From the IMG/VR virus record IMGVR_UViG_3300015371_000017, positions 1 through 64,000 of that record: a stretch of 64,000 nt of DNA; one strand, 5' to 3'. The translations under genes and the position numbers were made by a program. Every line of letters begins with the position of its first letter. The first letter of the stretch is position 1. Source of the stretch: a virus. Positions 1 to 64,000 of the stretch are shown here, in pieces. The notes under the pieces are model-generated. The model made no database searches, was not told the origin of the DNA, and saw only the letters and a list, made by a program, of their open reading frames with translations.

Positions 1-447
1 GTGGGCCGTCCTGATTTTCACGGTCACGGAATGGATTGGGCGCGTACCGTTGCAAAGAAACATCCAAAGTACGTTTACGGTCGCCGCCAAGGGCTTCTGA
101 TGCACGAGATCGCCACAATGAAATTGCAGTGGTGGCAACTTGGCGACAGCGGCAGTTATTGGAGGCGGCGAAAGTCGCCACGAATCACTTACTCTACAAA
201 GTGCGGAATGTTTTTCTTCGGCCCCGATCCTGAAAGTGAGTACCGCCGCGATAAACCATCAAAGGCAGTCGCTTGTGAGTTGCCACGTCCGAATGCTGTT
301 CTTTGTGGTCGTTGTCGCGGCCAAGGCCCAGTATTCGCCAAAGGCACACAACCCAAACCGAACGGCCCGACAAGATACGAGGCAAGGGAAAGACTTGGCT
401 GCGTTGTTAACGGAGTAGAGCTACCACCTGAAGCCACAGGAACTTAA
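1..447 (+). CDS. hypothetical protein (start may lie at or before the window edge)
   Basis: 148-aa ORF with a CGRC motif; same strand as the replication genes. Confidence 0.5.
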   Translation: MGRPDFHGHGMDWARTVAKKHPKYVYGRRQGLLMHEIATMKLQWWQLGDSGSYWRRRKSPRITYSTKCGMFFFGPDPESEYRRDKPSKAVACELPRPNAVLCGRCRGQGPVFAKGTQPKPNGPTRYEARERLGCVVNGVELPPEATGT

Positions 448-533
448 CGAGGCTCGCTACCTCAACGGAGAGGAACACAATTCAGGGATCGAAGCCACGG
501 GCAACGAGCGTTGACTAACCACGTCCAGAGTTT

Positions 534-716
534 GTGAGTCGCTTACGCGATCAAGTTGAAATGACTGCTGTTTGTTCATCTTGTCATCGTAAAGTTGAAC
601 GAGTTAAGACGCTCAAAGGCAAAGCTCCATGCTGCGGAACTTACAATGCATTAGTCAGAATTCCGGTCACTAAAAAGTCGTTGACGAAAAAGCGATCTAG
701 CGTTATTGTTGTTTGA
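534..716 (+). CDS. small Zn-ribbon protein
   Basis: CSSC...PCCG; basic C-terminus. Confidence 0.45.
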   Translation: MSRLRDQVEMTAVCSSCHRKVERVKTLKGKAPCCGTYNALVRIPVTKKSLTKKRSSVIVV

Positions 717-739
717 CAATTTGATCTTTAGAGTTGCGC

Positions 740-768
740 TAGACAGCGCCCGTGGCAGCGGTTATACT
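740..768 (+). promoter_or_regulatory. sigma70-like promoter upstream of the replication gene
   Basis: TAGACA(740-745)-17 bp-TATACT(763-768). Confidence 0.6.
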
Positions 769-780
769 TTGATGACATTA

Positions 781-880
781 AGAGCCTTCAGTTATGAGGG
801 CGCTTTGGACGCTATCTCGTAGTCATCCGAGAGAAACTGCCAACGCGCCAAGCGTTCTCAGAACTGAGGGCTTTTTGTTT
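781..880 (+). promoter_or_regulatory. long leader stem-loop/attenuator before rep
   Basis: 781-808 pairs with 848-874; a U-tract follows directly before the TTG start. Confidence 0.55.
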
Positions 881-1683
881 TGAAACACACCATCGTTGAC
901 GAAGGCGATCCGAGGAAATACTGGTCACAGATTCCGAACCTCATTTGCGATTTAGGCTTACCCGCACAAGCTCTCGCTCTCTACTTACAAATCAAACGCG
1001 CAGCCGGAGAGTCCGGTGTTTGTTTTAAGTCAACAAGAACGCTCGCACAGGCACTAAAAGTTGGAACGGGAACTGTCGTTAGGGCGAAGGCGCTACTTGA
1101 GCAGCCACTACCGCAGATAGGCAATCGCCCGCTGATTAAAACCGTCGAGAGGACGAACCCTAAAGGCGGCAAGCCTTATCACGAAATCAGAGTAACGGAT
1201 ATCTGGCACTCCAATATGAAAACCTTCACAAGTGCCAATATGGAACTTGATAGTCAAGTGCCAGAATCGGCTAGGCAAGTGCCAAATAACGGTGCTCAAG
1301 TGCCAAAAGCAAGTGCCAATATGGAACTAAAGAAGAACACAAGAGAAGAAGAACCCGTGAAGAAAAAACCACAAGAAGAAATTAGGACGCCCGCTGGCGT
1401 CACGCTCTTCCGCGACATAACAGGGTTCTATCCGAAAAAAGAACTGTTCGCATTGGTTAACGCAGCGTTTGGGGCAGCGCCAGATGAGATTTTTGCGCGG
1501 GAGTGTTATCGCGAGTGGAGCGAGAGAGGTTACAACCCGCGCTCGCTCAAGTGGCTGACCGACTGGTTTGCACACCATGCTCTGCCACCGTCTCGAAACG
1601 GGAACGGGAAAGGACACAGTAAGGCTGAGGGGTTAGATGCAGTGCGTGAGGTTTTAGCAGAGATTCGCGAGGGCAGAGCGTGA
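880..1683 (+). CDS. phage replication initiator (lambda O-like, N-terminal winged HTH)
   Basis: WSQIPN...LYLQIKR...CFKSTRTLAQALKVGTGTVVRA HTH; internal iterons; followed by a loader-like gene. Confidence 0.75.
   Translation: MKHTIVDEGDPRKYWSQIPNLICDLGLPAQALALYLQIKRAAGESGVCFKSTRTLAQALKVGTGTVVRAKALLEQPLPQIGNRPLIKTVERTNPKGGKPYHEIRVTDIWHSNMKTFTSANMELDSQVPESARQVPNNGAQVPKASANMELKKNTREEEPVKKKPQEEIRTPAGVTLFRDITGFYPKKELFALVNAAFGAAPDEIFARECYREWSERGYNPRSLKWLTDWFAHHALPPSRNGNGKGHSKAEGLDAVREVLAEIREGRA
1229..1328 (+). repeat. replication origin iterons inside rep
   Basis: CAAGTGCCA at 1229, 1255, 1276, 1297 and 1310; first and last copies are followed by ATATGGAACT; an A-rich tract follows. Confidence 0.75.
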
Positions 1684-2192
1684 GTGACATTGATCCTAAA
1701 ATCGTGGAGTTGATCGGAGTGTTGACCGCCGTGTTTCCTAATCACTTGAACGGCGAAGGAGTTAAGACTTATGCGCGGCTGTTGTCAGATATTCCGTTGC
1801 CGCTTTTGACTATCGCAATCGAGCAGTGTGCGAACGATTGCACGTTCTTTCCCAAGCCGGTAGAGATTCGAGATCGCGTAATGAAAATTTCACAGATAGC
1901 ACCCGCCAACGCAGGGGAAGCATGGGAAGAAGTAATGATCGCAATGAAGCGCGATGGGTTTCACAAACACCCGAAATTTGACGATCCGATTATACAGCGC
2001 GCAGTAGAAGCGATGGACTGGCAAGCCTTGTGCTCTTCGGAAAACACCATCGCTGACCGCGCACACTTTATGAAAATCTACGATCAACTAATCGAGCGCA
2101 GCAAGCAAGACGCAAAACTTTTACCGAGCGCGATAGCGATGCGAAAGGAATTAACCAGTGGCACAAAACGACTCAATGAAGCCCCTCAGTAA
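1680..2192 (+). CDS. helicase loader/inhibitor-like protein (G39P N-terminal/lambda P-like)
   Basis: Y..LL.D.P....AI..C...C.FFPKP.EIR and AWEEV motifs; GTGA-coupled to rep. Confidence 0.65.
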   Translation: MSDIDPKIVELIGVLTAVFPNHLNGEGVKTYARLLSDIPLPLLTIAIEQCANDCTFFPKPVEIRDRVMKISQIAPANAGEAWEEVMIAMKRDGFHKHPKFDDPIIQRAVEAMDWQALCSSENTIADRAHFMKIYDQLIERSKQDAKLLPSAIAMRKELTSGTKRLNEAPQ

Positions 2193-2364
2193 GATCGCCA
2201 TCGCGGAGTTGGAAAAGGCGCGGGAAGTTATCGGCACGAAAGACGAAGCACCGCACTGTCCGCGTTGTCACGATACAGGATTCGAGCAATACCGCGAAGG
2301 TGGATACGTCAACTCACGCCGCTGCGATCATGTTGTAGACGACGAGAATATGGATATGTTTTGA
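2158..2364 (+). CDS. small Zn-finger protein
   Basis: CPRCHDTG...RRCDH. Confidence 0.5.
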   Translation: MAQNDSMKPLSKIAIAELEKAREVIGTKDEAPHCPRCHDTGFEQYREGGYVNSRRCDHVVDDENMDMF

Positions 2365-2386
2365 CAGCGAATGGAGAGGGCGCAAC

Positions 2387-2683
2387 GTGAAAATAGTTAA
2401 GTGGCTCGCGGATTCTATGAGCGAACGAATCGGTTACGCCATTGTTGAGGTTGAACCGAACGAAGCCGCCACGCTGGAAGATTTTCTCGCGTTGATTGAC
2501 GGTGATAGCGTCGGGCATTACGGCGTAAAGGCTGAACTAGTTGCGACGGGTGATTTTAGCCTAAGCGCGATTAAGAAATCAAAGAACGGCGGCACGTACA
2601 TTCAGCATCAATTCGGATTCCCGCGAGCGTCAATGCTCAAACAAGAACGACGATATTACTCAGTGATGGTCAGCCGAGATTGA
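2387..2683 (+). CDS. hypothetical protein
   Basis: ORF with GGAG RBS, within the operon. Confidence 0.55.
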   Translation: MKIVKWLADSMSERIGYAIVEVEPNEAATLEDFLALIDGDSVGHYGVKAELVATGDFSLSAIKKSKNGGTYIQHQFGFPRASMLKQERRYYSVMVSRD

Positions 2684-2700
2684 GACATAGAGAGGGTGAA

Positions 2701-2919
2701 ATGAGCGAACCTAACTTTTACGGAACTGTGATGCTCGACGCGGCGCGGGAAGTAACGAAAGAGCCGAAAGATATTCCGCCGTCGCGGCTATCGAAAGGCG
2801 AACCGCGATGTAAATGTACTCACGGTCTAAATTCTCACTATCTCTGCGGCGGCGGCGATGAAACGCGCTGCCTGACAAACTGCGGATGCGCAAGATTTGA
2901 GCGCACTTGGGAAGGATGA
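2701..2919 (+). CDS. small Cys/His-rich protein
   Basis: CKCTH...H...C...CGCARF motif. Confidence 0.5.
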   Translation: MSEPNFYGTVMLDAAREVTKEPKDIPPSRLSKGEPRCKCTHGLNSHYLCGGGDETRCLTNCGCARFERTWEG

Positions 2920-3081
2920 ATATGAACGCAAAAGAAAGAAAACAAAGACGCGAGTGGCTCGCTTCTCTACCTTGCGTTGGCGGATGTCCCCATTTCGCCT
3001 TCGAGCGGAAGATGAACCGTCGCCCACTTTCGTGTTCACGTTGTCATCGTCACAAGTGCGTCCCGCGCGGACTGTAAAGCC

Positions 3082-3573
3082 ATGAGTGAACCTAAAGCAC
3101 ACGAACTGAAACATTGCCCGCACTGTAACCGCGATCTACCTCTGAGTGCTTTTGGTATCTGCCGCGCACGTCCAGATGGATTAAACCTTTACTGTCGAGA
3201 GTCGATAAACACGAAGATTGCCGCTAGTCGCAAACGGCTGAGAATGTTTCACCCTAAAGTTAAAAGGACAATCATCAAGCCCAGCTATTCAGACCGCTAC
3301 ATTGGCAAGAAATTAAAATCAGTACGCGCTAGGGACCGAGTTAAAATAGCCATCCGCTTAGGTGCGCAAACCCAGAAAGAGATCATCAGAAAAACTCGAC
3401 TGCCTCAAGATGTCGTGGGTGAGCTAATCGCAGAACTGCTAATCGACCGGAATGAAATTGGCACAAGCATAATTGACGGAGTGAGAATCTACTTTATCGC
3501 TCCACGGCGTAAGCCTATGGTCAAAGCAGAACCTAGAAGCTACGGAGTATCAACGATCTATTTTGCAGCGTAA
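3082..3573 (+). CDS. Zn-ribbon + HTH-like DNA-binding protein
   Basis: N-terminal CPHC...F......DGL..YC; C-terminal TQKEIIRKTRLPQDVVGELIAEL. Confidence 0.55.
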   Translation: MSEPKAHELKHCPHCNRDLPLSAFGICRARPDGLNLYCRESINTKIAASRKRLRMFHPKVKRTIIKPSYSDRYIGKKLKSVRARDRVKIAIRLGAQTQKEIIRKTRLPQDVVGELIAELLIDRNEIGTSIIDGVRIYFIAPRRKPMVKAEPRSYGVSTIYFAA

Positions 3574-3591
3574 GGTGTTGAGGGAGGCGAA

Positions 3592-4284
3592 GTGAAACCA
3601 TACTTTGACGACGGAAAGGGAATAGTGATTTATCACGGGGATTGTCGCGAGATCATTCCGCAGTTGATTATCGACCGAGGCGCGCCCTTCTGCGATTTGG
3701 TCCTTACCGATCCGCCTTACAACGCTGGCAAAGATTACGGCGGACATGATGATAGCCAGTCGGATTCGGATTACGAAGCATTCATTCGGCAAGTAGCAAT
3801 AGAGTGTCTGAAGTCCGCGCCTAATCAAGCGTGGGTTGCTCCGCGCTATAAGATGCGGCTATTTACCGACATCTTCCCATCCGCTCATTTGGTCGCAGTG
3901 CTACGTGGCGCAGCGGGCCCGTTTAGGCAAGGCTGGAGCGATCAATTTGAAACAGTTCTCACTATCGGTAAGCCGTCTCGTTGTGTTCCTGACGTGTGGG
4001 ATGACATTCGATTGAAAGGTGAGGGCTATTTCTTTCGAGAAGAAACCTTTGGACATCCCGGTTACACTCCACAAGGAATCATGTCTCGTTGTGCCTCATT
4101 ATTAGCCGTCGATTCACTTTGCGATCCGTTTTGTGGTACGGGTACGGCGTTGCGAGTCGCTAAGGACCAAAACAAGCGAGCGATAGGAATAGAACTGAAC
4201 GAAGCCTACTGCGAAATTGCGGCGAATCGTTTATCTCAAGAGGTTTTGCAATTTGCCCAAACACGCAACCATGACGAACTGTGA
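3592..4284 (+). CDS. orphan N6A/N4C DNA methyltransferase (beta class)
   Basis: IYHGDC, TDPPY, DPFCGTGT, AIGIE motifs. Confidence 0.9.
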   Translation: MKPYFDDGKGIVIYHGDCREIIPQLIIDRGAPFCDLVLTDPPYNAGKDYGGHDDSQSDSDYEAFIRQVAIECLKSAPNQAWVAPRYKMRLFTDIFPSAHLVAVLRGAAGPFRQGWSDQFETVLTIGKPSRCVPDVWDDIRLKGEGYFFREETFGHPGYTPQGIMSRCASLLAVDSLCDPFCGTGTALRVAKDQNKRAIGIELNEAYCEIAANRLSQEVLQFAQTRNHDEL

Positions 4285-4381
4285 TCACTGTGACAAACCA
4301 ACAGTAAGCCCTATAAACCTTTGTATCGAGTGCGGCAACATCTCAAGCTCAAGGAGGCGAAGTGAAACCATACTTCGATGA
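4271..4381 (+). CDS. 36-aa CxxC-CxxC micro-protein (not in ORF track)
   Basis: MTNCDHCDKPTVSPINLCIECG; paralog at 5552. Confidence 0.4.
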   Translation: MTNCDHCDKPTVSPINLCIECGNISSSRRRSETILR

Positions 4382-5030
4382 CGGAAAAGGGATAGTGATT
4401 TATCACGGTAATTGCCGTGAGGTTCTGCCGTCTCTGCCTAAGCCCGATCTTGTCGTCACAGACCCGCCTTACGTTGTTGGCGCAAAGGGCTGCGGCCTCG
4501 CAGGGGATCGCGCCTACTTGAAAGAGATAACCGCTCGCGACTTGGATCGTGGTTTTGACGTTAACATTCTCGCGCCCTTCCCGAACTGGTTTTGCTTCTG
4601 CGGGAAACAGCAACTGTTCGAGTTTGCGCCGTTGCTAAAGGATCGCACTTGGATGCTTCTGACGTGGAACAAGCCGAATCCGACGCCTCTCGTTAACAAT
4701 AACTACTTGCCCGATACTGAATACATCTTTCATGTTTGGGAACAAGGCCGCTTGTTTGGTGAGTATGCCGATAAGAGTCGGTTTATCGTGTGGCCTGCGG
4801 AGCAAAACAAATACAGCAACCCTAATGTGAAGCCTGCGCCTATCGTGGCAAAGTGTATTCGGCTCGGAAGTCAACGAGGCGACTTGATCATCGATCCTTA
4901 CTGCGGGAGCGGAAGCACTCTGCGCGAAGCGAAGCGATTGGGACGTCGCGCAATCGGAATCGAGAAGAACGAACGGGACTGCCAAGAGGCGGCGGAAAGT
5001 CTGTGTCAGGAGGTTCTACAATTCGCCTAA
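4362..5030 (+). CDS. orphan N6A/N4C DNA methyltransferase (beta class), paralog 2
   Basis: IYHGNC, TDPPY, WNKPN, DPYCGSGS, AIGIE motifs. Confidence 0.9.
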   Translation: MKPYFDDGKGIVIYHGNCREVLPSLPKPDLVVTDPPYVVGAKGCGLAGDRAYLKEITARDLDRGFDVNILAPFPNWFCFCGKQQLFEFAPLLKDRTWMLLTWNKPNPTPLVNNNYLPDTEYIFHVWEQGRLFGEYADKSRFIVWPAEQNKYSNPNVKPAPIVAKCIRLGSQRGDLIIDPYCGSGSTLREAKRLGRRAIGIEKNERDCQEAAESLCQEVLQFA

Positions 5031-5183
5031 TGCAAATCAAAATACAATTCTACCCTACATCCTCTGGTGAGAGATTGTTGACTTATGCGATCTATCATGG
5101 AGACGTGCTGTGCGGATACTCGCGTTGCTGGTGCAGAGCAGTGAAAGCGGCTGAATGGTTAAGTCTTACTCTGAGGTGAAAGA

Positions 5184-5537
5184 ATGTCGCAAATTCAACC
5201 TTACATGGCATGGGCGCAAGGCCAACGGTCTAATGACTATTTCCCGCGCCAACTGATTAGTTGTGATGAAGTGATCGAGATTCCGCGAGAGGTCGCAACT
5301 TGTCCGAAGTGTGACGCCACGCTTTATGCAGAGTTTGAATCGTGGGAAAAAGAGGATGACGGAACGTGGTCAACGGATGCTGCAAAACTTCAATGCGAAA
5401 CCGAACCTTGCATTAGCGATCCTGAGTTTGAGGAATGGATGCGCTGGCACTACGACATGCCTTATGTCTACTGGTTGCCGCTTGAAGTCTGGCTGACTAA
5501 ATGGATCAATCAGCGGTACTACTTCGATTGTGATTAA
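5184..5537 (+). CDS. hypothetical protein
   Basis: acidic 117-aa ORF with CPKC. Confidence 0.55.
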   Translation: MSQIQPYMAWAQGQRSNDYFPRQLISCDEVIEIPREVATCPKCDATLYAEFESWEKEDDGTWSTDAAKLQCETEPCISDPEFEEWMRWHYDMPYVYWLPLEVWLTKWINQRYYFDCD

Positions 5538-5551
5538 ACCCTCGGGCAACC

Positions 5552-5728
5552 ATGCAAAGATGTGATCACCGCGACCGCGAAACAGTAAGCCCTACGCAAC
5601 TTTGTATCGAGTGTTTACGAAAAGGCCACGTCTCAGGACACTGTGATGCTTGCCGAGTTGAGGCTTGGGAAACTGTTTTAAGATTAGAGTCGGCAGAGTC
5701 AGATGATATTGAAACGAGGGCGCAATGA
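5552..5728 (+). CDS. 58-aa Cys-rich micro-protein (not in ORF track)
   Basis: MQRCDHRDRETVSPTQLCIECL...CDAC; ATGA overlap with the next gene. Confidence 0.5.
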   Translation: MQRCDHRDRETVSPTQLCIECLRKGHVSGHCDACRVEAWETVLRLESAESDDIETRAQ

Positions 5729-5952
5729 GCACACACGTCTCACAACCCGAATACGACGATGATTATGATGAATGCGGCTGCGGCGATGAAGATTGCCCGA
5801 CTTGCGGCGGGCGTCTCTGTTGGGAATGCAACGGCGACGGGTTTGTGAGCGGCGAGGATATGAATGATCCGCTCTGGTATGACGAAGACGAATTCTACAA
5901 ATGTCCCAACTGCGGCGGGTCGGGAGACGGGAAGGATTGCACGTACTGGTAG
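5725..5952 (+). CDS. DnaJ-type CxxCxGxG Zn-finger protein
   Basis: CWECNGDG and CPNCGGSG repeats. Confidence 0.6.
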   Translation: MSTHVSQPEYDDDYDECGCGDEDCPTCGGRLCWECNGDGFVSGEDMNDPLWYDEDEFYKCPNCGGSGDGKDCTYW

Positions 5953-6567
5953 ATGAAACGCAGCACTCCATTAAAGCCGGGGAAGGGATTCAAACGGCCA
6001 TCTTTGGTCGAAGTTCGCGAGAAGCAAGCCGAGAAACGCCAAAATCGCCCTGTATCGTCGCTCAGACGCCGGACGCCTGATACTGCGTCCCGAGGGCTAA
6101 ACGCCAGCCAGGGGCTAAATGCGGCGAAATCTCGCCTATCACGGCGGACCAAGCCTCTTCGGACTAAACCGCGCAAAGGCAGAGGTAAGTTACCATCGTT
6201 CAAGTGGCTCAAGAATCGCCTCGATATCTTGACCTCACAGATCGTCCGATTGCGAGATGGTCGCTGCGTTCTCTGTGGTACTTCAGAACGATTGCAGTGC
6301 GGTCATATATTCGGCCGGCGCAGTCATGGCGCCCGATGGGACATAGAACCAGACGGCAACTGTCATGGTCAGTGCTCAGGATGCAATCAGCGTCATAATT
6401 ACGAGCCTCTAAGGTTCTATCGCTGGTTCATTCAGAAGTTCGGGCAAGAGAAGTTTGACGAACTCTATGCTCGCTGGCAAAAGGGCAGAAAGTTTACTCG
6501 ATTGGAATTAGTGAACTTGGTTGCAGAATATGAATCGAGATTGGTAGCGATGAACAATGGAGCATAG
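5953..6567 (+). CDS. NinG/Rap-like recombination endonuclease
   Basis: IVRLRDGRCVLCG...LQCGHIFGR...RWD...NCHGQCSGCN; basic MKRSTPLK N-terminus. Confidence 0.8.
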   Translation: MKRSTPLKPGKGFKRPSLVEVREKQAEKRQNRPVSSLRRRTPDTASRGLNASQGLNAAKSRLSRRTKPLRTKPRKGRGKLPSFKWLKNRLDILTSQIVRLRDGRCVLCGTSERLQCGHIFGRRSHGARWDIEPDGNCHGQCSGCNQRHNYEPLRFYRWFIQKFGQEKFDELYARWQKGRKFTRLELVNLVAEYESRLVAMNNGA

Positions 6568-6778
6568 CTATTACATCATTTTCTTCTACGCCACTTTGTT
6601 TCCAAAGCGGACCGTCATTCACTTATCTGAGCCGATTGATTCTGAAAGAGGGATTGCGTTGGCAACGATGAAGATTGCCGAAGAGAAGAAGATCCCAGAC
6701 GCAGAAAATATCGTGATTCAGAACTGGAAGTTGTTATCTACCGGAGTCACCGTTGATGATACGCGATGCAGCCGGTAG
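6557..6778 (+). CDS. hypothetical protein
   Basis: last gene of the + operon. Confidence 0.5.
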   Translation: MEHSYYIIFFYATLFPKRTVIHLSEPIDSERGIALATMKIAEEKKIPDAENIVIQNWKLLSTGVTVDDTRCSR

Positions 6779-7713
6779 TTAGACATCTCCACGTGCGTCT
6801 TTCCGTCTGCGCTCCGTGCCTCAACAGGGAACTCTAAGTTATCATCGCCGCCGCCCTTTTCTACCACCTCCGCACCCGGCCTCCAAGCAACGATCCATGT
6901 GTGACTTAACCGCGCCCACCAGTCAGCGCTGACGTTCGTGCCTATCGGGAATTGCGGCACTTCGATGTTGTCACCCTTCACGTTGATTTCGATCAACTTA
7001 CCATTGTCAGCCCAAACGAAGTCCGACTCGCGCCACTTGGTTCCCTGCGTGATTCGGCGATGGAATGCATAACGTTGAACCGGATCGGTTGTGACCACTT
7101 CGGCGGACGCTAACCCGCTCGCTGTCGCTCGCGGTTCCGATGCGTCCGCTATGGCGGGTGGTTCGACAGTGTGCAACTTGCGTAATTCCGCGCCATCGCT
7201 CACGTCGGGATGATAAGTCTTGCCTTCAATCTTCCAGAACGCGATGCGTAGAGATCCAGTATCACGTTCGGCCATCACAGACTTTGGCCGATGGTTCAAT
7301 CCGAGCGCATGGCCGATGGCGTGTTCAACTACTCGTTGGAATTTGTCGCCTGAACCGGCGCGAGGATCGATGCGAATCGTTACGTTATCGATCAGAGAAT
7401 CGAACGCAAAAATCTCACAAGTTTCCAATTCGTGATCATCTTTCACAGCCGCACGGATAATGGTTACGTTCGCAGGCGCGCCTATTTCGATGATAAGATT
7501 ATCAGGAAGGAAAGGACGCCACGCTTCAATCGCTCCGTTGATGCGCTCGCGTTCCTTGTCGCTAAACCCGCGCGCCTCCACTTGAATGTGCGCGCCTGTA
7601 CGCCAGCGGGGAAGGGTTTGGGCGCGGGCGGCGGCAATCCAACCCAACACGAGTTGGATTAGCATAATTACCAGTACTAAGTCGCGAATGATTTTCTGTG
7701 TTGACGTTGTCAT
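6718..7713 (-). CDS. secreted metzincin/matrixin-fold protein lacking the canonical catalytic Glu
   Basis: GGAGG RBS, ATG at 7713, signal peptide (AAARA-Q), EHAIGHALGLNH...SVMA Met-turn. Confidence 0.7.
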   Translation of the reverse strand: MTTSTQKIIRDLVLVIMLIQLVLGWIAAARAQTLPRWRTGAHIQVEARGFSDKERERINGAIEAWRPFLPDNLIIEIGAPANVTIIRAAVKDDHELETCEIFAFDSLIDNVTIRIDPRAGSGDKFQRVVEHAIGHALGLNHRPKSVMAERDTGSLRIAFWKIEGKTYHPDVSDGAELRKLHTVEPPAIADASEPRATASGLASAEVVTTDPVQRYAFHRRITQGTKWRESDFVWADNGKLIEINVKGDNIEVPQFPIGTNVSADWWARLSHTWIVAWRPGAEVVEKGGGDDNLEFPVEARSADGKTHVEMSNYRLHRVSSTVTPVDNNFQF

Positions 7714-8348
7714 GCCAGAACCTCCTCTAGTGGCAACCCTGCCGCCAGCTTGCGTCCAATAGTTGAACGATGTCGCCCTACTCGTCGTGCCCATTCTGCA
7801 ACTACTAGAGTTTCGCCATCGAATGTAATAAACACATTCTTCCGAAGATTGTGCATTTGTTCTTTCTGCGTCACCCAACGACAGTTGGACGGTTCGTAAT
7901 TTCCGTTGTTGTCAATACGATCAATTGAATGTTTCGGACTGGGCTTTGTGCCCATGTCGGCTAAGAAGTTTTCAAACGAACTACGCCACCGCTCGCAGAT
8001 CGTAATTCCGCGCCCGCCATAGTTAGGGTATTCCTTGTGATTTGTGTTGCTACATCGCTGGATCATCGCCGCCCATGTCACATATTCGCGAGAACGCTTT
8101 CCCGGTTTGTTATGTCCGTGGGTGGTAGTTGCTTCGCGTCGGCGACATCCACAAGAGGTCGATATGCCGTGGACGAGATTAGCTGATGTCACTGCTTTCT
8201 TAGTTCCGCAGTCACATGCGCAAAGCCAACGATGTTCCCAATGAGGGAATTTAAGATGCCCAAGGTATGCTGCGTCGGCATACCCCAATACCGTCCATCG
8301 GCCAAACCGTTTTCCGACTGGCGGTGTGTTATATTCCGATCTAGCCAT
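7710..8348 (-). CDS. HNH homing endonuclease
   Basis: CACDCG, TSCGC, YGGRGITICERW, SIDRIDNNGNYEPSNCRW. Confidence 0.9.
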   Translation of the reverse strand: MARSEYNTPPVGKRFGRWTVLGYADAAYLGHLKFPHWEHRWLCACDCGTKKAVTSANLVHGISTSCGCRRREATTTHGHNKPGKRSREYVTWAAMIQRCSNTNHKEYPNYGGRGITICERWRSSFENFLADMGTKPSPKHSIDRIDNNGNYEPSNCRWVTQKEQMHNLRKNVFITFDGETLVVAEWARRVGRHRSTIGRKLAAGLPLEEVLA

Positions 8349-8446
8349 GCTGCTTTCTCCGTTCAGAAAGTGGATTTGGTTAGGATCGCTCTGAGCCGAC
8401 AACTCAGGGCGATTCGACTTAATTATACCATCCATCGGCGGAGTTT

Positions 8447-8683
8447 TTACAAGGCTTCTAAATAAACAAAACAGTTACCATGACAACATACCGTAATTTG
8501 TTCATAAACATGCCCATCAATCACCACGCAGTGATATTCCGATACGCAGTTTTCCGAGACAGTTGTGCCGCTTTGACAACCGCCGTCCACCGGAACTACA
8601 TCATCATCTGCTTTGGCAGGCAGCCCGATTACTCCGACAGCCAAAACAATCATTACAACTGAAAGTGCGAGTAGTTTTTTCAT
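8447..8683 (-). CDS. small secreted six-cysteine peptide
   Basis: AGGAG RBS, MKKLLALSVVMIVLAVGVIGLPAKA signal peptide, 6 Cys in the mature part. Confidence 0.7.
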   Translation of the reverse strand: MKKLLALSVVMIVLAVGVIGLPAKADDDVVPVDGGCQSGTTVSENCVSEYHCVVIDGHVYEQITVCCHGNCFVYLEAL

Positions 8684-8735
8684 GGCTAGTTGCTCCTTTT
8701 TACCGACTTGCGTTTGGGACGATTCATTCTCGCTT

Positions 8736-9320
8736 TCAATTCCGCGATCTCGGTTTGTTGCTTCTTTTGCCCGTCCATGAATAAGAACCATAGGTATCAG
8801 TAGTTCTATGGCACGGCACGCATAGCGTTCTGCCATTATCTATAGCAAACCGAAGTTCTGGGAATAAGGAGAAGGGCTTGATATGATCAGCGTTCAAAGT
8901 CACCGGCTGTCCCTTTTTACTTCTCGCCCCGCACCATATACATCTGTAATCGTCGCGCTCAAATACCGCTTCGCGCCATAATCGGTATTCCCGCGACGTT
9001 CTGATTGTTATACATTCAGGGGTGATCCCACCGCGCCACCGCACGTTCTTTTCGCCTCGCGGTGAATTTGTGTTCCCTTTAGCCGCCCGGCTCAGATTTG
9101 CCCGATGCTCTGCTGAAAACACGCGCCCTTGCATTTTCTTAATTGTTTCGGGGCTATGCTTTCTGCCTTTGCTCGTTGCCCTAATATGCTCAATTACTTC
9201 AGGGTGTGAACGTAAGTAGCGCTTGCGGCTCTCGCTCATTTTACGCTTGACGGCCCCAGGATGTTTCCGGCCTTTTTGTCTATCGCTGCGTCGCTTACGC
9301 TCCGCATCTGAAATGATCAT
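8736..9320 (-). CDS. NUMOD3-HNH homing endonuclease
   Basis: KHSPETIKKM NUMOD3 repeats; VFERDDYRCIWCG...ADHIKPF...NGRTLCVPCH. Confidence 0.9.
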   Translation of the reverse strand: MIISDAERKRRSDRQKGRKHPGAVKRKMSESRKRYLRSHPEVIEHIRATSKGRKHSPETIKKMQGRVFSAEHRANLSRAAKGNTNSPRGEKNVRWRGGITPECITIRTSREYRLWREAVFERDDYRCIWCGARSKKGQPVTLNADHIKPFSLFPELRFAIDNGRTLCVPCHRTTDTYGSYSWTGKRSNKPRSRN

Positions 9321-9332
9321 TTTAGTTCTAAC

Positions 9333-10178
9333 TCAGCGCCTTCTTTTCATCTGTGCTTGTAACCGCTTAATTATAGCACCTTGCTCTGTTATTGCTTTTT
9401 CTTGTTTCTTCACTATCTCAAACAAATAGGAAACCATCGCAGCCTCGCGATTGGAATAAGGCTTGCCCTCGTTGTCATAATTAACTAACTCAGGATCGAC
9501 GGTAGCGAGACTTTCCGCGCTAAAACCAACAACATCCCTCGCGCCGTTTTCTTTGTAATCCCAGCGGATAGGCTTGAGACTCAGAAAAGCGTTTATTGCT
9601 TGAGTATTCGGATGCCACTCTCGCACGTTCTCTTTGAATCGCAAAGATGAAGTTAACGGGCGAAGCACATTACTACCATCAATGATTACCGCCGTGCCTG
9701 TTGACGATGTTGCAGTGGTAGTAAAGGCTGGGGAAGAAACCGATGCCGTAAATGTCGCGCCATTCGTGGCTGTAAATGTGAGTGTGCCCGCTCCGTTGTT
9801 AACGGTCATACGAGTGCCGCCACCCACTCCATAATCACTTGCGCTATTCGTGGTAGTTAGAAACGCCCCACTAGACGAGGAGAATGAGTTTGCTGTGACA
9901 TTGCTTGTAGTGGAAACCGTCCCCGCACCATCATCAGTAATAGAACTAGCAACTAAATTAGTTCCATCACTTTTGGTGACGACATTTGCCCCTGCGCTAT
10001 TTGTTATTCCGCCTCCACCTGTAGCTCCTGAAAAGCCCGATTTACCAGAAAACCCAGACGTGCCGCTGAATCCCGATGTACCACTAGCCCCAGCCGCTCC
10101 ACTCGCGCCAGAATACCCAGATGTTCCACCTCCGCCGCCTCCGGGGTTCTCTCCCGGCCCGCTTTGTTGTCCTGCCAT
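9333..10178 (-). CDS. tail fibre with Gly-X-Ser repeats and a C-terminal S74 intramolecular chaperone
   Basis: GTSGYSGASG repeats; TSSLRFKENV...L.PIRWDY...VGFSAE; coiled-coil end. Confidence 0.8.
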   Translation of the reverse strand: MAGQQSGPGENPGGGGGGTSGYSGASGAAGASGTSGFSGTSGFSGKSGFSGATGGGGITNSAGANVVTKSDGTNLVASSITDDGAGTVSTTSNVTANSFSSSSGAFLTTTNSASDYGVGGGTRMTVNNGAGTLTFTATNGATFTASVSSPAFTTTATSSTGTAVIIDGSNVLRPLTSSLRFKENVREWHPNTQAINAFLSLKPIRWDYKENGARDVVGFSAESLATVDPELVNYDNEGKPYSNREAAMVSYLFEIVKKQEKAITEQGAIIKRLQAQMKRRR

Positions 10179-10189
10179 AACTTTCTCCT

Positions 10190-10570
10190 TTAGAAGCCGT
10201 CAAAAACGAGGTCGCCAGTAGTTCCGCTGACGCTGTAAAACCAGACCCGCGACGGATCGACAATCCCTCGACAGAAATCATCTAGCCCAAACTTGAGCGT
10301 CGCCGCCGCAAGAGCGCCTTGGTAAACTCGCGGAGGCCCAGCACTGGCAGCATCCCGCACGTATTCATCGTGGCCTACATATACATCGCCTGCGGGGAGA
10401 ATGCTTGCCCCATTGCCCTCAAACGAATCAAGAGACGGAATGGTGGTGATAGCGTTGTTTGCGCCAACCTCATAGCCCCAGCCAGCAGTCCGCATCAGTG
10501 TTTCCATTGATACTGCCGTGGCTGCGGGGATCGCTACATTTTCCGAAAACCACTTCCTAGAACTAGCCAT
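10190..10570 (-). CDS. putative virion protein
   Basis: GGAG RBS; lies between the spike and fibre genes. Confidence 0.55.
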   Translation of the reverse strand: MASSRKWFSENVAIPAATAVSMETLMRTAGWGYEVGANNAITTIPSLDSFEGNGASILPAGDVYVGHDEYVRDAASAGPPRVYQGALAAATLKFGLDDFCRGIVDPSRVWFYSVSGTTGDLVFDGF

Positions 10571-10580
10571 AATTTGCTCC

Positions 10581-13019
10581 TCACTGTTCGTACCACACGC
10601 CGCCGAAGCGGGTGTAGCTCTTGATTGTATTTATCACTGGAGTCACGTTTGCTCCAGTTTGATTATTGATCGTTGCTCCTTGCACGATGGTTGAGTCTGC
10701 CGTAGTAAATCTTACGATGATTGTCTGTCCGTCTACTCCGCCGTTAAAGTTTGTGATATTCGTAGGAGCAGTGTTTGAAGCATTAAACAGCGACGCATTC
10801 GCCACGCTAGGACTAGTGTCCTCGTCCACAAAAGTTGTCGGGGAGTTGCTGATGATATTTGCACTTGCGGAAGTCAGCACCCCTAAATGCGTTAACGATC
10901 CGACTGTCGCCCAGGTAATCGGATTTGCTCCTGAATCGGTATAGCGGTAGCCGATGGTTGGCGTGCCTTGGATAGATAAATACACATCCCATGAAGCTTT
11001 AGTCGTGTCTGTGCGATTCCAGTTTGTTCCGTCATAATAAGCGTTTACAGTGAAGTGAAGATCGCCGTCCACAATTTGAGGAGAGCCGTTTCGGACAATA
11101 TGGTTTCCGCTGACTGGGTGTTCAAATACTGAACCTTCAAAATACTGGTTTACTATCGTGAGTAAGGTTGTATTTGAAGTAAGAACGTCCGCCGTGCTTC
11201 CCGATGCGGCGATCACCAGAACATACTGTAAGCGTCCCCTTATTAGCCCATTACTAAGTTCGCTTATTTCGGGTGATGAATACGCATACCACGCAGACGG
11301 CCCGCTTGTTCCGTTCACATATCGCTCAATGTACAGATTGAGATCAATTACTGTAGGCTGCGTGACTTCTAAAATTTTGGGGCATAGTTCAATGATGAAG
11401 TCGCCAGATAGAGGTCTAAAGCCCCGCTGCCCAAATAAAGCTGTACCACATTTGGAAATTGAAACTCGGCCATTAGTACGCGTATGCTCGGAGATCGATG
11501 CTCCATAGTAGTACCCATAAATAGAAACATTCTCTAATAAGCTTTCACTGAAGTTGGAAACAGACGGCATGTAAACGCCTACCGCCTCGCTGTGGGTTGG
11601 TTGGCTAGCAGAAGGAAATGCTATTCCCGTATCAACCATTACGTTTTTCAGGGTCGCATCAATAGCGTTGTGAAACTGAACTCCTCCCAGAGTTGGGTTG
11701 TCTGCTGTGCGCCAGCAGATGTTCTCCACCACAGGCACTACAGCATTAAAGGTCGTGGGATCGTTGAAGGTATCGCCTAAGGCGTGAGCCGCAATGATAG
11801 CGGGAGCGGTTCCTGAGCCAGTTGACGATCCGGCTTTGATGATGACTCCGGTAGAGGGAAGCGCACTGCCTGTGCGGGCGACTACTTGCCCTAAGAAGTG
11901 CATAGTGATAAGCGGGTTCCCATAAGCATTATTGGGAATGGTTAGGAGTGAGTTGTACGTTCCATCTAAAGTGCCATCTACGATGTAGATTCCCACCGGG
12001 AAATAGACTATCCCTCCCCCGGCGCTAAACACCGCCGCGATAGTCGCTTGAATGGCTGACTTGGAATTGGTCGAGTTGTCCCCGACTGCGCCCCACCAAC
12101 AAACCGAATAAGGCTGACCTGCTCTGTTTCCCGAAAGGCTAATCGTACCTTGACCGGCGGCTGAGTTATAAAAGATTTTCTGATTCAGAGGGGCGCGAAT
12201 GAATCCCGCAATCGTGATCGTGTTTCCTGTGGTGACGCTTAGACTCCCTCCTTGAAACTCTAAGGTCAACGTACTAGGGACACTAACCGTGGTGGCGGTC
12301 ATTTGCTCCGTGACAACTAAAACAGCCGTAGTGCTCCCAATCGCCGTGATTGCCGCGTTGAAATTAGCGAACTTACTTGCGTAGTAAACGGGCGGCGCAA
12401 CTCGCGCATCGTCATTTGAAACAACCTGAGAATCATTAGTGGTAGTTGTAACAATCCCCGCATTCGTTATAGATGCCAGGTCGTTTTTGCCCACAGCAAT
12501 GGGGAAGCCCGGATCGGCAGCATCTACGCTGATGGCCGTCATGCCAATTTGCGTGACCGAGGCTGTCCGTAGATTCCCTATTGCCTGATCGATCCACGCC
12601 CTTACTTGTACGTCAGTAGGTGAAGTAGCAAACAACTGCATGGGAAACTGCGTAAATAATGTCAGCAGTTCCCAAGTCGTAGTAGATGGAGTTGCAGGGA
12701 CTCCGAAGTTCTGAAGCAACGTCGCTACACTCCGTCCTTGTGCCCAGATTGTCGCGGCGTATAAGGCTACGGGAAGTGAAGAATCCGACGTTGAATCAAT
12801 CACAATGGACGGGATATTCAACACCGTGCCACTGTTGGTGAGAGTTAAGGGGACTTCGACATAAAACGCTCCTGCGCCATTACCAAAAATAGGTAGGACT
12901 AATTCACCTGTAGAAGCATAGAACGGACTGAGGGAAGCAATTTGCAGGGTGGGATCGTCGCCATCTTCGACGTGCCATGATGGAGTGGTGATTAACGGCT
13001 GTATGGTGATTTTAGCCAT
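10581..13019 (-). CDS. tailspike/depolymerase with pectate-lyase-like beta helix
   Basis: WWGAVGDNSTNSKSAIQATI...GGGIVYFPVGIY motif; beta-rich body. Confidence 0.8.
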   Translation of the reverse strand: MAKITIQPLITTPSWHVEDGDDPTLQIASLSPFYASTGELVLPIFGNGAGAFYVEVPLTLTNSGTVLNIPSIVIDSTSDSSLPVALYAATIWAQGRSVATLLQNFGVPATPSTTTWELLTLFTQFPMQLFATSPTDVQVRAWIDQAIGNLRTASVTQIGMTAISVDAADPGFPIAVGKNDLASITNAGIVTTTTNDSQVVSNDDARVAPPVYYASKFANFNAAITAIGSTTAVLVVTEQMTATTVSVPSTLTLEFQGGSLSVTTGNTITIAGFIRAPLNQKIFYNSAAGQGTISLSGNRAGQPYSVCWWGAVGDNSTNSKSAIQATIAAVFSAGGGIVYFPVGIYIVDGTLDGTYNSLLTIPNNAYGNPLITMHFLGQVVARTGSALPSTGVIIKAGSSTGSGTAPAIIAAHALGDTFNDPTTFNAVVPVVENICWRTADNPTLGGVQFHNAIDATLKNVMVDTGIAFPSASQPTHSEAVGVYMPSVSNFSESLLENVSIYGYYYGASISEHTRTNGRVSISKCGTALFGQRGFRPLSGDFIIELCPKILEVTQPTVIDLNLYIERYVNGTSGPSAWYAYSSPEISELSNGLIRGRLQYVLVIAASGSTADVLTSNTTLLTIVNQYFEGSVFEHPVSGNHIVRNGSPQIVDGDLHFTVNAYYDGTNWNRTDTTKASWDVYLSIQGTPTIGYRYTDSGANPITWATVGSLTHLGVLTSASANIISNSPTTFVDEDTSPSVANASLFNASNTAPTNITNFNGGVDGQTIIVRFTTADSTIVQGATINNQTGANVTPVINTIKSYTRFGGVWYEQ

Positions 13020-13026
13020 TGTTTAT

Positions 13027-13068
13027 AAAACTGCGCGACCCGCATACTGAGACACGGATCGCGCAGCA
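13027..13068 (-). terminator. intrinsic terminator/hairpin
   Basis: CTGCGCGA...TCGCGCAG stem followed by TTTT on the minus strand. Confidence 0.5.
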
Positions 13069-13100
13069 AAAGGAGAAACGTGTGTTGCGCGCCGCTCTCC

Positions 13101-13415
13101 CTAAGAAGTCCTTCCGGTCAGATACCATGTATTGAGGCCATCGCTCTCGCAGTAACCAATAGCACCATCGGTAATAGCAATGGTTGTATCGTCATTTCCG
13201 AAAGTGTCAGGACTCGTCACCGCCACTGTAGTTGCTGCGCCCGCTCCTACCACGCGGATGATGTTATTCCCCTGTTCCAACGTACAAGTGCGAGCTAATG
13301 GCAGAGTGATCGTCTTGCTGCCCGCGGTAACTTTCACAACGTCTGTTCCTGCGGTGACAGTCAGATTATCAGCCGTGGAAACAATTACTTGAAACGGACT
13401 TCCGAGTAATGACAT
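13101..13415 (-). CDS. putative virion decoration protein, paralog 3 (no repeats)
   Basis: shares the T(V/L)...D.V...TLP.A..C domain with the next two genes. Confidence 0.65.
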   Translation of the reverse strand: MSLLGSPFQVIVSTADNLTVTAGTDVVKVTAGSKTITLPLARTCTLEQGNNIIRVVGAGAATTVAVTSPDTFGNDDTTIAITDGAIGYCESDGLNTWYLTGRTS

Positions 13416-13464
13416 GACAGTTCTCCTTGATTAGCGGGGCAGCCTATATCACCCCGCCTTTGAA

Positions 13465-14016
13465 TTACGCGCCAGAGACGCCTGAGAATCCAGACTTGCC
13501 TGATGCCCCAGAGAATCCAGAGATACCCACAGCGCCAGAGACTCCTGAAGTCCCGCTAGCACCGCTGGCTCCACTAGCTCCGGTGAACCCGCTGGTTCCT
13601 ATGGCTCCCGAAACACCTGTGAATCCAGAGACTCCCGTGAATCCTGAAACACCTGTAAAGCCCGATTTACCCGACGCCCCGGTGAAGCCGGAAGTTCCAG
13701 CAACCCCGCCACCGCCCGTACCTGACCATGTAGCAGTTCCATTGCTGGTGACGGTCACAACCTGTCCCGGCTCGACAACTCCAACTCCAACAAGGTTGTT
13801 ACCAGAAGGAACGACAATGGTGACGTTTCCTACGGATGACGCATCGGAACGGATTTCTTTCTCACTCCGCTGATTCATCAAATTACACAATCCCGCAGCC
13901 GGAAGCGTGGCGTTACGTCCAGTGGTGATTAGGAATGTAATCACATCATCAGCAGGGAGAACTGTATAAGCTGCGTCTCCCGCTGCAATTTCCCGCGTGT
14001 ATGGTGAATTCAACAT
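13465..14016 (-). CDS. putative virion decoration protein with Gly-X-Ser/Thr tail, paralog 2
   Basis: N-domain YTVLPADDVI...TLPAAGLC plus collagen-like triplets. Confidence 0.75.
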   Translation of the reverse strand: MLNSPYTREIAAGDAAYTVLPADDVITFLITTGRNATLPAAGLCNLMNQRSEKEIRSDASSVGNVTIVVPSGNNLVGVGVVEPGQVVTVTSNGTATWSGTGGGGVAGTSGFTGASGKSGFTGVSGFTGVSGFTGVSGAIGTSGFTGASGASGASGTSGVSGAVGISGFSGASGKSGFSGVSGA

Positions 14017-14030
14017 CGCTAATCTCCTTG

Positions 14031-14606
14031 TTACGGTCTGGCTCCAGAGAAGCCACTAAATCCGCTTTGACCAGAAACTCCAGAGGTTCCCGAAGCGCCT
14101 ACCGCACCACTCGTCCCAGAGGTTCCAGCAAAGCCGCTCGTTCCGGCAAAGCCACTGATACCACTGACTCCGGTAGTACCTGAAAATCCCGATGTCCCTA
14201 CGAAACCCGACTTACCTGACGATCCAGTAAACCCTGACGCCCCAGAACCGCCGCTGTACCCAGAGATACCCGAAGTTCCCACACCACCATTGATCGTCCA
14301 GATATTCACTCCATCACCTGAGCACGTTGCTACTTCACCTGCCGCTAAGGTCTGTGCAGCGCTAGAAGCAGTCGCACCAAGTAACGTATCTCCCGACTGC
14401 ACAGCAATAGTGAGAGTATTCGAGGACGTAGAATCATTCGAGATGACTTTTTTATTCAGACCTGAAATAACTGAGCATTGAGAAGCGTGAGGAAGCGTGG
14501 CTGTCTTACCTGTGGCGATAACGAAATTAACCACCTTGTCGGCAGGGTCTAACGTATAATTGTTGGTCTTCGCTTCAAATACAGAATATTGATCGATTGG
14601 TGGCAT
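14031..14606 (-). CDS. putative virion decoration protein with Gly-X-Ser/Thr tail, paralog 1
   Basis: N-domain YTLDPADKVV...TLPHASQC plus collagen-like triplets. Confidence 0.75.
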   Translation of the reverse strand: MPPIDQYSVFEAKTNNYTLDPADKVVNFVIATGKTATLPHASQCSVISGLNKKVISNDSTSSNTLTIAVQSGDTLLGATASSAAQTLAAGEVATCSGDGVNIWTINGGVGTSGISGYSGGSGASGFTGSSGKSGFVGTSGFSGTTGVSGISGFAGTSGFAGTSGTSGAVGASGTSGVSGQSGFSGFSGARP

Positions 14607-14618
14607 TGTGAATTCTCC

Positions 14619-15098
14619 CTAGAGCGAAATCGGAGCCAATGAAGCCCCGATGCCTGCGATATTTGAAGCAGTTGACCACGGGGACTCGCTTTGAACAGTT
14701 GTCCCGCTAGTTGTCCCTGATTGAGTACCTGACGAAGTACCTACACTTCCTCGCGTGAGCCCAGCAAGAGCAAGATTCTTAGCTTGATTGATGCGATTTA
14801 CGTCATACTGTCCGGCCCGCGTTTCTGCTCCCGCCTCTTGCATTAATCCGCGCTGCCCAGAACGCCTAATGGCATCCCGAATCGCTGGCGAGACATAGCC
14901 TCCAGTGGGATTAACGAGCGATTCGTTTAGCTGGCGCTCTTTCTCTCCCAGCCTATAACCTATTGATGGGTCGATTTGTGCGCGGTCTGCGCGAGCGGCA
15001 ATGATGTCTGGAGTGTCAGGGACAGATGTGGTATTAGTCCCACTGTAGTTAGTGGTTGATGTTCCGGTACTCTTTTGTTTTTTGTCGCTGAGGCCCAA
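14619..15098 (-). CDS. putative internal/ejection virion protein
   Basis: S/T/G-rich ends and amphipathic C-terminus typical of podovirus pilot proteins. Confidence 0.5.
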   Translation of the reverse strand: MGLSDKKQKSTGTSTTNYSGTNTTSVPDTPDIIAARADRAQIDPSIGYRLGEKERQLNESLVNPTGGYVSPAIRDAIRRSGQRGLMQEAGAETRAGQYDVNRINQAKNLALAGLTRGSVGTSSGTQSGTTSGTTVQSESPWSTASNIAGIGASLAPISL

Positions 15099-15106
15099 TT
15101 AAGGGT

Positions 15107-15598
15107 TCACCCACGGTAGCCATATTTGACGAATTCCTTCATCACGGCGGGAAGTGTACCCGAATGCGCCGCGTCTTGTCCAGCACTTTGTATCGCTAAG
15201 ACACGCCGTTCGCCCTCAGCGAATCCTAATGACTCTAAGTATCGTTTTAGGGCTAGATTCCGCTTTGTGACCCATGCATTCAGTTCGACTGCTCCATTTT
15301 CCATGAACGCATCTCGAATCTTCAGCCCTGCCTCGACCAAGGTTTCCCTTGAAGTTCCTCGCTTGGAAGTGAAATGCGCCGAAAACTCACCGGGCGAATC
15401 CTCATAGAGAAGGAACATGGCGAAGTATTCACCGTTAAATACTCCAATGGTTATCTGATGGGGATCGTCACTGAGTAAGTCTTCCAAGGTAGATTCGTTT
15501 GCTCCGACATGGCGTTTACGCCGTCGCCACTTATGGGCTTCGCGGAATAGTTCGGTATCTTTGGCGGGATCGAGAATTCTTAATTCTATGCTTGACAT
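15107..15598 (-). CDS. GNAT-fold acetyltransferase-like protein
   Basis: AWVTKRNLALKRYLESLGF.EG motif; typical position beside podovirus internal proteins. Confidence 0.65.
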   Translation of the reverse strand: MSSIELRILDPAKDTELFREAHKWRRRKRHVGANESTLEDLLSDDPHQITIGVFNGEYFAMFLLYEDSPGEFSAHFTSKRGTSRETLVEAGLKIRDAFMENGAVELNAWVTKRNLALKRYLESLGFAEGERRVLAIQSAGQDAAHSGTLPAVMKEFVKYGYRG

Positions 15599-15620
15599 TA
15601 GCGAAGCGGTTCGGTATTGT
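15592..15620 (+). promoter_or_regulatory. promoter of an inverted moron (leaderless first gene)
   Basis: TTGACA-17-TATTGT, 7 nt before ATG 15628. Confidence 0.65.
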
Positions 15621-15627
15621 TCTTCAC

Positions 15628-15825
15628 ATGGAAACCAAATCATCAATGATAACAACGAGAGTTCAGCATCTTCTTAGTTCCTATAAGCTTTACGAAGAAG
15701 CGTGGAATCAACGTCCTAGACGTTCGGGATTTATCGACCAGCAACTTGAGGTAATCGAGAAGCATGAATTTATTCGCACTATGGCAATTTTAGACGCTAC
15801 GCAACCACATAGTGATGAAAAGTAA
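15628..15825 (+). CDS. moron gene 1, hypothetical
   Basis: 65 aa from ATG 15628, directly after the promoter. Confidence 0.5.
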   Translation: METKSSMITTRVQHLLSSYKLYEEAWNQRPRRSGFIDQQLEVIEKHEFIRTMAILDATQPHSDEK

Positions 15826-15937
15826 AGTCTCGCAAGCTGCCGCCATTTTAGGCCGCAAGGGTGGCAAGGTAAAGAGCGAAAAGAAGAAGGAAGCCGCACG
15901 GCGAAACGCTAAACTTCCAAGAAAGAGGAGGCAATGA
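15815..15937 (+). CDS. moron gene 2, 40-aa basic protein (not in ORF track)
   Basis: MKSKVSQAAAILGRKGGKVKSEKKKEAARRNAKLPRKRRQ. Confidence 0.6.
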   Translation: MKSKVSQAAAILGRKGGKVKSEKKKEAARRNAKLPRKRRQ

Positions 15938-16113
15938 TTTCAACTACAACTATCATCGTAACGGTTGTGATTATGCAAATCTTATTTGCCCTTGATGTTG
16001 CCTGCTACTTCAAAGCTACTTATCCTGCTCGGCAACGATTTATGTACGTGCCTATCGTTGGTGGTTTTATTGCTTTGCTGGCTTGCGGCAAGCAGTCTCA
16101 GCGGCGCGGTTAG
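15934..16113 (+). CDS. moron gene 3, 59-aa membrane protein (not in ORF track)
   Basis: GGAGG RBS, ATGA coupling, two hydrophobic segments. Confidence 0.5.
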   Translation: MISTTTIIVTVVIMQILFALDVACYFKATYPARQRFMYVPIVGGFIALLACGKQSQRRG

Positions 16114-16569
16114 AATTCTTTCCACTGCCCACACTGCTTGTCTAGCGGGGACAAATACAGACGGATCGTGAGGTTCGTTGTGCCAGTCACAATACTGAAA
16201 TTGTCGGAAGTTCTTCTCGCTGACAAAGAGATTTTCGTTTTCAGGATAACCGAAAATGTAAGGCGAACTCTTGCCCCATAACACTACGCCGTTTTTCAGT
16301 TTGTAATACGCGCATAGATGCGGCAGGAAACTATCTACGCTCACCCAGACATCACACTCGCCCACCAAGTCTCGAATCCGTGTTAAAGGTAGACCAATAC
16401 GGAATTCGTCTACTCCTTCAATTCGCTGCTCGCCTTGAATGCCAATCTGGATAATATGATGCTCGTTGGCTTTCAGCATGGTAACAAGTTCGGGCCAGTG
16501 CGGATATTCCTTGGCGGACTTCGCGCCGCTTGGAAGTTTAGCAGGGTATGGCGCGATTAAAATCTTCAC
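15982..16569 (-). CDS. GT9 (heptosyltransferase-like) C-terminal Rossmann half
   Basis: KEYPHW.EL, IIQIG, VSVDSFLPHL, VVLWG.S.P..FGY; GTG start overlaps the GIY-YIG stop. Confidence 0.8.
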   Translation of the reverse strand: MKILIAPYPAKLPSGAKSAKEYPHWPELVTMLKANEHHIIQIGIQGEQRIEGVDEFRIGLPLTRIRDLVGECDVWVSVDSFLPHLCAYYKLKNGVVLWGKSSPYIFGYPENENLFVSEKNFRQFQYCDWHNEPHDPSVFVPARQAVWAVERILTAPLRLLAASQQSNKTTNDRHVHKSLPSRISSFEVAGNIKGK

Positions 16570-17540
16570 GCCGCATACCTCCACACATAACCCTTAGATG
16601 TTTCCCAAGTACCACGACAGCATTGGTTGATATTCCGCGCTCCCGTTGTTCTAGCGGCGATCTGGATAGAAGGGTAAAACGCTACGATTCCGTTCTTCGG
16701 ATCGATTTGAACAACAGCCCTACGGCGGGAAGGGTAAACCAATCCTTTATGTGCGGTGCTTATATTGGCCCGTGCTTGAGCATCCATGCACCGACCTTTA
16801 TTCCACGCTCCCATCAACCCCTTAGTGCCCTTATTCCACGGTACGCGGCCTTTAAGCGAGTTATTCAGTTTTCGTCTAGCCTCTTCGCTCATTGGGACGC
16901 CTTTATTCCAGCTAGGAATACCTACCTTTTTACCTTTATTGGACGCGCTAATTTTTTGTCGCGTTTCAGCCGTAACTATTCGGCCCTTGTTCGCTTCACT
17001 GATTTTCTTTTTATGTTCATCTGTTAGAGGCCCGAAAGTTTGAGCCGCTTTCCATTTAGCAATATGCTCTGGCGATAATTTTCTGCCAGTTAGTGCCTTA
17101 CTTACCTTTGCGTATGTTTCGGGTGTTCGGATGCGAATTCGTTGGGCTGCGCTAATTTTGGCTCTAACTTCTGGAGGGTGCTTGTGACCCATGTGGGCTT
17201 TGCTGAGTTTAGCTCGCATCTCAGCAGTTTGGAATGTTTTATGCGCCGTGGGCCAGATATTATAACCATGCGCTCTTTTGGCAGCCTTGTGTTTATCAAG
17301 GTACTCTTGCTCTATATTTAATAGGGCGCTTTCTTCACATTGTGCCAAGATAACAAATTCAAACGCAGCTTCGCCGTGGCGATTAAAAGCATTTTGAAAA
17401 TAGTCGTTATCGTGAACGCCGCGTCTCAAAAGGCTAAGGTGGGTTCTCTTGCGGCTTTCAATCCAATTACTACTGCCAATATAAACTTTTCCGTCTATCG
17501 TATTTCTAAACCAATAGACTCCGCATGTACGTGTCTTCAT
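16566..17540 (-). CDS. GIY-YIG homing endonuclease with NUMOD3/NUMOD1 domains
   Basis: GVYWFRNTIDGKVYIGSS; H.N...Q.AFN.HG; YNI; NUMOD3 and PWNKG repeats. Confidence 0.9.
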   Translation of the reverse strand: MKTRTCGVYWFRNTIDGKVYIGSSNWIESRKRTHLSLLRRGVHDNDYFQNAFNRHGEAAFEFVILAQCEESALLNIEQEYLDKHKAAKRAHGYNIWPTAHKTFQTAEMRAKLSKAHMGHKHPPEVRAKISAAQRIRIRTPETYAKVSKALTGRKLSPEHIAKWKAAQTFGPLTDEHKKKISEANKGRIVTAETRQKISASNKGKKVGIPSWNKGVPMSEEARRKLNNSLKGRVPWNKGTKGLMGAWNKGRCMDAQARANISTAHKGLVYPSRRRAVVQIDPKNGIVAFYPSIQIAARTTGARNINQCCRGTWETSKGYVWRYAA

Positions 17541-17543
17541 CGC

Positions 17544-19166
17544 TCAGTCCAGTTCATATAAAGCCTCAAACGCTTCGACTATTGGACGCTCCCAATTCTT
17601 CTCCCATGCGTACTTATAGGGATCAAGATGCTCGATATTTCCTAGCCTCATTTTAGCATCCGCGATGCTGATTATCTCAACATTTTCACCTTCAAATACT
17701 TCGGGATAACAAACTGCTAACAAGGGCGTCCCGTACTTCTTAATGAAGCGCGGGAGCAGTCCTCGGAAGATGTAGTGATCGCCAATTCCGCTGTCCAAAA
17801 CCGCGATTTTCCGTTGGGTGAACTTCTCGCCCGTCGTTGCGCCTAGCCACTCAACAAAAAGTTTATTATCACGATCCCACAAGCTGCCGTCACTAAAAGA
17901 GCGTACTCCGCCTTCGGGTTGTTGGAGATGCCACGCTTTTGCAAACGGAGTTACCGCAAGCCGAAATCCTGCGGCTCTAATCTTCATCGAAAACCAACTG
18001 TCTTCGCGGAAGCTGACGGGAGACAGTTTAGGATAACCCCCTGCTTGCCGCCCGGCCTTAGTTCTATACATAAATGCCGAATATAAATGCTGGGTTTCGC
18101 GCACCGCTCCGTTGAATGAATACCATTGAATGTTCACCCCGTTGAATATGTCTTCCACGTTGCCCTTTATGTGATCAGGAAGGGGCTGAACATGGCCGGG
18201 GGAATGAATTAGCGGAGCGATAGCGCCTAGTGTTTCGTCTGCCTCCAATTCCTTCAAAAGCTCTTCTATGACATTCGGCTCTAAAACTATGTCGTCATCC
18301 ATGCGCATCAGATAGTCTGTCGAGGCCGTGCTAAGGGCATGTTGTCGGTTAGTAGCGAGTCCGAGGCGCGGAGTAGTGAACGTCTCAATCTCAATTCCCA
18401 CCTGTTCGAGAAGTTGAAAGAGTTCTCGATAAGGTGATATGTCTCTTAGCTCTTTTTGCTCCCCATCGTCATACAGGACAAATCGCTCAGGTTTGCGAGT
18501 TTGGGTTGCGATTGACGCGATGGTTGCAGGAAGCGTGGTGAAGTATCTTCCGATTGTCGAAATCTCAACTGTGACGGTAGGCGCTGTTTTGGCCGCTAGT
18601 TTGAAGTGACTGCGCTCCATATACCGCTCACGTTCCGGGGTTGAATCACCGACTTGTTTAATTCCCGCAAAGTACAAATCTTCCATATCCCCACGGTATC
18701 CGAGATAAGATTTAGAAAAGAGATCGGGAGATAAGACTGAAGCGAAGTCTTCTACTGAAATGTTTCGATAGTGGTCAGTAGTAAACGGACTGGCGAAAGC
18801 GTCGTGGTCTGTTGTTCCATGCTCCCAGCGATTCGGAGCGGCGCAAGTAACCAAAAACAACCCTCCGTCTCTGAGGTTCCGGTACATCTGGCGTAACGAT
18901 AATTCCCAGTGTTGGTCGTGCTCCAACATCTCCGTGCAAATAATGACGTTGTACCAGCCCGGACATTCCCATTCGTGCGCTTTAGAAACACAATCAACTC
19001 CCACACCTTCGCCTAAATCAATTCCTATGTAATCACAGTCAGTAAAGAACTCCCGCGCCCCGCCGTCTATTTCCAGCGAGCCAACATCCAAGACTTTCTT
19101 TCCCGAAAAGAATTCAGGGTATTCAGCCTTGACTTGCTTGATGAACCATTTCGCTTCTCGATGCAA
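17544..19166 (-). CDS. SAM methyltransferase + GT2 glycosyltransferase + GT9 N-terminal half fusion
   Basis: VLDVGS, CTEMLEHD; LYDDG, RMDDD, FREDS; C-terminal DSGIGDH; TTG start after GGAGG. Confidence 0.85.
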   Translation of the reverse strand: MHREAKWFIKQVKAEYPEFFSGKKVLDVGSLEIDGGAREFFTDCDYIGIDLGEGVGVDCVSKAHEWECPGWYNVIICTEMLEHDQHWELSLRQMYRNLRDGGLFLVTCAAPNRWEHGTTDHDAFASPFTTDHYRNISVEDFASVLSPDLFSKSYLGYRGDMEDLYFAGIKQVGDSTPERERYMERSHFKLAAKTAPTVTVEISTIGRYFTTLPATIASIATQTRKPERFVLYDDGEQKELRDISPYRELFQLLEQVGIEIETFTTPRLGLATNRQHALSTASTDYLMRMDDDIVLEPNVIEELLKELEADETLGAIAPLIHSPGHVQPLPDHIKGNVEDIFNGVNIQWYSFNGAVRETQHLYSAFMYRTKAGRQAGGYPKLSPVSFREDSWFSMKIRAAGFRLAVTPFAKAWHLQQPEGGVRSFSDGSLWDRDNKLFVEWLGATTGEKFTQRKIAVLDSGIGDHYIFRGLLPRFIKKYGTPLLAVCYPEVFEGENVEIISIADAKMRLGNIEHLDPYKYAWEKNWERPIVEAFEALYELD

Positions 19167-20472
19167 AGAATCCTCCAAATCCAAGCATTGATTCTGAAAC
19201 TAAAGGTGTCTCTAATGCGCGCCAGATGCCCGTATTAGGCACTTGTTCCGCGATTACCAACGAGTCAACCGCTTGAATTACACCAGGCCAATCAGAAGTG
19301 TAATCATGGCCGCAAAGTAACCCATCAGCAGTTAGACATGGACGCCAATTCATAATGTCCGCCGTGACTGAATCTACGTCATGTGCTCCGTCCACGAAGA
19401 TCATATTTACTGAGATTCTCAGTTGCCGCATCAACTTGGACGCAGCTAGGCTGTTCATGCGAAGGGGAATGACTCGCCCTGCGTCAATATGATCCCAAAG
19501 GTTTTTGCAAAACTGAAGGTATGCGCCGTCACCGTCATATTCCCTTGAAGCACTGAATGCCGGATCGTCACTCATCGCCCACGAATCAACTGCGTATAAT
19601 CGTCCGCCTTCTGGTAGGTTGTCAGCTAACGCTCGCGTACTGCGACCCATCCAGCTTCCAATTTCTACAATGACGGGATGCGTCTTTGCGGACTCCGCTA
19701 GCCATTGCAGTTCACTCTCCGACATCCAACCTTCGATTTGTTTGGCTCGTTCAATATCCACTGAACCATATCGCTGTCTCAGTAACTTCCGGTTTCTTTC
19801 AACCACTTCTACGTGATTTGGCAACTGTCCGAGCGTGGATTCTCCCTCATGTGAAATAGGAAATGACCCAACCCATCTTGATCGCTTCCACTCCGGTAAA
19901 TGCTCACTATTTGGTACGTGTTCTAATCGGCACTCTTCACCTACGGGAACTTGTACCCATTTCCATCCTGCTTGTTCTGCACGAACACAGAGATCGATGT
20001 CCTCGCCATAAAAGGGACTAAATTGCTCATCCAACCAACCGATCTCATTCAACATCTCTCTTCTTAACATCGCACAGAAGAAGATAATAAATTCATGTTG
20101 TGCGTCTTCACTCCAGAGTTTGTGTGAACCTGTTATTCCTACCTTTGGATCGGAGAACGGATCGGAGAGTAAATTAAGCCAGTGATTCTTTTCTTGAGTG
20201 AGAAGTTCGCAGTCGTCATTTAAGAGTACGACGTATTCCCCTTGCGACTCTTTTATCCCCGTGTTTACGGCGCGACTAAAGCCTTGTGGCTCATCAAACC
20301 AAAGTAATGTGAGAGGTATGCCCATTGACATAATCTCTCGCGTCTCAGGCGGAGCGCCATTTGCACATACGACAATCTCGCAATCATTCAAGTCCGTATA
20401 TTGAACAATAGATTTTAAGAGGGTTTTTAAGCCTCCTGTATTGAGGTACGTTGGGATGATAATACTTTTCAT
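19123..20472 (-). CDS. GT2 glycosyltransferase + class I methyltransferase (Methyltransf_24-like) fusion
   Basis: SIIIPTY, GFSRAVNTG, LLNDD, GEDIDLC; VEIGSWMGRS, FVDGAH, GHDY. Confidence 0.9.
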   Translation of the reverse strand: MKSIIIPTYLNTGGLKTLLKSIVQYTDLNDCEIVVCANGAPPETREIMSMGIPLTLLWFDEPQGFSRAVNTGIKESQGEYVVLLNDDCELLTQEKNHWLNLLSDPFSDPKVGITGSHKLWSEDAQHEFIIFFCAMLRREMLNEIGWLDEQFSPFYGEDIDLCVRAEQAGWKWVQVPVGEECRLEHVPNSEHLPEWKRSRWVGSFPISHEGESTLGQLPNHVEVVERNRKLLRQRYGSVDIERAKQIEGWMSESELQWLAESAKTHPVIVEIGSWMGRSTRALADNLPEGGRLYAVDSWAMSDDPAFSASREYDGDGAYLQFCKNLWDHIDAGRVIPLRMNSLAASKLMRQLRISVNMIFVDGAHDVDSVTADIMNWRPCLTADGLLCGHDYTSDWPGVIQAVDSLVIAEQVPNTGIWRALETPLVSESMLGFGGFFASRSEMVHQASQG

Positions 20473-22007
20473 TCAGCCTCCCACATAAACACTTGCGCGC
20501 CGGGCGATCCGGTGACAGTCCACGCTATATCAAAAGTCGTTGCGCCGATGTTTTGCACGATTCCCACTACGCCTACGTTTGCTGCTGTGCTTATTACAAT
20601 ACCATTTGTGGTAGAAGTTGCAGCGGCCTGAGTAGTGGTGATGGCGGCTGTATTATAACTCTGAGATATGCTTCTATTCCCACTCGCATTAGCAACCCCG
20701 ATAGAAACCGTTGTTGGGGTAGCGGAGTTGTTGCCAGTAAAAGTTCCCATTCCATAAATTCTAATTATCTTTGGCGTTCTCCCCAAACCATGGGTTACGG
20801 ATGTTGTTTGCGTCGATGTAGAGGTAGTGCCCACCCCTGCTGTTGAGCCTATCGTTCCGGTTGCCCCAGACGTTCCCGAGAAACCGGAGACGCCAGAAAA
20901 TCCCGATGTCCCGCTTGCCCCTGAAGTCCCTGCGCCGCTTACCCCGGTGAACCCGGACGTGCCAGAAAAGCCAGACACTCCACTGAATCCAGAAATGCCG
21001 CTTGCGCCAGTAAAGCCTGAGATACCCGACGCGCCTGTAAATCCTGAGACTCCCGAAAAGCCAGAAGTACCTGCGGCCCCGCTGACACCAGTGAAACCTG
21101 ACTTGCCACTTGCTCCACTCGCGCCAGATACTCCGTCAGCACCAGTTGCGCCTGCTTGTCCACTCACCCCTGAAAACCCGGATGTACCCGACGCGCCACT
21201 TATCCCTGAGTCTCCTGAGAAGCCGCTTACGCCTGAAGCACCATCCGCGCCTGTTGCTCCTGCTTCACCGGAAAATCCAGATACGCCGCTAGCCCCGCTT
21301 GCACCGGAAGCCCCGTCTACTCCTATCGTTCCCGCTTCCCCGCTTACACCTGAATAGCCGGAAACACCTGAGTATCCAGAATCTCCCGAAGCCCCTGAAA
21401 CCCCACTGGCACCGGGATTCGCCCCACTAAATCCAGACTTGCCGGACGCTCCAGACGCACCCGAAAAGCCTGAAGCTCCATCAGCCCCAACTACCCCGCT
21501 TGCTCCGGTAAAACCTGATGTCCCTGAAGCGCCCGACGCCCCAGACGCTCCGGGGTTTGCGCCACTAAAACCGGACGTTCCAGAAGCCCCTGAACCTCCC
21601 GTGAAGCCACTAACGCCGCTGAACCCACTCTTACCACTTGCACCACTCGCTCCGCTTATTCCCGTGCCGCTGAAACCTGACTTACCGGAAGTTCCCGAAT
21701 ATCCACTGACACCACTCGTTCCCGGAGCGCCGGGGTTAGCTCCGCTATACCCAGACACACCAGAATAACCAGAGACTCCTGAAAACCCGGAAGCACCCGG
21801 ATTGGCCCCGCTGTATCCTGATTTACCTGAGTAGCCTGATTTGCCGGAATAACCTGACTTGCCTGAGAAACCTGAGTAGCCTGTATTGCCTACCGTAACG
21901 ACGCGGATTACTTGATCGCCCTGAACCTCAACTGTTTGAGTGTCGGAAACAGTGATGGTAGTTGGCGAACCAACTTCCTGAATAGTGATGTTGACGAGTT
22001 GAAGCAC
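20469..22007 (-). CDS. long collagen-like Gly-X-Ser fibre protein
   Basis: roughly 340-350 aa of G-X-S/T triplets; C-terminal HGLGRTP fibre-tip domain. Confidence 0.85.
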   Translation of the reverse strand: MLQLVNITIQEVGSPTTITVSDTQTVEVQGDQVIRVVTVGNTGYSGFSGKSGYSGKSGYSGKSGYSGANPGASGFSGVSGYSGVSGYSGANPGAPGTSGVSGYSGTSGKSGFSGTGISGASGASGKSGFSGVSGFTGGSGASGTSGFSGANPGASGASGASGTSGFTGASGVVGADGASGFSGASGASGKSGFSGANPGASGVSGASGDSGYSGVSGYSGVSGEAGTIGVDGASGASGASGVSGFSGEAGATGADGASGVSGFSGDSGISGASGTSGFSGVSGQAGATGADGVSGASGASGKSGFTGVSGAAGTSGFSGVSGFTGASGISGFTGASGISGFSGVSGFSGTSGFTGVSGAGTSGASGTSGFSGVSGFSGTSGATGTIGSTAGVGTTSTSTQTTSVTHGLGRTPKIIRIYGMGTFTGNNSATPTTVSIGVANASGNRSISQSYNTAAITTTQAAATSTTNGIVISTAANVGVVGIVQNIGATTFDIAWTVTGSPGAQVFMWEAE

Positions 22008-22019
22008 ACGTTTATTCCA

Positions 22020-22355
22020 CTAGGAGCACTCGTTGACGAAAATTTTCCCTTCTATTAAGCACGGATTCGCATCGCCACTCTCAACAACACTTAGCTTATA
22101 AGTTCCGCTTGTCCAAGTAAGTGCCGCGGTATCCGCAGCAGTTAATGCGAGATCGTAAACACCGGGTGATGCGTTTGTGAATTTCCCATTTGCTTGTGTC
22201 CAGCTAAACGCCGCAGCGCCGTTTGGAGTCACGTCAATCTGCGCGCTACTAAGAGTAAGGGGCGCTCCCGCGTCATCGGTAAGAATGAAGGTTTTTTGAA
22301 ACACCCCACCTTTAACGATAACCGCCGTCCAACTGCTGACTTGAGTAGTTGCCAT
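22020..22355 (-). CDS. BppU-like fibre-anchoring protein
   Basis: TDDAGAPLTLS...LALTAADTAAL.W..G.Y.L...EG.I.V pattern. Confidence 0.55.
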   Translation of the reverse strand: MATTQVSSWTAVIVKGGVFQKTFILTDDAGAPLTLSSAQIDVTPNGAAAFSWTQANGKFTNASPGVYDLALTAADTAALTWTSGTYKLSVVESGDANPCLIEGKIFVNECS

Positions 22356-22357
22356 AA

Positions 22358-22831
22358 TTAAGTAATTTGTTTCCAAACTGCCGCGCCGGTACTAGCGTCT
22401 ACGGATAAATATCCATTCTGCAAAACCGTATCCACCCACACACTTCCTATTGGATATCCGGCTGCGCCATCATCCGTGATCGCCGGAGCAACCGTCGCAG
22501 TGTGAATACGCGGAACTTCTAAACTCGATCTTGCTCCTGCTGCCGTATTTGCATTTGTGCCGCCATTGGCAATCGGCAATACGCCGCTCGGCGTTGGCGT
22601 TCCGGTTAAAGTTACCGATCCGCCTACTGCCGTAAAACTTAATCCGGTAGCTCCGCCAGAGAATAGAATCGTGGGGCCAGTTGCGCCCGCCCCTGAATCA
22701 CCATTGATCGTTGTGACCGCACCGCCCGAACTTGCACCTGAAATGTTAGTAATATCAGGCGGCGGTAATACCTCGTATGCCTGATAGGTGATTTGCGAAT
22801 CAAGCTGCGAATTGTAGTCCTCAGAACTCAT
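22358..22831 (-). CDS. tail fibre-like protein
   Basis: GVLPIANGGT.A.TAAGARSSL; DD...GY.IGSVW.D motif. Confidence 0.65.
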   Translation of the reverse strand: MSSEDYNSQLDSQITYQAYEVLPPPDITNISGASSGGAVTTINGDSGAGATGPTILFSGGATGLSFTAVGGSVTLTGTPTPSGVLPIANGGTNANTAAGARSSLEVPRIHTATVAPAITDDGAAGYPIGSVWVDTVLQNGYLSVDASTGAAVWKQIT

Positions 22832-23202
22832 AATGATTCTTCGGTTAATACCGCATCAGGAAACTTCTCTTTCAATTCAGCTAACACTTGATCTCTCTCG
22901 GACTCTTGAAATGATCTACTTTGCAGCATGGCGTTTTTCAACTCTATAACCCCCGATGGATTCTCCGGGTTAGGGGTAACTTGCGCTGTGCCGCTCTTCA
23001 CAAAAATCTTGTATCGGAACAATTTTGGTTTCTGAATCTTCACGTCTCCACGGCGTTCAATTCTAATTGCCCCATCAGGGTGATCGGCACGTAACTGATT
23101 CATTATCTTTACGGCTGTAAGTTCACCCACGCCATGACGAATAGATTCTCCCACCCATTCAGTAGACTTTACCCCGACAACATGAAAGCGAATTTGACTC
23201 AA
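22828..23202 (-). CDS. hypothetical protein
   Basis: ORF coupled within the structural operon. Confidence 0.55.
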   Translation of the reverse strand: MSQIRFHVVGVKSTEWVGESIRHGVGELTAVKIMNQLRADHPDGAIRIERRGDVKIQKPKLFRYKIFVKSGTAQVTPNPENPSGVIELKNAMLQSRSFQESERDQVLAELKEKFPDAVLTEESL

Positions 23203-25313
23203 CGCCGTGCCCCCATTTGTGCTCGTTCGTACTCGATAAGATCAACGCGGTCAAGTCTGCCCGTGTCCGTACAGTCACCATCTACGCGGATTGTGTGTTC
23301 CATCGCGTTTTTAACGTTAATCTGATATCGCTTACTAAGTGCGACCCCAGTAGTGTCAGCTAATGCCATCGCCCCTGTTGCACTACCCGTTCCGGCGTCA
23401 ATAGCGTCCACGTCAATTACCTCGTTTGGCCCCCATTTGTAGACCATAAAATGAGCGGCAGTGAGCTTCCCTTGAACCCGCACAGCTTTTATGATGTCGT
23501 CTCTCAACCCACTAGACACGACAGGCGGCGTAATAAACCACGGCGTTCCTTCGCCTGCGTCGAATCTCTCAGTAGTTGAGCTTCCCGCATCAGTTCCCGT
23601 GCGTCCTCCGATAATCAAGTCCAGCCTATCACCTACGGTTGCTACACCACTTACTATCGAGTCTTTGGTGTCGCTGCTGAGATACCCATGTGAAATCCAT
23701 GCATTCTGTGAAATCCCAAACATCAGCCAACGAGTACGCCAGAACCCCGCATCATTCAAACTGTCCCCTGAGTGAAAGAACACCACGCCATCGTTGAACG
23801 GATCGTATCCTACTAGCACTTGGCCGGGATTCCAGCCGGGATTACCTATAGAGCGATCACCTAAGATTATCTCCGCTACATCCTCGGCCCAGTCTCTTTC
23901 TGCGACAATTTCATCACCATCCCCGACTGAGCGACTTGGCCCTGCGACTGGAAATCCGTAAAGAGTTCCGTTGACAAAAACTAATTGATAACGATTCGCA
24001 AACCCATCTTTCCAGAACGGACGAATGATAATAGGCACAGCATCACTCGGGGTAGATTGTGCGATTTGCAGATGATTGTAGGTAAGTAAATACAGTCGGC
24101 CCTGAGCAGTGACTACTCCAATGATCGTTTCAGGCGGTGAACTGGAGAATGCTAAATCCAAAGGCGCGGCTTCGATGTTATTTGGCTTAGACGGAACGAT
24201 GAACGGCCCCGGCGAAGTAGCTGTAGGATGGCTTGGGTTTCCCTGTCCCTGGCAGCTAATGTAAATCAGCACCGCATTCATGGACGCAACGAATTCCGCG
24301 TCCGTTGGGGGATCGTTATTAAAACTAACTATCTCATTGTTCTCTACTTCCGCGTCATACCACTGAAAATCAAAGTCACCCCCCGCTGGGCTTACCTGCG
24401 TATCATCCACCATAACTAGGTAGTGCCACGGGCCGTTAAGATAATTCAGATCAGCCCCTAAGTTATCGGCATAAGTTGTCACCCACACTTTCCACGCATT
24501 CTGTCCGTTAGTTGTGTCCATTGCGGGAAAAGTGATGCGGATTACGTCGTTTGTGGCAATCGTAACATCTGCTCGTTCGGAGGGGTTGTTGTAACCGCCT
24601 GTTTCTTTACGCGCGGGAGTGATTACAACCGAGTAGTTCCCTGCTTGCATTTTGCTACCACCACCTACCGCCGTAGCGGTTGGTGCGGTAGGTGTATCCA
24701 TTCCTAACGTGAAGTTTGTGTAATTACCCGTCGCCGCATCAAACAGGGAAATCTGAGGAGCACGAGTCATGGTCAAGGACGAACCTTGCAAGGGTGCTCC
24801 GTTAACCTGAAACTCTCCGCTTCCAGCCGAGACATACGATCCGCGATCCAGTTTCAAGGCATCGCCTGTTAGTCCCGTACCTCGTTGATCGTTTACCGCC
24901 CAGATGCTTGAAGCACGAAATCCCGTCACACCTGAAACTGTGTCTCCGGGCGCTTTCCAGACCACCATTGAATCATCAGCATCTATTCGGCGCACCACTA
25001 ACAACCACGAGTTGTCATCTTTGATAGCGACTATGAATTGACCAAGGTGACATTCATCAAAGAATGCTGTTCCTGCGCCTGTGACAGTTGTAGAGCCAGC
25101 AGTGAATTCAAGAGTGCCAGTGAGAGCAACTAAGTTCAGAGGTTCATTCAGATCGCCTAAACCTGAGAAATTTTCCTCATAAAACTTCCCCTCACGCCCG
25201 CGCGTCACCATGTTGCTCTTGCGCCAGATAACGGGAAAGTCATCACCCGTGCGCGGCAACGTCGGCACAAACGGCCCTGAGCGCATAACTCGTGGTGGTT
25301 TCTCTTGTCCCAT
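23199..25313 (-). CDS. tail nozzle/tubular protein B-like (P22 gp10/T7 gp12-like)
   Basis: 704 aa, beta-rich, downstream of adaptor-like genes; call rests on size and position. Confidence 0.55.
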   Translation of the reverse strand: MGQEKPPRVMRSGPFVPTLPRTGDDFPVIWRKSNMVTRGREGKFYEENFSGLGDLNEPLNLVALTGTLEFTAGSTTVTGAGTAFFDECHLGQFIVAIKDDNSWLLVVRRIDADDSMVVWKAPGDTVSGVTGFRASSIWAVNDQRGTGLTGDALKLDRGSYVSAGSGEFQVNGAPLQGSSLTMTRAPQISLFDAATGNYTNFTLGMDTPTAPTATAVGGGSKMQAGNYSVVITPARKETGGYNNPSERADVTIATNDVIRITFPAMDTTNGQNAWKVWVTTYADNLGADLNYLNGPWHYLVMVDDTQVSPAGGDFDFQWYDAEVENNEIVSFNNDPPTDAEFVASMNAVLIYISCQGQGNPSHPTATSPGPFIVPSKPNNIEAAPLDLAFSSSPPETIIGVVTAQGRLYLLTYNHLQIAQSTPSDAVPIIIRPFWKDGFANRYQLVFVNGTLYGFPVAGPSRSVGDGDEIVAERDWAEDVAEIILGDRSIGNPGWNPGQVLVGYDPFNDGVVFFHSGDSLNDAGFWRTRWLMFGISQNAWISHGYLSSDTKDSIVSGVATVGDRLDLIIGGRTGTDAGSSTTERFDAGEGTPWFITPPVVSSGLRDDIIKAVRVQGKLTAAHFMVYKWGPNEVIDVDAIDAGTGSATGAMALADTTGVALSKRYQINVKNAMEHTIRVDGDCTDTGRLDRVDLIEYERAQMGARR

Positions 25314-25886
25314 TTACGCCGCTGCTCCAGCCAGCTTCGCGATCTGTCCTCGTAAAGCCTCAGATAATGCTTCGTCTAAATCGCTGAGAACCTCATCCGT
25401 ACAATCAATATCGTCCGTCGCAAGTGTGGGTTTGGAAACGGCGCACGGAACTACGAGAGTACGAGCACCCGTTGCTGCTAAAGGCACACTGAAATTTGCG
25501 TTAGGTTCAACTACTTGTAACGTACCCCCACCTCGCAAAGTGTACTTGCCTAATCTTCGATCACTAGAGCGGATGAATTGAGGATAATCCCGCCATGCGT
25601 ATTTTTTACTTAAAGCAGCAGGATCGATCAGAGTTGAATCAGCAATATATTTCGTGAGGACATCACTAGTTAGAGTTGCCGTTCCTGCTACCAACGTAAT
25701 TGACTTCTCACGTCTCAATAGAGAGCGCTTGTATTCATCCGCAGCCGCCGCTTCACTAACAGACTGAGAGACAATAGGGAATAAAGTATCAGCAATTCCC
25801 ACCGCATCTATCGCGGCAGACTGTTCAGGCGGTACGCCGTGAAGCGCGTTATTAACTGAGGACAGAAGTAAATCCTGATAGCGCAT
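25314..25886 (-). CDS. head-tail adaptor-like protein
   Basis: size and position; helical ends with a beta middle. Confidence 0.45.
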   Translation of the reverse strand: MRYQDLLLSSVNNALHGVPPEQSAAIDAVGIADTLFPIVSQSVSEAAAADEYKRSLLRREKSITLVAGTATLTSDVLTKYIADSTLIDPAALSKKYAWRDYPQFIRSSDRRLGKYTLRGGGTLQVVEPNANFSVPLAATGARTLVVPCAVSKPTLATDDIDCTDEVLSDLDEALSEALRGQIAKLAGAAA

Positions 25887-26576
25887 CTATGCTGCCTGAC
25901 TTTCCATTACCGCAGGTGGAATGCTTGCTATTGTGCTCTGAAAATACTGCGCCCAGAGTTGGGACTGTTGAAGAAATTCGTCGTCCCTGACGAGAGCGGC
26001 GCATCCGCCACAAATCACTGCCTCAACCAACGAATCAGCTAAGGTGAAGTCTCCGTTTTGATCGTAAATTGCCGTTTGAACGTCGGCATCCCACACGCAG
26101 CCGATTAAGGTTGCCGTGGTTTGAGTATGTAGAATTTTATCAGGTGTCAGAGCAAAGTAATCTGCGGGTGCTAAGTATAGCGCGGGAGCTAACAGTCTGT
26201 TTCTCACTACGGCCACGGGCATCCGCGTTAGGGTCACGCCATCTTGATCTACTGCCCCGCCAAAGTTGCCGATAAACGGCGCGCCTGTTGAATCGGTTGA
26301 AGGTAAATCCGCGCCCGACGCTAAGGCGGCAGACGTTCCCCGAAGATATGCACGTAAGACTCGGTTGCCTGAGAGTGCAATAGCTTGAGCTAGTTTCCCT
26401 TGTGCTTGAACCAGCGAATCTCTTATCGCGTTAAAAGGGAAAATGCTGGAATCGAAAAGCTCGTCAACGAGCGGGCGCGTAGAATAAGTAGTCTGTAATT
26501 CTACGGGATCAGTGCCGACTAATGCGTTGACGCGCAGACTTGCGGAAGCGATTAAATCATGGCATTGTATAGACAT
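25887..26576 (-). CDS. head-tail adaptor-like protein
   Basis: size, position and helical C-terminus; RBS AGGAGG lies inside the HNH gene. Confidence 0.45.
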   Translation of the reverse strand: MSIQCHDLIASASLRVNALVGTDPVELQTTYSTRPLVDELFDSSIFPFNAIRDSLVQAQGKLAQAIALSGNRVLRAYLRGTSAALASGADLPSTDSTGAPFIGNFGGAVDQDGVTLTRMPVAVVRNRLLAPALYLAPADYFALTPDKILHTQTTATLIGCVWDADVQTAIYDQNGDFTLADSLVEAVICGGCAALVRDDEFLQQSQLWAQYFQSTIASIPPAVMESQAA

Positions 26577-27294
26577 GCTTCAGCCTACGCCTCCTGTGAG
26601 CGGATTGCTCACCCCTGTCAGATTCATCGAGAAACGTGGACGCCGCAACTTTTGGCTATATCGTTGTGAGTGTGGTAATGAAAAGATTTTACGATCCAGC
26701 ACAGACGCCAAATCATGCGGCTGTTCTCGTAAAGGGAAAGGCGCAACACATGGACTATGGGGTACGCGAGTATACTGGGCTTGGGCCGCCATGCTCCACA
26801 GAACGCGAACGACAAAGGGTACTATGTACGAAAAATACGGCAAGCGTGGAATTGGCGTATGCGAGCGATGGCTGAAGTTCGAGAACTTCTTTGCCGACAT
26901 GGGACATCCGCCCGTTGGCCCGTACTCGGTCGAGCGAAAAAACAACGACAAGGGATATAGTCCTGATAATTGCAAATGGGCACTTCCACCAGAACAATCA
27001 CGAAACACTAGGCGCAACGTCCGTCTTACCGTTAACGGACGCACCCAAGTCTTAATGGATTGGGCGATTGAAACGGGTATTCCCCACAGAACGCTGTCAG
27101 GACGCTTCAAGCTTGGCTGGACTCCAGAAGAAATCATCGGACTTGCGCCACGGCCATCAGATCGGCTGCTCACTCTAAACGATGAGAGCCACACCCTTAC
27201 TGAATGGGCAAGACTTCGCGGAATTAAACACCAGACACTTAGCTGGCGTTTACGCAACGGCAAAACACTTGCGGAAGCTTTAATTTCCATATAG
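26575..27294 (+). CDS. HNH homing endonuclease (inverted insertion)
   Basis: CECG, KSCGC, YGKRGIGVCERW, SVERKNNDKGYSPDNCKW; duplicated C-terminal HTH. Confidence 0.9.
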   Translation: MLQPTPPVSGLLTPVRFIEKRGRRNFWLYRCECGNEKILRSSTDAKSCGCSRKGKGATHGLWGTRVYWAWAAMLHRTRTTKGTMYEKYGKRGIGVCERWLKFENFFADMGHPPVGPYSVERKNNDKGYSPDNCKWALPPEQSRNTRRNVRLTVNGRTQVLMDWAIETGIPHRTLSGRFKLGWTPEEIIGLAPRPSDRLLTLNDESHTLTEWARLRGIKHQTLSWRLRNGKTLAEALISI

Positions 27295-27295
27295 C

Positions 27296-27556
27296 TCACA
27301 AGCTTTTCATTCCCGCGCCGCCAAAGCCCTTCGCTTCGTGTCCGCCAACACCAGCAGGAACACTTGTATGTTCCGGCATCGTTATAAGATTCGTTCCGCC
27401 ATGTCCCATGTCGGGATGCCCCGGTGCGGGTTTCTTATTACTCGCAAATCTGCTCTTTAGAGCTTGAGCAAATGGCCCTAAGTCCGGCGTTTGATTTTGT
27501 TCATCTTCATCAAACTGAACCCACTCAGGAACGTAGTTACCAAATTGATCGATCAT
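27296..27556 (-). CDS. hypothetical protein
   Basis: 86-aa ORF in the structural operon. Confidence 0.5.
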   Translation of the reverse strand: MIDQFGNYVPEWVQFDEDEQNQTPDLGPFAQALKSRFASNKKPAPGHPDMGHGGTNLITMPEHTSVPAGVGGHEAKGFGGAGMKSL

Positions 27557-27581
27557 GGCGTCAGTTTACTCTACTTTCCTT

Positions 27582-30500
27582 TTATGGTGCGGATAAAAAT
27601 CTTCGTGAAAACGGACTGCTAGGCTTTCTCTTTTGTGGGTTCACCGGCGTGATTCCCAAAGCGTTTATGCGTTGCTGAAAGTCAGCTTTCTGCTTTTCTG
27701 TAAGCGCATCAGAGTGAATAAGGCTCCATGCCTTCTTTGCCATAATGTCCGCCACCTCATCTGCGCGCGGGTCGTTGTACTTTCGCAGTCTTTCGTATTT
27801 GGTTAAGGCTTGGTCATTAAACATATTTTCAAACGTCGATTGGTAATCTGAATTCGCACCCTGTTTCTCAATCGTCCCTGCGTGGTGAGTTACTTCACCC
27901 GTTTTCGGATTCGTCGTGTCGTAACCGGCTTCACTCTTAGTGAGCACGTCTTGTTCGCGCATGGCATCAAGATCATCTTTGGTAATCTTCCCCGCGCGAA
28001 AGTCTTTAACTAGCTGGGCATCTCTGGCCTGCTTCGCCGCTTTATTTTCCTGCTCAGGGCTTGGTTTGTAAGAATGCCCCACGCGAATACCTGTCGCGGC
28101 AACTGCCATTACGGGAGCAGCCCTAGCTAATGCTTTGAGTAATCCTTTAGTCCGACCTTCACTCATTCCTTGTTCACGCATTGTGTTGTAGACATCACGA
28201 ACGCCTTCACCTATCGGAATAGGAGTCTGCTGACTTAAAACGTATTCCAACCACGAATAACGAGGTAATCGTTCAGTTCCTTCTTGTTGAGAAATCGGTA
28301 GCGGTCGTCCTGTGTAGTCAGAACGCAACGCTATATCCGCTCCTGTGCTGAATAACGGAGATAGCTTCGACCGGCCATAGTAGAAGGTTGTCTTCGCCAT
28401 ATCCTCAGCGGCCTGTTTGGGCTTCTTTAAGTCAGCATTCTTAGCTTGGCTTGCAAGAGTTCCCATGAAGCGAATAGCTGTCAGCATCCCACTCGCGGGA
28501 CTAATTGTTCGTCCTGCAACCTTGAACGCGAGAAAGTCTGATTTCGTTGGATCGGTAAAGTTGATTTTGTCGTCGCTCTTCGTCGCGGTTAGTAAACCTT
28601 GATTCATTGCCAACAGAGAGGCGTAGGTAACGACTAATTGCGCGTTCCGTGCCGCAACTCTTTTAGCCATGTAGCGAGCTTCGGGGGTGGCCTTTTTCCA
28701 ATTTCCAAAGGCTTGCAAGGCGCGAGCATTATCTCTGACTAAAAACTCCCAGCGTGAGGCTTCCAATGGAGCGGCAAACATTGCTTTACCGAGAAATCGA
28801 CTCGGCCAACCCTGCCCACTTAAAGCCTTTGAAGCGCCCGTGGAACTATTTATCTCTTGTGCAAGTAGTTCCGCCATTTTTGAGCTTCGATCTGCTTCAG
28901 GTAGTCGATTCCACGCCGAATCAAACAAATCCTGTCGCATGGTCTTGAGTGAATCGAATGCTCGGTTTCCAGAAATACCTATCTTGCCAAGAGTCTTAGC
29001 CATCCACGGGCTTTGATATTCGTCATATCCCCTTCGCGGATCGTTTGCTAATCCCGCTCTTTTTGCCATGATGTAATTTGGCGAATGCTCCAAATCCACC
29101 ATCGCTTGTTCGTGACCGCCTTTATCAACCAAAAACTTGTATGTGCGTCCAAAATTCGGCCAGAACTCCGCCCAACGAGACGGAATAAACAGATTTACAG
29201 GAGCGTGAGTAAACGGAGCTACTACACCGTGCCCTAACGTCGCTTTAATGAAAAATAACCGTCTCGCGTCCTCGAATCGTTTAGCAAAGATGTTCTGATC
29301 GGCTTGACGTACCCAACTCTCAGCATTTTGCTTCGCTTGCCGCCTGTCCGCCATCCTTTTCCACATCTCATCACTGATTCGTCTAGTGGCGGTGGTGTTA
29401 GCAAGCGAGCGTCTTACCTGCTCGGGGTTAATACCTAAATCACTCGCCACCTTCTGAGTGACATCGGCAAAGTCCGTGTTTCCTTGGTCAACGTAATTCT
29501 CCCTCGCGTATTTCCAGACTTCAGAGGCGTCTTTAGCGGAAATCTTCTTGACGCCTTGTAACCTTGCGCCAAGTGCTTCTCTGGCTTCCTTGGTTGTGTA
29601 GTCTTTTACTTCCTGACGGACACCTGTTTTTAGTTTTGCCCACTCGCTTTCAGCACGTTCTCTCTTTGGAAGTCCCGCACCCAAAATCGCTTCTGCCACT
29701 TCTCTTCTCGTTACATCAGCGAAGTCCTTAACGGTAGAATGAACATCGTCAATTAACTGTGCCGCATCGGTTACTCCCGCCTTCGCGCGATTCTTCGCAT
29801 AAGCAACTAGCTGTTTAGTGATCTCACCTTCGGGATCGAGTCTTGCTATTCCTGACGGTTGAATGCCTGTTTGAGACTTAACCTTCTGAAACGCCGCGGC
29901 AAGATTTGTCTTAATTACTGCCGCTTCATCATCAAGAGACTTACGCGTTTGCTTTCTTCCCTCACGACGAAATTCGCGAGCAGATTGATCGATAAACCTC
30001 TTGACCGCCGTTTGAATTTCTTTCGGAAGTTCAGCAATCCCCGCAGCCTTGTCTAGTTCTGCGGCTAGTCGGCTACTCAAGTCTTTAACATCAGATTCGG
30101 CTCTTGCGCTTCTGGTAGAAAGGTTCTGAAGCGTTCGTTGCTCTTGAGGAGTAGGTTCGCGGGTATGAGCATTCTTGAACGCTCGATAGAGTCCGTAGAA
30201 TGTCCCTGTATCAATATCTGTTTCGCCTTGCTGCGCGCGGCCAGTGTTTGACCACGCAGTTTGCATCGGCTTAACTGCATCATCGTAAAATTGTTGGCGA
30301 GCCTTTTCAGCGGCCTTGAATTCAGGGCTATTTAAGCCGCCCTTATCAAACGCTTGATTAGCCACACGAGCGAGTTCTTCGTGTTTGGCACGAACTAAAG
30401 CCATCGACTCGGCAGAGATCGCACCTGACTTCTGGAAGCTATCAATGGCTTCTTGTGGATCATTACCTTCGCGGAGTAGTTCTCTACCGCGTTCAACTGA

Positions 30501-33500
30501 TTCTTCAGCGCCAATAGCCTTACCGCGTATTGGTTCTTCACCTCTCGCTGCGGTTTCTACGCGATGGGCTATGCCCGTAGTAGACGGCGGCGGTTCTGGA
30601 GTCTCTTGCGGAGGCTTGGCTTCCTCTATAGGAGGAGCAGGGGAGATTGGCAGTTCATCAAGCGACGTCCTAGATTCCGGCACGGCCAACTTGAGCGCTC
30701 GTCCGTATTTACCGCCAGTCGAGCCGCCGCGGAGAAACTTAAATTCAGTAATTTCTGGATGTGCATTTTGTATGTACCGCTTCATTGCCAGAGCCGCGCG
30801 GGTGCCCATCTCTACGCGAGGCACTCGATAGTTACCCTCGTCTGCTTCTACCATAAACTCCCCACGAGGCGGCCCTATGAGCACCGTCGCGCTCTTACCT
30901 TTAATTCCTAGCATTACGCGAATAGTGGGCTTGTTTGGTGGGTTGATATCATAAGACACTACGCGATCCCATGAAGTCTTTCCTTTATCATCAAACACCT
31001 TGCGAACGCTGCCGAGAATGGCCTCAGGGGACTGATTGTGGGCCACCTGCACGCGTTCGCTTGCTGTAACGTAATTTGCAGGGTTGGCCCACGGATCAAC
31101 GCCTTCAGATGCCCTCGCTGACTTTTCAATGTAACCAGTTCTATCTCTAAGAATGCCCTGCACTCCCCAAGGGCGACCTTGTGAATCTTCTATGAACCAC
31201 CCGCCGTGCCTATCGGCTTTGACTGTCCCAGATCGTTCGCGTTCGGCATAAAACGTAACCGCATCACCTTCCTCTATGCCCGCGTTTTGTAGACTTAGAT
31301 TTGAAGGATTGTCTTTAGCGGGAACACGATTATTCACCATATCCCACTCGCCATAAGGCTTCTTATTGAACACTGCTAACTCACGCTGCAAATCAGCGTA
31401 AGTAATACGCGCGGGAGGGATGGCCGTTGTCTCTGCTCTGACAGGGTGAGCGGCCTCTGGCGGTTGTTCAGCAGGGGATGTAGCGGTTTCTGGAGAGGGC
31501 GTATTAATTCCTCTCGGCGCAGGTTCGGGAGTAGCGGACTCTGGTTTTAACGGAATAGCACTTTGATTCCGCATTGTCGAAGGTTTAATGATTACATGCG
31601 TGGCTTCAGGATTATCGACTTCGCGTACTCTAATCTCGCCTTTCGGTACTCCTGATTGATCTTCAACTGATTCCACTCGTCCGAATTTAGAATGAAGAAA
31701 CGGCAATGCTGCAAACGGAAGATTCTCAACAATCGCCTGAGTAGGCGATTCTCCGCGTTGCCATGCTTCAAATGCAGGCTGCCCCACCATCGCCCCGCCT
31801 GTAACAATCTTGCCCGTAGTTGGCAATCCTGCTTCATTAAAGGCCGCTGGCGCGCCGCTTAATACAGCTTGAGCACTTGCGCCTTGTAGTCCGCCTCTCA
31901 ATCGCTCTTCGGGTGTAGAACCTTCCAGAATCCCCAATGCAGCCAACTGCGCAGGGCCGAGCTTGTGAGTGGCAATCAGCATCGCAGCAGTAGGAACGAG
32001 TCCGCCTATCCCGGCCTTCACTTTCTCGCCAGTTGTTGTTAGTGGAGATTCTTTGTTTAGTTGTTCGCTTGCGGCTCTCTCGACTGCTGCCTGACGTTCA
32101 AATTCATTTCCTAACGAACCCGGAATGACCGATCCAAACGCTTGCGCCGCGCCCGCCGTGCCGCCGATCATTCCCCTGAGAAACGGAGAATTCTTTCCTG
32201 TTTGCATCGCTGTTTTGGCCTGAGCAACATCAGGTTTTGCGGCTTCGTAGGCTTTGTTCTGCGCAGCGATCAACTCGTCAGCTTGGCGATGGGCTTCTTG
32301 CGCTGCTACATCACTTCCTTTGGCGTAGGCGTTGATAAAATCTATCGCGCCTTTAGTCGGGCGAACATAATAGTTACCTTTGTCGTCTTGTTTTAGTGTC
32401 CCACCACCAAGGGTTAAGATGTTGTGTCCCGTTTCCTCTTTATATCGCTTGCCCAGTTCGACATAATCTTTTCCGAGCGTACCCAGATAAGCATCAACAA
32501 CCGCATCCTCATTTGGAACTGAGTCTTTTGGTAAGGGCAATGCAACCCGCTCGCCAACCTCTTGAGACGGCGTGAATTCGTATCTTCGCGCTTGAAGTCC
32601 TGCAACGCCTTTCGGCACGACTTGCCCACCAGAAGTTGCCTCGTAAACATCCTCAACGGGATTGAGGCTTACAGGCTTCGTGCCTTTGCGAAACTCAACA
32701 GGCCTCAGGACTTTGGACGCCGCGATCTCTTCTGGTGATGCCATCTCAGCACCTTCACCTAATTTTACAGAGACTTTAGGAGTCTTTAAGGGAGCGATTG
32801 AATCTAGCAGATCATCGTACTCGTCGCCTTGGCTGGGAGGAATAAACTTGTCCCCCTCCCAATGTCCTGCTTTGGCAGCATCAGCCCCTACTGCGTATTG
32901 GCTCTCGTTACTGAACGTCGGATGGTTTGGTTTCTTAAAAGTATCAGGCCAGTGCCCCGTGCGTGGATCAGGCTTCAACCCTGCTTTGAACGCGCCTCGT
33001 AAATCGTAATCCCCACCACTGTCTTTTGGCGCATACTGTTGCTTCCAGATTTGAAACTGACGTTCTTCTTGGGGCGATAATTTCGTATCGTAGCTTGACG
33101 TAGTAGGCTTGGGCGATTGTTGGCCTACACTGTCGAGTAACTGATCGTACTGGTCGCCCTGCGGTGCAATTTTCTGTACATAGTTACGAGTTTCTGGGAT
33201 GTTCTGCATCGCTCGTCGCGCTTGCTGCGGAGTAAACCCCGTTCCTGCGTTGTAAGCAGCCAAGGCTAGTCTGTTATCACCGTATTTATCAATCAAGTCT
33301 TTCATCAGTCGCGCATGGGCATCTGCGGCTTTCTCAGGATTGAACCTGTCATCCCGTCCTTTGCCAACATACAGGCCATACTTTCTCGCCGTGTCGGGCA
33401 TAAACTGTGCGATTCCCGCCGCGCCTTTAGGTGAGCGCCCTGGCCCAAAAACGAAATTAGGATTGAAATTTATTGATTCATGTTTGGCTTGATTGTAGAG

Positions 33501-33635
33501 AAGATCGGGATCAACTCCGTGCTTCGTCCCTACATCGTTATAGAGCTGTCGGAAATCAACCGTAGGTCTGGTTTTCGCCCCTTTAGATTTAGGGGTCGAG
33601 AGAGAATCTAACAAAACATCGTAATCATCTGTCAC
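27582..33635 (-). CDS. large internal virion/DNA-ejection protein with N-terminal lytic transglycosylase (SLT)
   Basis: HES, SPKGAAGIAQFMPDTA, ALAAYNAG, ETRNYV motifs; 2017 aa, helical. Confidence 0.85.
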   Translation of the reverse strand: MTDDYDVLLDSLSTPKSKGAKTRPTVDFRQLYNDVGTKHGVDPDLLYNQAKHESINFNPNFVFGPGRSPKGAAGIAQFMPDTARKYGLYVGKGRDDRFNPEKAADAHARLMKDLIDKYGDNRLALAAYNAGTGFTPQQARRAMQNIPETRNYVQKIAPQGDQYDQLLDSVGQQSPKPTTSSYDTKLSPQEERQFQIWKQQYAPKDSGGDYDLRGAFKAGLKPDPRTGHWPDTFKKPNHPTFSNESQYAVGADAAKAGHWEGDKFIPPSQGDEYDDLLDSIAPLKTPKVSVKLGEGAEMASPEEIAASKVLRPVEFRKGTKPVSLNPVEDVYEATSGGQVVPKGVAGLQARRYEFTPSQEVGERVALPLPKDSVPNEDAVVDAYLGTLGKDYVELGKRYKEETGHNILTLGGGTLKQDDKGNYYVRPTKGAIDFINAYAKGSDVAAQEAHRQADELIAAQNKAYEAAKPDVAQAKTAMQTGKNSPFLRGMIGGTAGAAQAFGSVIPGSLGNEFERQAAVERAASEQLNKESPLTTTGEKVKAGIGGLVPTAAMLIATHKLGPAQLAALGILEGSTPEERLRGGLQGASAQAVLSGAPAAFNEAGLPTTGKIVTGGAMVGQPAFEAWQRGESPTQAIVENLPFAALPFLHSKFGRVESVEDQSGVPKGEIRVREVDNPEATHVIIKPSTMRNQSAIPLKPESATPEPAPRGINTPSPETATSPAEQPPEAAHPVRAETTAIPPARITYADLQRELAVFNKKPYGEWDMVNNRVPAKDNPSNLSLQNAGIEEGDAVTFYAERERSGTVKADRHGGWFIEDSQGRPWGVQGILRDRTGYIEKSARASEGVDPWANPANYVTASERVQVAHNQSPEAILGSVRKVFDDKGKTSWDRVVSYDINPPNKPTIRVMLGIKGKSATVLIGPPRGEFMVEADEGNYRVPRVEMGTRAALAMKRYIQNAHPEITEFKFLRGGSTGGKYGRALKLAVPESRTSLDELPISPAPPIEEAKPPQETPEPPPSTTGIAHRVETAARGEEPIRGKAIGAEESVERGRELLREGNDPQEAIDSFQKSGAISAESMALVRAKHEELARVANQAFDKGGLNSPEFKAAEKARQQFYDDAVKPMQTAWSNTGRAQQGETDIDTGTFYGLYRAFKNAHTREPTPQEQRTLQNLSTRSARAESDVKDLSSRLAAELDKAAGIAELPKEIQTAVKRFIDQSAREFRREGRKQTRKSLDDEAAVIKTNLAAAFQKVKSQTGIQPSGIARLDPEGEITKQLVAYAKNRAKAGVTDAAQLIDDVHSTVKDFADVTRREVAEAILGAGLPKRERAESEWAKLKTGVRQEVKDYTTKEAREALGARLQGVKKISAKDASEVWKYARENYVDQGNTDFADVTQKVASDLGINPEQVRRSLANTTATRRISDEMWKRMADRRQAKQNAESWVRQADQNIFAKRFEDARRLFFIKATLGHGVVAPFTHAPVNLFIPSRWAEFWPNFGRTYKFLVDKGGHEQAMVDLEHSPNYIMAKRAGLANDPRRGYDEYQSPWMAKTLGKIGISGNRAFDSLKTMRQDLFDSAWNRLPEADRSSKMAELLAQEINSSTGASKALSGQGWPSRFLGKAMFAAPLEASRWEFLVRDNARALQAFGNWKKATPEARYMAKRVAARNAQLVVTYASLLAMNQGLLTATKSDDKINFTDPTKSDFLAFKVAGRTISPASGMLTAIRFMGTLASQAKNADLKKPKQAAEDMAKTTFYYGRSKLSPLFSTGADIALRSDYTGRPLPISQQEGTERLPRYSWLEYVLSQQTPIPIGEGVRDVYNTMREQGMSEGRTKGLLKALARAAPVMAVAATGIRVGHSYKPSPEQENKAAKQARDAQLVKDFRAGKITKDDLDAMREQDVLTKSEAGYDTTNPKTGEVTHHAGTIEKQGANSDYQSTFENMFNDQALTKYERLRKYNDPRADEVADIMAKKAWSLIHSDALTEKQKADFQQRINALGITPVNPQKRKPSSPFSRRFLSAP

Positions 33636-35050
33636 TGAATCAATCCACGCTTACGAGCGCGTTCAACTGCCGTATCAGGGTTAAGTCCTTTTGCTTTTGC
33701 CGCGTCACGAATTTGCTGCTCAGTTACACTGGTAGGCTTCCCGTAAATCGGATGATCCAAATCGCTAGAACCTTGACGTGGCTTGGTATAAGGATACCCA
33801 CCCGTTCCCGATCCCCATTCGTTGTCAGGGTCAATACGATTCATCTTGTCTGCGTTAAGCGCACCTTCTTCAACCAAGTCTTTGCGTTTATTTTGCAGCA
33901 CCCTTAACTTGTTTGCGTCTTTCTCGTTTTTGATTTGATCATCTATCGCAGTCAACTTACGGTGAACACTATTTATCACCGCTGCTGTTTCTGCCATGTC
34001 CTTACGTTCAGCAGGAGTAATCTTGCGACCTTGCCCCGCGTTCGTTCCGCGCATTGCTGCCCGTTGATTCGCTCCCGTTTGCGCCGCCGCTGCGCGTCTG
34101 TTACGTCCGGCTTCTAGTGTGTTTTGCATGGACGCCACGGGCTTTTCACCTTGCAATACAGGTTTGTCCGCGCCCGTTCTCTTGTTCACTAAAATGTAAT
34201 TTCCGCTGGAGTCAACCGCTAATTGACCTTGAGTACTAGGTGGTAACTTAGTTCCCACAGGCAATCCCATGCGGCTTGCAATCTCGTCTCGCAAATCTTC
34301 ATTGTCATCAGCCGCGCCTGAGTTATAAAGTCTCTGGGCATCCTGAGCAGCTTCATGTTTAGCCATCGTATCCCATCGTTTGTTATGGGAGTCCATTTGC
34401 TGACGGCGAATCGACAGAGTTCCTTGCTGGCCTTGTTGTCTGCTTGCCAACACCGCCGCTGATTTCGCAGGTACTTGAGTCCACGTACCATCAGGAAGCT
34501 GAAAAGGAACCATCTGCCCTTGCTCTATCGCAACACGATTCTTATCTAATGCAACATCCCGCCCTAGTCGGTTTTCAACTTCACCCGCATCTCTTTGTCT
34601 GCGAGTCGGAAGAGAATGATAACCAAGATTAGTAGCGACGTTCTGAGCAACTAATCCTAGTTTCCCTCTTAGTCCTAAAGGTTGACTTTCAATCTCGCGA
34701 AGATGTTCCGCATCAAATGAAGTTGGATCGGCAATGCGCGGTCTGGTTTGTCCTTGAGTTAATCGATCAATGAACGGACTCTTAGTTACAGTGCGCGGAC
34801 GTGTGACGTTCTCTTGATTTGTTGGTGTAAGAACCTGCCGTTGCGGTTCTTGCGGAATATTTTCCCACTGCTGCGTTGTGTCATTGTAAATCGGATCGGA
34901 TTGAGACGATTGTTGGCCTGTGACCATTCGGGGGCGTGTTGGCTCTTGAGGCACACGTTCTAACAGGTCACCCAAATCGCCACCAGCAAAACCGGGAATG
35001 TCGTATAGAGTTGGTCGTCGTTTGCGGTTGAATGCGTCTAAAAAGGCCAT
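33632..35050 (-). CDS. internal virion protein
   Basis: Q/R-rich helical 472 aa between portal and SLT protein. Confidence 0.55.
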   Translation of the reverse strand: MAFLDAFNRKRRPTLYDIPGFAGGDLGDLLERVPQEPTRPRMVTGQQSSQSDPIYNDTTQQWENIPQEPQRQVLTPTNQENVTRPRTVTKSPFIDRLTQGQTRPRIADPTSFDAEHLREIESQPLGLRGKLGLVAQNVATNLGYHSLPTRRQRDAGEVENRLGRDVALDKNRVAIEQGQMVPFQLPDGTWTQVPAKSAAVLASRQQGQQGTLSIRRQQMDSHNKRWDTMAKHEAAQDAQRLYNSGAADDNEDLRDEIASRMGLPVGTKLPPSTQGQLAVDSSGNYILVNKRTGADKPVLQGEKPVASMQNTLEAGRNRRAAAAQTGANQRAAMRGTNAGQGRKITPAERKDMAETAAVINSVHRKLTAIDDQIKNEKDANKLRVLQNKRKDLVEEGALNADKMNRIDPDNEWGSGTGGYPYTKPRQGSSDLDHPIYGKPTSVTEQQIRDAAKAKGLNPDTAVERARKRGLIQ

Positions 35051-35147
35051 AACGTCACACTAATCCCGTGTTATAATTCAGCCTGCGAGAGCGCGGTAAA
35101 CGCCCCCGCAGACCTGCCACATTCTGAAAGGAGATAGCTTTCAAAAC

Positions 35148-35702
35148 ATGAGTAACGGCAAACCTAACCCTGTTCCACCACAACTGACAAGCGAACAAAT
35201 TCTGCGATTTTGGTCTTATGTCGATAAGACTCCCGGCCAAGGGCCAAATGGTGAATGCTGGGAATGGAAACGCTCGCTTAGACGTGGCTATGGGCGTTAC
35301 AACCTTGGACACAGAGGGCGAACATTGAAAGCAAATCGCGTAGCAATGTTTTTGACAACCGGAATATGGCCTACGCAAAACGCTCTGCATCATTGTGACA
35401 ATCCACGCTGTTGCCGTCCTAGTCATCTGTTTGAAGGTAGCAATCGAGACAATACTGAAGATGCAATGAAAAAGGGACGCTTGGCCTCTGGAGATAACAA
35501 CGGAATGAGAAAACACCCAGAAAGCGTTAGACGCGGAAGTGCCAGCCCGCGCGCCAAGCTGACGGAGAGCGAAGTGATCAAAATGAGGCAGCTTTATGCT
35601 ACGGGCAAATATGGGCATAGGACTCTAGCTCGACGGTTTGGCATTGCTCGAAGTTCAACATGGCGCATATTAAAACGAAAAGGTACGTGGTTACATGTCT
35701 AG
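35148..35702 (+). CDS. HNH homing endonuclease (inverted insertion)
   Basis: RFWSYVDK, ECWEW, GYG, HHCDNPRCCRPSHL..G...DN; C-terminal HTH. Confidence 0.9.
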   Translation: MSNGKPNPVPPQLTSEQILRFWSYVDKTPGQGPNGECWEWKRSLRRGYGRYNLGHRGRTLKANRVAMFLTTGIWPTQNALHHCDNPRCCRPSHLFEGSNRDNTEDAMKKGRLASGDNNGMRKHPESVRRGSASPRAKLTESEVIKMRQLYATGKYGHRTLARRFGIARSSTWRILKRKGTWLHV

Positions 35703-38302
35703 GCAGCTTTTGGTTTCACTTTAGGTTTGGCTTTCTGGACTTTAAGAGCATTTTCGCCAGCTACCTTTGCGCTTTCTATCGCGTTTTGCCCTTGCTGCTT
35801 GGTCACGGCCAACTGGATATCACCCTCTAGTGCTTTCGTTTTAAGTTCGTGCTCTTGTTTCGCAAGCTGACTATGTGCCTCTAGTTCTCTGTCCTGCGCA
35901 TTCTGATCGGCTTCGTGTTGGGTAGTATCCTGCTCAGGCGACTCTTGGCCTTGCAGCATCGCGCCGCCGATTGCCGCGGGTGCTGCCCCAGCGGCTTGAA
36001 CCATTCCCGTATTGATCGCTTGTGGTAACGCGGCCTGAGTCATCAGATTCTCATGTAAATTCCACATGCCCTCTGCGGCCTGACGCAATACAAGCGGCGC
36101 TTTCTGCGCAGAGTCAAGATCAAGCCAGTCGCTCCACCATTGCTGTTTCTCTTTCTGTTTGGGTTCATACCTACTTGGCGGTGGAGTAATCATGGAAACT
36201 AACTCGTTCGGATCGTTAACCCCTGCTTCAAAGTTCTCTTTCATCTGCTCTAATCGAGTTAGACACAACGTAGAAATCTCGTCCGCACTTTCTACACCTA
36301 ACTGAAGCCCTGCAAACGGTCGCGTAATTGCCTTGAATAATTCAGGGTCAGTCTGCTTCAACTGTGACAATAAAATCGGGTTTCCACCAAAGGCTTGCAG
36401 CAACGCAGTCACATCGGAAATCTGAGAATAAGGCGTAACTGGTAAATGACTGCCTTCAGCCAACTCAAAAATCACCCTACCTTTAAGCGACTTCGCATCT
36501 ACTTCTCGCCCTCTTGCGTCTCCTTTACCGGGAAAGAACCTTGATACCACACCAAATTTAGCTTGAAGACTAACAATCTTCTTGGCTATCTCCACTCTCG
36601 ATTCAGCCTTGCTCATTAACATTGGCCCATACAAAGAATTGGCGAGCGCAGCAGAAATCTGCGCGCCTGTGGCTGTCCGATTATCAATAGAAAGTAAATC
36701 TGAGAACTCCACGGCAAGAGAGGAAAGATTCGCCATGTTCTTGCCTAAGAACTCAGTTCCATAGGCCATGAACTGCTGAGAAACCTGTCCCGGTTGGGGT
36801 AAATAAATCGCATCCTGCATTCTCATTCCCACAGGAAGCATAGAAAGGTTTACGTTGTGATTTACCCCCGGCTTGAATAGATAGTTTCCACTATCCTCTC
36901 TAAGCATTCTTAGATCAACAAACACCGGAGGGGTTGCAGTGGTAGCAAGTCCCTGATAAATCTGTCCGTCTACTGCGTTAAAACGTCTCTGAACAGCGGC
37001 GGTGTCTTCCATGCCCCGCCCAGCCCCAGACTCCGCATCCATGTACCACTGGCACGTTACAACCTCTTGTTGTTGACTCTCTCCGGCGTAGGTAGCGAGA
37101 ATTAACGCCCCATCATTAAATCCCACAACACAAATTGGTTGCCCTTGGAAGAAATTACTTATCCTTCCTTTGGGCATGGTCACGCCGCAGATCGTCTCCC
37201 CTTCGTCACACTCAATCTCTGCTTGGTCTTCAGGGCTTAACCACGCCTCAAACATTGTCGGACGCTCTTTACTTTGGTCGCGTCCATATTGCGCGGTCAT
37301 GGACTGGCCTTGAAACGCTTGGCCGCTGTAGGTAAGAGCGTGAAGGATGTCTAGTCCATAATCATCTGAACTCGCACTGGCAGGGATCACCACATCACCC
37401 AAAGCTAATTTAATCGTGCCGGGAGTAACGTATTGGCGTTTAATTGCCCAACTGGATTTCTCTAAATCTACTGCCAGATTCCATCTCCACGATGCGAGAG
37501 AAGATGAAATAATCTCCGGCTCGCCCGTAGGTTGCGGTGCGCCCATTGAAATCTGACTTAGAGTTTGTGTCTCAGGCGGTCTTACGTCTGTAGCTTCACT
37601 CTGACACTGAGGACACGTATATCCAAAATCGTTCGGCTCAAAATCTTCTGCCGCGCCTTCAAAGTCACAGTCCGCACAATGCCCTTCGCCCGGATCAACT
37701 TGTTGATCTATCTTTCCTACTTGGCGAGTAGGTACAGACATTCCCTTAAAGGGATTCCACCGAACTTGATGAATGAAAATCCCGTCTGTGAGTAATCGGA
37801 TTGCTTCTCTGCGCGTAAACTTTGCCGTGTACCAATCAGTCTCATAACAATCAACTACAGGCCGACACGCTTGCGCAGCGGCGATAGCTTCCGGGGTATC
37901 GTCACCCGGTCGCATGTTCACCGTGGGATTGACGGCCATCAGTTTCGACTCGCTTATCTGCGAATGAAACGTCATCAGGTTCATTGCCGTCTGACGATAA
38001 GTATCATCATTCTGAATTGGACGGACGTAATACCCAACCTGCCCAAATGGACGACGCATTAAAAGCTGATCGCCCTTTCTGAATAACGAAACTAGCTGTG
38101 CTCGCGAGTAATGCTCATCCCAAACACGCTTTTCATAATTCAATTTGGCAGTGAGCCACTTTTGGAAAGACTCCTGAAATCTCCCTTGGGTCTTGGGGAT
38201 TTTCCGACTTTGAATTGTCTCTTCTATTGGCTTGCGAGGCGCGAAATTCGGACTAGTTCTACTGAGAACTACTGAGAGATTGGTAAAGGGATTGTCGGCC
38301 AT
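35699..38302 (-). CDS. portal protein (P22-like) with Zn-ribbon insertion
   Basis: 867 aa, RTATG motif, long Q/E helical C-terminus, downstream of terL; CADC...CPQC insert. Confidence 0.7.
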   Translation of the reverse strand: MADNPFTNLSVVLSRTSPNFAPRKPIEETIQSRKIPKTQGRFQESFQKWLTAKLNYEKRVWDEHYSRAQLVSLFRKGDQLLMRRPFGQVGYYVRPIQNDDTYRQTAMNLMTFHSQISESKLMAVNPTVNMRPGDDTPEAIAAAQACRPVVDCYETDWYTAKFTRREAIRLLTDGIFIHQVRWNPFKGMSVPTRQVGKIDQQVDPGEGHCADCDFEGAAEDFEPNDFGYTCPQCQSEATDVRPPETQTLSQISMGAPQPTGEPEIISSSLASWRWNLAVDLEKSSWAIKRQYVTPGTIKLALGDVVIPASASSDDYGLDILHALTYSGQAFQGQSMTAQYGRDQSKERPTMFEAWLSPEDQAEIECDEGETICGVTMPKGRISNFFQGQPICVVGFNDGALILATYAGESQQQEVVTCQWYMDAESGAGRGMEDTAAVQRRFNAVDGQIYQGLATTATPPVFVDLRMLREDSGNYLFKPGVNHNVNLSMLPVGMRMQDAIYLPQPGQVSQQFMAYGTEFLGKNMANLSSLAVEFSDLLSIDNRTATGAQISAALANSLYGPMLMSKAESRVEIAKKIVSLQAKFGVVSRFFPGKGDARGREVDAKSLKGRVIFELAEGSHLPVTPYSQISDVTALLQAFGGNPILLSQLKQTDPELFKAITRPFAGLQLGVESADEISTLCLTRLEQMKENFEAGVNDPNELVSMITPPPSRYEPKQKEKQQWWSDWLDLDSAQKAPLVLRQAAEGMWNLHENLMTQAALPQAINTGMVQAAGAAPAAIGGAMLQGQESPEQDTTQHEADQNAQDRELEAHSQLAKQEHELKTKALEGDIQLAVTKQQGQNAIESAKVAGENALKVQKAKPKVKPKAA

Positions 38303-38306
38303 TCAT

Positions 38307-38708
38307 TTAATTGGTCGCGTAAGGCTCATCATTGATTGGGATGCGCCGATTTTCAAGTTCAAGTAAAAACTGCTGTCTTGCTTGTTGCTCTGGAACTCCC
38401 GCTGCCGCTGCGTCAGCCTTCCAGAACATCTCATACTCTTGTTTGTCTGCCCAACTTAATCCATCCCACGGGTCGGTAAATTGAGTTAGTCGCGGCGGTG
38501 CGTTCACTTGCTTGACTTGCGCGGGTTCACCTCGTGCTGGCATTCCCCACAACCCACCGAGTCTCATAGGAACTGTGACTAAAGTATCTTCTCTTTCGCG
38601 ATTGCGTAGCATCTCCGCTTCTAACTTACGCTCGGCGTTTACCGCGCGCCGTCGCCAGTAGTGATATCTCCATCGCCAGAACTGCCAGCGAATAAGTCGT
38701 CTTATCAT
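38307..38708 (-). CDS. hypothetical protein
   Basis: coupled ORF directly upstream of portal. Confidence 0.55.
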   Translation of the reverse strand: MIRRLIRWQFWRWRYHYWRRRAVNAERKLEAEMLRNREREDTLVTVPMRLGGLWGMPARGEPAQVKQVNAPPRLTQFTDPWDGLSWADKQEYEMFWKADAAAAGVPEQQARQQFLLELENRRIPINDEPYATN

Positions 38709-39151
38709 GCGTTCAGTGACTTGGCATCAGCCTTGAGACGTTTCTTGATTGCCTTTTCCGCCACTGGGCCAATACCTTCAATCGTGGTTAAGTCTTCCAC
38801 TTTGTTCAACTGTCCGTAGGTATTTATTCCGGCTTCGTGTAATTTGTTGTGCGCGGGAAAGTCCTTCGGCAGCGGCCCTTTCAAATCCAAGTGCTCTTTT
38901 TCTTCCGGAGTCGTGGGTTCTTCAGGCTCATCATCCACGCGCTCAGGTTCACTTTGACTCTTTGGCCGTGTTAGGTCGTAAACCCTTCCCTCAAACGCTC
39001 CGAATGGCCCATCGGTAATCTGACCATTCATTGCGCCTGCTGCTCTCTGAGCTAAGAGATTGCGATACTCCTCAACTAGATCGTCATAGTCAGGTTGGGT
39101 AGGTTTCTTGGTCGCGTTCCATGCTTCCCTGTAAATTGCGATGTAGTCCAT
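38705..39151 (-). CDS. helix-hairpin-helix DNA-binding protein
   Basis: LHEAGINT...DLTTIEGIGPVAEKAI. Confidence 0.65.
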   Translation of the reverse strand: MDYIAIYREAWNATKKPTQPDYDDLVEEYRNLLAQRAAGAMNGQITDGPFGAFEGRVYDLTRPKSQSEPERVDDEPEEPTTPEEKEHLDLKGPLPKDFPAHNKLHEAGINTYGQLNKVEDLTTIEGIGPVAEKAIKKRLKADAKSLNA

Positions 39152-39170
39152 CGTTCATCCCTCTGGGAAT

Positions 39171-39350
39171 TTACTTTTTCTTTCGGAGGCCGCGGAGAAC
39201 TAATGCGAATCGTGCGCGTTGCCCGGTTTTGCCGCTATCGTGCTTATGAGACTCAGCAAACGCCATCGGACTTTGACCAACACGTTTCGCAGATGCGGTT
39301 AGTGCGCCCGGCTTTTTGATGGCCGACTTAATCCAGTTGACCTTAGCCAC
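39171..39350 (-). CDS. 59-aa basic phage protein (not in ORF track)
   Basis: MAKVNWIKSAIKKPGALTASAK...GQRARFALVL; GGAG RBS. Confidence 0.65.
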   Translation of the reverse strand: MAKVNWIKSAIKKPGALTASAKRVGQSPMAFAESHKHDSGKTGQRARFALVLRGLRKKK

Positions 39351-39359
39351 GACACGCTC

Positions 39360-39707
39360 CTAACCGTAGATGCCGACGCCAAGATGAGACGTATTCGGGT
39401 CTTCAGAAGCCCAAGTGTCCTGAACCAGTCCTTCGACCGTAGTTGCCGCTTGGATACGACCGTCAGAAAGATCGCCAAGCGCAGCACCACGCCGAATTGC
39501 GTTGATGATGTTGATCCGTTGCGCGCCTGCTTCGGCACCCGCGTCTACAACAGCACCCTCAACGTCGGAGACTAAGTCCTCTGCCGTTGTCGCCGCCGCT
39601 ACCTGCGCGTCAGTCAAAAACCCTGCCGTGCCTGCTTGTCTTAGTGAGTAGCCGACCAGCGATGAAAGTACTCGATTTTCCGCCGGATATGTTAGAAGTC
39701 CAGAAAT
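39360..39707 (-). CDS. hypothetical protein, probable ATT start
   Basis: frame open to ATT at 39707, 6 nt after GGAGG. Confidence 0.55.
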   Translation of the reverse strand: MSGLLTYPAENRVLSSLVGYSLRQAGTAGFLTDAQVAAATTAEDLVSDVEGAVVDAGAEAGAQRINIINAIRRGAALGDLSDGRIQAATTVEGLVQDTWASEDPNTSHLGVGIYG

Positions 39708-39744
39708 GGCACACCTCCCGTGTTAAGCAACCTAAGTTGCGTTG

Positions 39745-39936
39745 TCATTTGCCCATCACGCACACGTGCTTTAATCCGCGCTTCTTCTTGGAAGCGGATT
39801 CGGGCAGTCCTTTTGGTGATTGATGCCCTAACATCTCTCCGGCTTTTTCGGCTGACATTCCCGGCGCGCGAACACTTCCTGATTGCACCGCCCGGAAGAA
39901 CCGATACTGCCTTTTACTGACTGCTTTGTTCGGCAT
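39745..39936 (-). CDS. small basic phage protein (leaderless)
   Basis: MP..AVSKRQ.RF...KGLPE pattern; TGTTACTAT 7 nt upstream. Confidence 0.6.
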   Translation of the reverse strand: MPNKAVSKRQYRFFRAVQSGSVRAPGMSAEKAGEMLGHQSPKGLPESASKKKRGLKHVCVMGK

Positions 39937-39980
39937 CGCCGCGATAGTAACACTCCGTAGCCTTTTGACACAATCAATTT

Positions 39981-41891
39981 CTATTTAAGCGGCTGGCCCC
40001 AGCAGTCAACCTCTTTTGGCGCGTCCTGCTTCACGGTCTTCCTTGCTAACCACAAAGCTAACTCTGCGCTCATTGCTGCTCGGCTAGGATCGACATCAGA
40101 TCGCTTCTGTAGCTCATCAAATCTGTACCCAGCGGGTATTGCCGCCTGAAGTTTCTGCGCTGGTGTCATACCCACACTTATTGGCCCAAAAGTTACCATC
40201 AGCATTCTCGTGGCGTCGCAAGAATCCTCGTCTTTCTTCATCGGCTGTTCAACCGTCATTCCTGATTTCGTCTCTTCAACCTTGCGCGACTTCCATTTGT
40301 AGGATTGATCGCGATGGGTTTTTAGTCCTAAGTCATCTTTAAGGCGCGCCACTGGAAACTGATCGGAGATCGTAATATCAAACCATGAGGGGCATCCGAT
40401 CTTCCACAATCCGTCCAGCTCCTTTTCATCTCTATGAAACGGGTGCGGCCTTTTTCTGTCAGGATATAAGTAGTGACGCCATTGAGACACACCAGCCCAT
40501 TTATCGCTGTCGCAAGGCTGAAAATGCCATCCTAATTCTTCGTTTAGCGTAATTCGTTCGCCTCGTTTCTCGTGCGACATGAATTGACGTTCTATTTTCT
40601 CATCAGGCCACATTCTTGCCCGCACTTGAGGCTCCATTGTGTTGAGACTGGTATTTGTAAATACACAGCCACGATAGCGAAAAATGCTCCCCGCTAACGG
40701 ATAACCCTCCGGAACTTTTGTTAAAAACGTCCACGCTGTTTGGTGTCCGGTCGTAAAACCCAAATCAAGTCCGACATCGCAAGCCCACTCAGACGGTATA
40801 CGACGTACTCCGTACAACGCCTCGAACTGATCCCAAGTAATTAGATGGGTCTTATTAGCCCGATCATCATACTCTGGCAAAACTCGGTCAATCTGTTCAC
40901 CGGAAAAATCGTGTTGGTACTCCGCCACGAACCCTTCGTATCCAGAACGATCCAGAAACGATTGACATTCAGCCATATCGATAAACGGCCACGTTGGTGT
41001 ACCTCCTACAATCACACTACGCGGCCCTTTGTCTGTCTGTTGATGCTCAATTTCAATTTCATCAAACGCCTTGATCGGATTGTCTCCGCGACGTAACGCA
41101 AGAATATCCGTTTGCCGAGTGTGTATCCGATTGAGAACCGAATTTGAGTGAATGAGATTCTGGGCAAAAACTACTTTGGTTCTTGCTGTGCCCATCGGCA
41201 AAATCTTTTTAGATATGCGCTTCTCTTTTTTAAGGATAACTTCTGGCGAGTCATCATCATCGTCAATGTCGTCAAGGATGATAAGCGACACACGAGTATC
41301 CCCACGCTTCCAACCACGAATTGCTTTATCCAAACCTACGGGCCGCACAGCCCACCCGTTACCCGTCATTAGATAATCTTGCCGCCAACCGTAGGCCGCG
41401 CCTTTGCCCTTTTTGTGCTCGCCAATTTCCGGCTTTTGCATCCCCGGATAAGCACGAGATAATTCACCCTCTGCTTCAATACGCTCTCGAATGGCCTCTA
41501 CGTGCGCTTCCGCTTGTTCCGCCGTGCCCGATACATACAATACAAACCCTTTTCCAATTAGGCATCCTTCGGCTATTGCAAGCCATTCTGCGTTTGTGCT
41601 TTTTCCTAAACCACGCCCCCATATTGCGAGATAAGTCAGGTCTTCCAAATCCATCGCTTGCCCTGCGCGTTGTTTGTTAGTAAGCGGCCAATACCAATCC
41701 CATATATCGCGATGGAAATCAGAGAAATCCCCACTGAAACTATGCGGCCCAAGAGTCTTCAGCCACGTCTCCCACCCTTGTCTCTCAAGTAACGCTCCCT
41801 TCGACGGACGAAACTGCCCACTTGCTCGTATCCGCAGGACTTCTTTTTGAATCTCTCTGAGTGTTTCAGGCTTCATCACATTCAACGTCAA
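39981..41891 (-). CDS. terL: terminase large subunit
   Basis: Walker A GRGLGKS, Walker B IILDD, AEYQH, nuclease DLG and D..DATR. Confidence 0.85.
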   Translation of the reverse strand: MTLNVMKPETLREIQKEVLRIRASGQFRPSKGALLERQGWETWLKTLGPHSFSGDFSDFHRDIWDWYWPLTNKQRAGQAMDLEDLTYLAIWGRGLGKSTNAEWLAIAEGCLIGKGFVLYVSGTAEQAEAHVEAIRERIEAEGELSRAYPGMQKPEIGEHKKGKGAAYGWRQDYLMTGNGWAVRPVGLDKAIRGWKRGDTRVSLIILDDIDDDDDSPEVILKKEKRISKKILPMGTARTKVVFAQNLIHSNSVLNRIHTRQTDILALRRGDNPIKAFDEIEIEHQQTDKGPRSVIVGGTPTWPFIDMAECQSFLDRSGYEGFVAEYQHDFSGEQIDRVLPEYDDRANKTHLITWDQFEALYGVRRIPSEWACDVGLDLGFTTGHQTAWTFLTKVPEGYPLAGSIFRYRGCVFTNTSLNTMEPQVRARMWPDEKIERQFMSHEKRGERITLNEELGWHFQPCDSDKWAGVSQWRHYLYPDRKRPHPFHRDEKELDGLWKIGCPSWFDITISDQFPVARLKDDLGLKTHRDQSYKWKSRKVEETKSGMTVEQPMKKDEDSCDATRMLMVTFGPISVGMTPAQKLQAAIPAGYRFDELQKRSDVDPSRAAMSAELALWLARKTVKQDAPKEVDCWGQPLK

Positions 41892-42138
41892 TCGTCACTA
41901 AATTTCTCGTGTGATAAATTTTCTTGCCTCGGATCGTGTACAGATAAAGATGCCGTAGAGCCATCTGATTTCCATTCATCAACATTTGAATCTCAGATTC
42001 ATGCAAAGCTCCGCGACGCAATGGAGTTCCATCTCCATCGTCATAGACGTTTCCATATTTAACTATTTTCAGGGATGTACTTGAACTCGGATGAGTTGGA
42101 AGGTCTGCGCCGTTTACGAGAGGTTCTGTTTCATTCAT
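41866..42138 (-). CDS. hypothetical protein
   Basis: ATGA-coupled to the upstream gene. Confidence 0.4.
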   Translation of the reverse strand: MNETEPLVNGADLPTHPSSSTSLKIVKYGNVYDDGDGTPLRRGALHESEIQMLMNGNQMALRHLYLYTIRGKKIYHTRNLVTIDVECDEA

Positions 42139-42890
42139 CCCACGCACGGATTCCACCTGCGAGTGAGTGCAGGCCCAGAAAAGTTAAGCGCCGCCGCCTC
42201 GAATTGCCGTGTCAGTTCTCTTTCTTCTGCCGACAAGCTCAGCATCAGTCCTTGACGGCGTTCTGCGTTGTAAGCACGGCCATCTTTCGAATCAGCCGCA
42301 TCCCACTCTGTGAGCGGGAGTAAAGCAAGAGCACTCCGTACTTCTATCAGGTCTGCGTCTTCTGACCACTCTGGCGAACTTGAAAGCGAGTCCGTGTATG
42401 TTCCTGAATTATTCTGAAGATACTTAATTTGATACTGAGCCACCAAAAGAGGAAGTGGTTGAATTTCAATGAATGCCTGATTGTTTCGCCAATAGAACGC
42501 CACTCTCTGCGCAGTGCAATTCGATCCATCGTAAGGAATAAAAGCTGCCGCTGCGATGTTTGTCGGCCATCCCCAATCTAGCGGCATGTTCTGAGGTTGA
42601 AAGAACGGAATCAGTCGCGGAATCCACGTCACCAAATTAGGCGCGTAAGTAATCACCGCTAGAGGCGTTCCGAAATCAGCAGCGGTAATCTGATAAGTTG
42701 CCAAATTCGGCCGAACTGAGATTATCAGATCGTTGTAATTCCAGACGTTTCCAGTGTTGTGCTTATGTCGGAGGATCGTGCGCGTCTGCGTCATCACTTG
42801 ATTAAGGATGGCGTAGTACGAAGGACGCTGCGCTCTGGGGTCGCCAAGGCGCAGCATCACATTCGAGCACATTTCTTCGATGTTAGGCAT
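42135..42890 (-). CDS. head-tail adaptor (tubular protein A-like)
   Basis: N-terminal helices, TYQI.A.DF, I.P.P...Y.I.Y pattern. Confidence 0.55.
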   Translation of the reverse strand: MPNIEEMCSNVMLRLGDPRAQRPSYYAILNQVMTQTRTILRHKHNTGNVWNYNDLIISVRPNLATYQITAADFGTPLAVITYAPNLVTWIPRLIPFFQPQNMPLDWGWPTNIAAAAFIPYDGSNCTAQRVAFYWRNNQAFIEIQPLPLLVAQYQIKYLQNNSGTYTDSLSSSPEWSEDADLIEVRSALALLPLTEWDAADSKDGRAYNAERRQGLMLSLSAEERELTRQFEAAALNFSGPALTRRWNPCVG

Positions 42891-44082
42891 TCTTCTTTAG
42901 TTCACACCATTTTCGCTCGTGAAGTGCAAGGCCTTGAGCGGTTGGGAAACTCTTACCGCAGTCACAATCAAAACTTGGCGTTTCGTCCGTGGCTGTTGCC
43001 GCCATCGTGTCCTTGTTCACGGGCACATAATGCGCTTTAACATCATCAACCGAGAACTCTTCGCCAACAATGCCAGCAGCTTGTAGACGCTCTGTTGGGG
43101 TCACTGGAACGTCTGCCCTCTGAGCTTTCCGTTCCTCGGCAATGGCCTTTGCCTCTTCAAGCTGAAGCGCGACTAGTTCCTTCTGCATCTGAGCAAGTTC
43201 AGCATCGCCTTGTGGGGCGACTTGAACGCTCTTGCGAATGTTAATGTCTTGTCGCTCCATTCCTAGCTGTTCCAATAGAACAAAATCCAAATCACTGTAT
43301 TGAGGAATGTAGCCAGTTTGAGACTTCGCTCCCAACTCCCTCATCATGTAATGCTTCTGCTCTACTGTTGCCGCGGCATAGTTCCGAAAAGCCGAAAGAG
43401 AACTCAGCATCTCGTCAATGATCGGGCGAAGCAGAGTATTACTTTGCGCAGTAAGGAGAATGTCTTCCGTCTCGTTCAAGAGAACAGGAATGAGCGGCCA
43501 CTTCGGGAAGATCGTGGTTTGAATCTTCCAAATCTCAGGATCGTGGTTTATCCCGTTACCTAAATCAGTTGGATTGTAGGGCTGCCCTCGGAGTGTCTTT
43601 AATTCCACGATGCCCATGTTGCGTCGCATCAGCGCATTGGAGCTTCCATTCACAATCGCATTGATTTGATCGGCGGGATAGGCCATCTTGCCGTACATTG
43701 GTTGAATGACAGATTTTGCCCCTGACTCGTCCTTATCCGGCGCGACGTACCCTTGAGGAACGGGACGAAGGAAAAAACTCTGATCGCTATCAGTGGCTTT
43801 CCTCCAATAATCTTGCGTCACCCAGTTATGAGTGTCTTTCAGAACCGGAGTAACTCGACCTTTACGAAGGAAGTGCTTAACGAACTTGAGACAAGAATTG
43901 TGAACCTCTATCCCGCCGTACTTAGTCCACCAGCGGTTTTGGGCAATCTCCGCTGTAATAGTCGATCCTAAGACCGTAACGAAATGCGGAGCTTCGCGGT
44001 CGCGGGATAGTTGGGGTGGTTCAAAAGGCGTCCCTTCGATAGGATAACCTTCGCTAATCTGTCTCTCAATAACGGCTGACAT
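42883..44082 (-). CDS. hypothetical protein with C-terminal C2HC zinc finger
   Basis: CDCGKSFPTAQGLALHERKWC. Confidence 0.65.
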   Translation of the reverse strand: MSAVIERQISEGYPIEGTPFEPPQLSRDREAPHFVTVLGSTITAEIAQNRWWTKYGGIEVHNSCLKFVKHFLRKGRVTPVLKDTHNWVTQDYWRKATDSDQSFFLRPVPQGYVAPDKDESGAKSVIQPMYGKMAYPADQINAIVNGSSNALMRRNMGIVELKTLRGQPYNPTDLGNGINHDPEIWKIQTTIFPKWPLIPVLLNETEDILLTAQSNTLLRPIIDEMLSSLSAFRNYAAATVEQKHYMMRELGAKSQTGYIPQYSDLDFVLLEQLGMERQDINIRKSVQVAPQGDAELAQMQKELVALQLEEAKAIAEERKAQRADVPVTPTERLQAAGIVGEEFSVDDVKAHYVPVNKDTMAATATDETPSFDCDCGKSFPTAQGLALHERKWCELKKNA

Positions 44083-44091
44083 ATTCCTCCT

Positions 44092-44859
44092 TCAGTTTGG
44101 CAGTAACAAACCGGAATTTGATTCTTTGAATCCGCTGGTTGACACTGGCTTCCGTTTCCAGTGATCCAGCATAAACTCATTCAATGCGCGATCTTCTTCA
44201 ATCTTCTTTTGCTGGCCTTCAATCAGTTGCGATCTTAATTTCATTTGCGCCCGTGCGGATTCTAAATGTCTAATGTCTTGAGTGGGATTAACATCTGGGT
44301 CACGTAATGCTTCCCATGATGTTTTTCTGATCCAATCAAGTAACCTTTCATTTGGTTCTAAGTATCGCCCCCAGCAATGAAAATACTCAGGCCCACATTT
44401 ACATTCATCTCCAAGACACGGACAGCACTTGCCGTCATGGTAGCACCATGCTTTCAGTTCGACATATCTTTCTGTCGGGCATGGCCCTGCCCAATCCCAT
44501 AATCGCAGAGTCTCACCGTCTGCTCCGTACATCGAATAACGAGTTGCTTCCCACGTCGGAGCGTATTGCTCAGGTTCGATTCTTTCCAAGAGAACCCAAC
44601 GGGGAGCAGAAACTTCGTTCCCTTCCGAATCGTGATAGGCAATGAAGATCGGAAAAGTGTAGCCATGAGGCTCTGTGCCGTGAGGGTACGGACGCCAGCG
44701 TAATTCCTCTGGTGCCCACGCAAGCTTAATGATGCTGCGGCCATCCCTCGTGCCGACGATTTGATCAATCAGCCTTTGGTAGGCCGCAACATCGAAATTA
44801 GACGGGCGCGGTTCGTTGGGAACCCAGCGTTCCGCGCCGTCCTGTGGTGCTAGTTTCAT
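44092..44859 (-). CDS. hypothetical protein with Cys-rich insert
   Basis: PRWVLLE; CYHDGKCCPCLGDECKC...HC. Confidence 0.6.
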   Translation of the reverse strand: MKLAPQDGAERWVPNEPRPSNFDVAAYQRLIDQIVGTRDGRSIIKLAWAPEELRWRPYPHGTEPHGYTFPIFIAYHDSEGNEVSAPRWVLLERIEPEQYAPTWEATRYSMYGADGETLRLWDWAGPCPTERYVELKAWCYHDGKCCPCLGDECKCGPEYFHCWGRYLEPNERLLDWIRKTSWEALRDPDVNPTQDIRHLESARAQMKLRSQLIEGQQKKIEEDRALNEFMLDHWKRKPVSTSGFKESNSGLLLPN

Positions 44860-45107
44860 GGGAAGCCGATAATCCTCAGAGTCTCACTTCCGGTTAGAGA
44901 CGCGCCGCTAATGCTCGCCGTCTGTCCGCTGAACGTAACGACAAACGGCCCTAGAGCGCGAATCGGTTGTTTCACGAATTTTGTAACATAGCTACCGCTC
45001 GTGTCACCACTCCCAGTCACGGTTACGTCTTCGTAAATCATTCCTGAGCCGTCGTTGTTCTGTCCCGGCCCCGGCTGGTAGGAAGCTAACGCAGTTGTAT
45101 ATGACAT
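44856..45107 (-). CDS. putative capsid decoration protein
   Basis: small beta-rich gene right after the capsid gene; AGGAGG RBS. Confidence 0.5.
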   Translation of the reverse strand: MSYTTALASYQPGPGQNNDGSGMIYEDVTVTGSGDTSGSYVTKFVKQPIRALGPFVVTFSGQTASISGASLTGSETLRIIGFP

Positions 45108-45118
45108 CGTTATCCTCC

Positions 45119-46414
45119 TTACGCGCCCATGCCAACGTCAACCTGGCGGACAATGTTTGTACTTGAAGCCCGTTTGACTGTACTCACCGCGAGTGGTTTG
45201 TTCAAGCCAATAGTCCAACTTGTTCCCCACATGCGGTAGTAGTTGCGCGAACCAGTCAGGTTTACGCCGGGAAGATTTCGCCACTGGAGGTTGTCAGGTT
45301 GAATGTCGCCAAACGCGAACTCAGTGCCCTTTTCCAATGCGTCACCCTTGAAGAACGAGGAACGATCCTCTTCCCAGTTGGACATTTCAAGAATGCGAGT
45401 ACCGTCAGCGTCTTTGTAGCCACCAGCGATGTCTACTACAGGTTCATCACCGCCGGTGCGATGGAAACCATAACCCTGCACTCTCAAATCAGACATTAGG
45501 CCGGGAGTGACGAGATTCGTTAATCCCGCTCTCGCCCCCTTGTCGATGTTGAGAACGACTAATTGGGTTTTGACCTTCTCCCGATCCGAAACCGTGAACT
45601 TCGTGCCATTCAAATCAATCGACGGACAGTTAAGAACTGTGTCCACCGAAGTATCGCGGCCTTGGAAAATCCGGTTGTTGTCGTCAATACATCCCGAAAC
45701 ACCCATCGGCGCGGCCATATATCCGCCTACGTCACAGATCGGATTTCCCGACGTAACGACACCGGACAAAAGCGTAACCGTAGCTTGGGTTTTGTTATTT
45801 GACGACGTAACCAGAATCGTTCCTTCAGGAAGTCCGGTGGTTGTATCGAAACTCTGATAATACTGATTCTGCTTCAGTCTCACCGCGCCCTTGGTGTGGC
45901 CCGGTGTGGCGTCTGCTGAAGTATCACAGGTCAAAGTCTGTCCTGCGCCCACTACGGTCAGCGAAGCAGACGAATAAGCCAAAGCGCCCGTACCGTCACC
46001 ACAAGCGAAGAACTCCTGATGTTGGGCGGCAGCGTCAACGGTCTGCTTAACAATCTCTTGGATATTAAACATTGCGTTGGCTTTCTTTGGGCCGCGATCT
46101 CCTCCAGCATCCACCATCAAAAGATAGTCGATAACCATTGAGATCGAATACATCTGCGGGACAACCCACATCGAGTCTGACTGACTTGGAATTGCCCGAT
46201 TGTTATCCGGCGAAGCAAGAGTCGGTAGGGAATGCCCTCCTGCTTGGGTTTTCACGAAGTAGTACCGCCAACCCCGTTGAGAGGTTTCGACGGCGTTAGT
46301 GATCTCACCGATTGAATTCCACAAGGGGGCAGCAAGCACCGACCAATCTTGCGAGCGAATAAGCTGCTGGGCGTAGAAATCGACCCAGTTGTTTACACTA
46401 TCAACTTCTGGCAT
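45119..46414 (-). CDS. major capsid protein
   Basis: 431 aa, GDGTGALA motif, strong RBS, follows the scaffold-like gene. Confidence 0.75.
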   Translation of the reverse strand: MPEVDSVNNWVDFYAQQLIRSQDWSVLAAPLWNSIGEITNAVETSQRGWRYYFVKTQAGGHSLPTLASPDNNRAIPSQSDSMWVVPQMYSISMVIDYLLMVDAGGDRGPKKANAMFNIQEIVKQTVDAAAQHQEFFACGDGTGALAYSSASLTVVGAGQTLTCDTSADATPGHTKGAVRLKQNQYYQSFDTTTGLPEGTILVTSSNNKTQATVTLLSGVVTSGNPICDVGGYMAAPMGVSGCIDDNNRIFQGRDTSVDTVLNCPSIDLNGTKFTVSDREKVKTQLVVLNIDKGARAGLTNLVTPGLMSDLRVQGYGFHRTGGDEPVVDIAGGYKDADGTRILEMSNWEEDRSSFFKGDALEKGTEFAFGDIQPDNLQWRNLPGVNLTGSRNYYRMWGTSWTIGLNKPLAVSTVKRASSTNIVRQVDVGMGA

Positions 46415-46425
46415 TTGATTGCTCC

Positions 46426-48003
46426 TTATCCGAATTGACGCTCAATTTCCTGTCGTGTCAGAAATATCTGACCCGCAGGGCGTTGAGCGGGGGCGGTTGC
46501 CGGATTGAAGCCTGTACCGTTTACCGGGGGTCGCACCGTAGCCGCGCCGTTCAAGGTAGAGTTGTAGTTGCCAGCTTTCATCTCAAAGAAATCACTCAAC
46601 AGGGCTTTCACCGCTTTAGTAATGGCATTTCCATTACCCTTCAGGTTACTGGCGGCTTTACGAGCGTTGGACTGTAATGTTCCCAGCCCGCCCGGTACGT
46701 TACCATTCTGCCCATAACCTAATTGCCCTGCGTCACGAGTGTTGTTCGCGTACTCTTGTCTTGCTGCGTTGAACTTCTGAAGTATTTCATCAGTTACTCC
46801 CAGTCCCTTGAGTACGTCTTGAGCAAGCCAAGATGTATCAGGAACAGAAAGCGCGGCAGTGACTAGAGCCACGAAGTTTCCTACACCCGCATTTACCTGT
46901 TGAGCTTTTTGATTGAACTGCGCCACTGCCTCCGGCCCCATCTTTTGTGCCTCCGGGGACTGAGGATCGATCGGCGCGATGAATTTGCTGTTCTCTACAA
47001 CATTATCGCGATACTCGGTAAACAACTGCCTAAACCCTTCTTCCACAGCTTTGTGCCCAGCCTCTTCCGCTTGTTGGGCGTGATAGGCTTCGGCTCGTTG
47101 CTGTCGCTGGGTCTCAATTTCCCTCGCCTTCCGATTTTCCTCTTTCGTTTGGAATTGGTCTTGTTTCTCCTCAAGATATTCCTTAATGAATTCGGGATCG
47201 TTTAGCTTTAGGGATTGCCGCTTATCGTAAGGCAAATCTTTGTAGACTTTCTGTAGTGCCTCCTCTTGCGGAGTTAGGTTATCAGGGTCTACAGCGATTG
47301 CCGCCGTAATTTGCGACATCTCTTGTTCAGTTGCTTGCCAAGTTGGTGCTATCGAAGTCGGTTCAACCCCACCCAAGAGTTTTAATGCCGCTGCGCGTCT
47401 TTCTGGATCGCGTCGCATTTCTTCCAGCGCCAGATCAATTCGGGGAATCTCTCGCCCATCGTCGGTACGAGTGAGTCCATTCATTAAATCTGCGGCTAGA
47501 TAGTCTGCGACTAAAGGATCGCGTTGCGCTAACTCTTGAGCTACCTTTTCAGTGGCGGGAACAAGTTGACCATCAACCCGTTCGTATGTACCGAAAAGCT
47601 TGTCATGCCACTCAACGGCTGCTTGGAGTTCTTCAGAAGTCTGAAACCGATCTAAAATCGGTTCAGCTATCTTTAGTTTCTCTGCTTGCTCGCTAAGTTG
47701 GGGTTTGAAAGTCTGTTCAATAGCTTGCCGCATCTGTACCAGCGACTTTTTGTACTGAAGATTGTCATCTAACTGGTTGAGTTCGTCTAATGACGGAACA
47801 CCAGCGAGAATGTCATCTTCAGTTGTCGTGGTTTGAGTTGCGGTTCCTTGAACATTGGCGGTCGTATCGTGACCTTGCGATTGCTCCGTAGGTTGTGGAG
47901 CGCCAGATGTATCCGTTGTGGAGCTTGGCGTGTACTCCCCGCCTGTTGAGGCGGCAACGTCGGACTGTACGTTGGGTGCGCCAATAGAACTTTCTACTTG
48001 CAC
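46426..48003 (-). CDS. scaffolding protein
   Basis: acidic, low-complexity N-terminus and coiled coils, directly upstream of the capsid gene; probable leaderless GTG start. Confidence 0.6.
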   Translation of the reverse strand: MQVESSIGAPNVQSDVAASTGGEYTPSSTTDTSGAPQPTEQSQGHDTTANVQGTATQTTTTEDDILAGVPSLDELNQLDDNLQYKKSLVQMRQAIEQTFKPQLSEQAEKLKIAEPILDRFQTSEELQAAVEWHDKLFGTYERVDGQLVPATEKVAQELAQRDPLVADYLAADLMNGLTRTDDGREIPRIDLALEEMRRDPERRAAALKLLGGVEPTSIAPTWQATEQEMSQITAAIAVDPDNLTPQEEALQKVYKDLPYDKRQSLKLNDPEFIKEYLEEKQDQFQTKEENRKAREIETQRQQRAEAYHAQQAEEAGHKAVEEGFRQLFTEYRDNVVENSKFIAPIDPQSPEAQKMGPEAVAQFNQKAQQVNAGVGNFVALVTAALSVPDTSWLAQDVLKGLGVTDEILQKFNAARQEYANNTRDAGQLGYGQNGNVPGGLGTLQSNARKAASNLKGNGNAITKAVKALLSDFFEMKAGNYNSTLNGAATVRPPVNGTGFNPATAPAQRPAGQIFLTRQEIERQFG

Positions 48004-48275
48004 GGCCAAGACGATACACTTGTTTACTAAGAAAACGCAATACTCTTTTCGGGCTGTGTTGAATTGACCCTAGAGGAAGGGTAGATAGAAAGGTGTTAGT
48101 TCGTGGAATCCTCAGTTAGTAAACCCGATTCCGGCTCTGATAAGCGCGGCACACATGAAGAAAATCACGGCGGCGATCACCAGCAAGGATAACAGGCGCA
48201 AACGAATCGCCAAGATACCGACGTAAACGCCAAGGCTGCCCATCAGTGCGGCAAGAATAAAAAGTGACAGGGACT

Positions 48276-48488
48276 TCATTGTTTCTCTCTAGCTGCAATT
48301 AGAGCACAGACAGCACGCTCAAGTTCGACGCTGAATCCGTATTTCGATAGCGGTTCATTGTTGCGCGCTGCTGCGTACTTACAGGCTATCGCCGCCTCGA
48401 TTACTGCTTCTTCTTTCCCGCGCAACGTATCAGGATGGCTGGGGAATCGACGTTCGTGTTCAGGGATGTCAAATATGCTCTGGCTCAT
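48276..48488 (-). CDS. hypothetical protein
   Basis: ORF in a chain of coupled small genes. Confidence 0.45.
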   Translation of the reverse strand: MSQSIFDIPEHERRFPSHPDTLRGKEEAVIEAAIACKYAAARNNEPLSKYGFSVELERAVCALIAAREKQ

Positions 48489-48644
48489 TCGGTTACGTAC
48501 TCCGCATCTAAAATATCTTCGAGAACTATTTCAGGCCACTCATCTTCTTGCGGAAAATGTCGCGCATGAAGTTCGATCACTTGCCGTGCGTAGTATTCTT
48601 GCAGATCGCGCCAATAGTCGCCAGGGTCTAGGTAGGCCATCACG

Positions 48645-48848
48645 TTAGCCCCGGAACATCACGCCTGATAGGTTGGCGATTTCCATGCGGTCAAACATGT
48701 CCGGTACGAACGGGGCAGCTTCGACGTACCAACACAACTCTCCGCCCGTAAGGTCATGCCATAACTCATAACACTCACGCATTATCTCAAGTTGCAGTTC
48801 GTAAATATTTATTCCACCCATTTTTACCTCGCCGTTTACAATTTCCAA
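48645..48848 (-). CDS. hypothetical protein
   Basis: ORF track. Confidence 0.4.
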   Translation of the reverse strand: MEIVNGEVKMGGINIYELQLEIMRECYELWHDLTGGELCWYVEAAPFVPDMFDRMEIANLSGVMFRG

Positions 48849-49174
48849 GATGAGTGCTCATTTAACTTATGCTCCGATGGCTCAGAGTGATCTAAGCCGC
48901 GTGGTTCCATTGGTGAACGCGAATCGATGTAAACAACGGGATCGCCGGATACACAGTCAGTGCTTAGCTGAATTTCGCGCTCGCCGACAACTTCCGCATA
49001 GCCTTGATTTGTGATCGCGAACTTTACAAAATCAAGTTTCTGATCATTCGGCGGAAAGACGCGAACGACACAAGAACCGTCTGGTTCAGGATGGTCGCCT
49101 ACTAATGCGCCGAAGTGCTGAATTGTTTGCTCCAACGCTTTAGGATTTGGCGTCCTAACGAGTAATTCTTTCAT
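48836..49174 (-). CDS. hypothetical protein
   Basis: ORF track. Confidence 0.5.
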   Translation of the reverse strand: MKELLVRTPNPKALEQTIQHFGALVGDHPEPDGSCVVRVFPPNDQKLDFVKFAITNQGYAEVVGEREIQLSTDCVSGDPVVYIDSRSPMEPRGLDHSEPSEHKLNEHSSWKL

Positions 49175-49177
49175 TTC

Positions 49178-49513
49178 TCAGCGTCCTTTGGTGGTATTAT
49201 TCATTGGTTCTTTGAATCGGCAAAGGTTGAAATTCGCGTCGCACTTTTTGCAGAACCAAACCGGATTAGCAATGCCAGATCGCGCCAAGTCGTTATGCAG
49301 ACAGTCAACGGACGGGAGCGCGATGTCGGGCTGGATTTCTGCTTCAATTATCGGCGCAACGATTTCCACGAACGCATCCGCGATGTCGCCAAAGTCTGAA
49401 GCATTGCCCAAGAGAGCGCGGGTTATTTCGTGAATCGGCGCACCTGTGACGTGGCTCTGATTTAAGGCGTAGGCGATTTCAAAAGCTGCTTGTTGTGATG
49501 GTTGTCGGCTCAT
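49178..49513 (-). CDS. hypothetical protein
   Basis: ATGA-coupled; CKKC. Confidence 0.5.
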   Translation of the reverse strand: MSRQPSQQAAFEIAYALNQSHVTGAPIHEITRALLGNASDFGDIADAFVEIVAPIIEAEIQPDIALPSVDCLHNDLARSGIANPVWFCKKCDANFNLCRFKEPMNNTTKGR

Positions 49514-49917
49514 TTCATCCCCTCACACTGCTTACAACCGGGAACAGGCCGAACTCCTGAGTGCATCGCGTGCGGTCTCACCCGTCCCTGAGAATCTAAC
49601 GCTTGCTCCGCCGATCCAATACCGTGATTTTCCGGCAATGGCAGTGGCTCAGTCGCGGAGTCGGAAGGGTTAAAATTTACCGCAACACTCTTCTTCTTCG
49701 CGCGACCAACCGTAATCGTTCCCTTAACAGGGGGCGCGCCAGTTTTCCAACTCTCAGGCGTAACGTCTCTCAACTCTCCCGCCACCAATCGAATCGCCTT
49801 CGACGGCATCCCTAAAGCCTGACGCAAAAGCTGATTCGCAGAAAGCTCATGCGCCTGCACTGCTTTCCATACCTCATCCTCGATCCGAAACGACCTGCTT
49901 CTTAGCTCGGTTGCCAT
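49510..49917 (-). CDS. ribbon-helix-helix-like regulator (leaderless)
   Basis: RSRSFRIEDEVW...SANQLLRQALG; promoter TAGACA-18-TACGGT overlaps ACCGT-like repeats. Confidence 0.55.
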   Translation of the reverse strand: MATELRSRSFRIEDEVWKAVQAHELSANQLLRQALGMPSKAIRLVAGELRDVTPESWKTGAPPVKGTITVGRAKKKSVAVNFNPSDSATEPLPLPENHGIGSAEQALDSQGRVRPHAMHSGVRPVPGCKQCEGMK

Positions 49918-50153
49918 ACCGTCACACCGTAACACAGTCCTACGGTAGCTGTCTATGTCTTATTTCGTATGCCCTCTCGTGGAAATCAGTGGAAAACGCC
50001 CTATAGCGAAGTCGTGGTGAAAGAGTCCCGGCTTGCGAAACCCGGCATGGCCTCCAACTATCCGCCAGCAGGGAAGATCAAGGTGGCAGGGGGCCTGAGT
50101 AGCTTAGTATCAGTAGGTTAGCGACACTATGGCCGCACGGCACACAGCTATCT

Positions 50154-50181
50154 GCGTCTGATAATGTCCATTATGTAAAGG
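50154..50181 (+). other. dif-like XerC/XerD site 1
   Basis: GCGTCTGATAA-TGTCCA-TTATGTAAAGG vs E. coli dif GGTGCGCATAA-TGTATA-TTATGTTAAAT. Confidence 0.7.
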
Positions 50182-50230
50182 GTGTTAAACGAGCTAACTG
50201 GCTGAGGCTATTAGGGTTGGCTGTGTACGG

Positions 50231-50258
50231 TGTTGACATAATCTCGATTTGCCGACCC
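50231..50258 (-). other. dif-like site 2 (inverted, degenerate XerC arm)
   Basis: GGGTCGGCAAA-TCGAGA-TTATGTCAACA. Confidence 0.45.
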
Positions 50259-50287
50259 AGAAGTGTTGAAACCACAATAGGTAGTAG

Positions 50288-50983
50288 TCACTGTTCTAGA
50301 TTGCTCTCTTGCGGCGCTAACTCATTGCTGGTGTTAGACTTATCGAGCAATGAACCGCTGGGCCACACCTCTGGATGCACACTCGCGTCCAGGTCAGCAG
50401 AGTAATCCTCGTCTGACTTGTCGGCGTAGCTTATTTGATATTCTCGCTCAATCTCAAGAGGATCATCGCCGGAGTTACTGGCTAATTTAGCGATATTACG
50501 GGACATTTTAGCTTTGAAGGATGAGAAGTCGAAGGAAGAGACCGAAGACTCTACTTTATCAGTGAATAATGCGTGGATTTTACCGACATCGCGCTGAGCT
50601 TCGTGAGCGGAGTAAGTTTCCAATCCGATGACTTTGCCAGAGTCCTTATCAAACTTCAGTGATTTGATTAGTTTTGATTTATTGCGGGCTTTTGCTGAGG
50701 AAATATTAAAAGAGCCATCAGGCTCAAGAACATCAGCAATGTCAGCGCGGGCAATATCTGAGAGTCTTTCGACAACCTCGTCAGCGTCCATTTTGGCCTT
50801 ACGAAGAGCCGCTTCAGTTACTTGGTTAATCATAGCTTTGATTTTAGCGGATTTAAGCAACCGATGCGCAGTTACTCCGGCTGCGAAGTATCCTTGCTTA
50901 TAACCAGCTGCGAATACCGCCTGAACGCCATTGCCGCCGTTTCTAATGTACTCAGCAGCGAATAGTCTGTGTTGCGGCCTCAA
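50288..50983 (-). CDS. terS: terminase small subunit
   Basis: F..EY...GGNG.QA..AAGY...A.RLL....I; VVERLSDIARAD. Confidence 0.85.
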   Translation of the reverse strand: MRPQHRLFAAEYIRNGGNGVQAVFAAGYKQGYFAAGVTAHRLLKSAKIKAMINQVTEAALRKAKMDADEVVERLSDIARADIADVLEPDGSFNISSAKARNKSKLIKSLKFDKDSGKVIGLETYSAHEAQRDVGKIHALFTDKVESSVSSFDFSSFKAKMSRNIAKLASNSGDDPLEIEREYQISYADKSDEDYSADLDASVHPEVWPSGSLLDKSNTSNELAPQESNLEQ

Positions 50984-51219
50984 TGTCTCGTGCCTCGTTG
51001 TGCATAGTTCAGAATCAGCCGACAGACCGCGATAAACTCATCATAAGACTTAGCCCGATTGATTCGCCATGTTGTTAATACCACATTTCCCTTCTGATAA
51101 GGTAGAGAACTGTCAAGGTGATCAATACTAAGCGAGTCTAATCTAATAAGCACCGTCAATCGTCGTTTCCAGCTTGAGCGGTAATGACGTTCGCCGGTGA
51201 ATTTAAGAACGGGATTCAT
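50980..51219 (-). pseudogene. truncated HNH nuclease remnant
   Basis: LSIDHLDSSLPYQKGNVVL...NRAK without the N-terminal part. Confidence 0.5.
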
Positions 51220-51477
51220 GTAAAATCTTCACTCGAAATAGAGTGTTGCTTGGCTTCAGTGTAAGAAATTCACTCCAAATAATCAATAGTCTTTTCAATG
51301 ACTTACAAGAATCGTGTAAATTATTCATTCCAAACGGAATAGCGTTACAAATGGTGACGCGTTTTTGTTAGGGAATTTCACTGGTTTGCGTGGCATACGC
51401 TTCGCTGTAGAAATAACTGAAGACGCCAATCACGGCAAGCGGCCAAGCGAATCTTGGACAAATAGGAGCGAAAACGA

Positions 51478-51864
51478 ATTGAATTAACCCTTCACCGCTG
51501 GGCAGAGGCCGAATGCAACGGTGAGATTCAGCGTGAGGAAATCCCCGCTTATAGCTGTTCGATTTGCGCAGGCGAACCAACGCTTGAAATTTGCCCAGTT
51601 CACCCGGCAACGTTCGAGAAGATCTATTTGGAAGGCAAGCCACGTCGTTACTACGGTCAGAACATGGATCATAGCTATTCGATTGCCGACCGTGAGGCTG
51701 GCGCACTCAAGCGACTGAACAAGATCATGGCCGCACACCCTGACTGGCTTGCTTACCATCAAGGCGATCCGCGCGGCTGTGCACTCTACATTATCCAGAA
51801 AGAGCGGCTGGGCAACCGACCAATCGATTCTTACTACTCACAAGGCTTCAGAGTCTGCTTCTGA
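51478..51864 (+). CDS. phage GDPRG-motif protein, probable ATT start or 5' truncation
   Basis: frame open from 51478 (IELTLHRWAEAECNG...) to HQGDPRGCALY; AGGAG 9 nt upstream. Confidence 0.6.
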   Translation: MELTLHRWAEAECNGEIQREEIPAYSCSICAGEPTLEICPVHPATFEKIYLEGKPRRYYGQNMDHSYSIADREAGALKRLNKIMAAHPDWLAYHQGDPRGCALYIIQKERLGNRPIDSYYSQGFRVCF

Positions 51865-51865
51865 T

Positions 51866-52010
51866 TTTCAAAGATCGCAGCCTGAATTATACACCTATTC
51901 AGGTTGTGACGTTTGAAAACTTCCGGCCTGTGACGCTTAACACTATCGGACTGAGACTCCGCTCCGTGAAGAGCATGAGTCAGATGCGCGAAATGATCCG
52001 AGCGGGCCGG
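51866..52010 (+). promoter_or_regulatory. two long intergenic hairpins
   Basis: TTTTCAAA/TTTGAAAA plus a 13-bp inner stem (51866-51919); CCGGCC/GGCCGG multi-stem (51923-52010). Confidence 0.55.
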
Positions 52011-52240
52011 TACACGCAGCAACCAAAGGAGCAGAAGTGATGATTAAACAAGGGAATTATAGCTTTAACTCCCGTACCGTAGGAGGTCACATTGACCGAG
52101 AATAATCACGTTAGGTGCTTGACTCCCGCACTAGAATTTGAGAGAATCAGGGTGTTCAAAGAAGCGGCCCTGCCAGTGTTACAGCACCGACAAGGCCATA
52201 GCCACAACCTGATTCACCGTGTTAAGGAGAAAATCAAGTC

Positions 52241-52657
52241 ATGACCAACCCAAATTCTAGTGAAGAGCCGCTCCGGTTTCAAGTGTATTACTCTGGCGGG
52301 CCGGGCACTGTGCCCGAATGGTATTTAGTCTCTGAATGGGCCTCGCAAGCTGCGGCTGAGGACTACATCAAACATCACGACCATTACGGTGCGCTGTGGG
52401 CCGTAATTGATTCCTTTTCTTGCGGCATCAAACATGAAATCTCGTGTGATAGCGACTGCGGTGCGGAAACAAACGGCCTAAGCCTATCGCCCGACCCGGA
52501 GAGCAATCAATGGTACGCTTTCTATTTGCATGACACCGTAGGTCGTGATGGTTACTTCGGCGCAGCGTCCCAAGTTGTAGCTGGCCCTGTACCCACCGAA
52601 TCGTCACTCAAGGCACTGATCGCAGTGGTTGGCACTGACGGGAGGTTCCGCCAATGA
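52241..52657 (+). CDS. IS passenger gene, hypothetical
   Basis: AAGGAG RBS, inside the TIRs. Confidence 0.6.
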   Translation: MTNPNSSEEPLRFQVYYSGGPGTVPEWYLVSEWASQAAAEDYIKHHDHYGALWAVIDSFSCGIKHEISCDSDCGAETNGLSLSPDPESNQWYAFYLHDTVGRDGYFGAASQVVAGPVPTESSLKALIAVVGTDGRFRQ

Positions 52658-52941
52658 CCGACGTAGCTTGCATTTGTCCCGTAGTAGAAATCCGCGATAG
52701 CGGCGATTTCGTTACTGAGGCTATGATGCTGAAGATCGCCCGTGATCTGAGAGCTACCGTCACGCTGTCAAATCCGAAGTCGCACAGAACGGTATTCGGC
52801 AAACACCTGATGACTTGCCCTTGCTGGACGCGATCATCTGAAGGCTTTAAGGCGGGGCTGTGCGTAGGCCGTTTTGGAACTAACTCAGATGGGTGTACGA
52901 AGTGCGGGCTGTCTCGCGCAGATCACGGGGAGGCGCAATGA
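52654..52941 (+). CDS. IS passenger gene, Cys-rich
   Basis: ATGA-coupled on both sides; CTKCG...H. Confidence 0.55.
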   Translation: MTDVACICPVVEIRDSGDFVTEAMMLKIARDLRATVTLSNPKSHRTVFGKHLMTCPCWTRSSEGFKAGLCVGRFGTNSDGCTKCGLSRADHGEAQ

Positions 52942-53855
52942 GCCGCAGCACAATCTCAACCTTCCAACTATTCGAGTTAATCCCTGACGCAGAGTCGGCC
53001 CGTCTCTACCTTGAGGGCCGACTGTGGCCCAACGGTGCGACGTGTCCGACTTGCAAAAAGGGCGACCGCATCACAACGCGGAAAGGCGGTTACTATCGCT
53101 GCAACGCTTGTCAGTTGGATTTCACTGTCCGAACGGGAACTATCTTTGAGCGGTCGCATATTCCGCTTCACAAGTGGGTTTATGCGATGTATCTCATGGT
53201 GACGGCCCGCAAGGGCATTTCGTCGCTACAGTTGGCGAAGGAGATCGGGATCGGCCAAAAGGCTGCATGGTTCATGCTTCACCGTCTCCGCGAGGCTTGC
53301 GGGAAGGATATAGAGAAGCTACGCGGCATTATCGAAGTTGATGAGACGTTCATCGGCGGTCGTGAGTCTAACAAGCACGAGAACAAAAAGCTGAAACAGG
53401 GACGCGGTTCGGTTGGCAAAACTCCAGTGCTCGGAATGCGAGAGCGCGGCGGCAACACTAAGGCGTTTGTTCTGGACGGTTCCGATCTTGGCACGATTCA
53501 ACAATGCCTTTTCGATAACATCGAAATCGGATCGACCATCTACAGCGACGAGCATCACAGCTACTCTGGCCTTGACGGGCTTTTCTTCAAACACGCCGCT
53601 GTCAATCACAGTGCTGGACACTTCGCACGCGGCCCGGTTAACACGAACAGCATAGAGTCTGTTTGGGCCGTCATGAAGCGCGGCGTCAACGGCGTCTATC
53701 ACCACATCAGCAAGAAGCACACAGAGCGTTACGTTGACGAATTTACTTTCCGGCTGAACGCGGGTGACGTGCGCCGTCACACCTTAAAGCGGCTCGATTC
53801 CTTCATTGATGCCGTTAAGGACAAGCGCATCACTTACGCGGAGCTAACAGCATGA
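52938..53855 (+). CDS. IS1595-family DDE transposase
   Basis: CPTC/CNAC Zn ribbon, GISSLQLA HTH, EVDETFIGG, SDE, TNSIESVWA, YVDEFTFR. Confidence 0.95.
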   Translation: MSRSTISTFQLFELIPDAESARLYLEGRLWPNGATCPTCKKGDRITTRKGGYYRCNACQLDFTVRTGTIFERSHIPLHKWVYAMYLMVTARKGISSLQLAKEIGIGQKAAWFMLHRLREACGKDIEKLRGIIEVDETFIGGRESNKHENKKLKQGRGSVGKTPVLGMRERGGNTKAFVLDGSDLGTIQQCLFDNIEIGSTIYSDEHHSYSGLDGLFFKHAAVNHSAGHFARGPVNTNSIESVWAVMKRGVNGVYHHISKKHTERYVDEFTFRLNAGDVRRHTLKRLDSFIDAVKDKRITYAELTA

Positions 53856-53989
53856 AACCGCGTGAGGCTTTAGACGCGATCACGGACATTGTTTTGACCT
53901 ATCGCCCGAAGTCTAAAGAGAAGAAACCCCGCAAGCGTAAGACGAAGAAGAAACGGAAGAAAAATGAGAAACGGGAGTCAAAGATATAA
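53852..53989 (+). CDS. 45-aa basic IS-associated ORF ending in the right TIR
   Basis: MKPREALDAITDIVLTYRPKSK...KRESKI. Confidence 0.55.
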   Translation: MKPREALDAITDIVLTYRPKSKEKKPRKRKTKKKRKKNEKRESKI

Positions 53990-54281
53990 TTCCCTTAAAC
54001 AAGACGACCGTACAGAGGCGCAGAAAGCAACTCATCAATGGGGCGTAGTTGCTAAGGATAAGTTTATGTCTGGCTGGGGCGGTGCAAGCAATGGTGCGTC
54101 TCGCTGTGCTTGGGCTTGTGCGCCTGATGTCAACATTGACCGTGTTGAGAATTGGGTTCGCAGCCGCTCGGAAATGATCTACGTGAACGTGGTTGACCTC
54201 AACACCTATCGGCCACCAGCAGGAACGGCTCATTTCCGCATTTACGTGGCTAATGCAGATCATCCGGCAGCGAGATACTAA
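53964..54281 (+). CDS. phage gene interrupted by the IS, with an alternative start inside the IS end
   Basis: original ATG at 52040 (MIKQ|DDRT); DKFMSGWGGA motif. Confidence 0.7.
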   Translation: MRNGSQRYNSLKQDDRTEAQKATHQWGVVAKDKFMSGWGGASNGASRCAWACAPDVNIDRVENWVRSRSEMIYVNVVDLNTYRPPAGTAHFRIYVANADHPAARY

Positions 54282-54318
54282 CCAACACACAGCAGCAACA
54301 AGCAAAGGAGAAGGGGCA

Positions 54319-54513
54319 ATGACGGACAGCAACAATTACAAGATAGAACTAACCGAGGCCGAAACACAGCGTTATCGCTCAGGCGACAAGAACGGGCTAC
54401 AGTCCGAGGCAGAGATGCAAGCCAACTCGCGCCTGTGTGATGTCTATCTGATCGCAAGCGACGGCAAGACTTTGTTTCGAGCATATCCGCAAGACAGACG
54501 TAACAGTCAGTGA
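54319..54513 (+). CDS. hypothetical protein
   Basis: AAGGAG RBS. Confidence 0.55.
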   Translation: MTDSNNYKIELTEAETQRYRSGDKNGLQSEAEMQANSRLCDVYLIASDGKTLFRAYPQDRRNSQ

Positions 54514-54592
54514 CGGTGCGCTTTGGTAGGTTAGCGGCATCTTCGCTGAGGATGTCGCTACGTATGAACAAGCAACCAGTCAAGGAGAAACA

Positions 54593-54754
54593 ATGAACTT
54601 ACCATCTTGGATGTACAGTCAGATTATCACCGATAAAACCACTAAGGCCGTCTGGTGCTACTGCGGTGCCCCTGCAATCACCTATTGCAACGGATCGCAA
54701 TTCGTTTGCGACGGCGGTGGCTTAAGCCACGGCCTGAGTACCAAGAGCAGTTAG
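54593..54754 (+). CDS. 53-aa Cys-containing protein (not in ORF track)
   Basis: AAGGAG RBS; CYCGAPA. Confidence 0.5.
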   Translation: MNLPSWMYSQIITDKTTKAVWCYCGAPAITYCNGSQFVCDGGGLSHGLSTKSS

Positions 54755-54841
54755 AACAGGTTTGCAAGGACGCACTAGCTAAGGCTCGCGGTGACTCTAT
54801 GCGAAAACGGAAACCACGGAAAGCAACGAGAGACGCCTACG

Positions 54842-55150
54842 GGCAGAAAGGTTGAGACAATGGGATTCGTCGGACAGGTAGGATTTAGACCGGGCTTTGG
54901 GCCAATCTACCGCGCTGAGAAAGTTGACGAGCCTGCGGGTTTTACAGGCCGTACCTTGACTGTTTCCTACCGATCTGAGACTTACACGCGACTGATTGAA
55001 CTTGGTAGGCCTGACCTCGCTAAACACCATTTGATTCAGATTGCCCGCAATGGCCGGACGGTTTACGCCTCGAAACAAAGTGCTTTAAGAGACGCACGAC
55101 GACGATATCAAGGATGAGATGCCCGAGCGGCAGAAAGGTTGAGACAATGG
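54842..55150 (+). repeat. identical 22-bp start-region repeat
   Basis: GGCAGAAAGGTTGAGACAATGG at 54842-54863 and 55129-55150. Confidence 0.9.
54860..55117 (+). CDS. hypothetical protein
   Basis: starts at the ATG inside repeat copy 1. Confidence 0.5.
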   Translation: MGFVGQVGFRPGFGPIYRAEKVDEPAGFTGRTLTVSYRSETYTRLIELGRPDLAKHHLIQIARNGRTVYASKQSALRDARRRYQG

Positions 55151-55368
55151 ACAACGAGCCGAATCCTAACAAGTTCTACAAGTGGACAGTGGAAATAGAA
55201 GTTAGCGAGGTTTGGGTTGCTGATGGCTTTGAAGTAACCGCCGAGCGGCTTCAGGAAATGTTGCAAGAGGCTATCGGCTTCTCGCACGAGAATGAAACTC
55301 GCGTTCGCGTAGTTAAAGCGCCGACCGTCAACGCAATCCGTAAGGCGCAAGGGTACGAGGCTGCATAA
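55147..55368 (+). CDS. hypothetical protein
   Basis: starts at the ATG inside repeat copy 2; WVADGF...AQGY. Confidence 0.6.
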   Translation: MDNEPNPNKFYKWTVEIEVSEVWVADGFEVTAERLQEMLQEAIGFSHENETRVRVVKAPTVNAIRKAQGYEAA

Positions 55369-55388
55369 CATCAAGAAAGAGAATCACC

Positions 55389-55550
55389 ATGAGCAATTCA
55401 GAAATTGTTGAAGCGGTAAAAGCAAAGTTTGATGAGTTAACGCGAAGCATTCCGTTAAGTGACTACGCTGAGGTTTGCGCCGAGCTGTCTGATGACTTCA
55501 GCGTTCGATCCGAAGCCGCAGAAGCAGACTTGGAAAGCGGCCAAGAGTAA
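55389..55550 (+). CDS. 53-aa acidic protein (not in ORF track)
   Basis: MSNSEIVEAVKAKFDELT... Confidence 0.5.
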   Translation: MSNSEIVEAVKAKFDELTRSIPLSDYAEVCAELSDDFSVRSEAAEADLESGQE

Positions 55551-55806
55551 GCCGACTGACCGCATCCCTTACGGCGTCCGCGTGAGACGAGGATTTAGAG
55601 ACTGAAACCCTGAGAGGATAAGGTTGAGTGACGCGGAGCAGTAGCCACTCACGCTGCTGGATTTAATTCAGACCAGTCAGACTGTGCGGCCACGGGCCAG
55701 TAAAGTCAGACCCTTCCAGGTACATGCGCCGTGTTATAATAGCCAAAGTCGCCAACGGGTTCTGTCCGCTGACGACTCATTCCAAAACCTATGATGGAGG
55801 TTTCAG

Positions 55807-56281
55807 ATGGCTATTCCAAATCCTAGCACTAAACATGGACATTGCAAGCAGAAGGCAAGCCCAGAATATAACGCATGGGCGCACATGAAAGACCGCTGCT
55901 TGAATCCTCAGAATCATGCCTATAATTCTTACGGAGGTCGCGGTATTCAAGTTTGCGACCGTTGGCGCGATTCATTTCGAGGACTTTTTAGCCGATGTAG
56001 GACCTCGGCCTAGCTCAGATCATTCACTTGATCGCTATCCCGATCCAAATGGAAATTACGAGCCGAGTAATATTCGGCGGGCTACAAGAGTGGAGCAAGG
56101 CCGCAACAGAAGTAACAATCTGCGCGCCACGCTAAATGGTCACAATCGGACGGTGGTTGAATGGGTCGAAGAACGGCAGCTTGACTATAACAACGTGCGT
56201 TCACGCATCGCGCGAGGCATGACACCAGAAGAGGCGCTAACCAAGCCGTTTCGATCACGTAAACGCAGAGAACGAAACTAG
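55807..56281 (+). pseudogene. frameshifted HNH homing endonuclease
   Basis: YGGRGIQVCDRWRDSF continues in another frame as EDFLADVG...SLDRYPD.NGNYEPSNIR; one extra base near 55978. Confidence 0.8.
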
Positions 56282-56562
56282 CCCGTAACGCCGCCAATCT
56301 CTTCGCAGAGTTCGATTAGTTCAGTAACCTTGGCGGGCACTTGATCCTTGTGCGAGTTTGCTTCATCTTCAAACCAATGAAGAATCGCACTGAGACGATT
56401 AGCATCCGCTTCAGTGAGCGAGTCGCCCATAAACATAGCGAGATTGCGGGCGGCGGCAGAAGCGGACGAGACTTTTTCTTTTAGGTTAGGCGAAAGGGAT
56501 GAATCAGCGAGCGCGATCCCCACTTCCGAATCGCAAATAATTATGTACGTTGCTTTGGACAT
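56278..56562 (-). CDS. hypothetical protein
   Basis: ORF with upstream AAGGAG. Confidence 0.55.
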   Translation of the reverse strand: MSKATYIIICDSEVGIALADSSLSPNLKEKVSSASAAARNLAMFMGDSLTEADANRLSAILHWFEDEANSHKDQVPAKVTELIELCEEIGGVTG

Positions 56563-56578
56563 GTCGGGGGAATTCTCC

Positions 56579-57019
56579 TTAGTTTTGTTTGCGTTTGTCG
56601 ATTAGGTCGAGTTGCTGCTGGCTTAACATGCCCTTGATTTCTTTCAAGTTGCCATTCATAACTTCGCGCCACGCTTGCATCTCGTGCTGATTGTCGGTGT
56701 CCTCTTTTTGTTTAGCCATTAAGGCTTCCTTAGTGAGTTTGAGTTCGGTCTTAATCTCGATCATGGCGTCGTGGTCGGTTGACCGTGCCCACCACGACTG
56801 CCCCATGAAAGCTAAGAACGCGCCAAGTATGCAAACAGCAACCCACTTGGGCATCGTTACCGAGTCAATTTGTTTGTTGACTGTCACGTGCTCCCAATTA
56901 GTCGGTGAAAGTGCCGCGACAAATTTAGATAGCACTCCTTGCGGCGTTTTCGGCAATGTAGTTCCGCTCCCGTCCCTAACGTGAGGGACAGCGCGAATCT
57001 GGGATGCTGGTGCTGACAT
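56579..57019 (-). CDS. single-TM coiled-coil membrane protein
   Basis: WVAVCILGAFLAFMG followed by a coiled coil. Confidence 0.6.
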   Translation of the reverse strand: MSAPASQIRAVPHVRDGSGTTLPKTPQGVLSKFVAALSPTNWEHVTVNKQIDSVTMPKWVAVCILGAFLAFMGQSWWARSTDHDAMIEIKTELKLTKEALMAKQKEDTDNQHEMQAWREVMNGNLKEIKGMLSQQQLDLIDKRKQN

Positions 57020-57078
57020 GTGTTCAACTTACACCTCTAGCGAGAGATGGAGTATTACAGTCACGTTGTATTTTCAGT

Positions 57079-57258
57079 TTAGGCCGGAGGCGGATTCAGG
57101 TCTGCGTCTGCCGCGTCGATTGCGCTCTTGAGCGTATCAAGGTCGGCTGATTCGATTGCTTGCCCAGCGTCCACCTGTGCCTTGAGCGCGTCCACCTTTG
57201 CTTTCACGTCCGCTACGAATTTTGCGAAATCATCTTTTACGTCCTGAAGTGTTGCCAT
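57079..57258 (-). CDS. 59-aa coiled-coil protein (not in ORF track)
   Basis: MATLQDVKDDFAKFVADVKAKVDALKAQ; AGGAG RBS. Confidence 0.6.
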   Translation of the reverse strand: MATLQDVKDDFAKFVADVKAKVDALKAQVDAGQAIESADLDTLKSAIDAADADLNPPPA

Positions 57259-57263
57259 TTTAC

Positions 57264-57482
57264 TTATGCTCCTTCTGTTTGGTTAATTGCCTCATCTGCT
57301 TTGTCAATCAAATCCTTGAGTTGATCGAGGTCAGCAGACTCCTTGTTTTGTGCGGCGATGACTAACGTGCGGCGATCATAAGATCGCTGCCACCCTTCGA
57401 TGCCCTTGTTTACGGCACCCAGAAACCCGCGCAGCAGAAAATCAAGATTGCTGCCGTGCTCAACTTCGTGAAAGATTCTCAT
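57264..57482 (-). CDS. hypothetical protein
   Basis: C-terminal ESADLDQLK..ID.AD resembles the neighbouring gene. Confidence 0.55.
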   Translation of the reverse strand: MRIFHEVEHGSNLDFLLRGFLGAVNKGIEGWQRSYDRRTLVIAAQNKESADLDQLKDLIDKADEAINQTEGA

Positions 57483-57648
57483 GCTTGACCCTCAATCTCG
57501 CCGCACGACAAGAGATTACACTATAATCATCTGCCTTGTCGCTCTTTATTCTGCAAGCTAAGCACTCCTCATCTAATGGCGAAATAAATTCCCGCGAAGG
57601 CTTGCGTTCTAAGCATTTCCAGCAGAGTTTCCAATCAAGGTCGTCCAT
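57460..57648 (-). CDS. small Zn-ribbon protein
   Basis: CWKC...CLAC. Confidence 0.45.
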   Translation of the reverse strand: MDDLDWKLCWKCLERKPSREFISPLDEECLACRIKSDKADDYSVISCRAARLRVKHENLSRS

Positions 57649-57649
57649 T

Positions 57650-58447
57650 TTAATGAAGTCCGCCTCTGCCTACGATAAACGCAAGGATCGCGAGTGTTAA
57701 CCCCAAAACGGCAATCAGGTATTTACTATTGTCCCGCTGCTCAATTTTAGTTTCTTGCGTTCCAACTGTCCGACCTTCGCCGCGATCTAAGCGTGATTTG
57801 AGATCGTTGATCTTGTCGTTCATGCTGCTAGCCGTTGAACCAATGAGCGTTCCTATTTGGTCGATTTGTTTTGTAAAAGCACTCTCACTTTTGGCAATGG
57901 CCGCTGCGTTGCTCACGTTTGTTGCGACCGCTGATTCCTTCTGCGCTTGAAGTGCGGCGGCGATAGCGGTCTTGTCAGCTATCGAAAGCTGTTCAGTTCG
58001 CTTATCACGTTCTGTGAATTGAACCTCGATACTACGGAACTTCTCATCGTCAACTACTCTGTGCTGCGCAAACTTTTCATCAACCGACTTGATCATTCCT
58101 TCAAACTTCTCGTTGACTCGTTTCTCCGCGTCGGTTAGGGCATTGCGCTGTTCGGTCTGAACCTTATCAATCGAAACAACGATACTCTTCTCGGCCTTGT
58201 CTAGTCCGGTCTGAATGTTCTGGGCAGCAGCAACCAAGGCTTCCTTGCTTCCAGTTTCAAAAGTATTGATTCGTTCGGTAAGCGCCCTCAACTTAGCTTC
58301 AAAGATTTCAGAAAGCGCGGCAATCTCCCGCTCAAGCTGGCGAGTTGTAAGTGTGGTTGGATCGGGGCGGGGCACTATGTCGCCGTGATCAACAACGTCA
58401 TCGCGGGGAATTTGGTGCTTGTCTCTGTCTTCGTCGCTTTGTCTCAT
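57650..58447 (-). CDS. coiled-coil protein with C-terminal TM anchor
   Basis: PDPT.LTT, AALQAQKE, DLK.RL...EG; hydrophobic C-terminus. Confidence 0.7.
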   Translation of the reverse strand: MRQSDEDRDKHQIPRDDVVDHGDIVPRPDPTTLTTRQLEREIAALSEIFEAKLRALTERINTFETGSKEALVAAAQNIQTGLDKAEKSIVVSIDKVQTEQRNALTDAEKRVNEKFEGMIKSVDEKFAQHRVVDDEKFRSIEVQFTERDKRTEQLSIADKTAIAAALQAQKESAVATNVSNAAAIAKSESAFTKQIDQIGTLIGSTASSMNDKINDLKSRLDRGEGRTVGTQETKIEQRDNSKYLIAVLGLTLAILAFIVGRGGLH

Positions 58448-58542
58448 TCACGATTCACCTTCTGTCTGAGGACGTAAAGGTTTGCCACAATAAGAACATG
58501 CGTATTGCTCGGATGAATTTTCCTCACCGCAATGCGAACACG

Positions 58543-58710
58543 TTACTGCCACCGCCTAACCACCTTCCCAAACAGTCCCAGCGGCACAACCACAAACACA
58601 AACAACAATAGACCGAAGATTAGTTCGATGCGTCCCACGATCTTATCCGTGGCGCTGACATCAAGCCTGTCGCCCGCAGCAAGTTTCACAGTGTAGACGC
58701 TTCGCTTCAA
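58543..58710 (-). CDS. small membrane protein
   Basis: C-terminal hydrophobic segment. Confidence 0.4.
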   Translation of the reverse strand: MKRSVYTVKLAAGDRLDVSATDKIVGRIELIFGLLLFVFVVVPLGLFGKVVRRWQ

Positions 58711-59153
58711 TCTTTCGGTACGCCGTTCTTGCACTTCTCTGGATAATAACCACAGCCCCAGACCGGCTTAGCAGCGTACTCCGCCAGCACTGAGTTCTCT
58801 TGGCTCGCGATAATCGACGGCGCAGGCGGAAAATGATTCAACAGAATATGGAGGCCGATGTCTACGAGTGCCAGCCCTCTGCTTTGACCATGCTGGGCAA
58901 CGAAGGCATCGAACCGTGGCACAAAGGCTCTCAACAGACCAGGTACGATGTCCTTCTTTCCGTTGCGCACAGCATCGCAGATTACGTGTCCGTCTCTGCT
59001 CAACTCCGCGAAGATAGGATCGTTTGGAAACTGAGTTGACGCTAACTGAAATCCTGTCATTACGTCATCACAGAGCATAGCCTTGTTGCAGCTAAAACCA
59101 AGTGTTGCGTAAGCCAGGACTGCGACTAAAGCAATCGATGTGAGTCTTTTCAT
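58707..59153 (-). CDS. lipoprotein
   Basis: MKRLTSIALVAVLAYATLGFSC signal peptide ending in a lipobox-like Cys. Confidence 0.65.
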   Translation of the reverse strand: MKRLTSIALVAVLAYATLGFSCNKAMLCDDVMTGFQLASTQFPNDPIFAELSRDGHVICDAVRNGKKDIVPGLLRAFVPRFDAFVAQHGQSRGLALVDIGLHILLNHFPPAPSIIASQENSVLAEYAAKPVWGCGYYPEKCKNGVPKD

Positions 59154-59162
59154 AGATTCTCC

Positions 59163-59384
59163 TTAGCAAATCGAATGTAATCCACCCTGCGCGAACTGAA
59201 TCAAAAGGATCAGTAACAGAATCAGCGCGATCACTAATACGATCCACTGAGCGTAAGCGTTGATTGGCGCGGGTAGTTTGCTCAGAATGAGCCACAGAAT
59301 CAAAAGAAAGACGACGACAATCAGCGCCCAAATTAGAAGGGTTGGCAAACACGACAAGCCTAACCCTGCAAGTAATAGAATCAT
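59163..59384 (-). CDS. small multi-TM protein (holin candidate)
   Basis: two long hydrophobic helices linked by LPAP. Confidence 0.55.
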   Translation of the reverse strand: MILLLAGLGLSCLPTLLIWALIVVVFLLILWLILSKLPAPINAYAQWIVLVIALILLLILLIQFAQGGLHSIC

Positions 59385-59533
59385 TTCTCTTCCTCCTGCT
59401 TTTTTGGTTCAGTATCGAGGGGTTCGATGTAGACGGTTTGATGTAGATCAGTCTCGTCTCTAGTCGAGACTTTATGAGTGCGCCGATTGATCGGAATTAC
59501 GATTGTCTCGTCGTCAGGGTCGATTACTTTCAC
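59381..59533 (-). CDS. hypothetical protein
   Basis: GTGA-coupled; GGAGG RBS. Confidence 0.45.
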   Translation of the reverse strand: MKVIDPDDETIVIPINRRTHKVSTRDETDLHQTVYIEPLDTEPKKQEEEK

Positions 59534-59685
59534 CGCGCCTCCATCTCGGCACAATCCGCGCAAACCCAGCGTGTCCACCTCCGTGAACCTGATTCATTGC
59601 GAAAGCGCATAACTCCGCGCCGATGAAGGCGGAATAAACAGTGAAGCCAGATACCAATCTTATAGCCAATGGGTTGAGTTCGCAC
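59530..59685 (-). CDS. 51-aa leaderless protein (not in ORF track)
   Basis: C.FRLH...CADC; TAGACA-18-TACAAT 6 nt upstream. Confidence 0.5.
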   Translation of the reverse strand: MRTQPIGYKIGIWLHCLFRLHRRGVMRFRNESGSRRWTRWVCADCAEMEAR

Positions 59686-59744
59686 GGGCGGATTGTACGC
59701 CGCATTTAGTAGGGATGTCTATGAAATTCAATGAGGTTGCTGGA

Positions 59745-59787
59745 GAAACACGAAACCCGCTAGGTGCTGCTTAGGAACCTAACGGGC
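59745..59787 (-). terminator. intrinsic terminator-like hairpin
   Basis: CCCGTTAGGT...ACCTAGCGGG followed by TTTCGTGTTT on the minus strand. Confidence 0.5.
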
Positions 59788-59850
59788 CGTGCTGATTGTT
59801 GAGATCAGGTTGAACGAGCTTGCTCACTTAGAAGCCTATCAAAAAAAGTG

Positions 59851-59879
59851 TTGCGTTACAACTTAAATCGGCGTATCTT
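59851..59879 (+). promoter_or_regulatory. promoter for the structured RNA
   Basis: A-tract, then TTGCGT-17-TATCTT. Confidence 0.55.
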
Positions 59880-59884
59880 GGGCA

Positions 59885-60290
59885 TGTTGAGACTAGGTTG
59901 AAAATTGAAGTCCTTCCGATTCCTTTCAACCCGTACTAAATCAACTTTTGTCGGATGCTTTACCTATGACGCTTTTGAGTAATAGCGTAGAACCCTATCG
60001 GTTGGCTGCTTGGCTGATAGGAAAACGTGCCGCAGGGCGCAACGGAAGTTGCGGGGCAGACTGTCTGAAACTTCGGTAATTCCGATCCCTAGTAACGTCC
60101 CCTGACCATAGTAGGGCCGCAAGGATAAGACAAAGCAGCGCGCGAAAACTGAGACACCTCAGCGGGCTCACACCTTAAATCCGACAAGACGCAATCGCGG
60201 TTAAATCTTTGCGCCGTTTAGTAGACGCCGTGAAGTTGGGCAAACCACGTACTTACGTTGCCTAGCGTCTCACACCTAAAAGCGAGAGGA
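59885..60290 (+). ncRNA. large multi-stem structured RNA or leader (unassigned)
   Basis: 59946-59956 pairs with 60179-60189 and encloses at least 6 hairpins, including GNRA loops; no ORF of 60 aa or more. Confidence 0.6.
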
Positions 60291-60297
60291 TGGTTGA

Positions 60298-60624
60298 GTG
60301 ATGGCAATAGACAAGATTCCGAAGGTTGGACGGTTCCTTTTCACGGAAAGTATGTTACGAGATGGCTTCTTCCGACGCACGGGAACAATCACTAAAATAT
60401 CGGGTAAGCGCATTTACTACGACGAGCACAAGGACAGCACAATTAACACTGAGCGGTTTATTCATCGTAAGACGCTTGCCGCCGTCTGTGACACGTCGGA
60501 AGAAATTGAGGCGTTGCGATCATTCAACAGCCGCGCCTTAGCGGAAGTGGGCGCACTGAAAGCACGTCACAAAGAGGAAGCCGCAAGATTTTTTGACAAT
60601 GAAGTGTCTGATTTGCCGAAATGA
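60298..60624 (+). CDS. hypothetical protein
   Basis: GAGGA RBS downstream of the structured RNA. Confidence 0.6.
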   Translation: MMAIDKIPKVGRFLFTESMLRDGFFRRTGTITKISGKRIYYDEHKDSTINTERFIHRKTLAAVCDTSEEIEALRSFNSRALAEVGALKARHKEEAARFFDNEVSDLPK

Positions 60625-60826
60625 CGCCGACTACGGCGACGTATGTAAGAGTTGCTATCGCGGTCTTGAGGCGTTCAAGCGAAACACAAAGTATCTTGGG
60701 CGAGCGATAAGTTATCTGAAAAAGAAAGCGAAGCTGATAACGAAACACGACCGCCGCGCGAGGCGAAAAAGAGCGGTAGAATTACGCAAGTTGATCGCGG
60801 AACAAAAAGCAGACCGTAGATCGTGA
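60599..60826 (+). CDS. endonuclease VII C-terminal-like Zn-finger protein or remnant
   Basis: CLIC...VCKSCYRGLEAFK....LGRAISYL; catalytic DH segment absent. Confidence 0.5.
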   Translation: MKCLICRNDADYGDVCKSCYRGLEAFKRNTKYLGRAISYLKKKAKLITKHDRRARRKRAVELRKLIAEQKADRRS

Positions 60827-60843
60827 AGTGGCATGACAGATGA

Positions 60844-61296
60844 TCACCCAGAGCTATCGTAAGTGGCTTCAAATCCGCAATCAGGGCACTTTACGTGCTG
60901 GTCGTGCATTCGCGGTGAGTCCCATTTCCAATTTGGATGCTGACAGCCCAAGAGATAGAAATGCACGTCGTAACCATAGCCGTCGCCATCTTTGCTGATC
61001 CACGTTCCAGCCTTTGGCGGATCATCCGATTTCTTCATATAGCGTTCGGCTACCGCGACAGCTTCACGATGAAAAAAGTAGTAATGCCACGAATACCACC
61101 ATTGACGGTCATTAGGATCGGCATCGGGCAGCGGCGCGGAGCCACCGTAGTTCAATCCTTCCAATCCCCAAGGCCCACAATGGAAGTAACGAATAAAATC
61201 ATTCTGAGAGATTTCAGTTAGCGGCGATGCCGCTCGATTCGGGCCGTTCTCCCATTTGATGCCGAAAATATCAGGCTTGCTCCACTGGATTCTCAT
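60844..61296 (-). CDS. hypothetical protein with C-terminal Zn ribbon
   Basis: GCQH...CPDCGFE...DSSG; GGAGG RBS. Confidence 0.6.
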   Translation of the reverse strand: MRIQWSKPDIFGIKWENGPNRAASPLTEISQNDFIRYFHCGPWGLEGLNYGGSAPLPDADPNDRQWWYSWHYYFFHREAVAVAERYMKKSDDPPKAGTWISKDGDGYGYDVHFYLLGCQHPNWKWDSPRMHDQHVKCPDCGFEATYDSSG

Positions 61297-61453
61297 ATTC
61301 TCCTCCACCACCTCAACAACCTGCGCCAAAGAGGAACAGGCGTGTCTTGAAGGGCATAGCTGGCAACCTTCTTCTCGTAATTCAACACGATCTCATTTGG
61401 TATAAGGCGTCCTAGATGTCGCATGGTTACTCCTCTCAGCCTTGAGTATTGAA

Positions 61454-61558
61454 GTTGCGCGACCCGGCTTCGTCATGAAACCAGCCTGAGCGTATCGCCC
61501 TTCCTAGGTGACGACCGCCTAACCCGCTACGGCAAACCGCAGGGACGGAGCCGCGCAA
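61454..61558 (-). ncRNA. multi-stem structured RNA (unassigned)
   Basis: closing stem TTGCGCGGCTC/GGGTCGCGCAA enclosing three hairpins. Confidence 0.55.
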
Positions 61559-61579
61559 AACTTTTCAAATATCAGGACA

Positions 61580-61682
61580 GTTGCGCAGCGGACAGGACTC
61601 GAACCTGCAATCGAGCACCTCATCGCGTTTAGTGCTCACGGGCATTCCGCGCGTCTGCCATTTCCGCCACTCGCCGCGCAAC
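61580..61682 (-). ncRNA. tRNA-like RNA lacking a normal anticodon arm
   Basis: D arm TGGCGGAAATGGCAGACGC, T arm GCAGGTTCGAGTCCTGT, acceptor GCGGCG/CGCTGC, 3-bp/5-nt anticodon stub, long variable arm. Confidence 0.75.
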
Positions 61683-61736
61683 ATCTGGTAGGCCGAAGCT
61701 GTCCTGTTCGGTAGCGGAAAGCCTCGACCTGAAAGT

Positions 61737-62360
61737 TCAACCTTCGAATTGAAATACTTCCTGACTCATTCGCTTCGCTGCTATCTCGCAATACTTTTCT
61801 GACTTTTCTATGCCGATTGCCGTTCTGCCGAGATCCTTAGCGGCTCGAAGAGTTGTGCCTGAGCCCATGAACGGATCAAGGATCGTTTGCGCTTTCGTTC
61901 TGTTAATAAGCCACTTTGCCCACTGAAGAGGCTTCGGGCAAGGATGACCATTCGGCGGTACTGGTTGAGCATAAAAGTAATCGTGCATCTGAAGCCCCTG
62001 AATCTTTCCGTAAACTAGCAGAGGCTCCCAATCATTGAATCCGATATACGCTGCGTGTCCGGGCGATCCTTTGTACCAACAAATCAACCAATCGGGCGGG
62101 ATTGTTTTATAAATCCACTCGAGCTGATTTATCTGACATGACGGCAAAATGCCCATGTCGGCATTCGCTTTCACCCATCCCACAAGAAGCAGCATCAGAG
62201 TGCGCCAACCTTCCAAGTTGTCATCGTGCGAATCATATTGAAAATCCACGCCATAAGGCGGGTCAGTCAGCACTAAATCAACCTTCGGCAAAGACAGCAG
62301 AATCTCACGACAGTCTCCGTGGTAAATCGTTACTGCTTCGTCTTGGTAATAAGGGGTCAT
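61737..62360 (-). CDS. orphan N6A/N4C DNA methyltransferase, paralog 3
   Basis: IYHGDC, TDPPY, HPCPKP, DPFMGSGTT, AIGIE motifs. Confidence 0.9.
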   Translation of the reverse strand: MTPYYQDEAVTIYHGDCREILLSLPKVDLVLTDPPYGVDFQYDSHDDNLEGWRTLMLLLVGWVKANADMGILPSCQINQLEWIYKTIPPDWLICWYKGSPGHAAYIGFNDWEPLLVYGKIQGLQMHDYFYAQPVPPNGHPCPKPLQWAKWLINRTKAQTILDPFMGSGTTLRAAKDLGRTAIGIEKSEKYCEIAAKRMSQEVFQFEG

Positions 62361-62395
62361 TCCCACACGCTTGCGCGTCAGCTTCGACCAGAAGT

Positions 62396-62566
62396 TTAAT
62401 TCACAATCGTGCGCACTTCTTGAAGTCGCTGATTATAGGCCGTAGCAGCCTGATCGCGGTCAAGATACATTTGAGTCAGCCGTTCGATTGTGTACGGCGT
62501 AAATTCGTCGTCCGGATTTCCTCTGTAGTGAAGAATCCCGTTAATCACTTTTTCTTCGTAGTACAT
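62396..62566 (-). CDS. hypothetical protein
   Basis: MYYEEKVINGILHYR; AAGGGG RBS. Confidence 0.55.
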   Translation of the reverse strand: MYYEEKVINGILHYRGNPDDEFTPYTIERLTQMYLDRDQAATAYNQRLQEVRTIVN

Positions 62567-62747
62567 CTGATTCCCCTTTCGCAGCCTGCTCCTTAACGTA
62601 ATCGTCGTAAGCACAATCAGCACACAAAGCAGTCGCTCCTCGGTGGCAATGCGTCAATGCGCAGTCCTTGTCCTCTTCGCAGCGCGGACAATAATGAGAA
62701 TGAAATCCGTTAACCATCTCACCCCTCTCAACTTCGATAAATTCCAA
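62541..62747 (-). CDS. Cys-rich hypothetical protein
   Basis: HYCPRC...C...HC...CADC. Confidence 0.45.
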   Translation of the reverse strand: MEFIEVERGEMVNGFHSHYCPRCEEDKDCALTHCHRGATALCADCAYDDYVKEQAAKGESDVLRRKSD

Positions 62748-63024
62748 ATCGAGTAGCGATGCTCAGGCGTGTCGTCGGCATCGCATCCGGCCTGTCGGAC
62801 ATGTTCCCGTTCAGGCTTCGCATAATGGCCGTTATCCCGAATGCCCTCGTTAAGCATCGCTAGTTGTCACGCCCCAATTCAGCGACTCTAAACCGCCTTA
62901 CTCATTCGGAATGCAGGCGGTCGATTGTCTTGATAGCTGGCTGAAAACGATCCAGCTCAACGGCCTTGGTGAATCTCGATTTCAAAGAACTAGCGCCTCT
63001 CAGCTTCGACCAGAAGTTAAAGAA

Positions 63025-63435
63025 CTAATCCTTAGTCGCATAATCTGGATGTTTCGTCGTCATGTGCTGATGTAGATTGCTGAATGAACGATTGCAGCAC
63101 GGGCAGACACCTTTCGAGACTCGGTTCTTGAGTTTGGTAATTTGCCCCTTCTTGGCAATCAACTGTTTCTCGGCAACCAGCCGTTGCCCCTTTTGCCATT
63201 CAATTTCCCGTTGACTGCTTGCCTTCACGCGCTCAAGCTCCGCCCTGAGTTTGTCCACTTCTGACTTTATGAATGCCTGACTATGACCGTTCGGGCAATA
63301 GAATGAATCGCCAGTTTCACGAAGGCGGCGCAAGAAGTCCATCGGCATTCCAAACACCATCGCGCACTTGTAGCACTCAATCGTGTCGATCCAAACGCTG
63401 AAATTTAGTAGCTTTGCTGTTTTCGCCATCACCAC
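63025..63435 (-). CDS. double Zn-finger coiled-coil protein
   Basis: CYKC...FYCPNGH; CPCCNRSF.NL..HM...H. Confidence 0.75.
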   Translation of the reverse strand: MVMAKTAKLLNFSVWIDTIECYKCAMVFGMPMDFLRRLRETGDSFYCPNGHSQAFIKSEVDKLRAELERVKASSQREIEWQKGQRLVAEKQLIAKKGQITKLKNRVSKGVCPCCNRSFSNLHQHMTTKHPDYATKD

Positions 63436-63452
63436 TCCTTCACGCTGAAAAT

Positions 63453-63668
63453 CTAACGCTTCTTTTTAGGCCGACTACCGTTTTCGCCATTACCCGACTT
63501 CGCCCGATTGCGTTTTAAGCCAGCAACGGCCTGTGGCGTAAAGAATGCCTGCCGCCCAACGATAATCTCGGCCTCGATGTCGCCCCGTTTGTACATTTTG
63601 ACGAATCCTGGCCGTGTCACGCCGAGTATCGCCGCTGCCTGCTCGGGATTTAGTAAGGTTTTGCTCAC
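63453..63668 (-). CDS. excisionase/MerR-like HTH DNA-binding protein (leaderless)
   Basis: LLNPEQAAAILGVTR...RGDI; TTGCAT-17-TAAGGT 8 nt upstream. Confidence 0.75.
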   Translation of the reverse strand: MSKTLLNPEQAAAILGVTRPGFVKMYKRGDIEAEIIVGRQAFFTPQAVAGLKRNRAKSGNGENGSRPKKKR

Positions 63669-64000
63669 GGAAACAGACCTTAACAGAAAAGTTTCAGAGA
63701 TGCAACTTATTTCCTTGACTCTGAGTTTCTTTTATGAAACAATGCCCTTGCTCGTTTAGGGCAGATAAACGCAATGGCAACTTGCTTCATGCAAACAAAC
63801 CCTTCCGCCGGATTCATTGGCGACCATGCAGCCAAGTGCGCCAACGTAGTCGCGCATCTTGATGGCGAAATAACCGTCAACGGTCACTCAACCCATCACG
63901 TTCAATACGGAATTGCAAAAGAACATCAGAACGGCGCGGGTTGTATGTTGGTGTGCGGGAAGTGTGCTGCGAAATATGAGAAGCGAAATGATTGCGTCAT

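Follow-up and report, generated by a model that had tools for sequence, protein, structure and literature searches.

Proline-poor Gly-X-Ser fibre genes linked to glycosyltransferase and methyltransferase genes suggest a candidate fibre glycosylation system in an uncultured phage

The window analysed here, a stretch of 64,000 nucleotides, belongs to an uncultured 75-kb phage and includes the fibre and enzyme genes listed in Table 1. A sequence-only reading of this DNA had claimed four Gly-X-Ser/Thr proteins with almost no Pro, and all four were indeed located on the minus strand where it had placed them; a scan of the whole phage genome confined Gly-X-Ser/Thr tracts to these four genes. Across the 114 Gly-X-Y triplets of the 512-aa fibre, the Y position was occupied by Ser in 85 cases and by Thr in 11, with a single Pro. 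The longest run comprised 54 triplets, and the interruptions were one-residue insertions in GANPGA motifs. The protein matched the Pfam family Collagen (PF01391) with 152.6 bits (E 2.4e-45), and the two short repeat proteins with 46 and 47.7 bits (cut-off 27.2). As the tracts used all six Ser and all four Gly codons and only three small TRF arrays were detected, the triplet periodicity is kept at the protein level. For a stable collagen, the exposure of Phe/Tyr at many X positions is unusual, as is the lack of both Pro and charged residues.

Table 1. Fibre, enzyme and neighbouring genes of the locus
Position	Strand	Feature	Evidence
9333..10178	-	281-aa fibre: N-terminal 15 Gly-X-Ser/Thr triplets, Ser/Thr-rich middle, C-terminal Peptidase_S74 intramolecular chaperone domain	
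10581..13019	-	812-aa tailspike, pectate-lyase-like beta-helix	PF12708, E 1.2e-10; tail spike PHROG
13101..13415	-	104-aa paralogue of the N-terminal domain found in the next two proteins; repeats absent	E 4.4e-08 against N-domain of the 191-aa protein
13465..14016	-	183-aa paralogue: N-terminal domain and 27 Gly-X-Ser/Thr triplets	Triplet count; Pfam; PHROG tail-fibre families
14031..14606	-	191-aa protein: 106-aa N-terminal domain, then 28 Gly-X-Ser/Thr triplets up to the C-terminus	Collagen, E 1.3e-12; PHROG tail-fibre families
15107..15598	-	GNAT-fold acetyltransferase-like protein (DUF2824-like); may be an accessory gene	Atlas structure; GNAT clusters, TM 0.74-0.80
15982..16569	-	Probable C-terminal half of a GT9 enzyme (nucleotide-sugar-binding), 195 aa; start probably GTG 16569	Family profile
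16566..17540	-	Predicted GIY-YIG/NUMOD3 homing endonuclease, 324 aa	NUMOD3, E 9.9e-21; GIY-YIG, E 5e-07
17544..19166	-	540-aa protein: Methyltransf_23, GT2 and a C-terminal domain of about 100 aa (predicted N-half of a GT9-fold enzyme)	Pfam; fold via fused homologue
19123..20472	-	449-aa protein: GT2 (GT-A fold) and Methyltransf_24	PF00535, E 5e-16; PF13578, E 1.9e-15
20469..22007	-	512-aa fibre: brief N-terminal stretch, then 114 Gly-X-Ser/Thr triplets and a C-terminal beta-sandwich domain of 120 aa	Triplet count; Pfam Collagen

The C-terminal domain of the 512-aa fibre was common to 33 protein clusters, and its AF2 model (pLDDT 87.6) was all-beta, with weak structural likeness only (Z 5-6.6) to phage tailspike and fibre tips and to H-type lectins. 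The N-terminal domains of the 191-, 183- and 104-aa proteins were paralogous to one another. In the 281-aa fibre, the triplets occupied residues 15-59 and the Peptidase_S74 domain scored 27.8 bits (cut-off 22). This chaperone domain is typical of trimeric fibres, and its presence at the end of one repeat protein gives indirect support to a triple helix, with a polyglycine-II structure as the possible alternative. The pectate-lyase-like tailspike marks the locus as a host-recognition module.

The longest repeat gene had been described as ATGA-coupled to the GT2-methyltransferase gene, and this overlap between the fibre stop and the start of the 449-aa gene is real. The two GT2 domains of the locus scored 59.5 and 56.3 bits against PF00535 (cut-off 23.3); N85/D87 in the first and D290-D292 in the second were invariant across homologues, and profile matches in the PDB included chondroitin synthase and SpsA. 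The methyltransferase domains scored 58 bits for Methyltransf_24 (cut-off 26.3) and 37.3 bits for Methyltransf_23 (cut-off 27). The Methyltransf_24 half resembled PDB 6g7d (E 3.2e-11). The first GT2 (GT2a) was fused to a methyltransferase domain in 18 of 20 cassettes examined. For the 540-aa protein, the likely start was TTG at 19166, the open frame extending to 19184. Membrane segments were found in none of the enzymes, which were predicted to be soluble. A Pfam search with the GNAT-fold protein gave no match.

The earlier description of the 540-aa gene as methyltransferase, GT2 and GT9N was borne out by Pfam for the first two parts, and the third was reached only through the fold of a fused homologue, as sequence searches with the GT9N part gave no detectable match. 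This domain, with a conserved GIGDH motif, accompanied the second-gene GT2 in every case seen across loci. The description of the next enzyme gene as GT9C was supported at the level of its family profile, the window's own copy being weak when taken alone (frame 15982-16584, 16.4 bits against PF01075, below the cut-off of 22). In this family, 32 of 36 members matched PF01075 (best E 4.5e-09), and the family profile matched residues 180-294 of WaaC (E 4.7e-06). The C-half had 60 homologues and directly followed the GT2-GT9N gene wherever both genes were seen. The conserved residues of each half were also present in the copies of the window.

Fused forms of the GT9 unit coexist in nature with split forms, and one of them from another phage (L094:12689-13534), with both halves in one chain, gave a confident AF2 model (pLDDT 92.1, pTM 0.88). 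Foldseek matched this model to TibC with an E of 1.7e-07, and chains of TibC, 3TOV, WaaC and WaaF were among its 30 matches below E 0.001. The VIA Z against TibC was 19.0 (261 of 282 residues aligned), when compared to 16.5-17.4 against other GT9 structures (3TOV 17.4, WaaF 17.4, WaaC 17.2) and at most 11 against most other GT-B folds. The split GT9 of the sequence-only reading was thus real as a modelled fold, and the two-part unit of the phage is assigned to the GT9 fold by way of this homologue. TibC exceeded the LPS heptosyltransferases by 1.6 Z units. As TIGR04414, the profile for bacterial autotransporter heptosyltransferases (BAHT), gave no match at E up to 1 to the window proteins, three fused homologues or the L094 segment, the link through TibC to protein glycosylation is drawn solely from fold rank.

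The order of the fibre and enzyme genes was as previously read, except that an endonuclease gene between the two GT9 halves had gone unmentioned. It scored 30.4 bits for GIY-YIG and 73.8 bits for NUMOD3 and lay exactly between the GT9N and GT9C genes, with a 3-nt spacer upstream and a GTGA overlap downstream. Rfam found no group I intron. The gene is predicted to encode a free-standing homing endonuclease inserted between genes. In relatives, the endonuclease was absent from the same junction and the GT9N and GT9C genes overlapped by ATGA. The GT9 split was not caused by the endonuclease but is ancestral within the family.

The linkage of repeat genes and enzymes was examined across phages from both sides. 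Among loci retrieved by similarity to the repeat alone, cassette enzymes were present in 44 of 78, when compared with 7 of 78 control phage loci. Conversely, among loci retrieved by enzyme alignments alone, a Pro-free Gly-X-Ser/Thr protein was found in 14 of 26 full cassettes and in 4 of 134 others. The Fisher p-values of these comparisons (1.8e-10 and 4.7e-10, respectively) overstate the evidence, as one single-linkage group defined by flanking genes takes in 48 of the 62 loci holding both partners and many counts are therefore non-independent. When at least 4 kb of downstream flank was available, 19 of 31 repeat-fetched loci had the enzymes and 12 lacked them nearby. Nine records without nearby enzymes were tested for the GT9 C-half, which was located elsewhere in three, including both complete ones (482 kb and 374 kb), and was not found in the other six, none of them complete and the longest 140 kb. 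Of 16 full cassettes with at least 4 kb upstream, 11 had a Gly-X-Ser/Thr protein; for three of the other five, such repeats lay elsewhere in the record, and the remaining two were 7-8% fragments. No cassette glycosyltransferase was found at four loci of conventional Pro-rich collagen-like genes.

The conserved order on one strand was fibre, GT2-methyltransferase, GT2-GT9N and GT9C, and the gap from the repeat gene to the GT2 gene was at most 200 nt in 28 of 61 loci. When sorted by flanking genes, the cassettes fell into at least 12 groups, and the contigs that carry them ranged from 26 to 482 kb. A search of 185,579 prokaryote genomes brought up the GT9 half on only 10 MAG contigs from unrelated phyla; eight of them had other cassette domains as well, and three had a repeat gene. 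These results demonstrated that the repeat-plus-enzyme cassette recurs in many other phages. The co-occurrence proposed earlier for Gly-X-Ser genes and GT2/GT9/methyltransferase genes was strongly positive in both directions, including immediate adjacency on the same strand. The outcome which that reading had set against itself, that Gly-X-Ser proteins usually occur without glycosyltransferase genes, was not found. Its overall interpretation was upheld in part, namely for the repeats, the domains, the modelled GT9 fold and the linkage across phages; the ancestral nature of the split had escaped it.

We consider it reasonably probable that this phage encodes a system for glycosylation of its own fibres. 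In the scheme that we infer, which takes in the glycosylation with its sugars and methyl cap as well as the triple helix, the fibre and enzyme genes would be expressed late in infection as one tightly packed minus-strand unit. As the enzymes have no membrane segments, they should act in the cytoplasm, and they would use host nucleotide-sugars as donors, because the phage proteins scanned included no sugar-nucleotide pathway. The acceptors would be the Y-position Ser/Thr of the triplets in the 512-aa fibre, and modification would probably extend to both short repeat proteins and to the N-terminal part of the S74 fibre. The C-terminal domain of the 540-aa protein would assemble with the separate 195-aa half into a GT9-fold enzyme, which may add the first sugar, as its fold is closest to that of TibC, a serine-glycosylating enzyme acting on a repetitive protein. 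The two GT2 domains would then extend the glycan, and the two SAM-methyltransferase domains would O-methylate its sugars. The presumed product is a proline-free, trimeric collagen-like rod with a dense glycan coat, which may replace proline/hydroxyproline in helix stabilisation and serve to shield the fibre or give it new functions; stability, shielding or adhesion, as first suggested, would be possible roles.

Both kinds of gene, for fibres and for glycosyltransferases, gather in phage host-recognition islands (PMC7029224), which could give rise to linkage without an enzyme-substrate relation. The enzymes might modify a host envelope glycan, such as LPS, capsule or S-layer glycan, for superinfection block or receptor remodelling, and lie beside the fibres only through a shared variable island. 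LPS and polysaccharide synthesis typically involves GT2, GT9 and sugar methyltransferases, LPS heptosyltransferases are what the GT9 C-half matches best in sequence, the pectate-lyase-like tailspike points to a polysaccharide-coated host, and glycosyltransferases in host-recognition clusters of aquatic phages have been read as LPS-related (PMC7029224). We regard this explanation as rather unlikely, as the linkage is specific to one repeat type (4/134 other enzyme-fetched loci; 0/4 Pro-rich loci), the adjacency of repeat gene and enzyme is immediate and often overlapping, the cassette proteins are without membrane segments, the genes scanned included no flippase, polymerase or lipid-carrier transferase, and the GT9 half is rare in prokaryote genomes (the 10 MAG contigs above).

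It is improbable that the enzymes act on other proteins of the virion, such as capsid or tail tube, and that the Gly-X-Ser fibres, as collagen-like or polyglycine-II structures, stay unmodified and merely share the module. The position of the enzyme genes in a structural module agrees with such targets, and in mycobacteriophages C-termini of capsid and tail-tube proteins are glycosylated by phage enzymes (Freeman et al. 2023, PMC10527164, as cited in PMC12619734). This would leave unexplained that the cassette follows the repeat gene, and not capsid or tail genes, in different backgrounds, and that repeat records without nearby enzymes often have the GT9 half elsewhere. Modification of phage DNA against restriction is hardly credible: phage glycosyltransferases are classically DNA-modifying and one GT2a homologue faintly matched a TET-associated glycosyltransferase (E 5e-04), but no hydroxymethylase or base-hypermodification gene was present among the proteins scanned, the phage carries three N6/N4 DNA methylases instead, the genes lie in a presumably late structural operon and overlap a fibre gene, and linkage to one repeat type is not predicted.

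The proposed glycosylation of the phage's own fibres has partial counterparts among known systems. Alg13 and Alg14 are separate polypeptides that must associate, each forming one Rossmann-like half of a GT-B enzyme; they differ from the phage unit in GT family and acceptor. In the phage, a methyltransferase-GT2 protein carries the N-half; in relatives, the half-genes overlap by ATGA, and fused forms coexist in nature. Chlorovirus PBCV-1 A064R is a multidomain protein with two glycosyltransferase domains and a sugar methyltransferase, involved in a methylated glycan on a virion protein; its likeness to the phage cassette lies in domain make-up, as it belongs to a eukaryotic virus with N-linked capsid glycans and other GT families. 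In BclA glycans, the terminal sugar is methylated. BclA of the Bacillus anthracis exosporium and BclA3 of Clostridioides difficile resemble the phage fibres in having collagen-like repeats with hydroxy-amino acids at the Y position, but BclA-type repeats are Gly-Pro-Thr on a bacterial spore surface, whereas the phage repeats lack proline, are mostly Ser and lie on phage fibres. The gene of SgtA adjoins bclA3, and the enzyme transfers O-GlcNAc onto Thr and also Ser of the collagen-like repeats (PMC7157674). For the phage, adjacency and cross-genome linkage were seen at the gene level, and the cassette, unlike the SgtA system, is a fixed set of GT2, GT2, GT9 and methyltransferase.

TibC, the top structural match of the phage unit, heptosylates serines of TibA (PMC4358343). 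In both TibC-TibA and AAH-AIDA-I (BAHT; PDB 4RAP/4RB4), a cytoplasmic GT9-fold enzyme modifies many serines of a repetitive protein. The phage unit lies outside BAHT by sequence, is about 260 aa when compared with about 400 aa (about 140 shorter than TibC), and is usually made of two polypeptides with the N-half fused to GT2, and its proposed acceptor is a Gly-X-Ser repeat in place of a beta-helix. Mycobacteriophages provide the precedent of phage-encoded glycosyltransferases that modify the phage's own structural proteins, as proposed here; in that work (PMC10527164, as cited in PMC12619734), the sugars go onto the C-terminal tails of capsid and tail-tube subunits rather than onto collagen-like fibres, and no dedicated repeat acceptor, GT9 unit or methyltransferase fusion is described.

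A literature search found no paper on phage Gly-X-Ser fibres with a glycosyltransferase/methyltransferase cassette. As a more tentative proposition, many environmental phages may make a proline-free "glyco-collagen" with a glycan at almost every third position, which would take over from proline or hydroxyproline in stabilising the triple helix, and priming would be carried out by a minimal split GT9-fold protein O-glycosyltransferase tethered to extending GT2/methyltransferase domains, as parts of a phage-specific enzyme set. If true, the proline-free "glyco-collagen" would be a structural class hitherto undescribed.

The source record of 75.1 kb, whose first 64 kb form the window, was rated complete and contained a single long late module on the minus strand, running from ~48000 down to 8700 with the large terminase, a 2017-aa internal virion protein having a lytic transglycosylase at its N-terminus, a pectate-lyase-like tailspike and several fibre genes. 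A whole-genome scan found that tracts of Gly-X-Ser/Thr triplets were confined to four genes. In the 512-aa fibre protein, the Y position was Ser in 85 and Thr in 11 of the 114 triplets, the X position was largely Ala, Phe, Val, Thr or Tyr, and Pro occurred once in all. Triplet runs were up to 54 long, interrupted where recurring GANPGA motifs insert a single residue. The triplet counts confirmed the four almost Pro-free proteins described by the sequence-only reading, and the coupling of the longest repeat gene to a GT2-methyltransferase gene, also claimed there, was seen as an ATGA overlap between the fibre stop and the start of the GT2 + Methyltransf_24 gene. Codon use in the repeat was mixed and tandem repeats at the DNA level were minor, indicating selection on the protein pattern. 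The plus-strand Pro-rich ORFs at 20827-21357, 21439-21768, 13427-13873 and 9850-10221 were mirror images of the Gly-X-Ser coding and were rejected as genes.

Features of the phage genome (window positions unless stated otherwise)
Feature	Position	Strand	Remark
N6/N4 DNA methylase genes	3592-4284, 4362-5030	+	
HNH + NUMOD3 homing-endonuclease-like gene	8736-9320	-	directly downstream of S74 fibre gene
S74 fibre	9333-10178	-	15 triplets at N-terminus
Tandem paralogue	13101-13415	-	no repeat
183-aa protein (tandem paralogue)	13465-14016	-	27 triplets at C-terminus
191-aa protein (tandem paralogue)	14031-14606	-	28 triplets at C-terminus
GNAT-fold, DUF2824-like acetyltransferase gene	15107-15598	-	327 nt downstream of GT9 C-half gene
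Small protein with weak GT9 C-half match	15982-16569	-	
GIY-YIG/NUMOD3 homing endonuclease gene, 324 aa	16566-17540	-	between 540-aa-protein gene and GT9 C-half gene
Methyltransf_23 + GT2 + ~100-aa C-terminal domain	17544-19166	-	
GT2 + Methyltransf_24	19123-20472	-	
512-aa fibre protein	20469-22007	-	114 Gly-X-Y triplets
Small-terminase gene	50288-50983		just above late module
IS1595-family transposase	52893-53855	+	DDE_Tnp_IS1595 (E 1e-41) and zinc ribbon
tRNA-Gly(GCC)	61583-61677	-	ARAGORN; 95 nt, unusually long
N6/N4 DNA methylase gene	61737-62366	-	
AP2 + HNH homing-endonuclease-like gene	genome 71732-72415 (viral locus L241:7732-8415)	+	near genome end

Given the strict Gly at every third residue and the presence on one repeat protein of the S74 chaperone domain, typical of trimeric fibres, a collagen triple helix is plausible for the repeats from their sequence, and the same Gly spacing, together with the irregular spacing of aromatic residues, led us to set aside a left-handed beta-helix (hexapeptide). 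The three tandem paralogues had a common N-terminal domain of ~100 aa (E 5.8e-16, 4.4e-08), and two of them ran on into Gly-X-Ser repeats up to the extreme C-terminus. Collagen-like fibres usually carry a C-terminal folding domain; these two short repeat proteins had none. The C-terminal domain of the 512-aa fibre is predicted to be a beta-sandwich and was common to 33 protein clusters. In structure comparison it resembled phage fibre tips and H-type lectins only weakly (Z <= 6.6) and gave no match of the C1q/TNF-like type found in BclA. Repeat proteins of 3200-3400 aa with 570-790 triplets were seen in three other viral loci (L209:5657-15856, L226:35-9859 and L212:3317-13003), and as a triple helix they would extend about half a micrometre (estimated at ~0.86 nm per triplet). 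Rfam gave no tRNA at gathering score, leaving the tRNA-Gly(GCC) called by ARAGORN without an Rfam match; if real, it would suit a phage with fibres one-third glycine.

No membrane segments were found in any of the three enzyme-block proteins. The Methyltransf_24 half of the first enzyme matched PDB 6g7d (E 3.2e-11), a single-protein scan with this 449-aa GT2 + Methyltransf_24 enzyme gave no match, and blastn detected no DNA-level relative of the enzyme block among deposited phages. At least 259 viral loci encode the Methyltransf_23 domain by itself, as a protein of ~170 aa. A possible 63-aa ORF separates the GT9 C-half gene from the GNAT-fold gene, whose product, undetected by Pfam, had structure matches in the ESM Atlas (TM 0.74-0.80); acetylation of the glycan or of a virion protein is a possible role.

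The small protein belongs to a family of ~155 aa that is the C-half of a GT9 (PF01075 was matched by 32 of the 36 members). The family profile aligned to WaaC residues 180-294 (E 4.7e-06), and a Lys and an Asp...His motif are conserved. The N-half forms the C-terminus of the 540-aa Methyltransf_23 + GT2 protein; it had an invariant G-x-G-D-H motif, and neither PDB nor Pfam gave a sequence match for it. Wherever both were seen, the N-half directly preceded the C-half gene (both in 58 loci, either one in 61 and 62). Single-chain fusions of the two parts were found in the viral loci L094, L086 and L106 and in about two dozen more clusters among the representatives; these were aligned by themselves, and a joint alignment with the split halves misaligned. 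The predicted fold of the fused 282-aa segment (pLDDT 92.1, pTM 0.88) matched TibC with Z 19.0 over 261 residues in both domains. Other GT9 structures followed (3TOV and WaaF, Z 17.4; WaaC, Z 17.2), and other GT-B folds gave Z <= 11 except for one unrelated chain at 13.1. The split GT9 that had been proposed was thus borne out by the C-half family profile and by the GT9 fold of the fused homologue. TIGR04414 was absent from the window proteins and the fused homologues, indicating that by sequence the GT9 unit falls outside the TibC/AAH family; its absence from five repeat-bearing records was uninformative, as all five are incomplete.

The endonuclease gene between the two halves, which the sequence-only reading had left out, is separated from the upstream gene by a 3-nt spacer and overlaps the downstream gene at GTGA. 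Relatives that lack the endonuclease show an ATGA overlap of the two GT9-half genes, and the insertion point in the window is the site of this stop/start overlap. These overlapping halves, the fused forms and the GT9 fold of the fused segment showed that the split is real and ancestral and that the endonuclease did no more than insert at the gene junction. The presence of a group I intron was rejected, since Rfam gave no match and the genes are packed too tightly for a ribozyme core to fit outside the endonuclease frame. P0031, an 891-aa homologue of the neighbouring enzyme protein, contained an intein domain (PF14890), and so two kinds of mobile element target this gene pair. The genome also carries two further homing-endonuclease-like genes, and the IS1595-family transposase suggests an insertion sequence inside it. 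With its fused and split forms side by side, the GT9 unit offers a clean natural case for the assembly of GT-B halves.

The linkage of repeats and enzymes was investigated from both sides. A search seeded with nothing but 162 residues of the repeat yielded 414 confirmed viral loci in a collection that also contained 541 loci related to the GT2 + Methyltransf_24 protein; 78 of the repeat loci were retained, and phage loci fetched by a Methyltransf_23 alignment, mostly sharing that domain only, served as controls. As the 62 loci with both partners formed 12 groups by shared flanking genes and a single group took 48 of them, the counts are partly pseudo-replicated and the p-values optimistic: cassette enzymes (GT2-methyltransferase, GT2-GT9N and GT9C) were found in 44/78 repeat-fetched loci versus 7/78 controls (p 1.8e-10), and, among enzyme-fetched loci, a Pro-free Gly-X-Ser/Thr protein in 14/26 full cassettes versus 4/134 others (p 4.7e-10). 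The proportions were 19/31 for repeat-fetched loci whose downstream flank reached 4 kb or more and 11/16 for full-cassette loci with at least 4 kb upstream. When nine records with the repeat and no nearby enzymes were tested, a GT9 half was present elsewhere in three, among them the two that are complete (482 kb and 374 kb), and the six without it were 19-58% complete. Of the five exceptions among these 16 full-cassette loci, three had repeats elsewhere in the record, the remaining two being fragments of 7-8%. No cassette glycosyltransferase was found at four loci with Pro-rich collagen-like genes. The co-occurrence across viruses, proposed earlier as a check, was therefore positive from either side.

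Among the Methyltransf_23-fetched loci, Gly-X-Ser repeats were found in L004 alone, an unrelated 142-kb contig with the same partnership and a 1030-aa Gly-Tyr-Ser protein; almost none of the loci L005-L082, fetched in the same way, had such repeats or cassette GT2s. The conserved order on one strand was repeat protein (250 to 3400 aa), GT2-methyltransferase (~430 aa), GT2-GT9N (~327 aa) and GT9C. In 18 of 20 cassettes the first GT2 was fused to a methyltransferase domain. A search of 185,579 prokaryote genomes detected the GT9 half on just 10 MAG contigs, which belong to unrelated phyla; 8 had further cassette domains and 3 a repeat gene, a pattern suggestive of mis-binned phage DNA.

On the best reading, whose chemistry we infer throughout, soluble enzymes would O-glycosylate Ser/Thr of the triplets with nucleotide-sugars of the host. 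No sugar-nucleotide or DNA-hypermodification genes were found among the phage proteins scanned, which instead included three separate DNA methylases, two of them with a best stretch covering only the C-terminal part of the model. The GT9 unit may prime the glycan with the first sugar, as its nearest solved relative, TibC, glycosylates serines of a protein (PMC4358343); the GT2 domains would extend it and the methyltransferases would methylate the sugars. A direct precedent for a glycosyltransferase gene adjoining its collagen-like acceptor gene is SgtA, encoded beside bclA3, which transfers O-GlcNAc onto Thr, and Ser too, of collagen-like repeats (PMC7157674). If the enzymes acted on envelope glycans of the host, the enzyme families would be accounted for, but this is unlikely, as it leaves unexplained why the linkage is specific to one repeat type, why fibre and enzyme genes are coupled by overlap, why the enzymes lack membrane segments and why the GT9 half is nearly absent from cellular genomes. 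Action on other virion proteins accounts for the linkage even less and appears distinctly improbable, and action on DNA, with the same weakness, can hardly be expected.

The literature search found no paper on phage Gly-X-Ser fibres with dedicated glycosyltransferases. A phage that glycosylates its own Gly-X-Ser fibres would be a variation on the glycosylated bacterial collagen-like proteins and on mycobacteriophage virion glycosylation, and comparative genomics supports this candidate system well. If the fibres are glycosylated, phage protein glycosylation would be common in environmental phages and not a curiosity of a few mycobacteriophages. The system would then provide a compact set of about three enzyme genes whose acceptor motif, Gly-X-Ser, is simple and programmable, and a natural test of whether glycans can substitute for proline in holding the collagen helix. 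It would also represent a new variable for phage host range, stability and immune recognition.

Follow-up and report, generated by a model that had tools for sequence, protein, structure and literature searches.

The translational operator of T4 gene 32 is the classical case of leader control in a phage. The put site of phage HK022, about 70 nt long and folded into two stems, is a much smaller structured element. Candidate cis-regulatory structured RNAs (csRNAs) precede the phage genes GP20 and GP32 (Fremin, Bhatt and Kyrpides 2023, PMC10690425), and the large ornate RNAs described in bacteria and phages include GOLLD, ROOL, OLE and raiA (10.1101/2024.12.08.627333). Here we analyze a locus with some likeness to each of these systems. 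It lies in a window of 64,000 nucleotides at the start of an IMG/VR record (IMGVR_UViG_3300015371_000017) that is 75.1 kb long, comes from an uncultured soil phage and is rated 100% complete by CheckV. The sequencing runs that contain DNA identical to the window are rhizosphere metagenomes, and no RNA run is listed among the runs that contain it.

As in the csRNAs and the T4 gene 32 operator, the element is structured and non-coding, stands directly upstream of the gene for a small, possibly nucleic-acid-binding protein (108 aa), shows covariation in metagenomic relatives, and carries a sequence motif that adjoins the ribosome-binding site. Unlike typical operators, it is much larger, with about 290–390 nt and about 12 helices, and unlike the csRNAs and the gene 32 operator its link to the 108-aa gene family is not general. 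The likeness to a riboswitch consists in a long-range helix (P1) that closes a multi-helix junction, in the GNRA loops, in the 5' leader position, and in the motif, which lies beside the 3' strand of P1 and is repeated by the ribosome-binding site. The element differs from a riboswitch in having no Rfam match, no terminator and no hint to a ligand, and in that a candidate start-sequestering helix has a folding-energy z of only −0.29. With GOLLD, ROOL, OLE and raiA it shares a large, multi-helix, phage-borne character and a position about 1.3 kb from a tRNA-like gene (the single ARAGORN call in the window, at 61583–61677 on the minus strand), whereas it is smaller than those RNAs, is represented by three sequences, has no covariance-model match at E = 10 and gives no hint of a multimer. 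Like put and the lambda nut sites, the element lies just downstream of a putative phage promoter, and its motif copies follow hairpins in an arrangement that loosely recalls the boxB–boxA order of rrn leaders. Unlike put and nut, it has no downstream terminators to read through and no boxA consensus. A put-like antiterminator leader, which was among the identities suggested by the initial annotation of the sequence, is unlikely, since put is so much smaller and no plus-strand terminator is found within the two genes that follow the element. We also considered whether the motif resembles boxA and whether the odd tRNA nearby might be connected with the element in the manner of a T-box; no support was found for either.

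The ORF map agrees with the initial annotation, which had described about 400 nt without a sizeable ORF: no ORF of at least 60 aa is found in 59706–60297. The genes to the left of this ORF-free stretch run leftward and extend no further than 59578; among their products are a membrane protein of 73 aa and a lipoprotein-like protein of 148 aa. To the right lies a rightward two-gene unit. Its first gene, which encodes a protein of 108 or 107 aa, occupies 60283–60624 on the plus strand together with its ribosome-binding site GAGAGGA (probable start ATG at 60301, alternative start at 60298), and is followed by a 77-aa zinc-ribbon ORF (60593–60826, plus strand) that resembles the C-terminal end of the endonuclease VII family (phrog_2633, E = 4.9e-4). 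Between the end of the unit and a convergent leftward gene lie 17 nt. With leftward genes on both of its sides, the unit forms an island of rightward transcription polarity among leftward genes. An 18-nt direct repeat, with one copy (TGTTGAGAnnAGGTTGAA) at 59797–59814 on the plus strand and the other at 59885–59902 (repeat search family D2, 89% identity), flanks a promoter-like site with its two copies and may be a protein-binding site.

Diverged copies of the element were sought among Logan contigs aligned to positions 59300–60800 at 80% likeness. Two were found, so that three sequences are available in all, counting the window itself. The first contig (X8) is 463 nt long and comes from a 2024 soil metagenome; it covers 59906–60259 and differs from the window by 27 substitutions and 11 gaps. 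The second (X7), of 235 nt, comes from a soil metagenome dated 2018 and covers 60067–60274 with 8 substitutions. Their identity to the element is about 89–93%. The runs X5, X6 and X9–X22, which contain only small shares of the stretch, were left out of the comparison. Five differences (at 60070, 60188, 60196, 60199 and 60231) are common to X7 and X8, which indicates real variants and not read errors. Other searches for the element gave no match, including blastn against the phage collection, a search of the rest of the phage's own genome, exact and degenerate pattern scans built from invariant stretches and run over viral and genome contigs, and protein-guided searches of viral and genome contigs with the flanking genes. 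A tblastn search of the 527-aa ORF against phages likewise yielded no match. The diverged copies also bear on coding potential. X8 carries single-base indels at 59924, 59929, 60043, 60066 and 60177 and lacks two bases at each of 59936, 59945 and 59959; these frame-breaking changes disrupt every small ORF and exclude a coding role. Among 5.8 billion predicted proteins, none matches the longest ORF that crosses the element.

Taken at the level of sequence comparison, these data make it likely, in our judgment, that the element is a real and conserved plus-strand RNA structure belonging to an undescribed family. The structured RNA would occupy the stretch from about 59946 to 60235 and may extend to 59885–60281. 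The seven helices proposed in the initial annotation are all present and consist only of canonical or G·U pairs. The long-range helix P1 joins 59946–59956 to 60179–60189 (plus strand, as are all helices below) by 11 bp of canonical pairs and closes a multi-helix domain. Both of its strands are recovered by RNAalifold; a core of 9 bp is invariant in X8, and the 3' strand belongs to inverted repeat I10. Near its outer end, neither X7 nor X8 retains the pair 59947/60188.

Within the domain closed by P1, the P2 hairpin (59969–59988) has a stem ACGCU/AGCGU of 5 bp (59969–59973 with 59984–59988) and a 10-nt loop; it is invariant in X8, which makes the comparison uninformative for this helix. P3 (59994–60021), also invariant in X8, has a stem of 10–12 bp that includes 3–5 G·U pairs and is the main indicator of the strand. 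P4 (60028–60058) has an inner stem (60038–60043 with 60048–60053) capped by the loop GGAA, with two compensatory pairs in X8. The P5 domain (60062–60132) is closed by UGUCU/AGACA (60062–60066 with 60128–60132) and contains the subhelices P5a (60073–60085), P5b (60087–60116) and P5c (60117–60124, CC-GCAA-GG). The last hairpin of the domain, P6 (60137–60168), combines an inner CUGAG-ACAC-CUCAG (60149–60162) with an outer GC-rich stem and is invariant in X7 and X8. Downstream of P1 follow the mini-hairpin P7 (CGC-AAUC-GCG, 60190–60199) and the hairpins P8 (60207–60235) and P9 (60239–60259). The 5' portion of the stretch (59885–59945, plus strand) is poorly conserved, with five indels relative to X8. 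It holds a candidate arm UGAGAC at 59888–59893 that could pair with 60267–60272 (H0) and a candidate hairpin at 59896–59931 (H1); both consist of canonical pairs, and both were dropped from the model, their 5' arms overlapping in X8.

RNAalifold, applied to the window and the two natural variants (with the listed differences of X7 and X8 entered into the window sequence), returned P1 with a core of 7 bp together with P2, P3, P4, P5a, P5b, P5c, P6, P7 and P8. This result equals the initially proposed model minus the UGUCU/AGACA helix that closes the P5 domain, for which covariation is zero and in which U60066 is lost in X7 and X8. Minimum free energy folds of the single sequence disagree with each other depending on the chosen ends and were therefore left out of the model.

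Covariation in homologs had been named in the initial annotation as a check on the structure, and in the two homologs available, examined by RNAalifold and by a shift test, compensatory changes keep the hairpins P4, P5c and P7. In P4 of X8 the pair 60040/60051 changes from C-G to A-U and the pair 60042/60049 from A-U to G-C, and the GGAA loop is rewritten, growing from 4 to 5 nt. In P5c of X8 the pair 60118/60123 changes from C-G to U-A alongside a change of the loop from GCAA to GAAA. In P7 of X8 the pair 60190/60199 changes from C-G to U-A, while X7 is changed at 60199 only and has a C·A mismatch there. In P8 the substitution of U by C at 60231, found in both X7 and X8, turns a G·U pair into G-C, and a G to A change at 60221 falls in the loop. 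Among the 24 listed substitutions of X8, eight make up four compensatory pairs, one converts G·U to G-C, 14 lie in loops or linkers, and a single one breaks an end pair of P1 (60188 G to U, in the second-outermost pair). Three of the compensatory pairs fall within helices that had been proposed before the comparison, which has P = 7e-5 under random placement of 24 substitutions. When the clustering of substitutions was preserved by circular shifts, one shift in 353 equaled the three compensatory pairs, and the number of broken pairs was 1 as observed compared to a mean of 4.2 over the shifts. The helices that are invariant in the available copies (the P1 core, P2, P3, P5a, P5b and P6) speak in this comparison neither for nor against themselves. 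Outside the two rewritten hairpins, the core at 59964–60187 differs from X8 by only three substituted bases and two deletions of one base each over about 200 nt (~98% identical), and the X8 contig is dissimilar to the window just beyond 59906 and 60259. The sharp drop in identity at both edges indicates that the block is more constrained than its flanks.

A repeated sequence reported in the initial annotation is indeed present, with CTCACACCT at 60167 and again at 60269. In its longer form CUCACACCU(U/A)AAA (repeat family D3) the motif occurs twice in the genome and nowhere else in it: copy 1 at 60167–60179 lies directly 5' of the 3' strand of P1, and copy 2, CUCACACCU at 60269–60281, lies just upstream of the ribosome-binding site, both on the plus strand. 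Each copy is preceded by a hairpin and AGCG. The two copies change in concert. Both read CUCACGCC in X8 (60172 A to G, with the same change in the loose end of the contig after 60259), and both have one additional base after CUCAC in X7 (an insertion behind 60171, and again in the loose end after 60274). That both copies should change alike at one position, and do so in two lineages, is hardly to be expected by chance (from the per-site rates of change we estimate a probability well below 1 in 1000) and points to a partner shared by the two copies. Candidates for this partner include a protein, the sequence GGUUGAG at 60292, or AGGUUGAGAC elsewhere in the genome. The motif is complementary, with one bulged base, to GGUUGAG, which at 60292 is situated between the ribosome-binding site and the ATG at 60301; GGUUGAG is not seen in the visible downstream sequence of X8 and X7.

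The transcription signals around the element are less distinct than the initial annotation suggested. The sequence TTGCGT-17-TATCTT with an upstream A-tract (59851–59879, plus strand), which had been proposed as the element's own promoter, matches 7 of 12 consensus positions, lies below the scan threshold and is a weak candidate, although the consensus may not be that of the host. A scan of 59300–60700 with the consensus found no plus-strand promoter, and its sole match was a leftward TAGACA-18-TACAAT at 59721–59692. No terminator-like site was found on the plus strand in 59300–61800, a range that includes the element, the gap to the gene and the two-gene unit. The absence of a terminator before the 108-aa gene favors reading the element as a 5' leader, as does the purine-rich ribosome-binding site that again follows the second motif copy in X7 and X8.

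These observations lead us to favor, tentatively and short of an even chance, the reading that the element is a structured 5' cis leader of a new family that controls the 108-aa gene. Under this scenario, P1 would close a junction formed by P2, P3, P4, the P5 domain and P6, and three further hairpins and the second copy of the 9–13 nt motif would follow downstream of the closed junction. The element would be transcribed as the long 5' leader of the small rightward two-gene unit, itself set moron-like among leftward genes, and would control in cis the translation or the stability of the small-beta-barrel gene. This control could take either of two routes. A factor, perhaps the 108-aa protein itself, could bind the two CUCACACCU copies, or copy 2 could pair alternatively with GGUUGAG at 60292. 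For the latter route, the candidate start-sequestering helix noted above (CUCACACC/GGUUGAG) folds no better than shuffled sequence. The transcription of the element, its ends, its action in cis and its binding partner are all parts of this scenario that we infer.

Metagenomes contain more than 100 cluster representatives of the 108-aa protein, which belongs to no Pfam family; Logan contigs encode homologues of 73% and 41% identity. An AlphaFold model from 54 sequences (pLDDT 92.7) predicts a small beta-barrel of five strands and, after it, a helix of 40 residues, whereas the model from 3 sequences (pLDDT 47) was unusable. Fold searches with this structure returned, besides uncharacterised phage proteins, only generic barrels of the Tudor, chromo, PWWP or KOW type, with Foldseek E values of at least 0.009; the best Z in VIA was 6.4, to a PWWP–ssDNA complex, and the best match in BFVD is an uncharacterised Aeromonas phage protein. 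An Atlas hint of "Phage ProQ C-terminal-like" (0.86) was discarded, being unsupported by Pfam, where 2 of 54 members matched with a best E of 0.025. Many small beta-barrels bind nucleic acids, which is a property of the fold class. That the 108-aa protein might regulate its own expression through the two motif copies is a guess that draws on the predicted fold.

The element could instead be a free-standing phage RNA that acts in trans, processed or Rho-terminated out of the transcript. We regard this as somewhat unlikely in itself, yet not far behind the leader reading in probability. Such an RNA, with the same likelihood attached, might serve as a protein scaffold or decoy, or its CUCACACCU copies might pair with (A)GGUUGAG(AC) at phage translation starts. 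The element does appear to be separable from the gene. A scan of metagenome contigs found only two, L002 and L003, neither of which extends far enough upstream. L002 encodes a 108-aa gene that is 97% identical and has DNA in common with the window only from 60246 on, that is, from the 3' half of P9. Upstream of that point L002 contains the final part of an HNH endonuclease ORF that continues with its last few codons into the common sequence, so that the end of the ORF corresponds to the 3' half of P9; the contig begins inside this ORF and covers nothing further upstream. With the HNH ORF abutting 60246, an HNH gene can evidently stand between the 108-aa gene and the place of the element, and the 108-aa gene does not need the element adjoining it. 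A scan of viral contigs recovered three distant loci from which the element is absent; the homologues of the 108-aa gene encoded there (32–36% identity) lie in tightly packed operons with no long leader ahead of them, and BLAST found nothing like the element in these records. The findings in L002 and in the distant loci count against a leader dedicated to this gene family. A partner shared in trans would also fit the way in which both motif copies change in parallel. A further candidate partner is provided by the complementarity, with one bulge, of copy 2 (GUCUCA(C)ACCU) to AGGUUGAGAC, which is part of a 22-mer that recurs unchanged in the ribosome-binding region of each of two consecutive genes (starts at 54861 and 55148) and would form a duplex of about −17 kcal/mol. 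However, neither a terminator nor a known processing site marks a 3' end for a separate RNA, and by our estimate complementarities of 10 nt are expected often by chance between a 400-nt RNA and a 75-kb genome. GGTTGAG occurs 14 times in the genome compared to about 9 expected, which is a mild enrichment.

It is also possible, though we consider it unlikely, that the element is the founding example of a new class of large (~300–390 nt), tertiary-structured phage RNA. The two GNRA loops and a P1-closed junction of at least five branches suggest a tertiary-structured fold. An RNA of this kind might be a ligand sensor, a catalytic RNA, or one half of a ribonucleoprotein formed with the small-beta-barrel protein, and the two co-evolving CUCACACCU sites would then be sites of protein docking or of target pairing.

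At the opposite end, the locus may not hold one large RNA at all. An ordinary divergent control region would then contain a small number of local hairpins and short motifs (sites bound by proteins, for example, or stems that stabilise the transcript), and the remaining conservation would reflect the recent common ancestry of three closely related phages. This reading draws on the folding energies, which are less striking than the term "highly structured" in the initial annotation implies. The comparison with shuffled sequence proposed there gives z = −1.05 for the whole 413 nt on the plus strand and −0.26 on the minus strand. The domain closed by P1 (59944–60191) reaches z = −2.1 to −2.2 on the plus strand compared with −1.14 on the minus strand, and 4 of 45 random 248-nt windows from the same genome have z ≤ −2.2. 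Thermodynamically, then, the description is overstated: a domain z of −2.1 is matched by about one in ten random windows of the genome, and the folding energy is unexceptional for this genome. Furthermore, only three short hairpins, of 6, 2 and 3 bp, show covariation, and P1 and the junction show none, the outer pair of P1 being broken in X7 and X8. Against this, the sharp fall of identity at the edges and a core that is ~98% identical outside the two rewritten hairpins speak for selection on the whole block, RNAalifold retains P1 and eight inner helices, and 23 of the 24 listed substitutions leave the model intact. On balance, we find it rather improbable that the element amounts to a few hairpins.

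The P1-closed junction and the GNRA loops directly upstream of a gene have the look of a riboswitch or ribozyme and suggest that the element might be a divergent representative of an established class. Such classes include riboswitches, ribozymes, fragments of group I or group II introns, put-like antiterminators, and retron or omega-type guide RNAs. Database searches make membership in any of them very unlikely. The initial annotation had matched the element to no recognised RNA family, and a scan with Rfam 15 is in agreement with it. None of its 4227 models, which include riboswitches, ribozymes, introns, 6S, tmRNA, RNase P, GOLLD, ROOL, OLE, raiA and HEARO, matched anywhere in the window at the gathering score, and none matched either strand of 59600–60400 (801 nt) up to E = 10. 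In particular, the self-cleaving ribozyme families in Rfam have no match to the element. ARAGORN finds no tRNA or tmRNA within 59885–60290. No reverse transcriptase (PF00078) was matched in the 75.1-kb record, in a search whose positive controls were matched, and a genome with no reverse transcriptase does not offer the enzyme that a retron msr-msd or another RT-associated ncRNA calls for. The element also has no expression platform of the terminator type, and the neighboring genes give no metabolic hint to a ligand.

The strand on which the structure forms can be judged from several helices. P3 folds with −11.5 kcal/mol on the plus strand compared to −4.8 on the minus strand, P6 with −10.9 compared to −8.6, and P8 with −9.6 compared to −7.1 kcal/mol. 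The change of the P5c loop from GCAA to GAAA in X8 retains a GNRA tetraloop on the plus strand only. Together with the G·U to G-C change in P8, these results favor a plus-strand RNA over a minus-strand RNA or a double-stranded DNA site, and they uphold the earlier argument that the G·U pairs and GNRA loops favor an RNA of this strand. The growth of the P4 loop from 4 to 5 nt suits a hairpin and argues against a palindromic protein site or operator. A role at the DNA level, as a single-strand initiation or origin-like signal or as palindromic operators co-evolving with a repressor, is thus the least probable of the readings considered, since, even though the C-G to A-T and A-T to G-C changes are symmetrical and cannot alone separate RNA from DNA hairpins and 18-nt direct repeats lie nearby, a G·U-rich stem such as P3 and the conversion of G·U to G-C in P8 are typical of RNA, the longer P4 spacer is bad for a dimeric operator, the replication-related-looking genes are far off at the record's other end (an HTH_36 protein at 880–1683 and NinG at 5953–6567), and the position of the small terminase at 50288–50983 makes a pac site in the element unlikely.

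It is rare to find a large structured RNA that belongs to no known family, and several of those already described are phage-borne with functions that are still obscure. In the present case, the compensatory changes found in independent soil samples, the absence of an Rfam match and a motif that evolves in concert together offer an experimental handle. If the element amounts to no more than a leader carrying a few stabilising hairpins, it would be one more among the roughly ten thousand catalogued candidate structured RNAs of viruses. If it is instead a regulatory leader of the 108-aa gene, or the partner of its product in a ribonucleoprotein, it would provide the first functional context for a widespread family of small-beta-barrel proteins with more than 100 cluster representatives.

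The top-ranked sigma-70-like promoter of the region is directed leftward (TAGACA-18-TACAAT, 10/12; positions 59692–59721, minus strand) and faces genes for a membrane protein and a lipoprotein, located to the left of the candidate structured RNA element; these two genes may constitute a lysis cassette. The weak rightward promoter-like site TTGCGT-17-TATCTT (59851–59879, plus strand) is flanked on both sides by the copies of an 18-nt direct repeat (59797–59814 and 59885–59902), which are 88 nt apart, are identical at 16 of 18 positions and may represent a pair of regulator-binding sites. Elsewhere in the window, two small genes that follow one another (starts at 54861 and 55148) carry an identical 22-mer (54842–54863 and 55129–55150) across their ATG and ribosome-binding region, and a related sequence, AGGTTGAG, is found at 55621. 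The 22-mer may serve as a shared translational operator.

Downstream of the RNA element, the rightward unit encodes two small proteins. No Pfam model covers the family of the 108-aa protein (60298–60624, plus strand), which comprises over 100 cluster representatives (50% identity) and in which the CDT and G-x-I-T motifs are almost invariant; the fold of the protein is confidently predicted to consist of a small beta-barrel and a long helix (pLDDT 92.7). The 77-aa protein (60593–60826, plus strand) contains a CxxC...CxxC arrangement and a very basic tail, and its match to phrog_2633 (endonuclease VII family) involves only the C-terminal end of that family (E = 4.9e-4), so that it resembles a His-Me finger relative in truncated or minimal form.

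The metagenome contig Ga0247685_1000430 (L002), which shares DNA with the window from 60246 on, carries at its positions 1–248 an HNH endonuclease ORF that is open at the 5' end and terminates within the shared sequence (compare window position 60246). Relative to this contig, where 61187 is joined directly to about 62357, the window has an extra block of ~1.17 kb (61188–62356) with one or more tRNA-like genes and an N6/N4 DNA methyltransferase gene (61737–62366). ARAGORN called a 95-nt tRNA-Gly(GCC) at 61583–61677 (minus strand), and the Rfam tRNA model had no match at the gathering score in the whole window; this tRNA-like gene is atypical.

Comparison of L002 with the window also shows that the 3' half of hairpin P9 (60239–60259, plus strand), at the 3' side of the RNA element, corresponds to the final codons of the L002 HNH ORF, an arrangement of the two sequences that suggests a homing-endonuclease insertion or replacement precisely at the element's 3' boundary.
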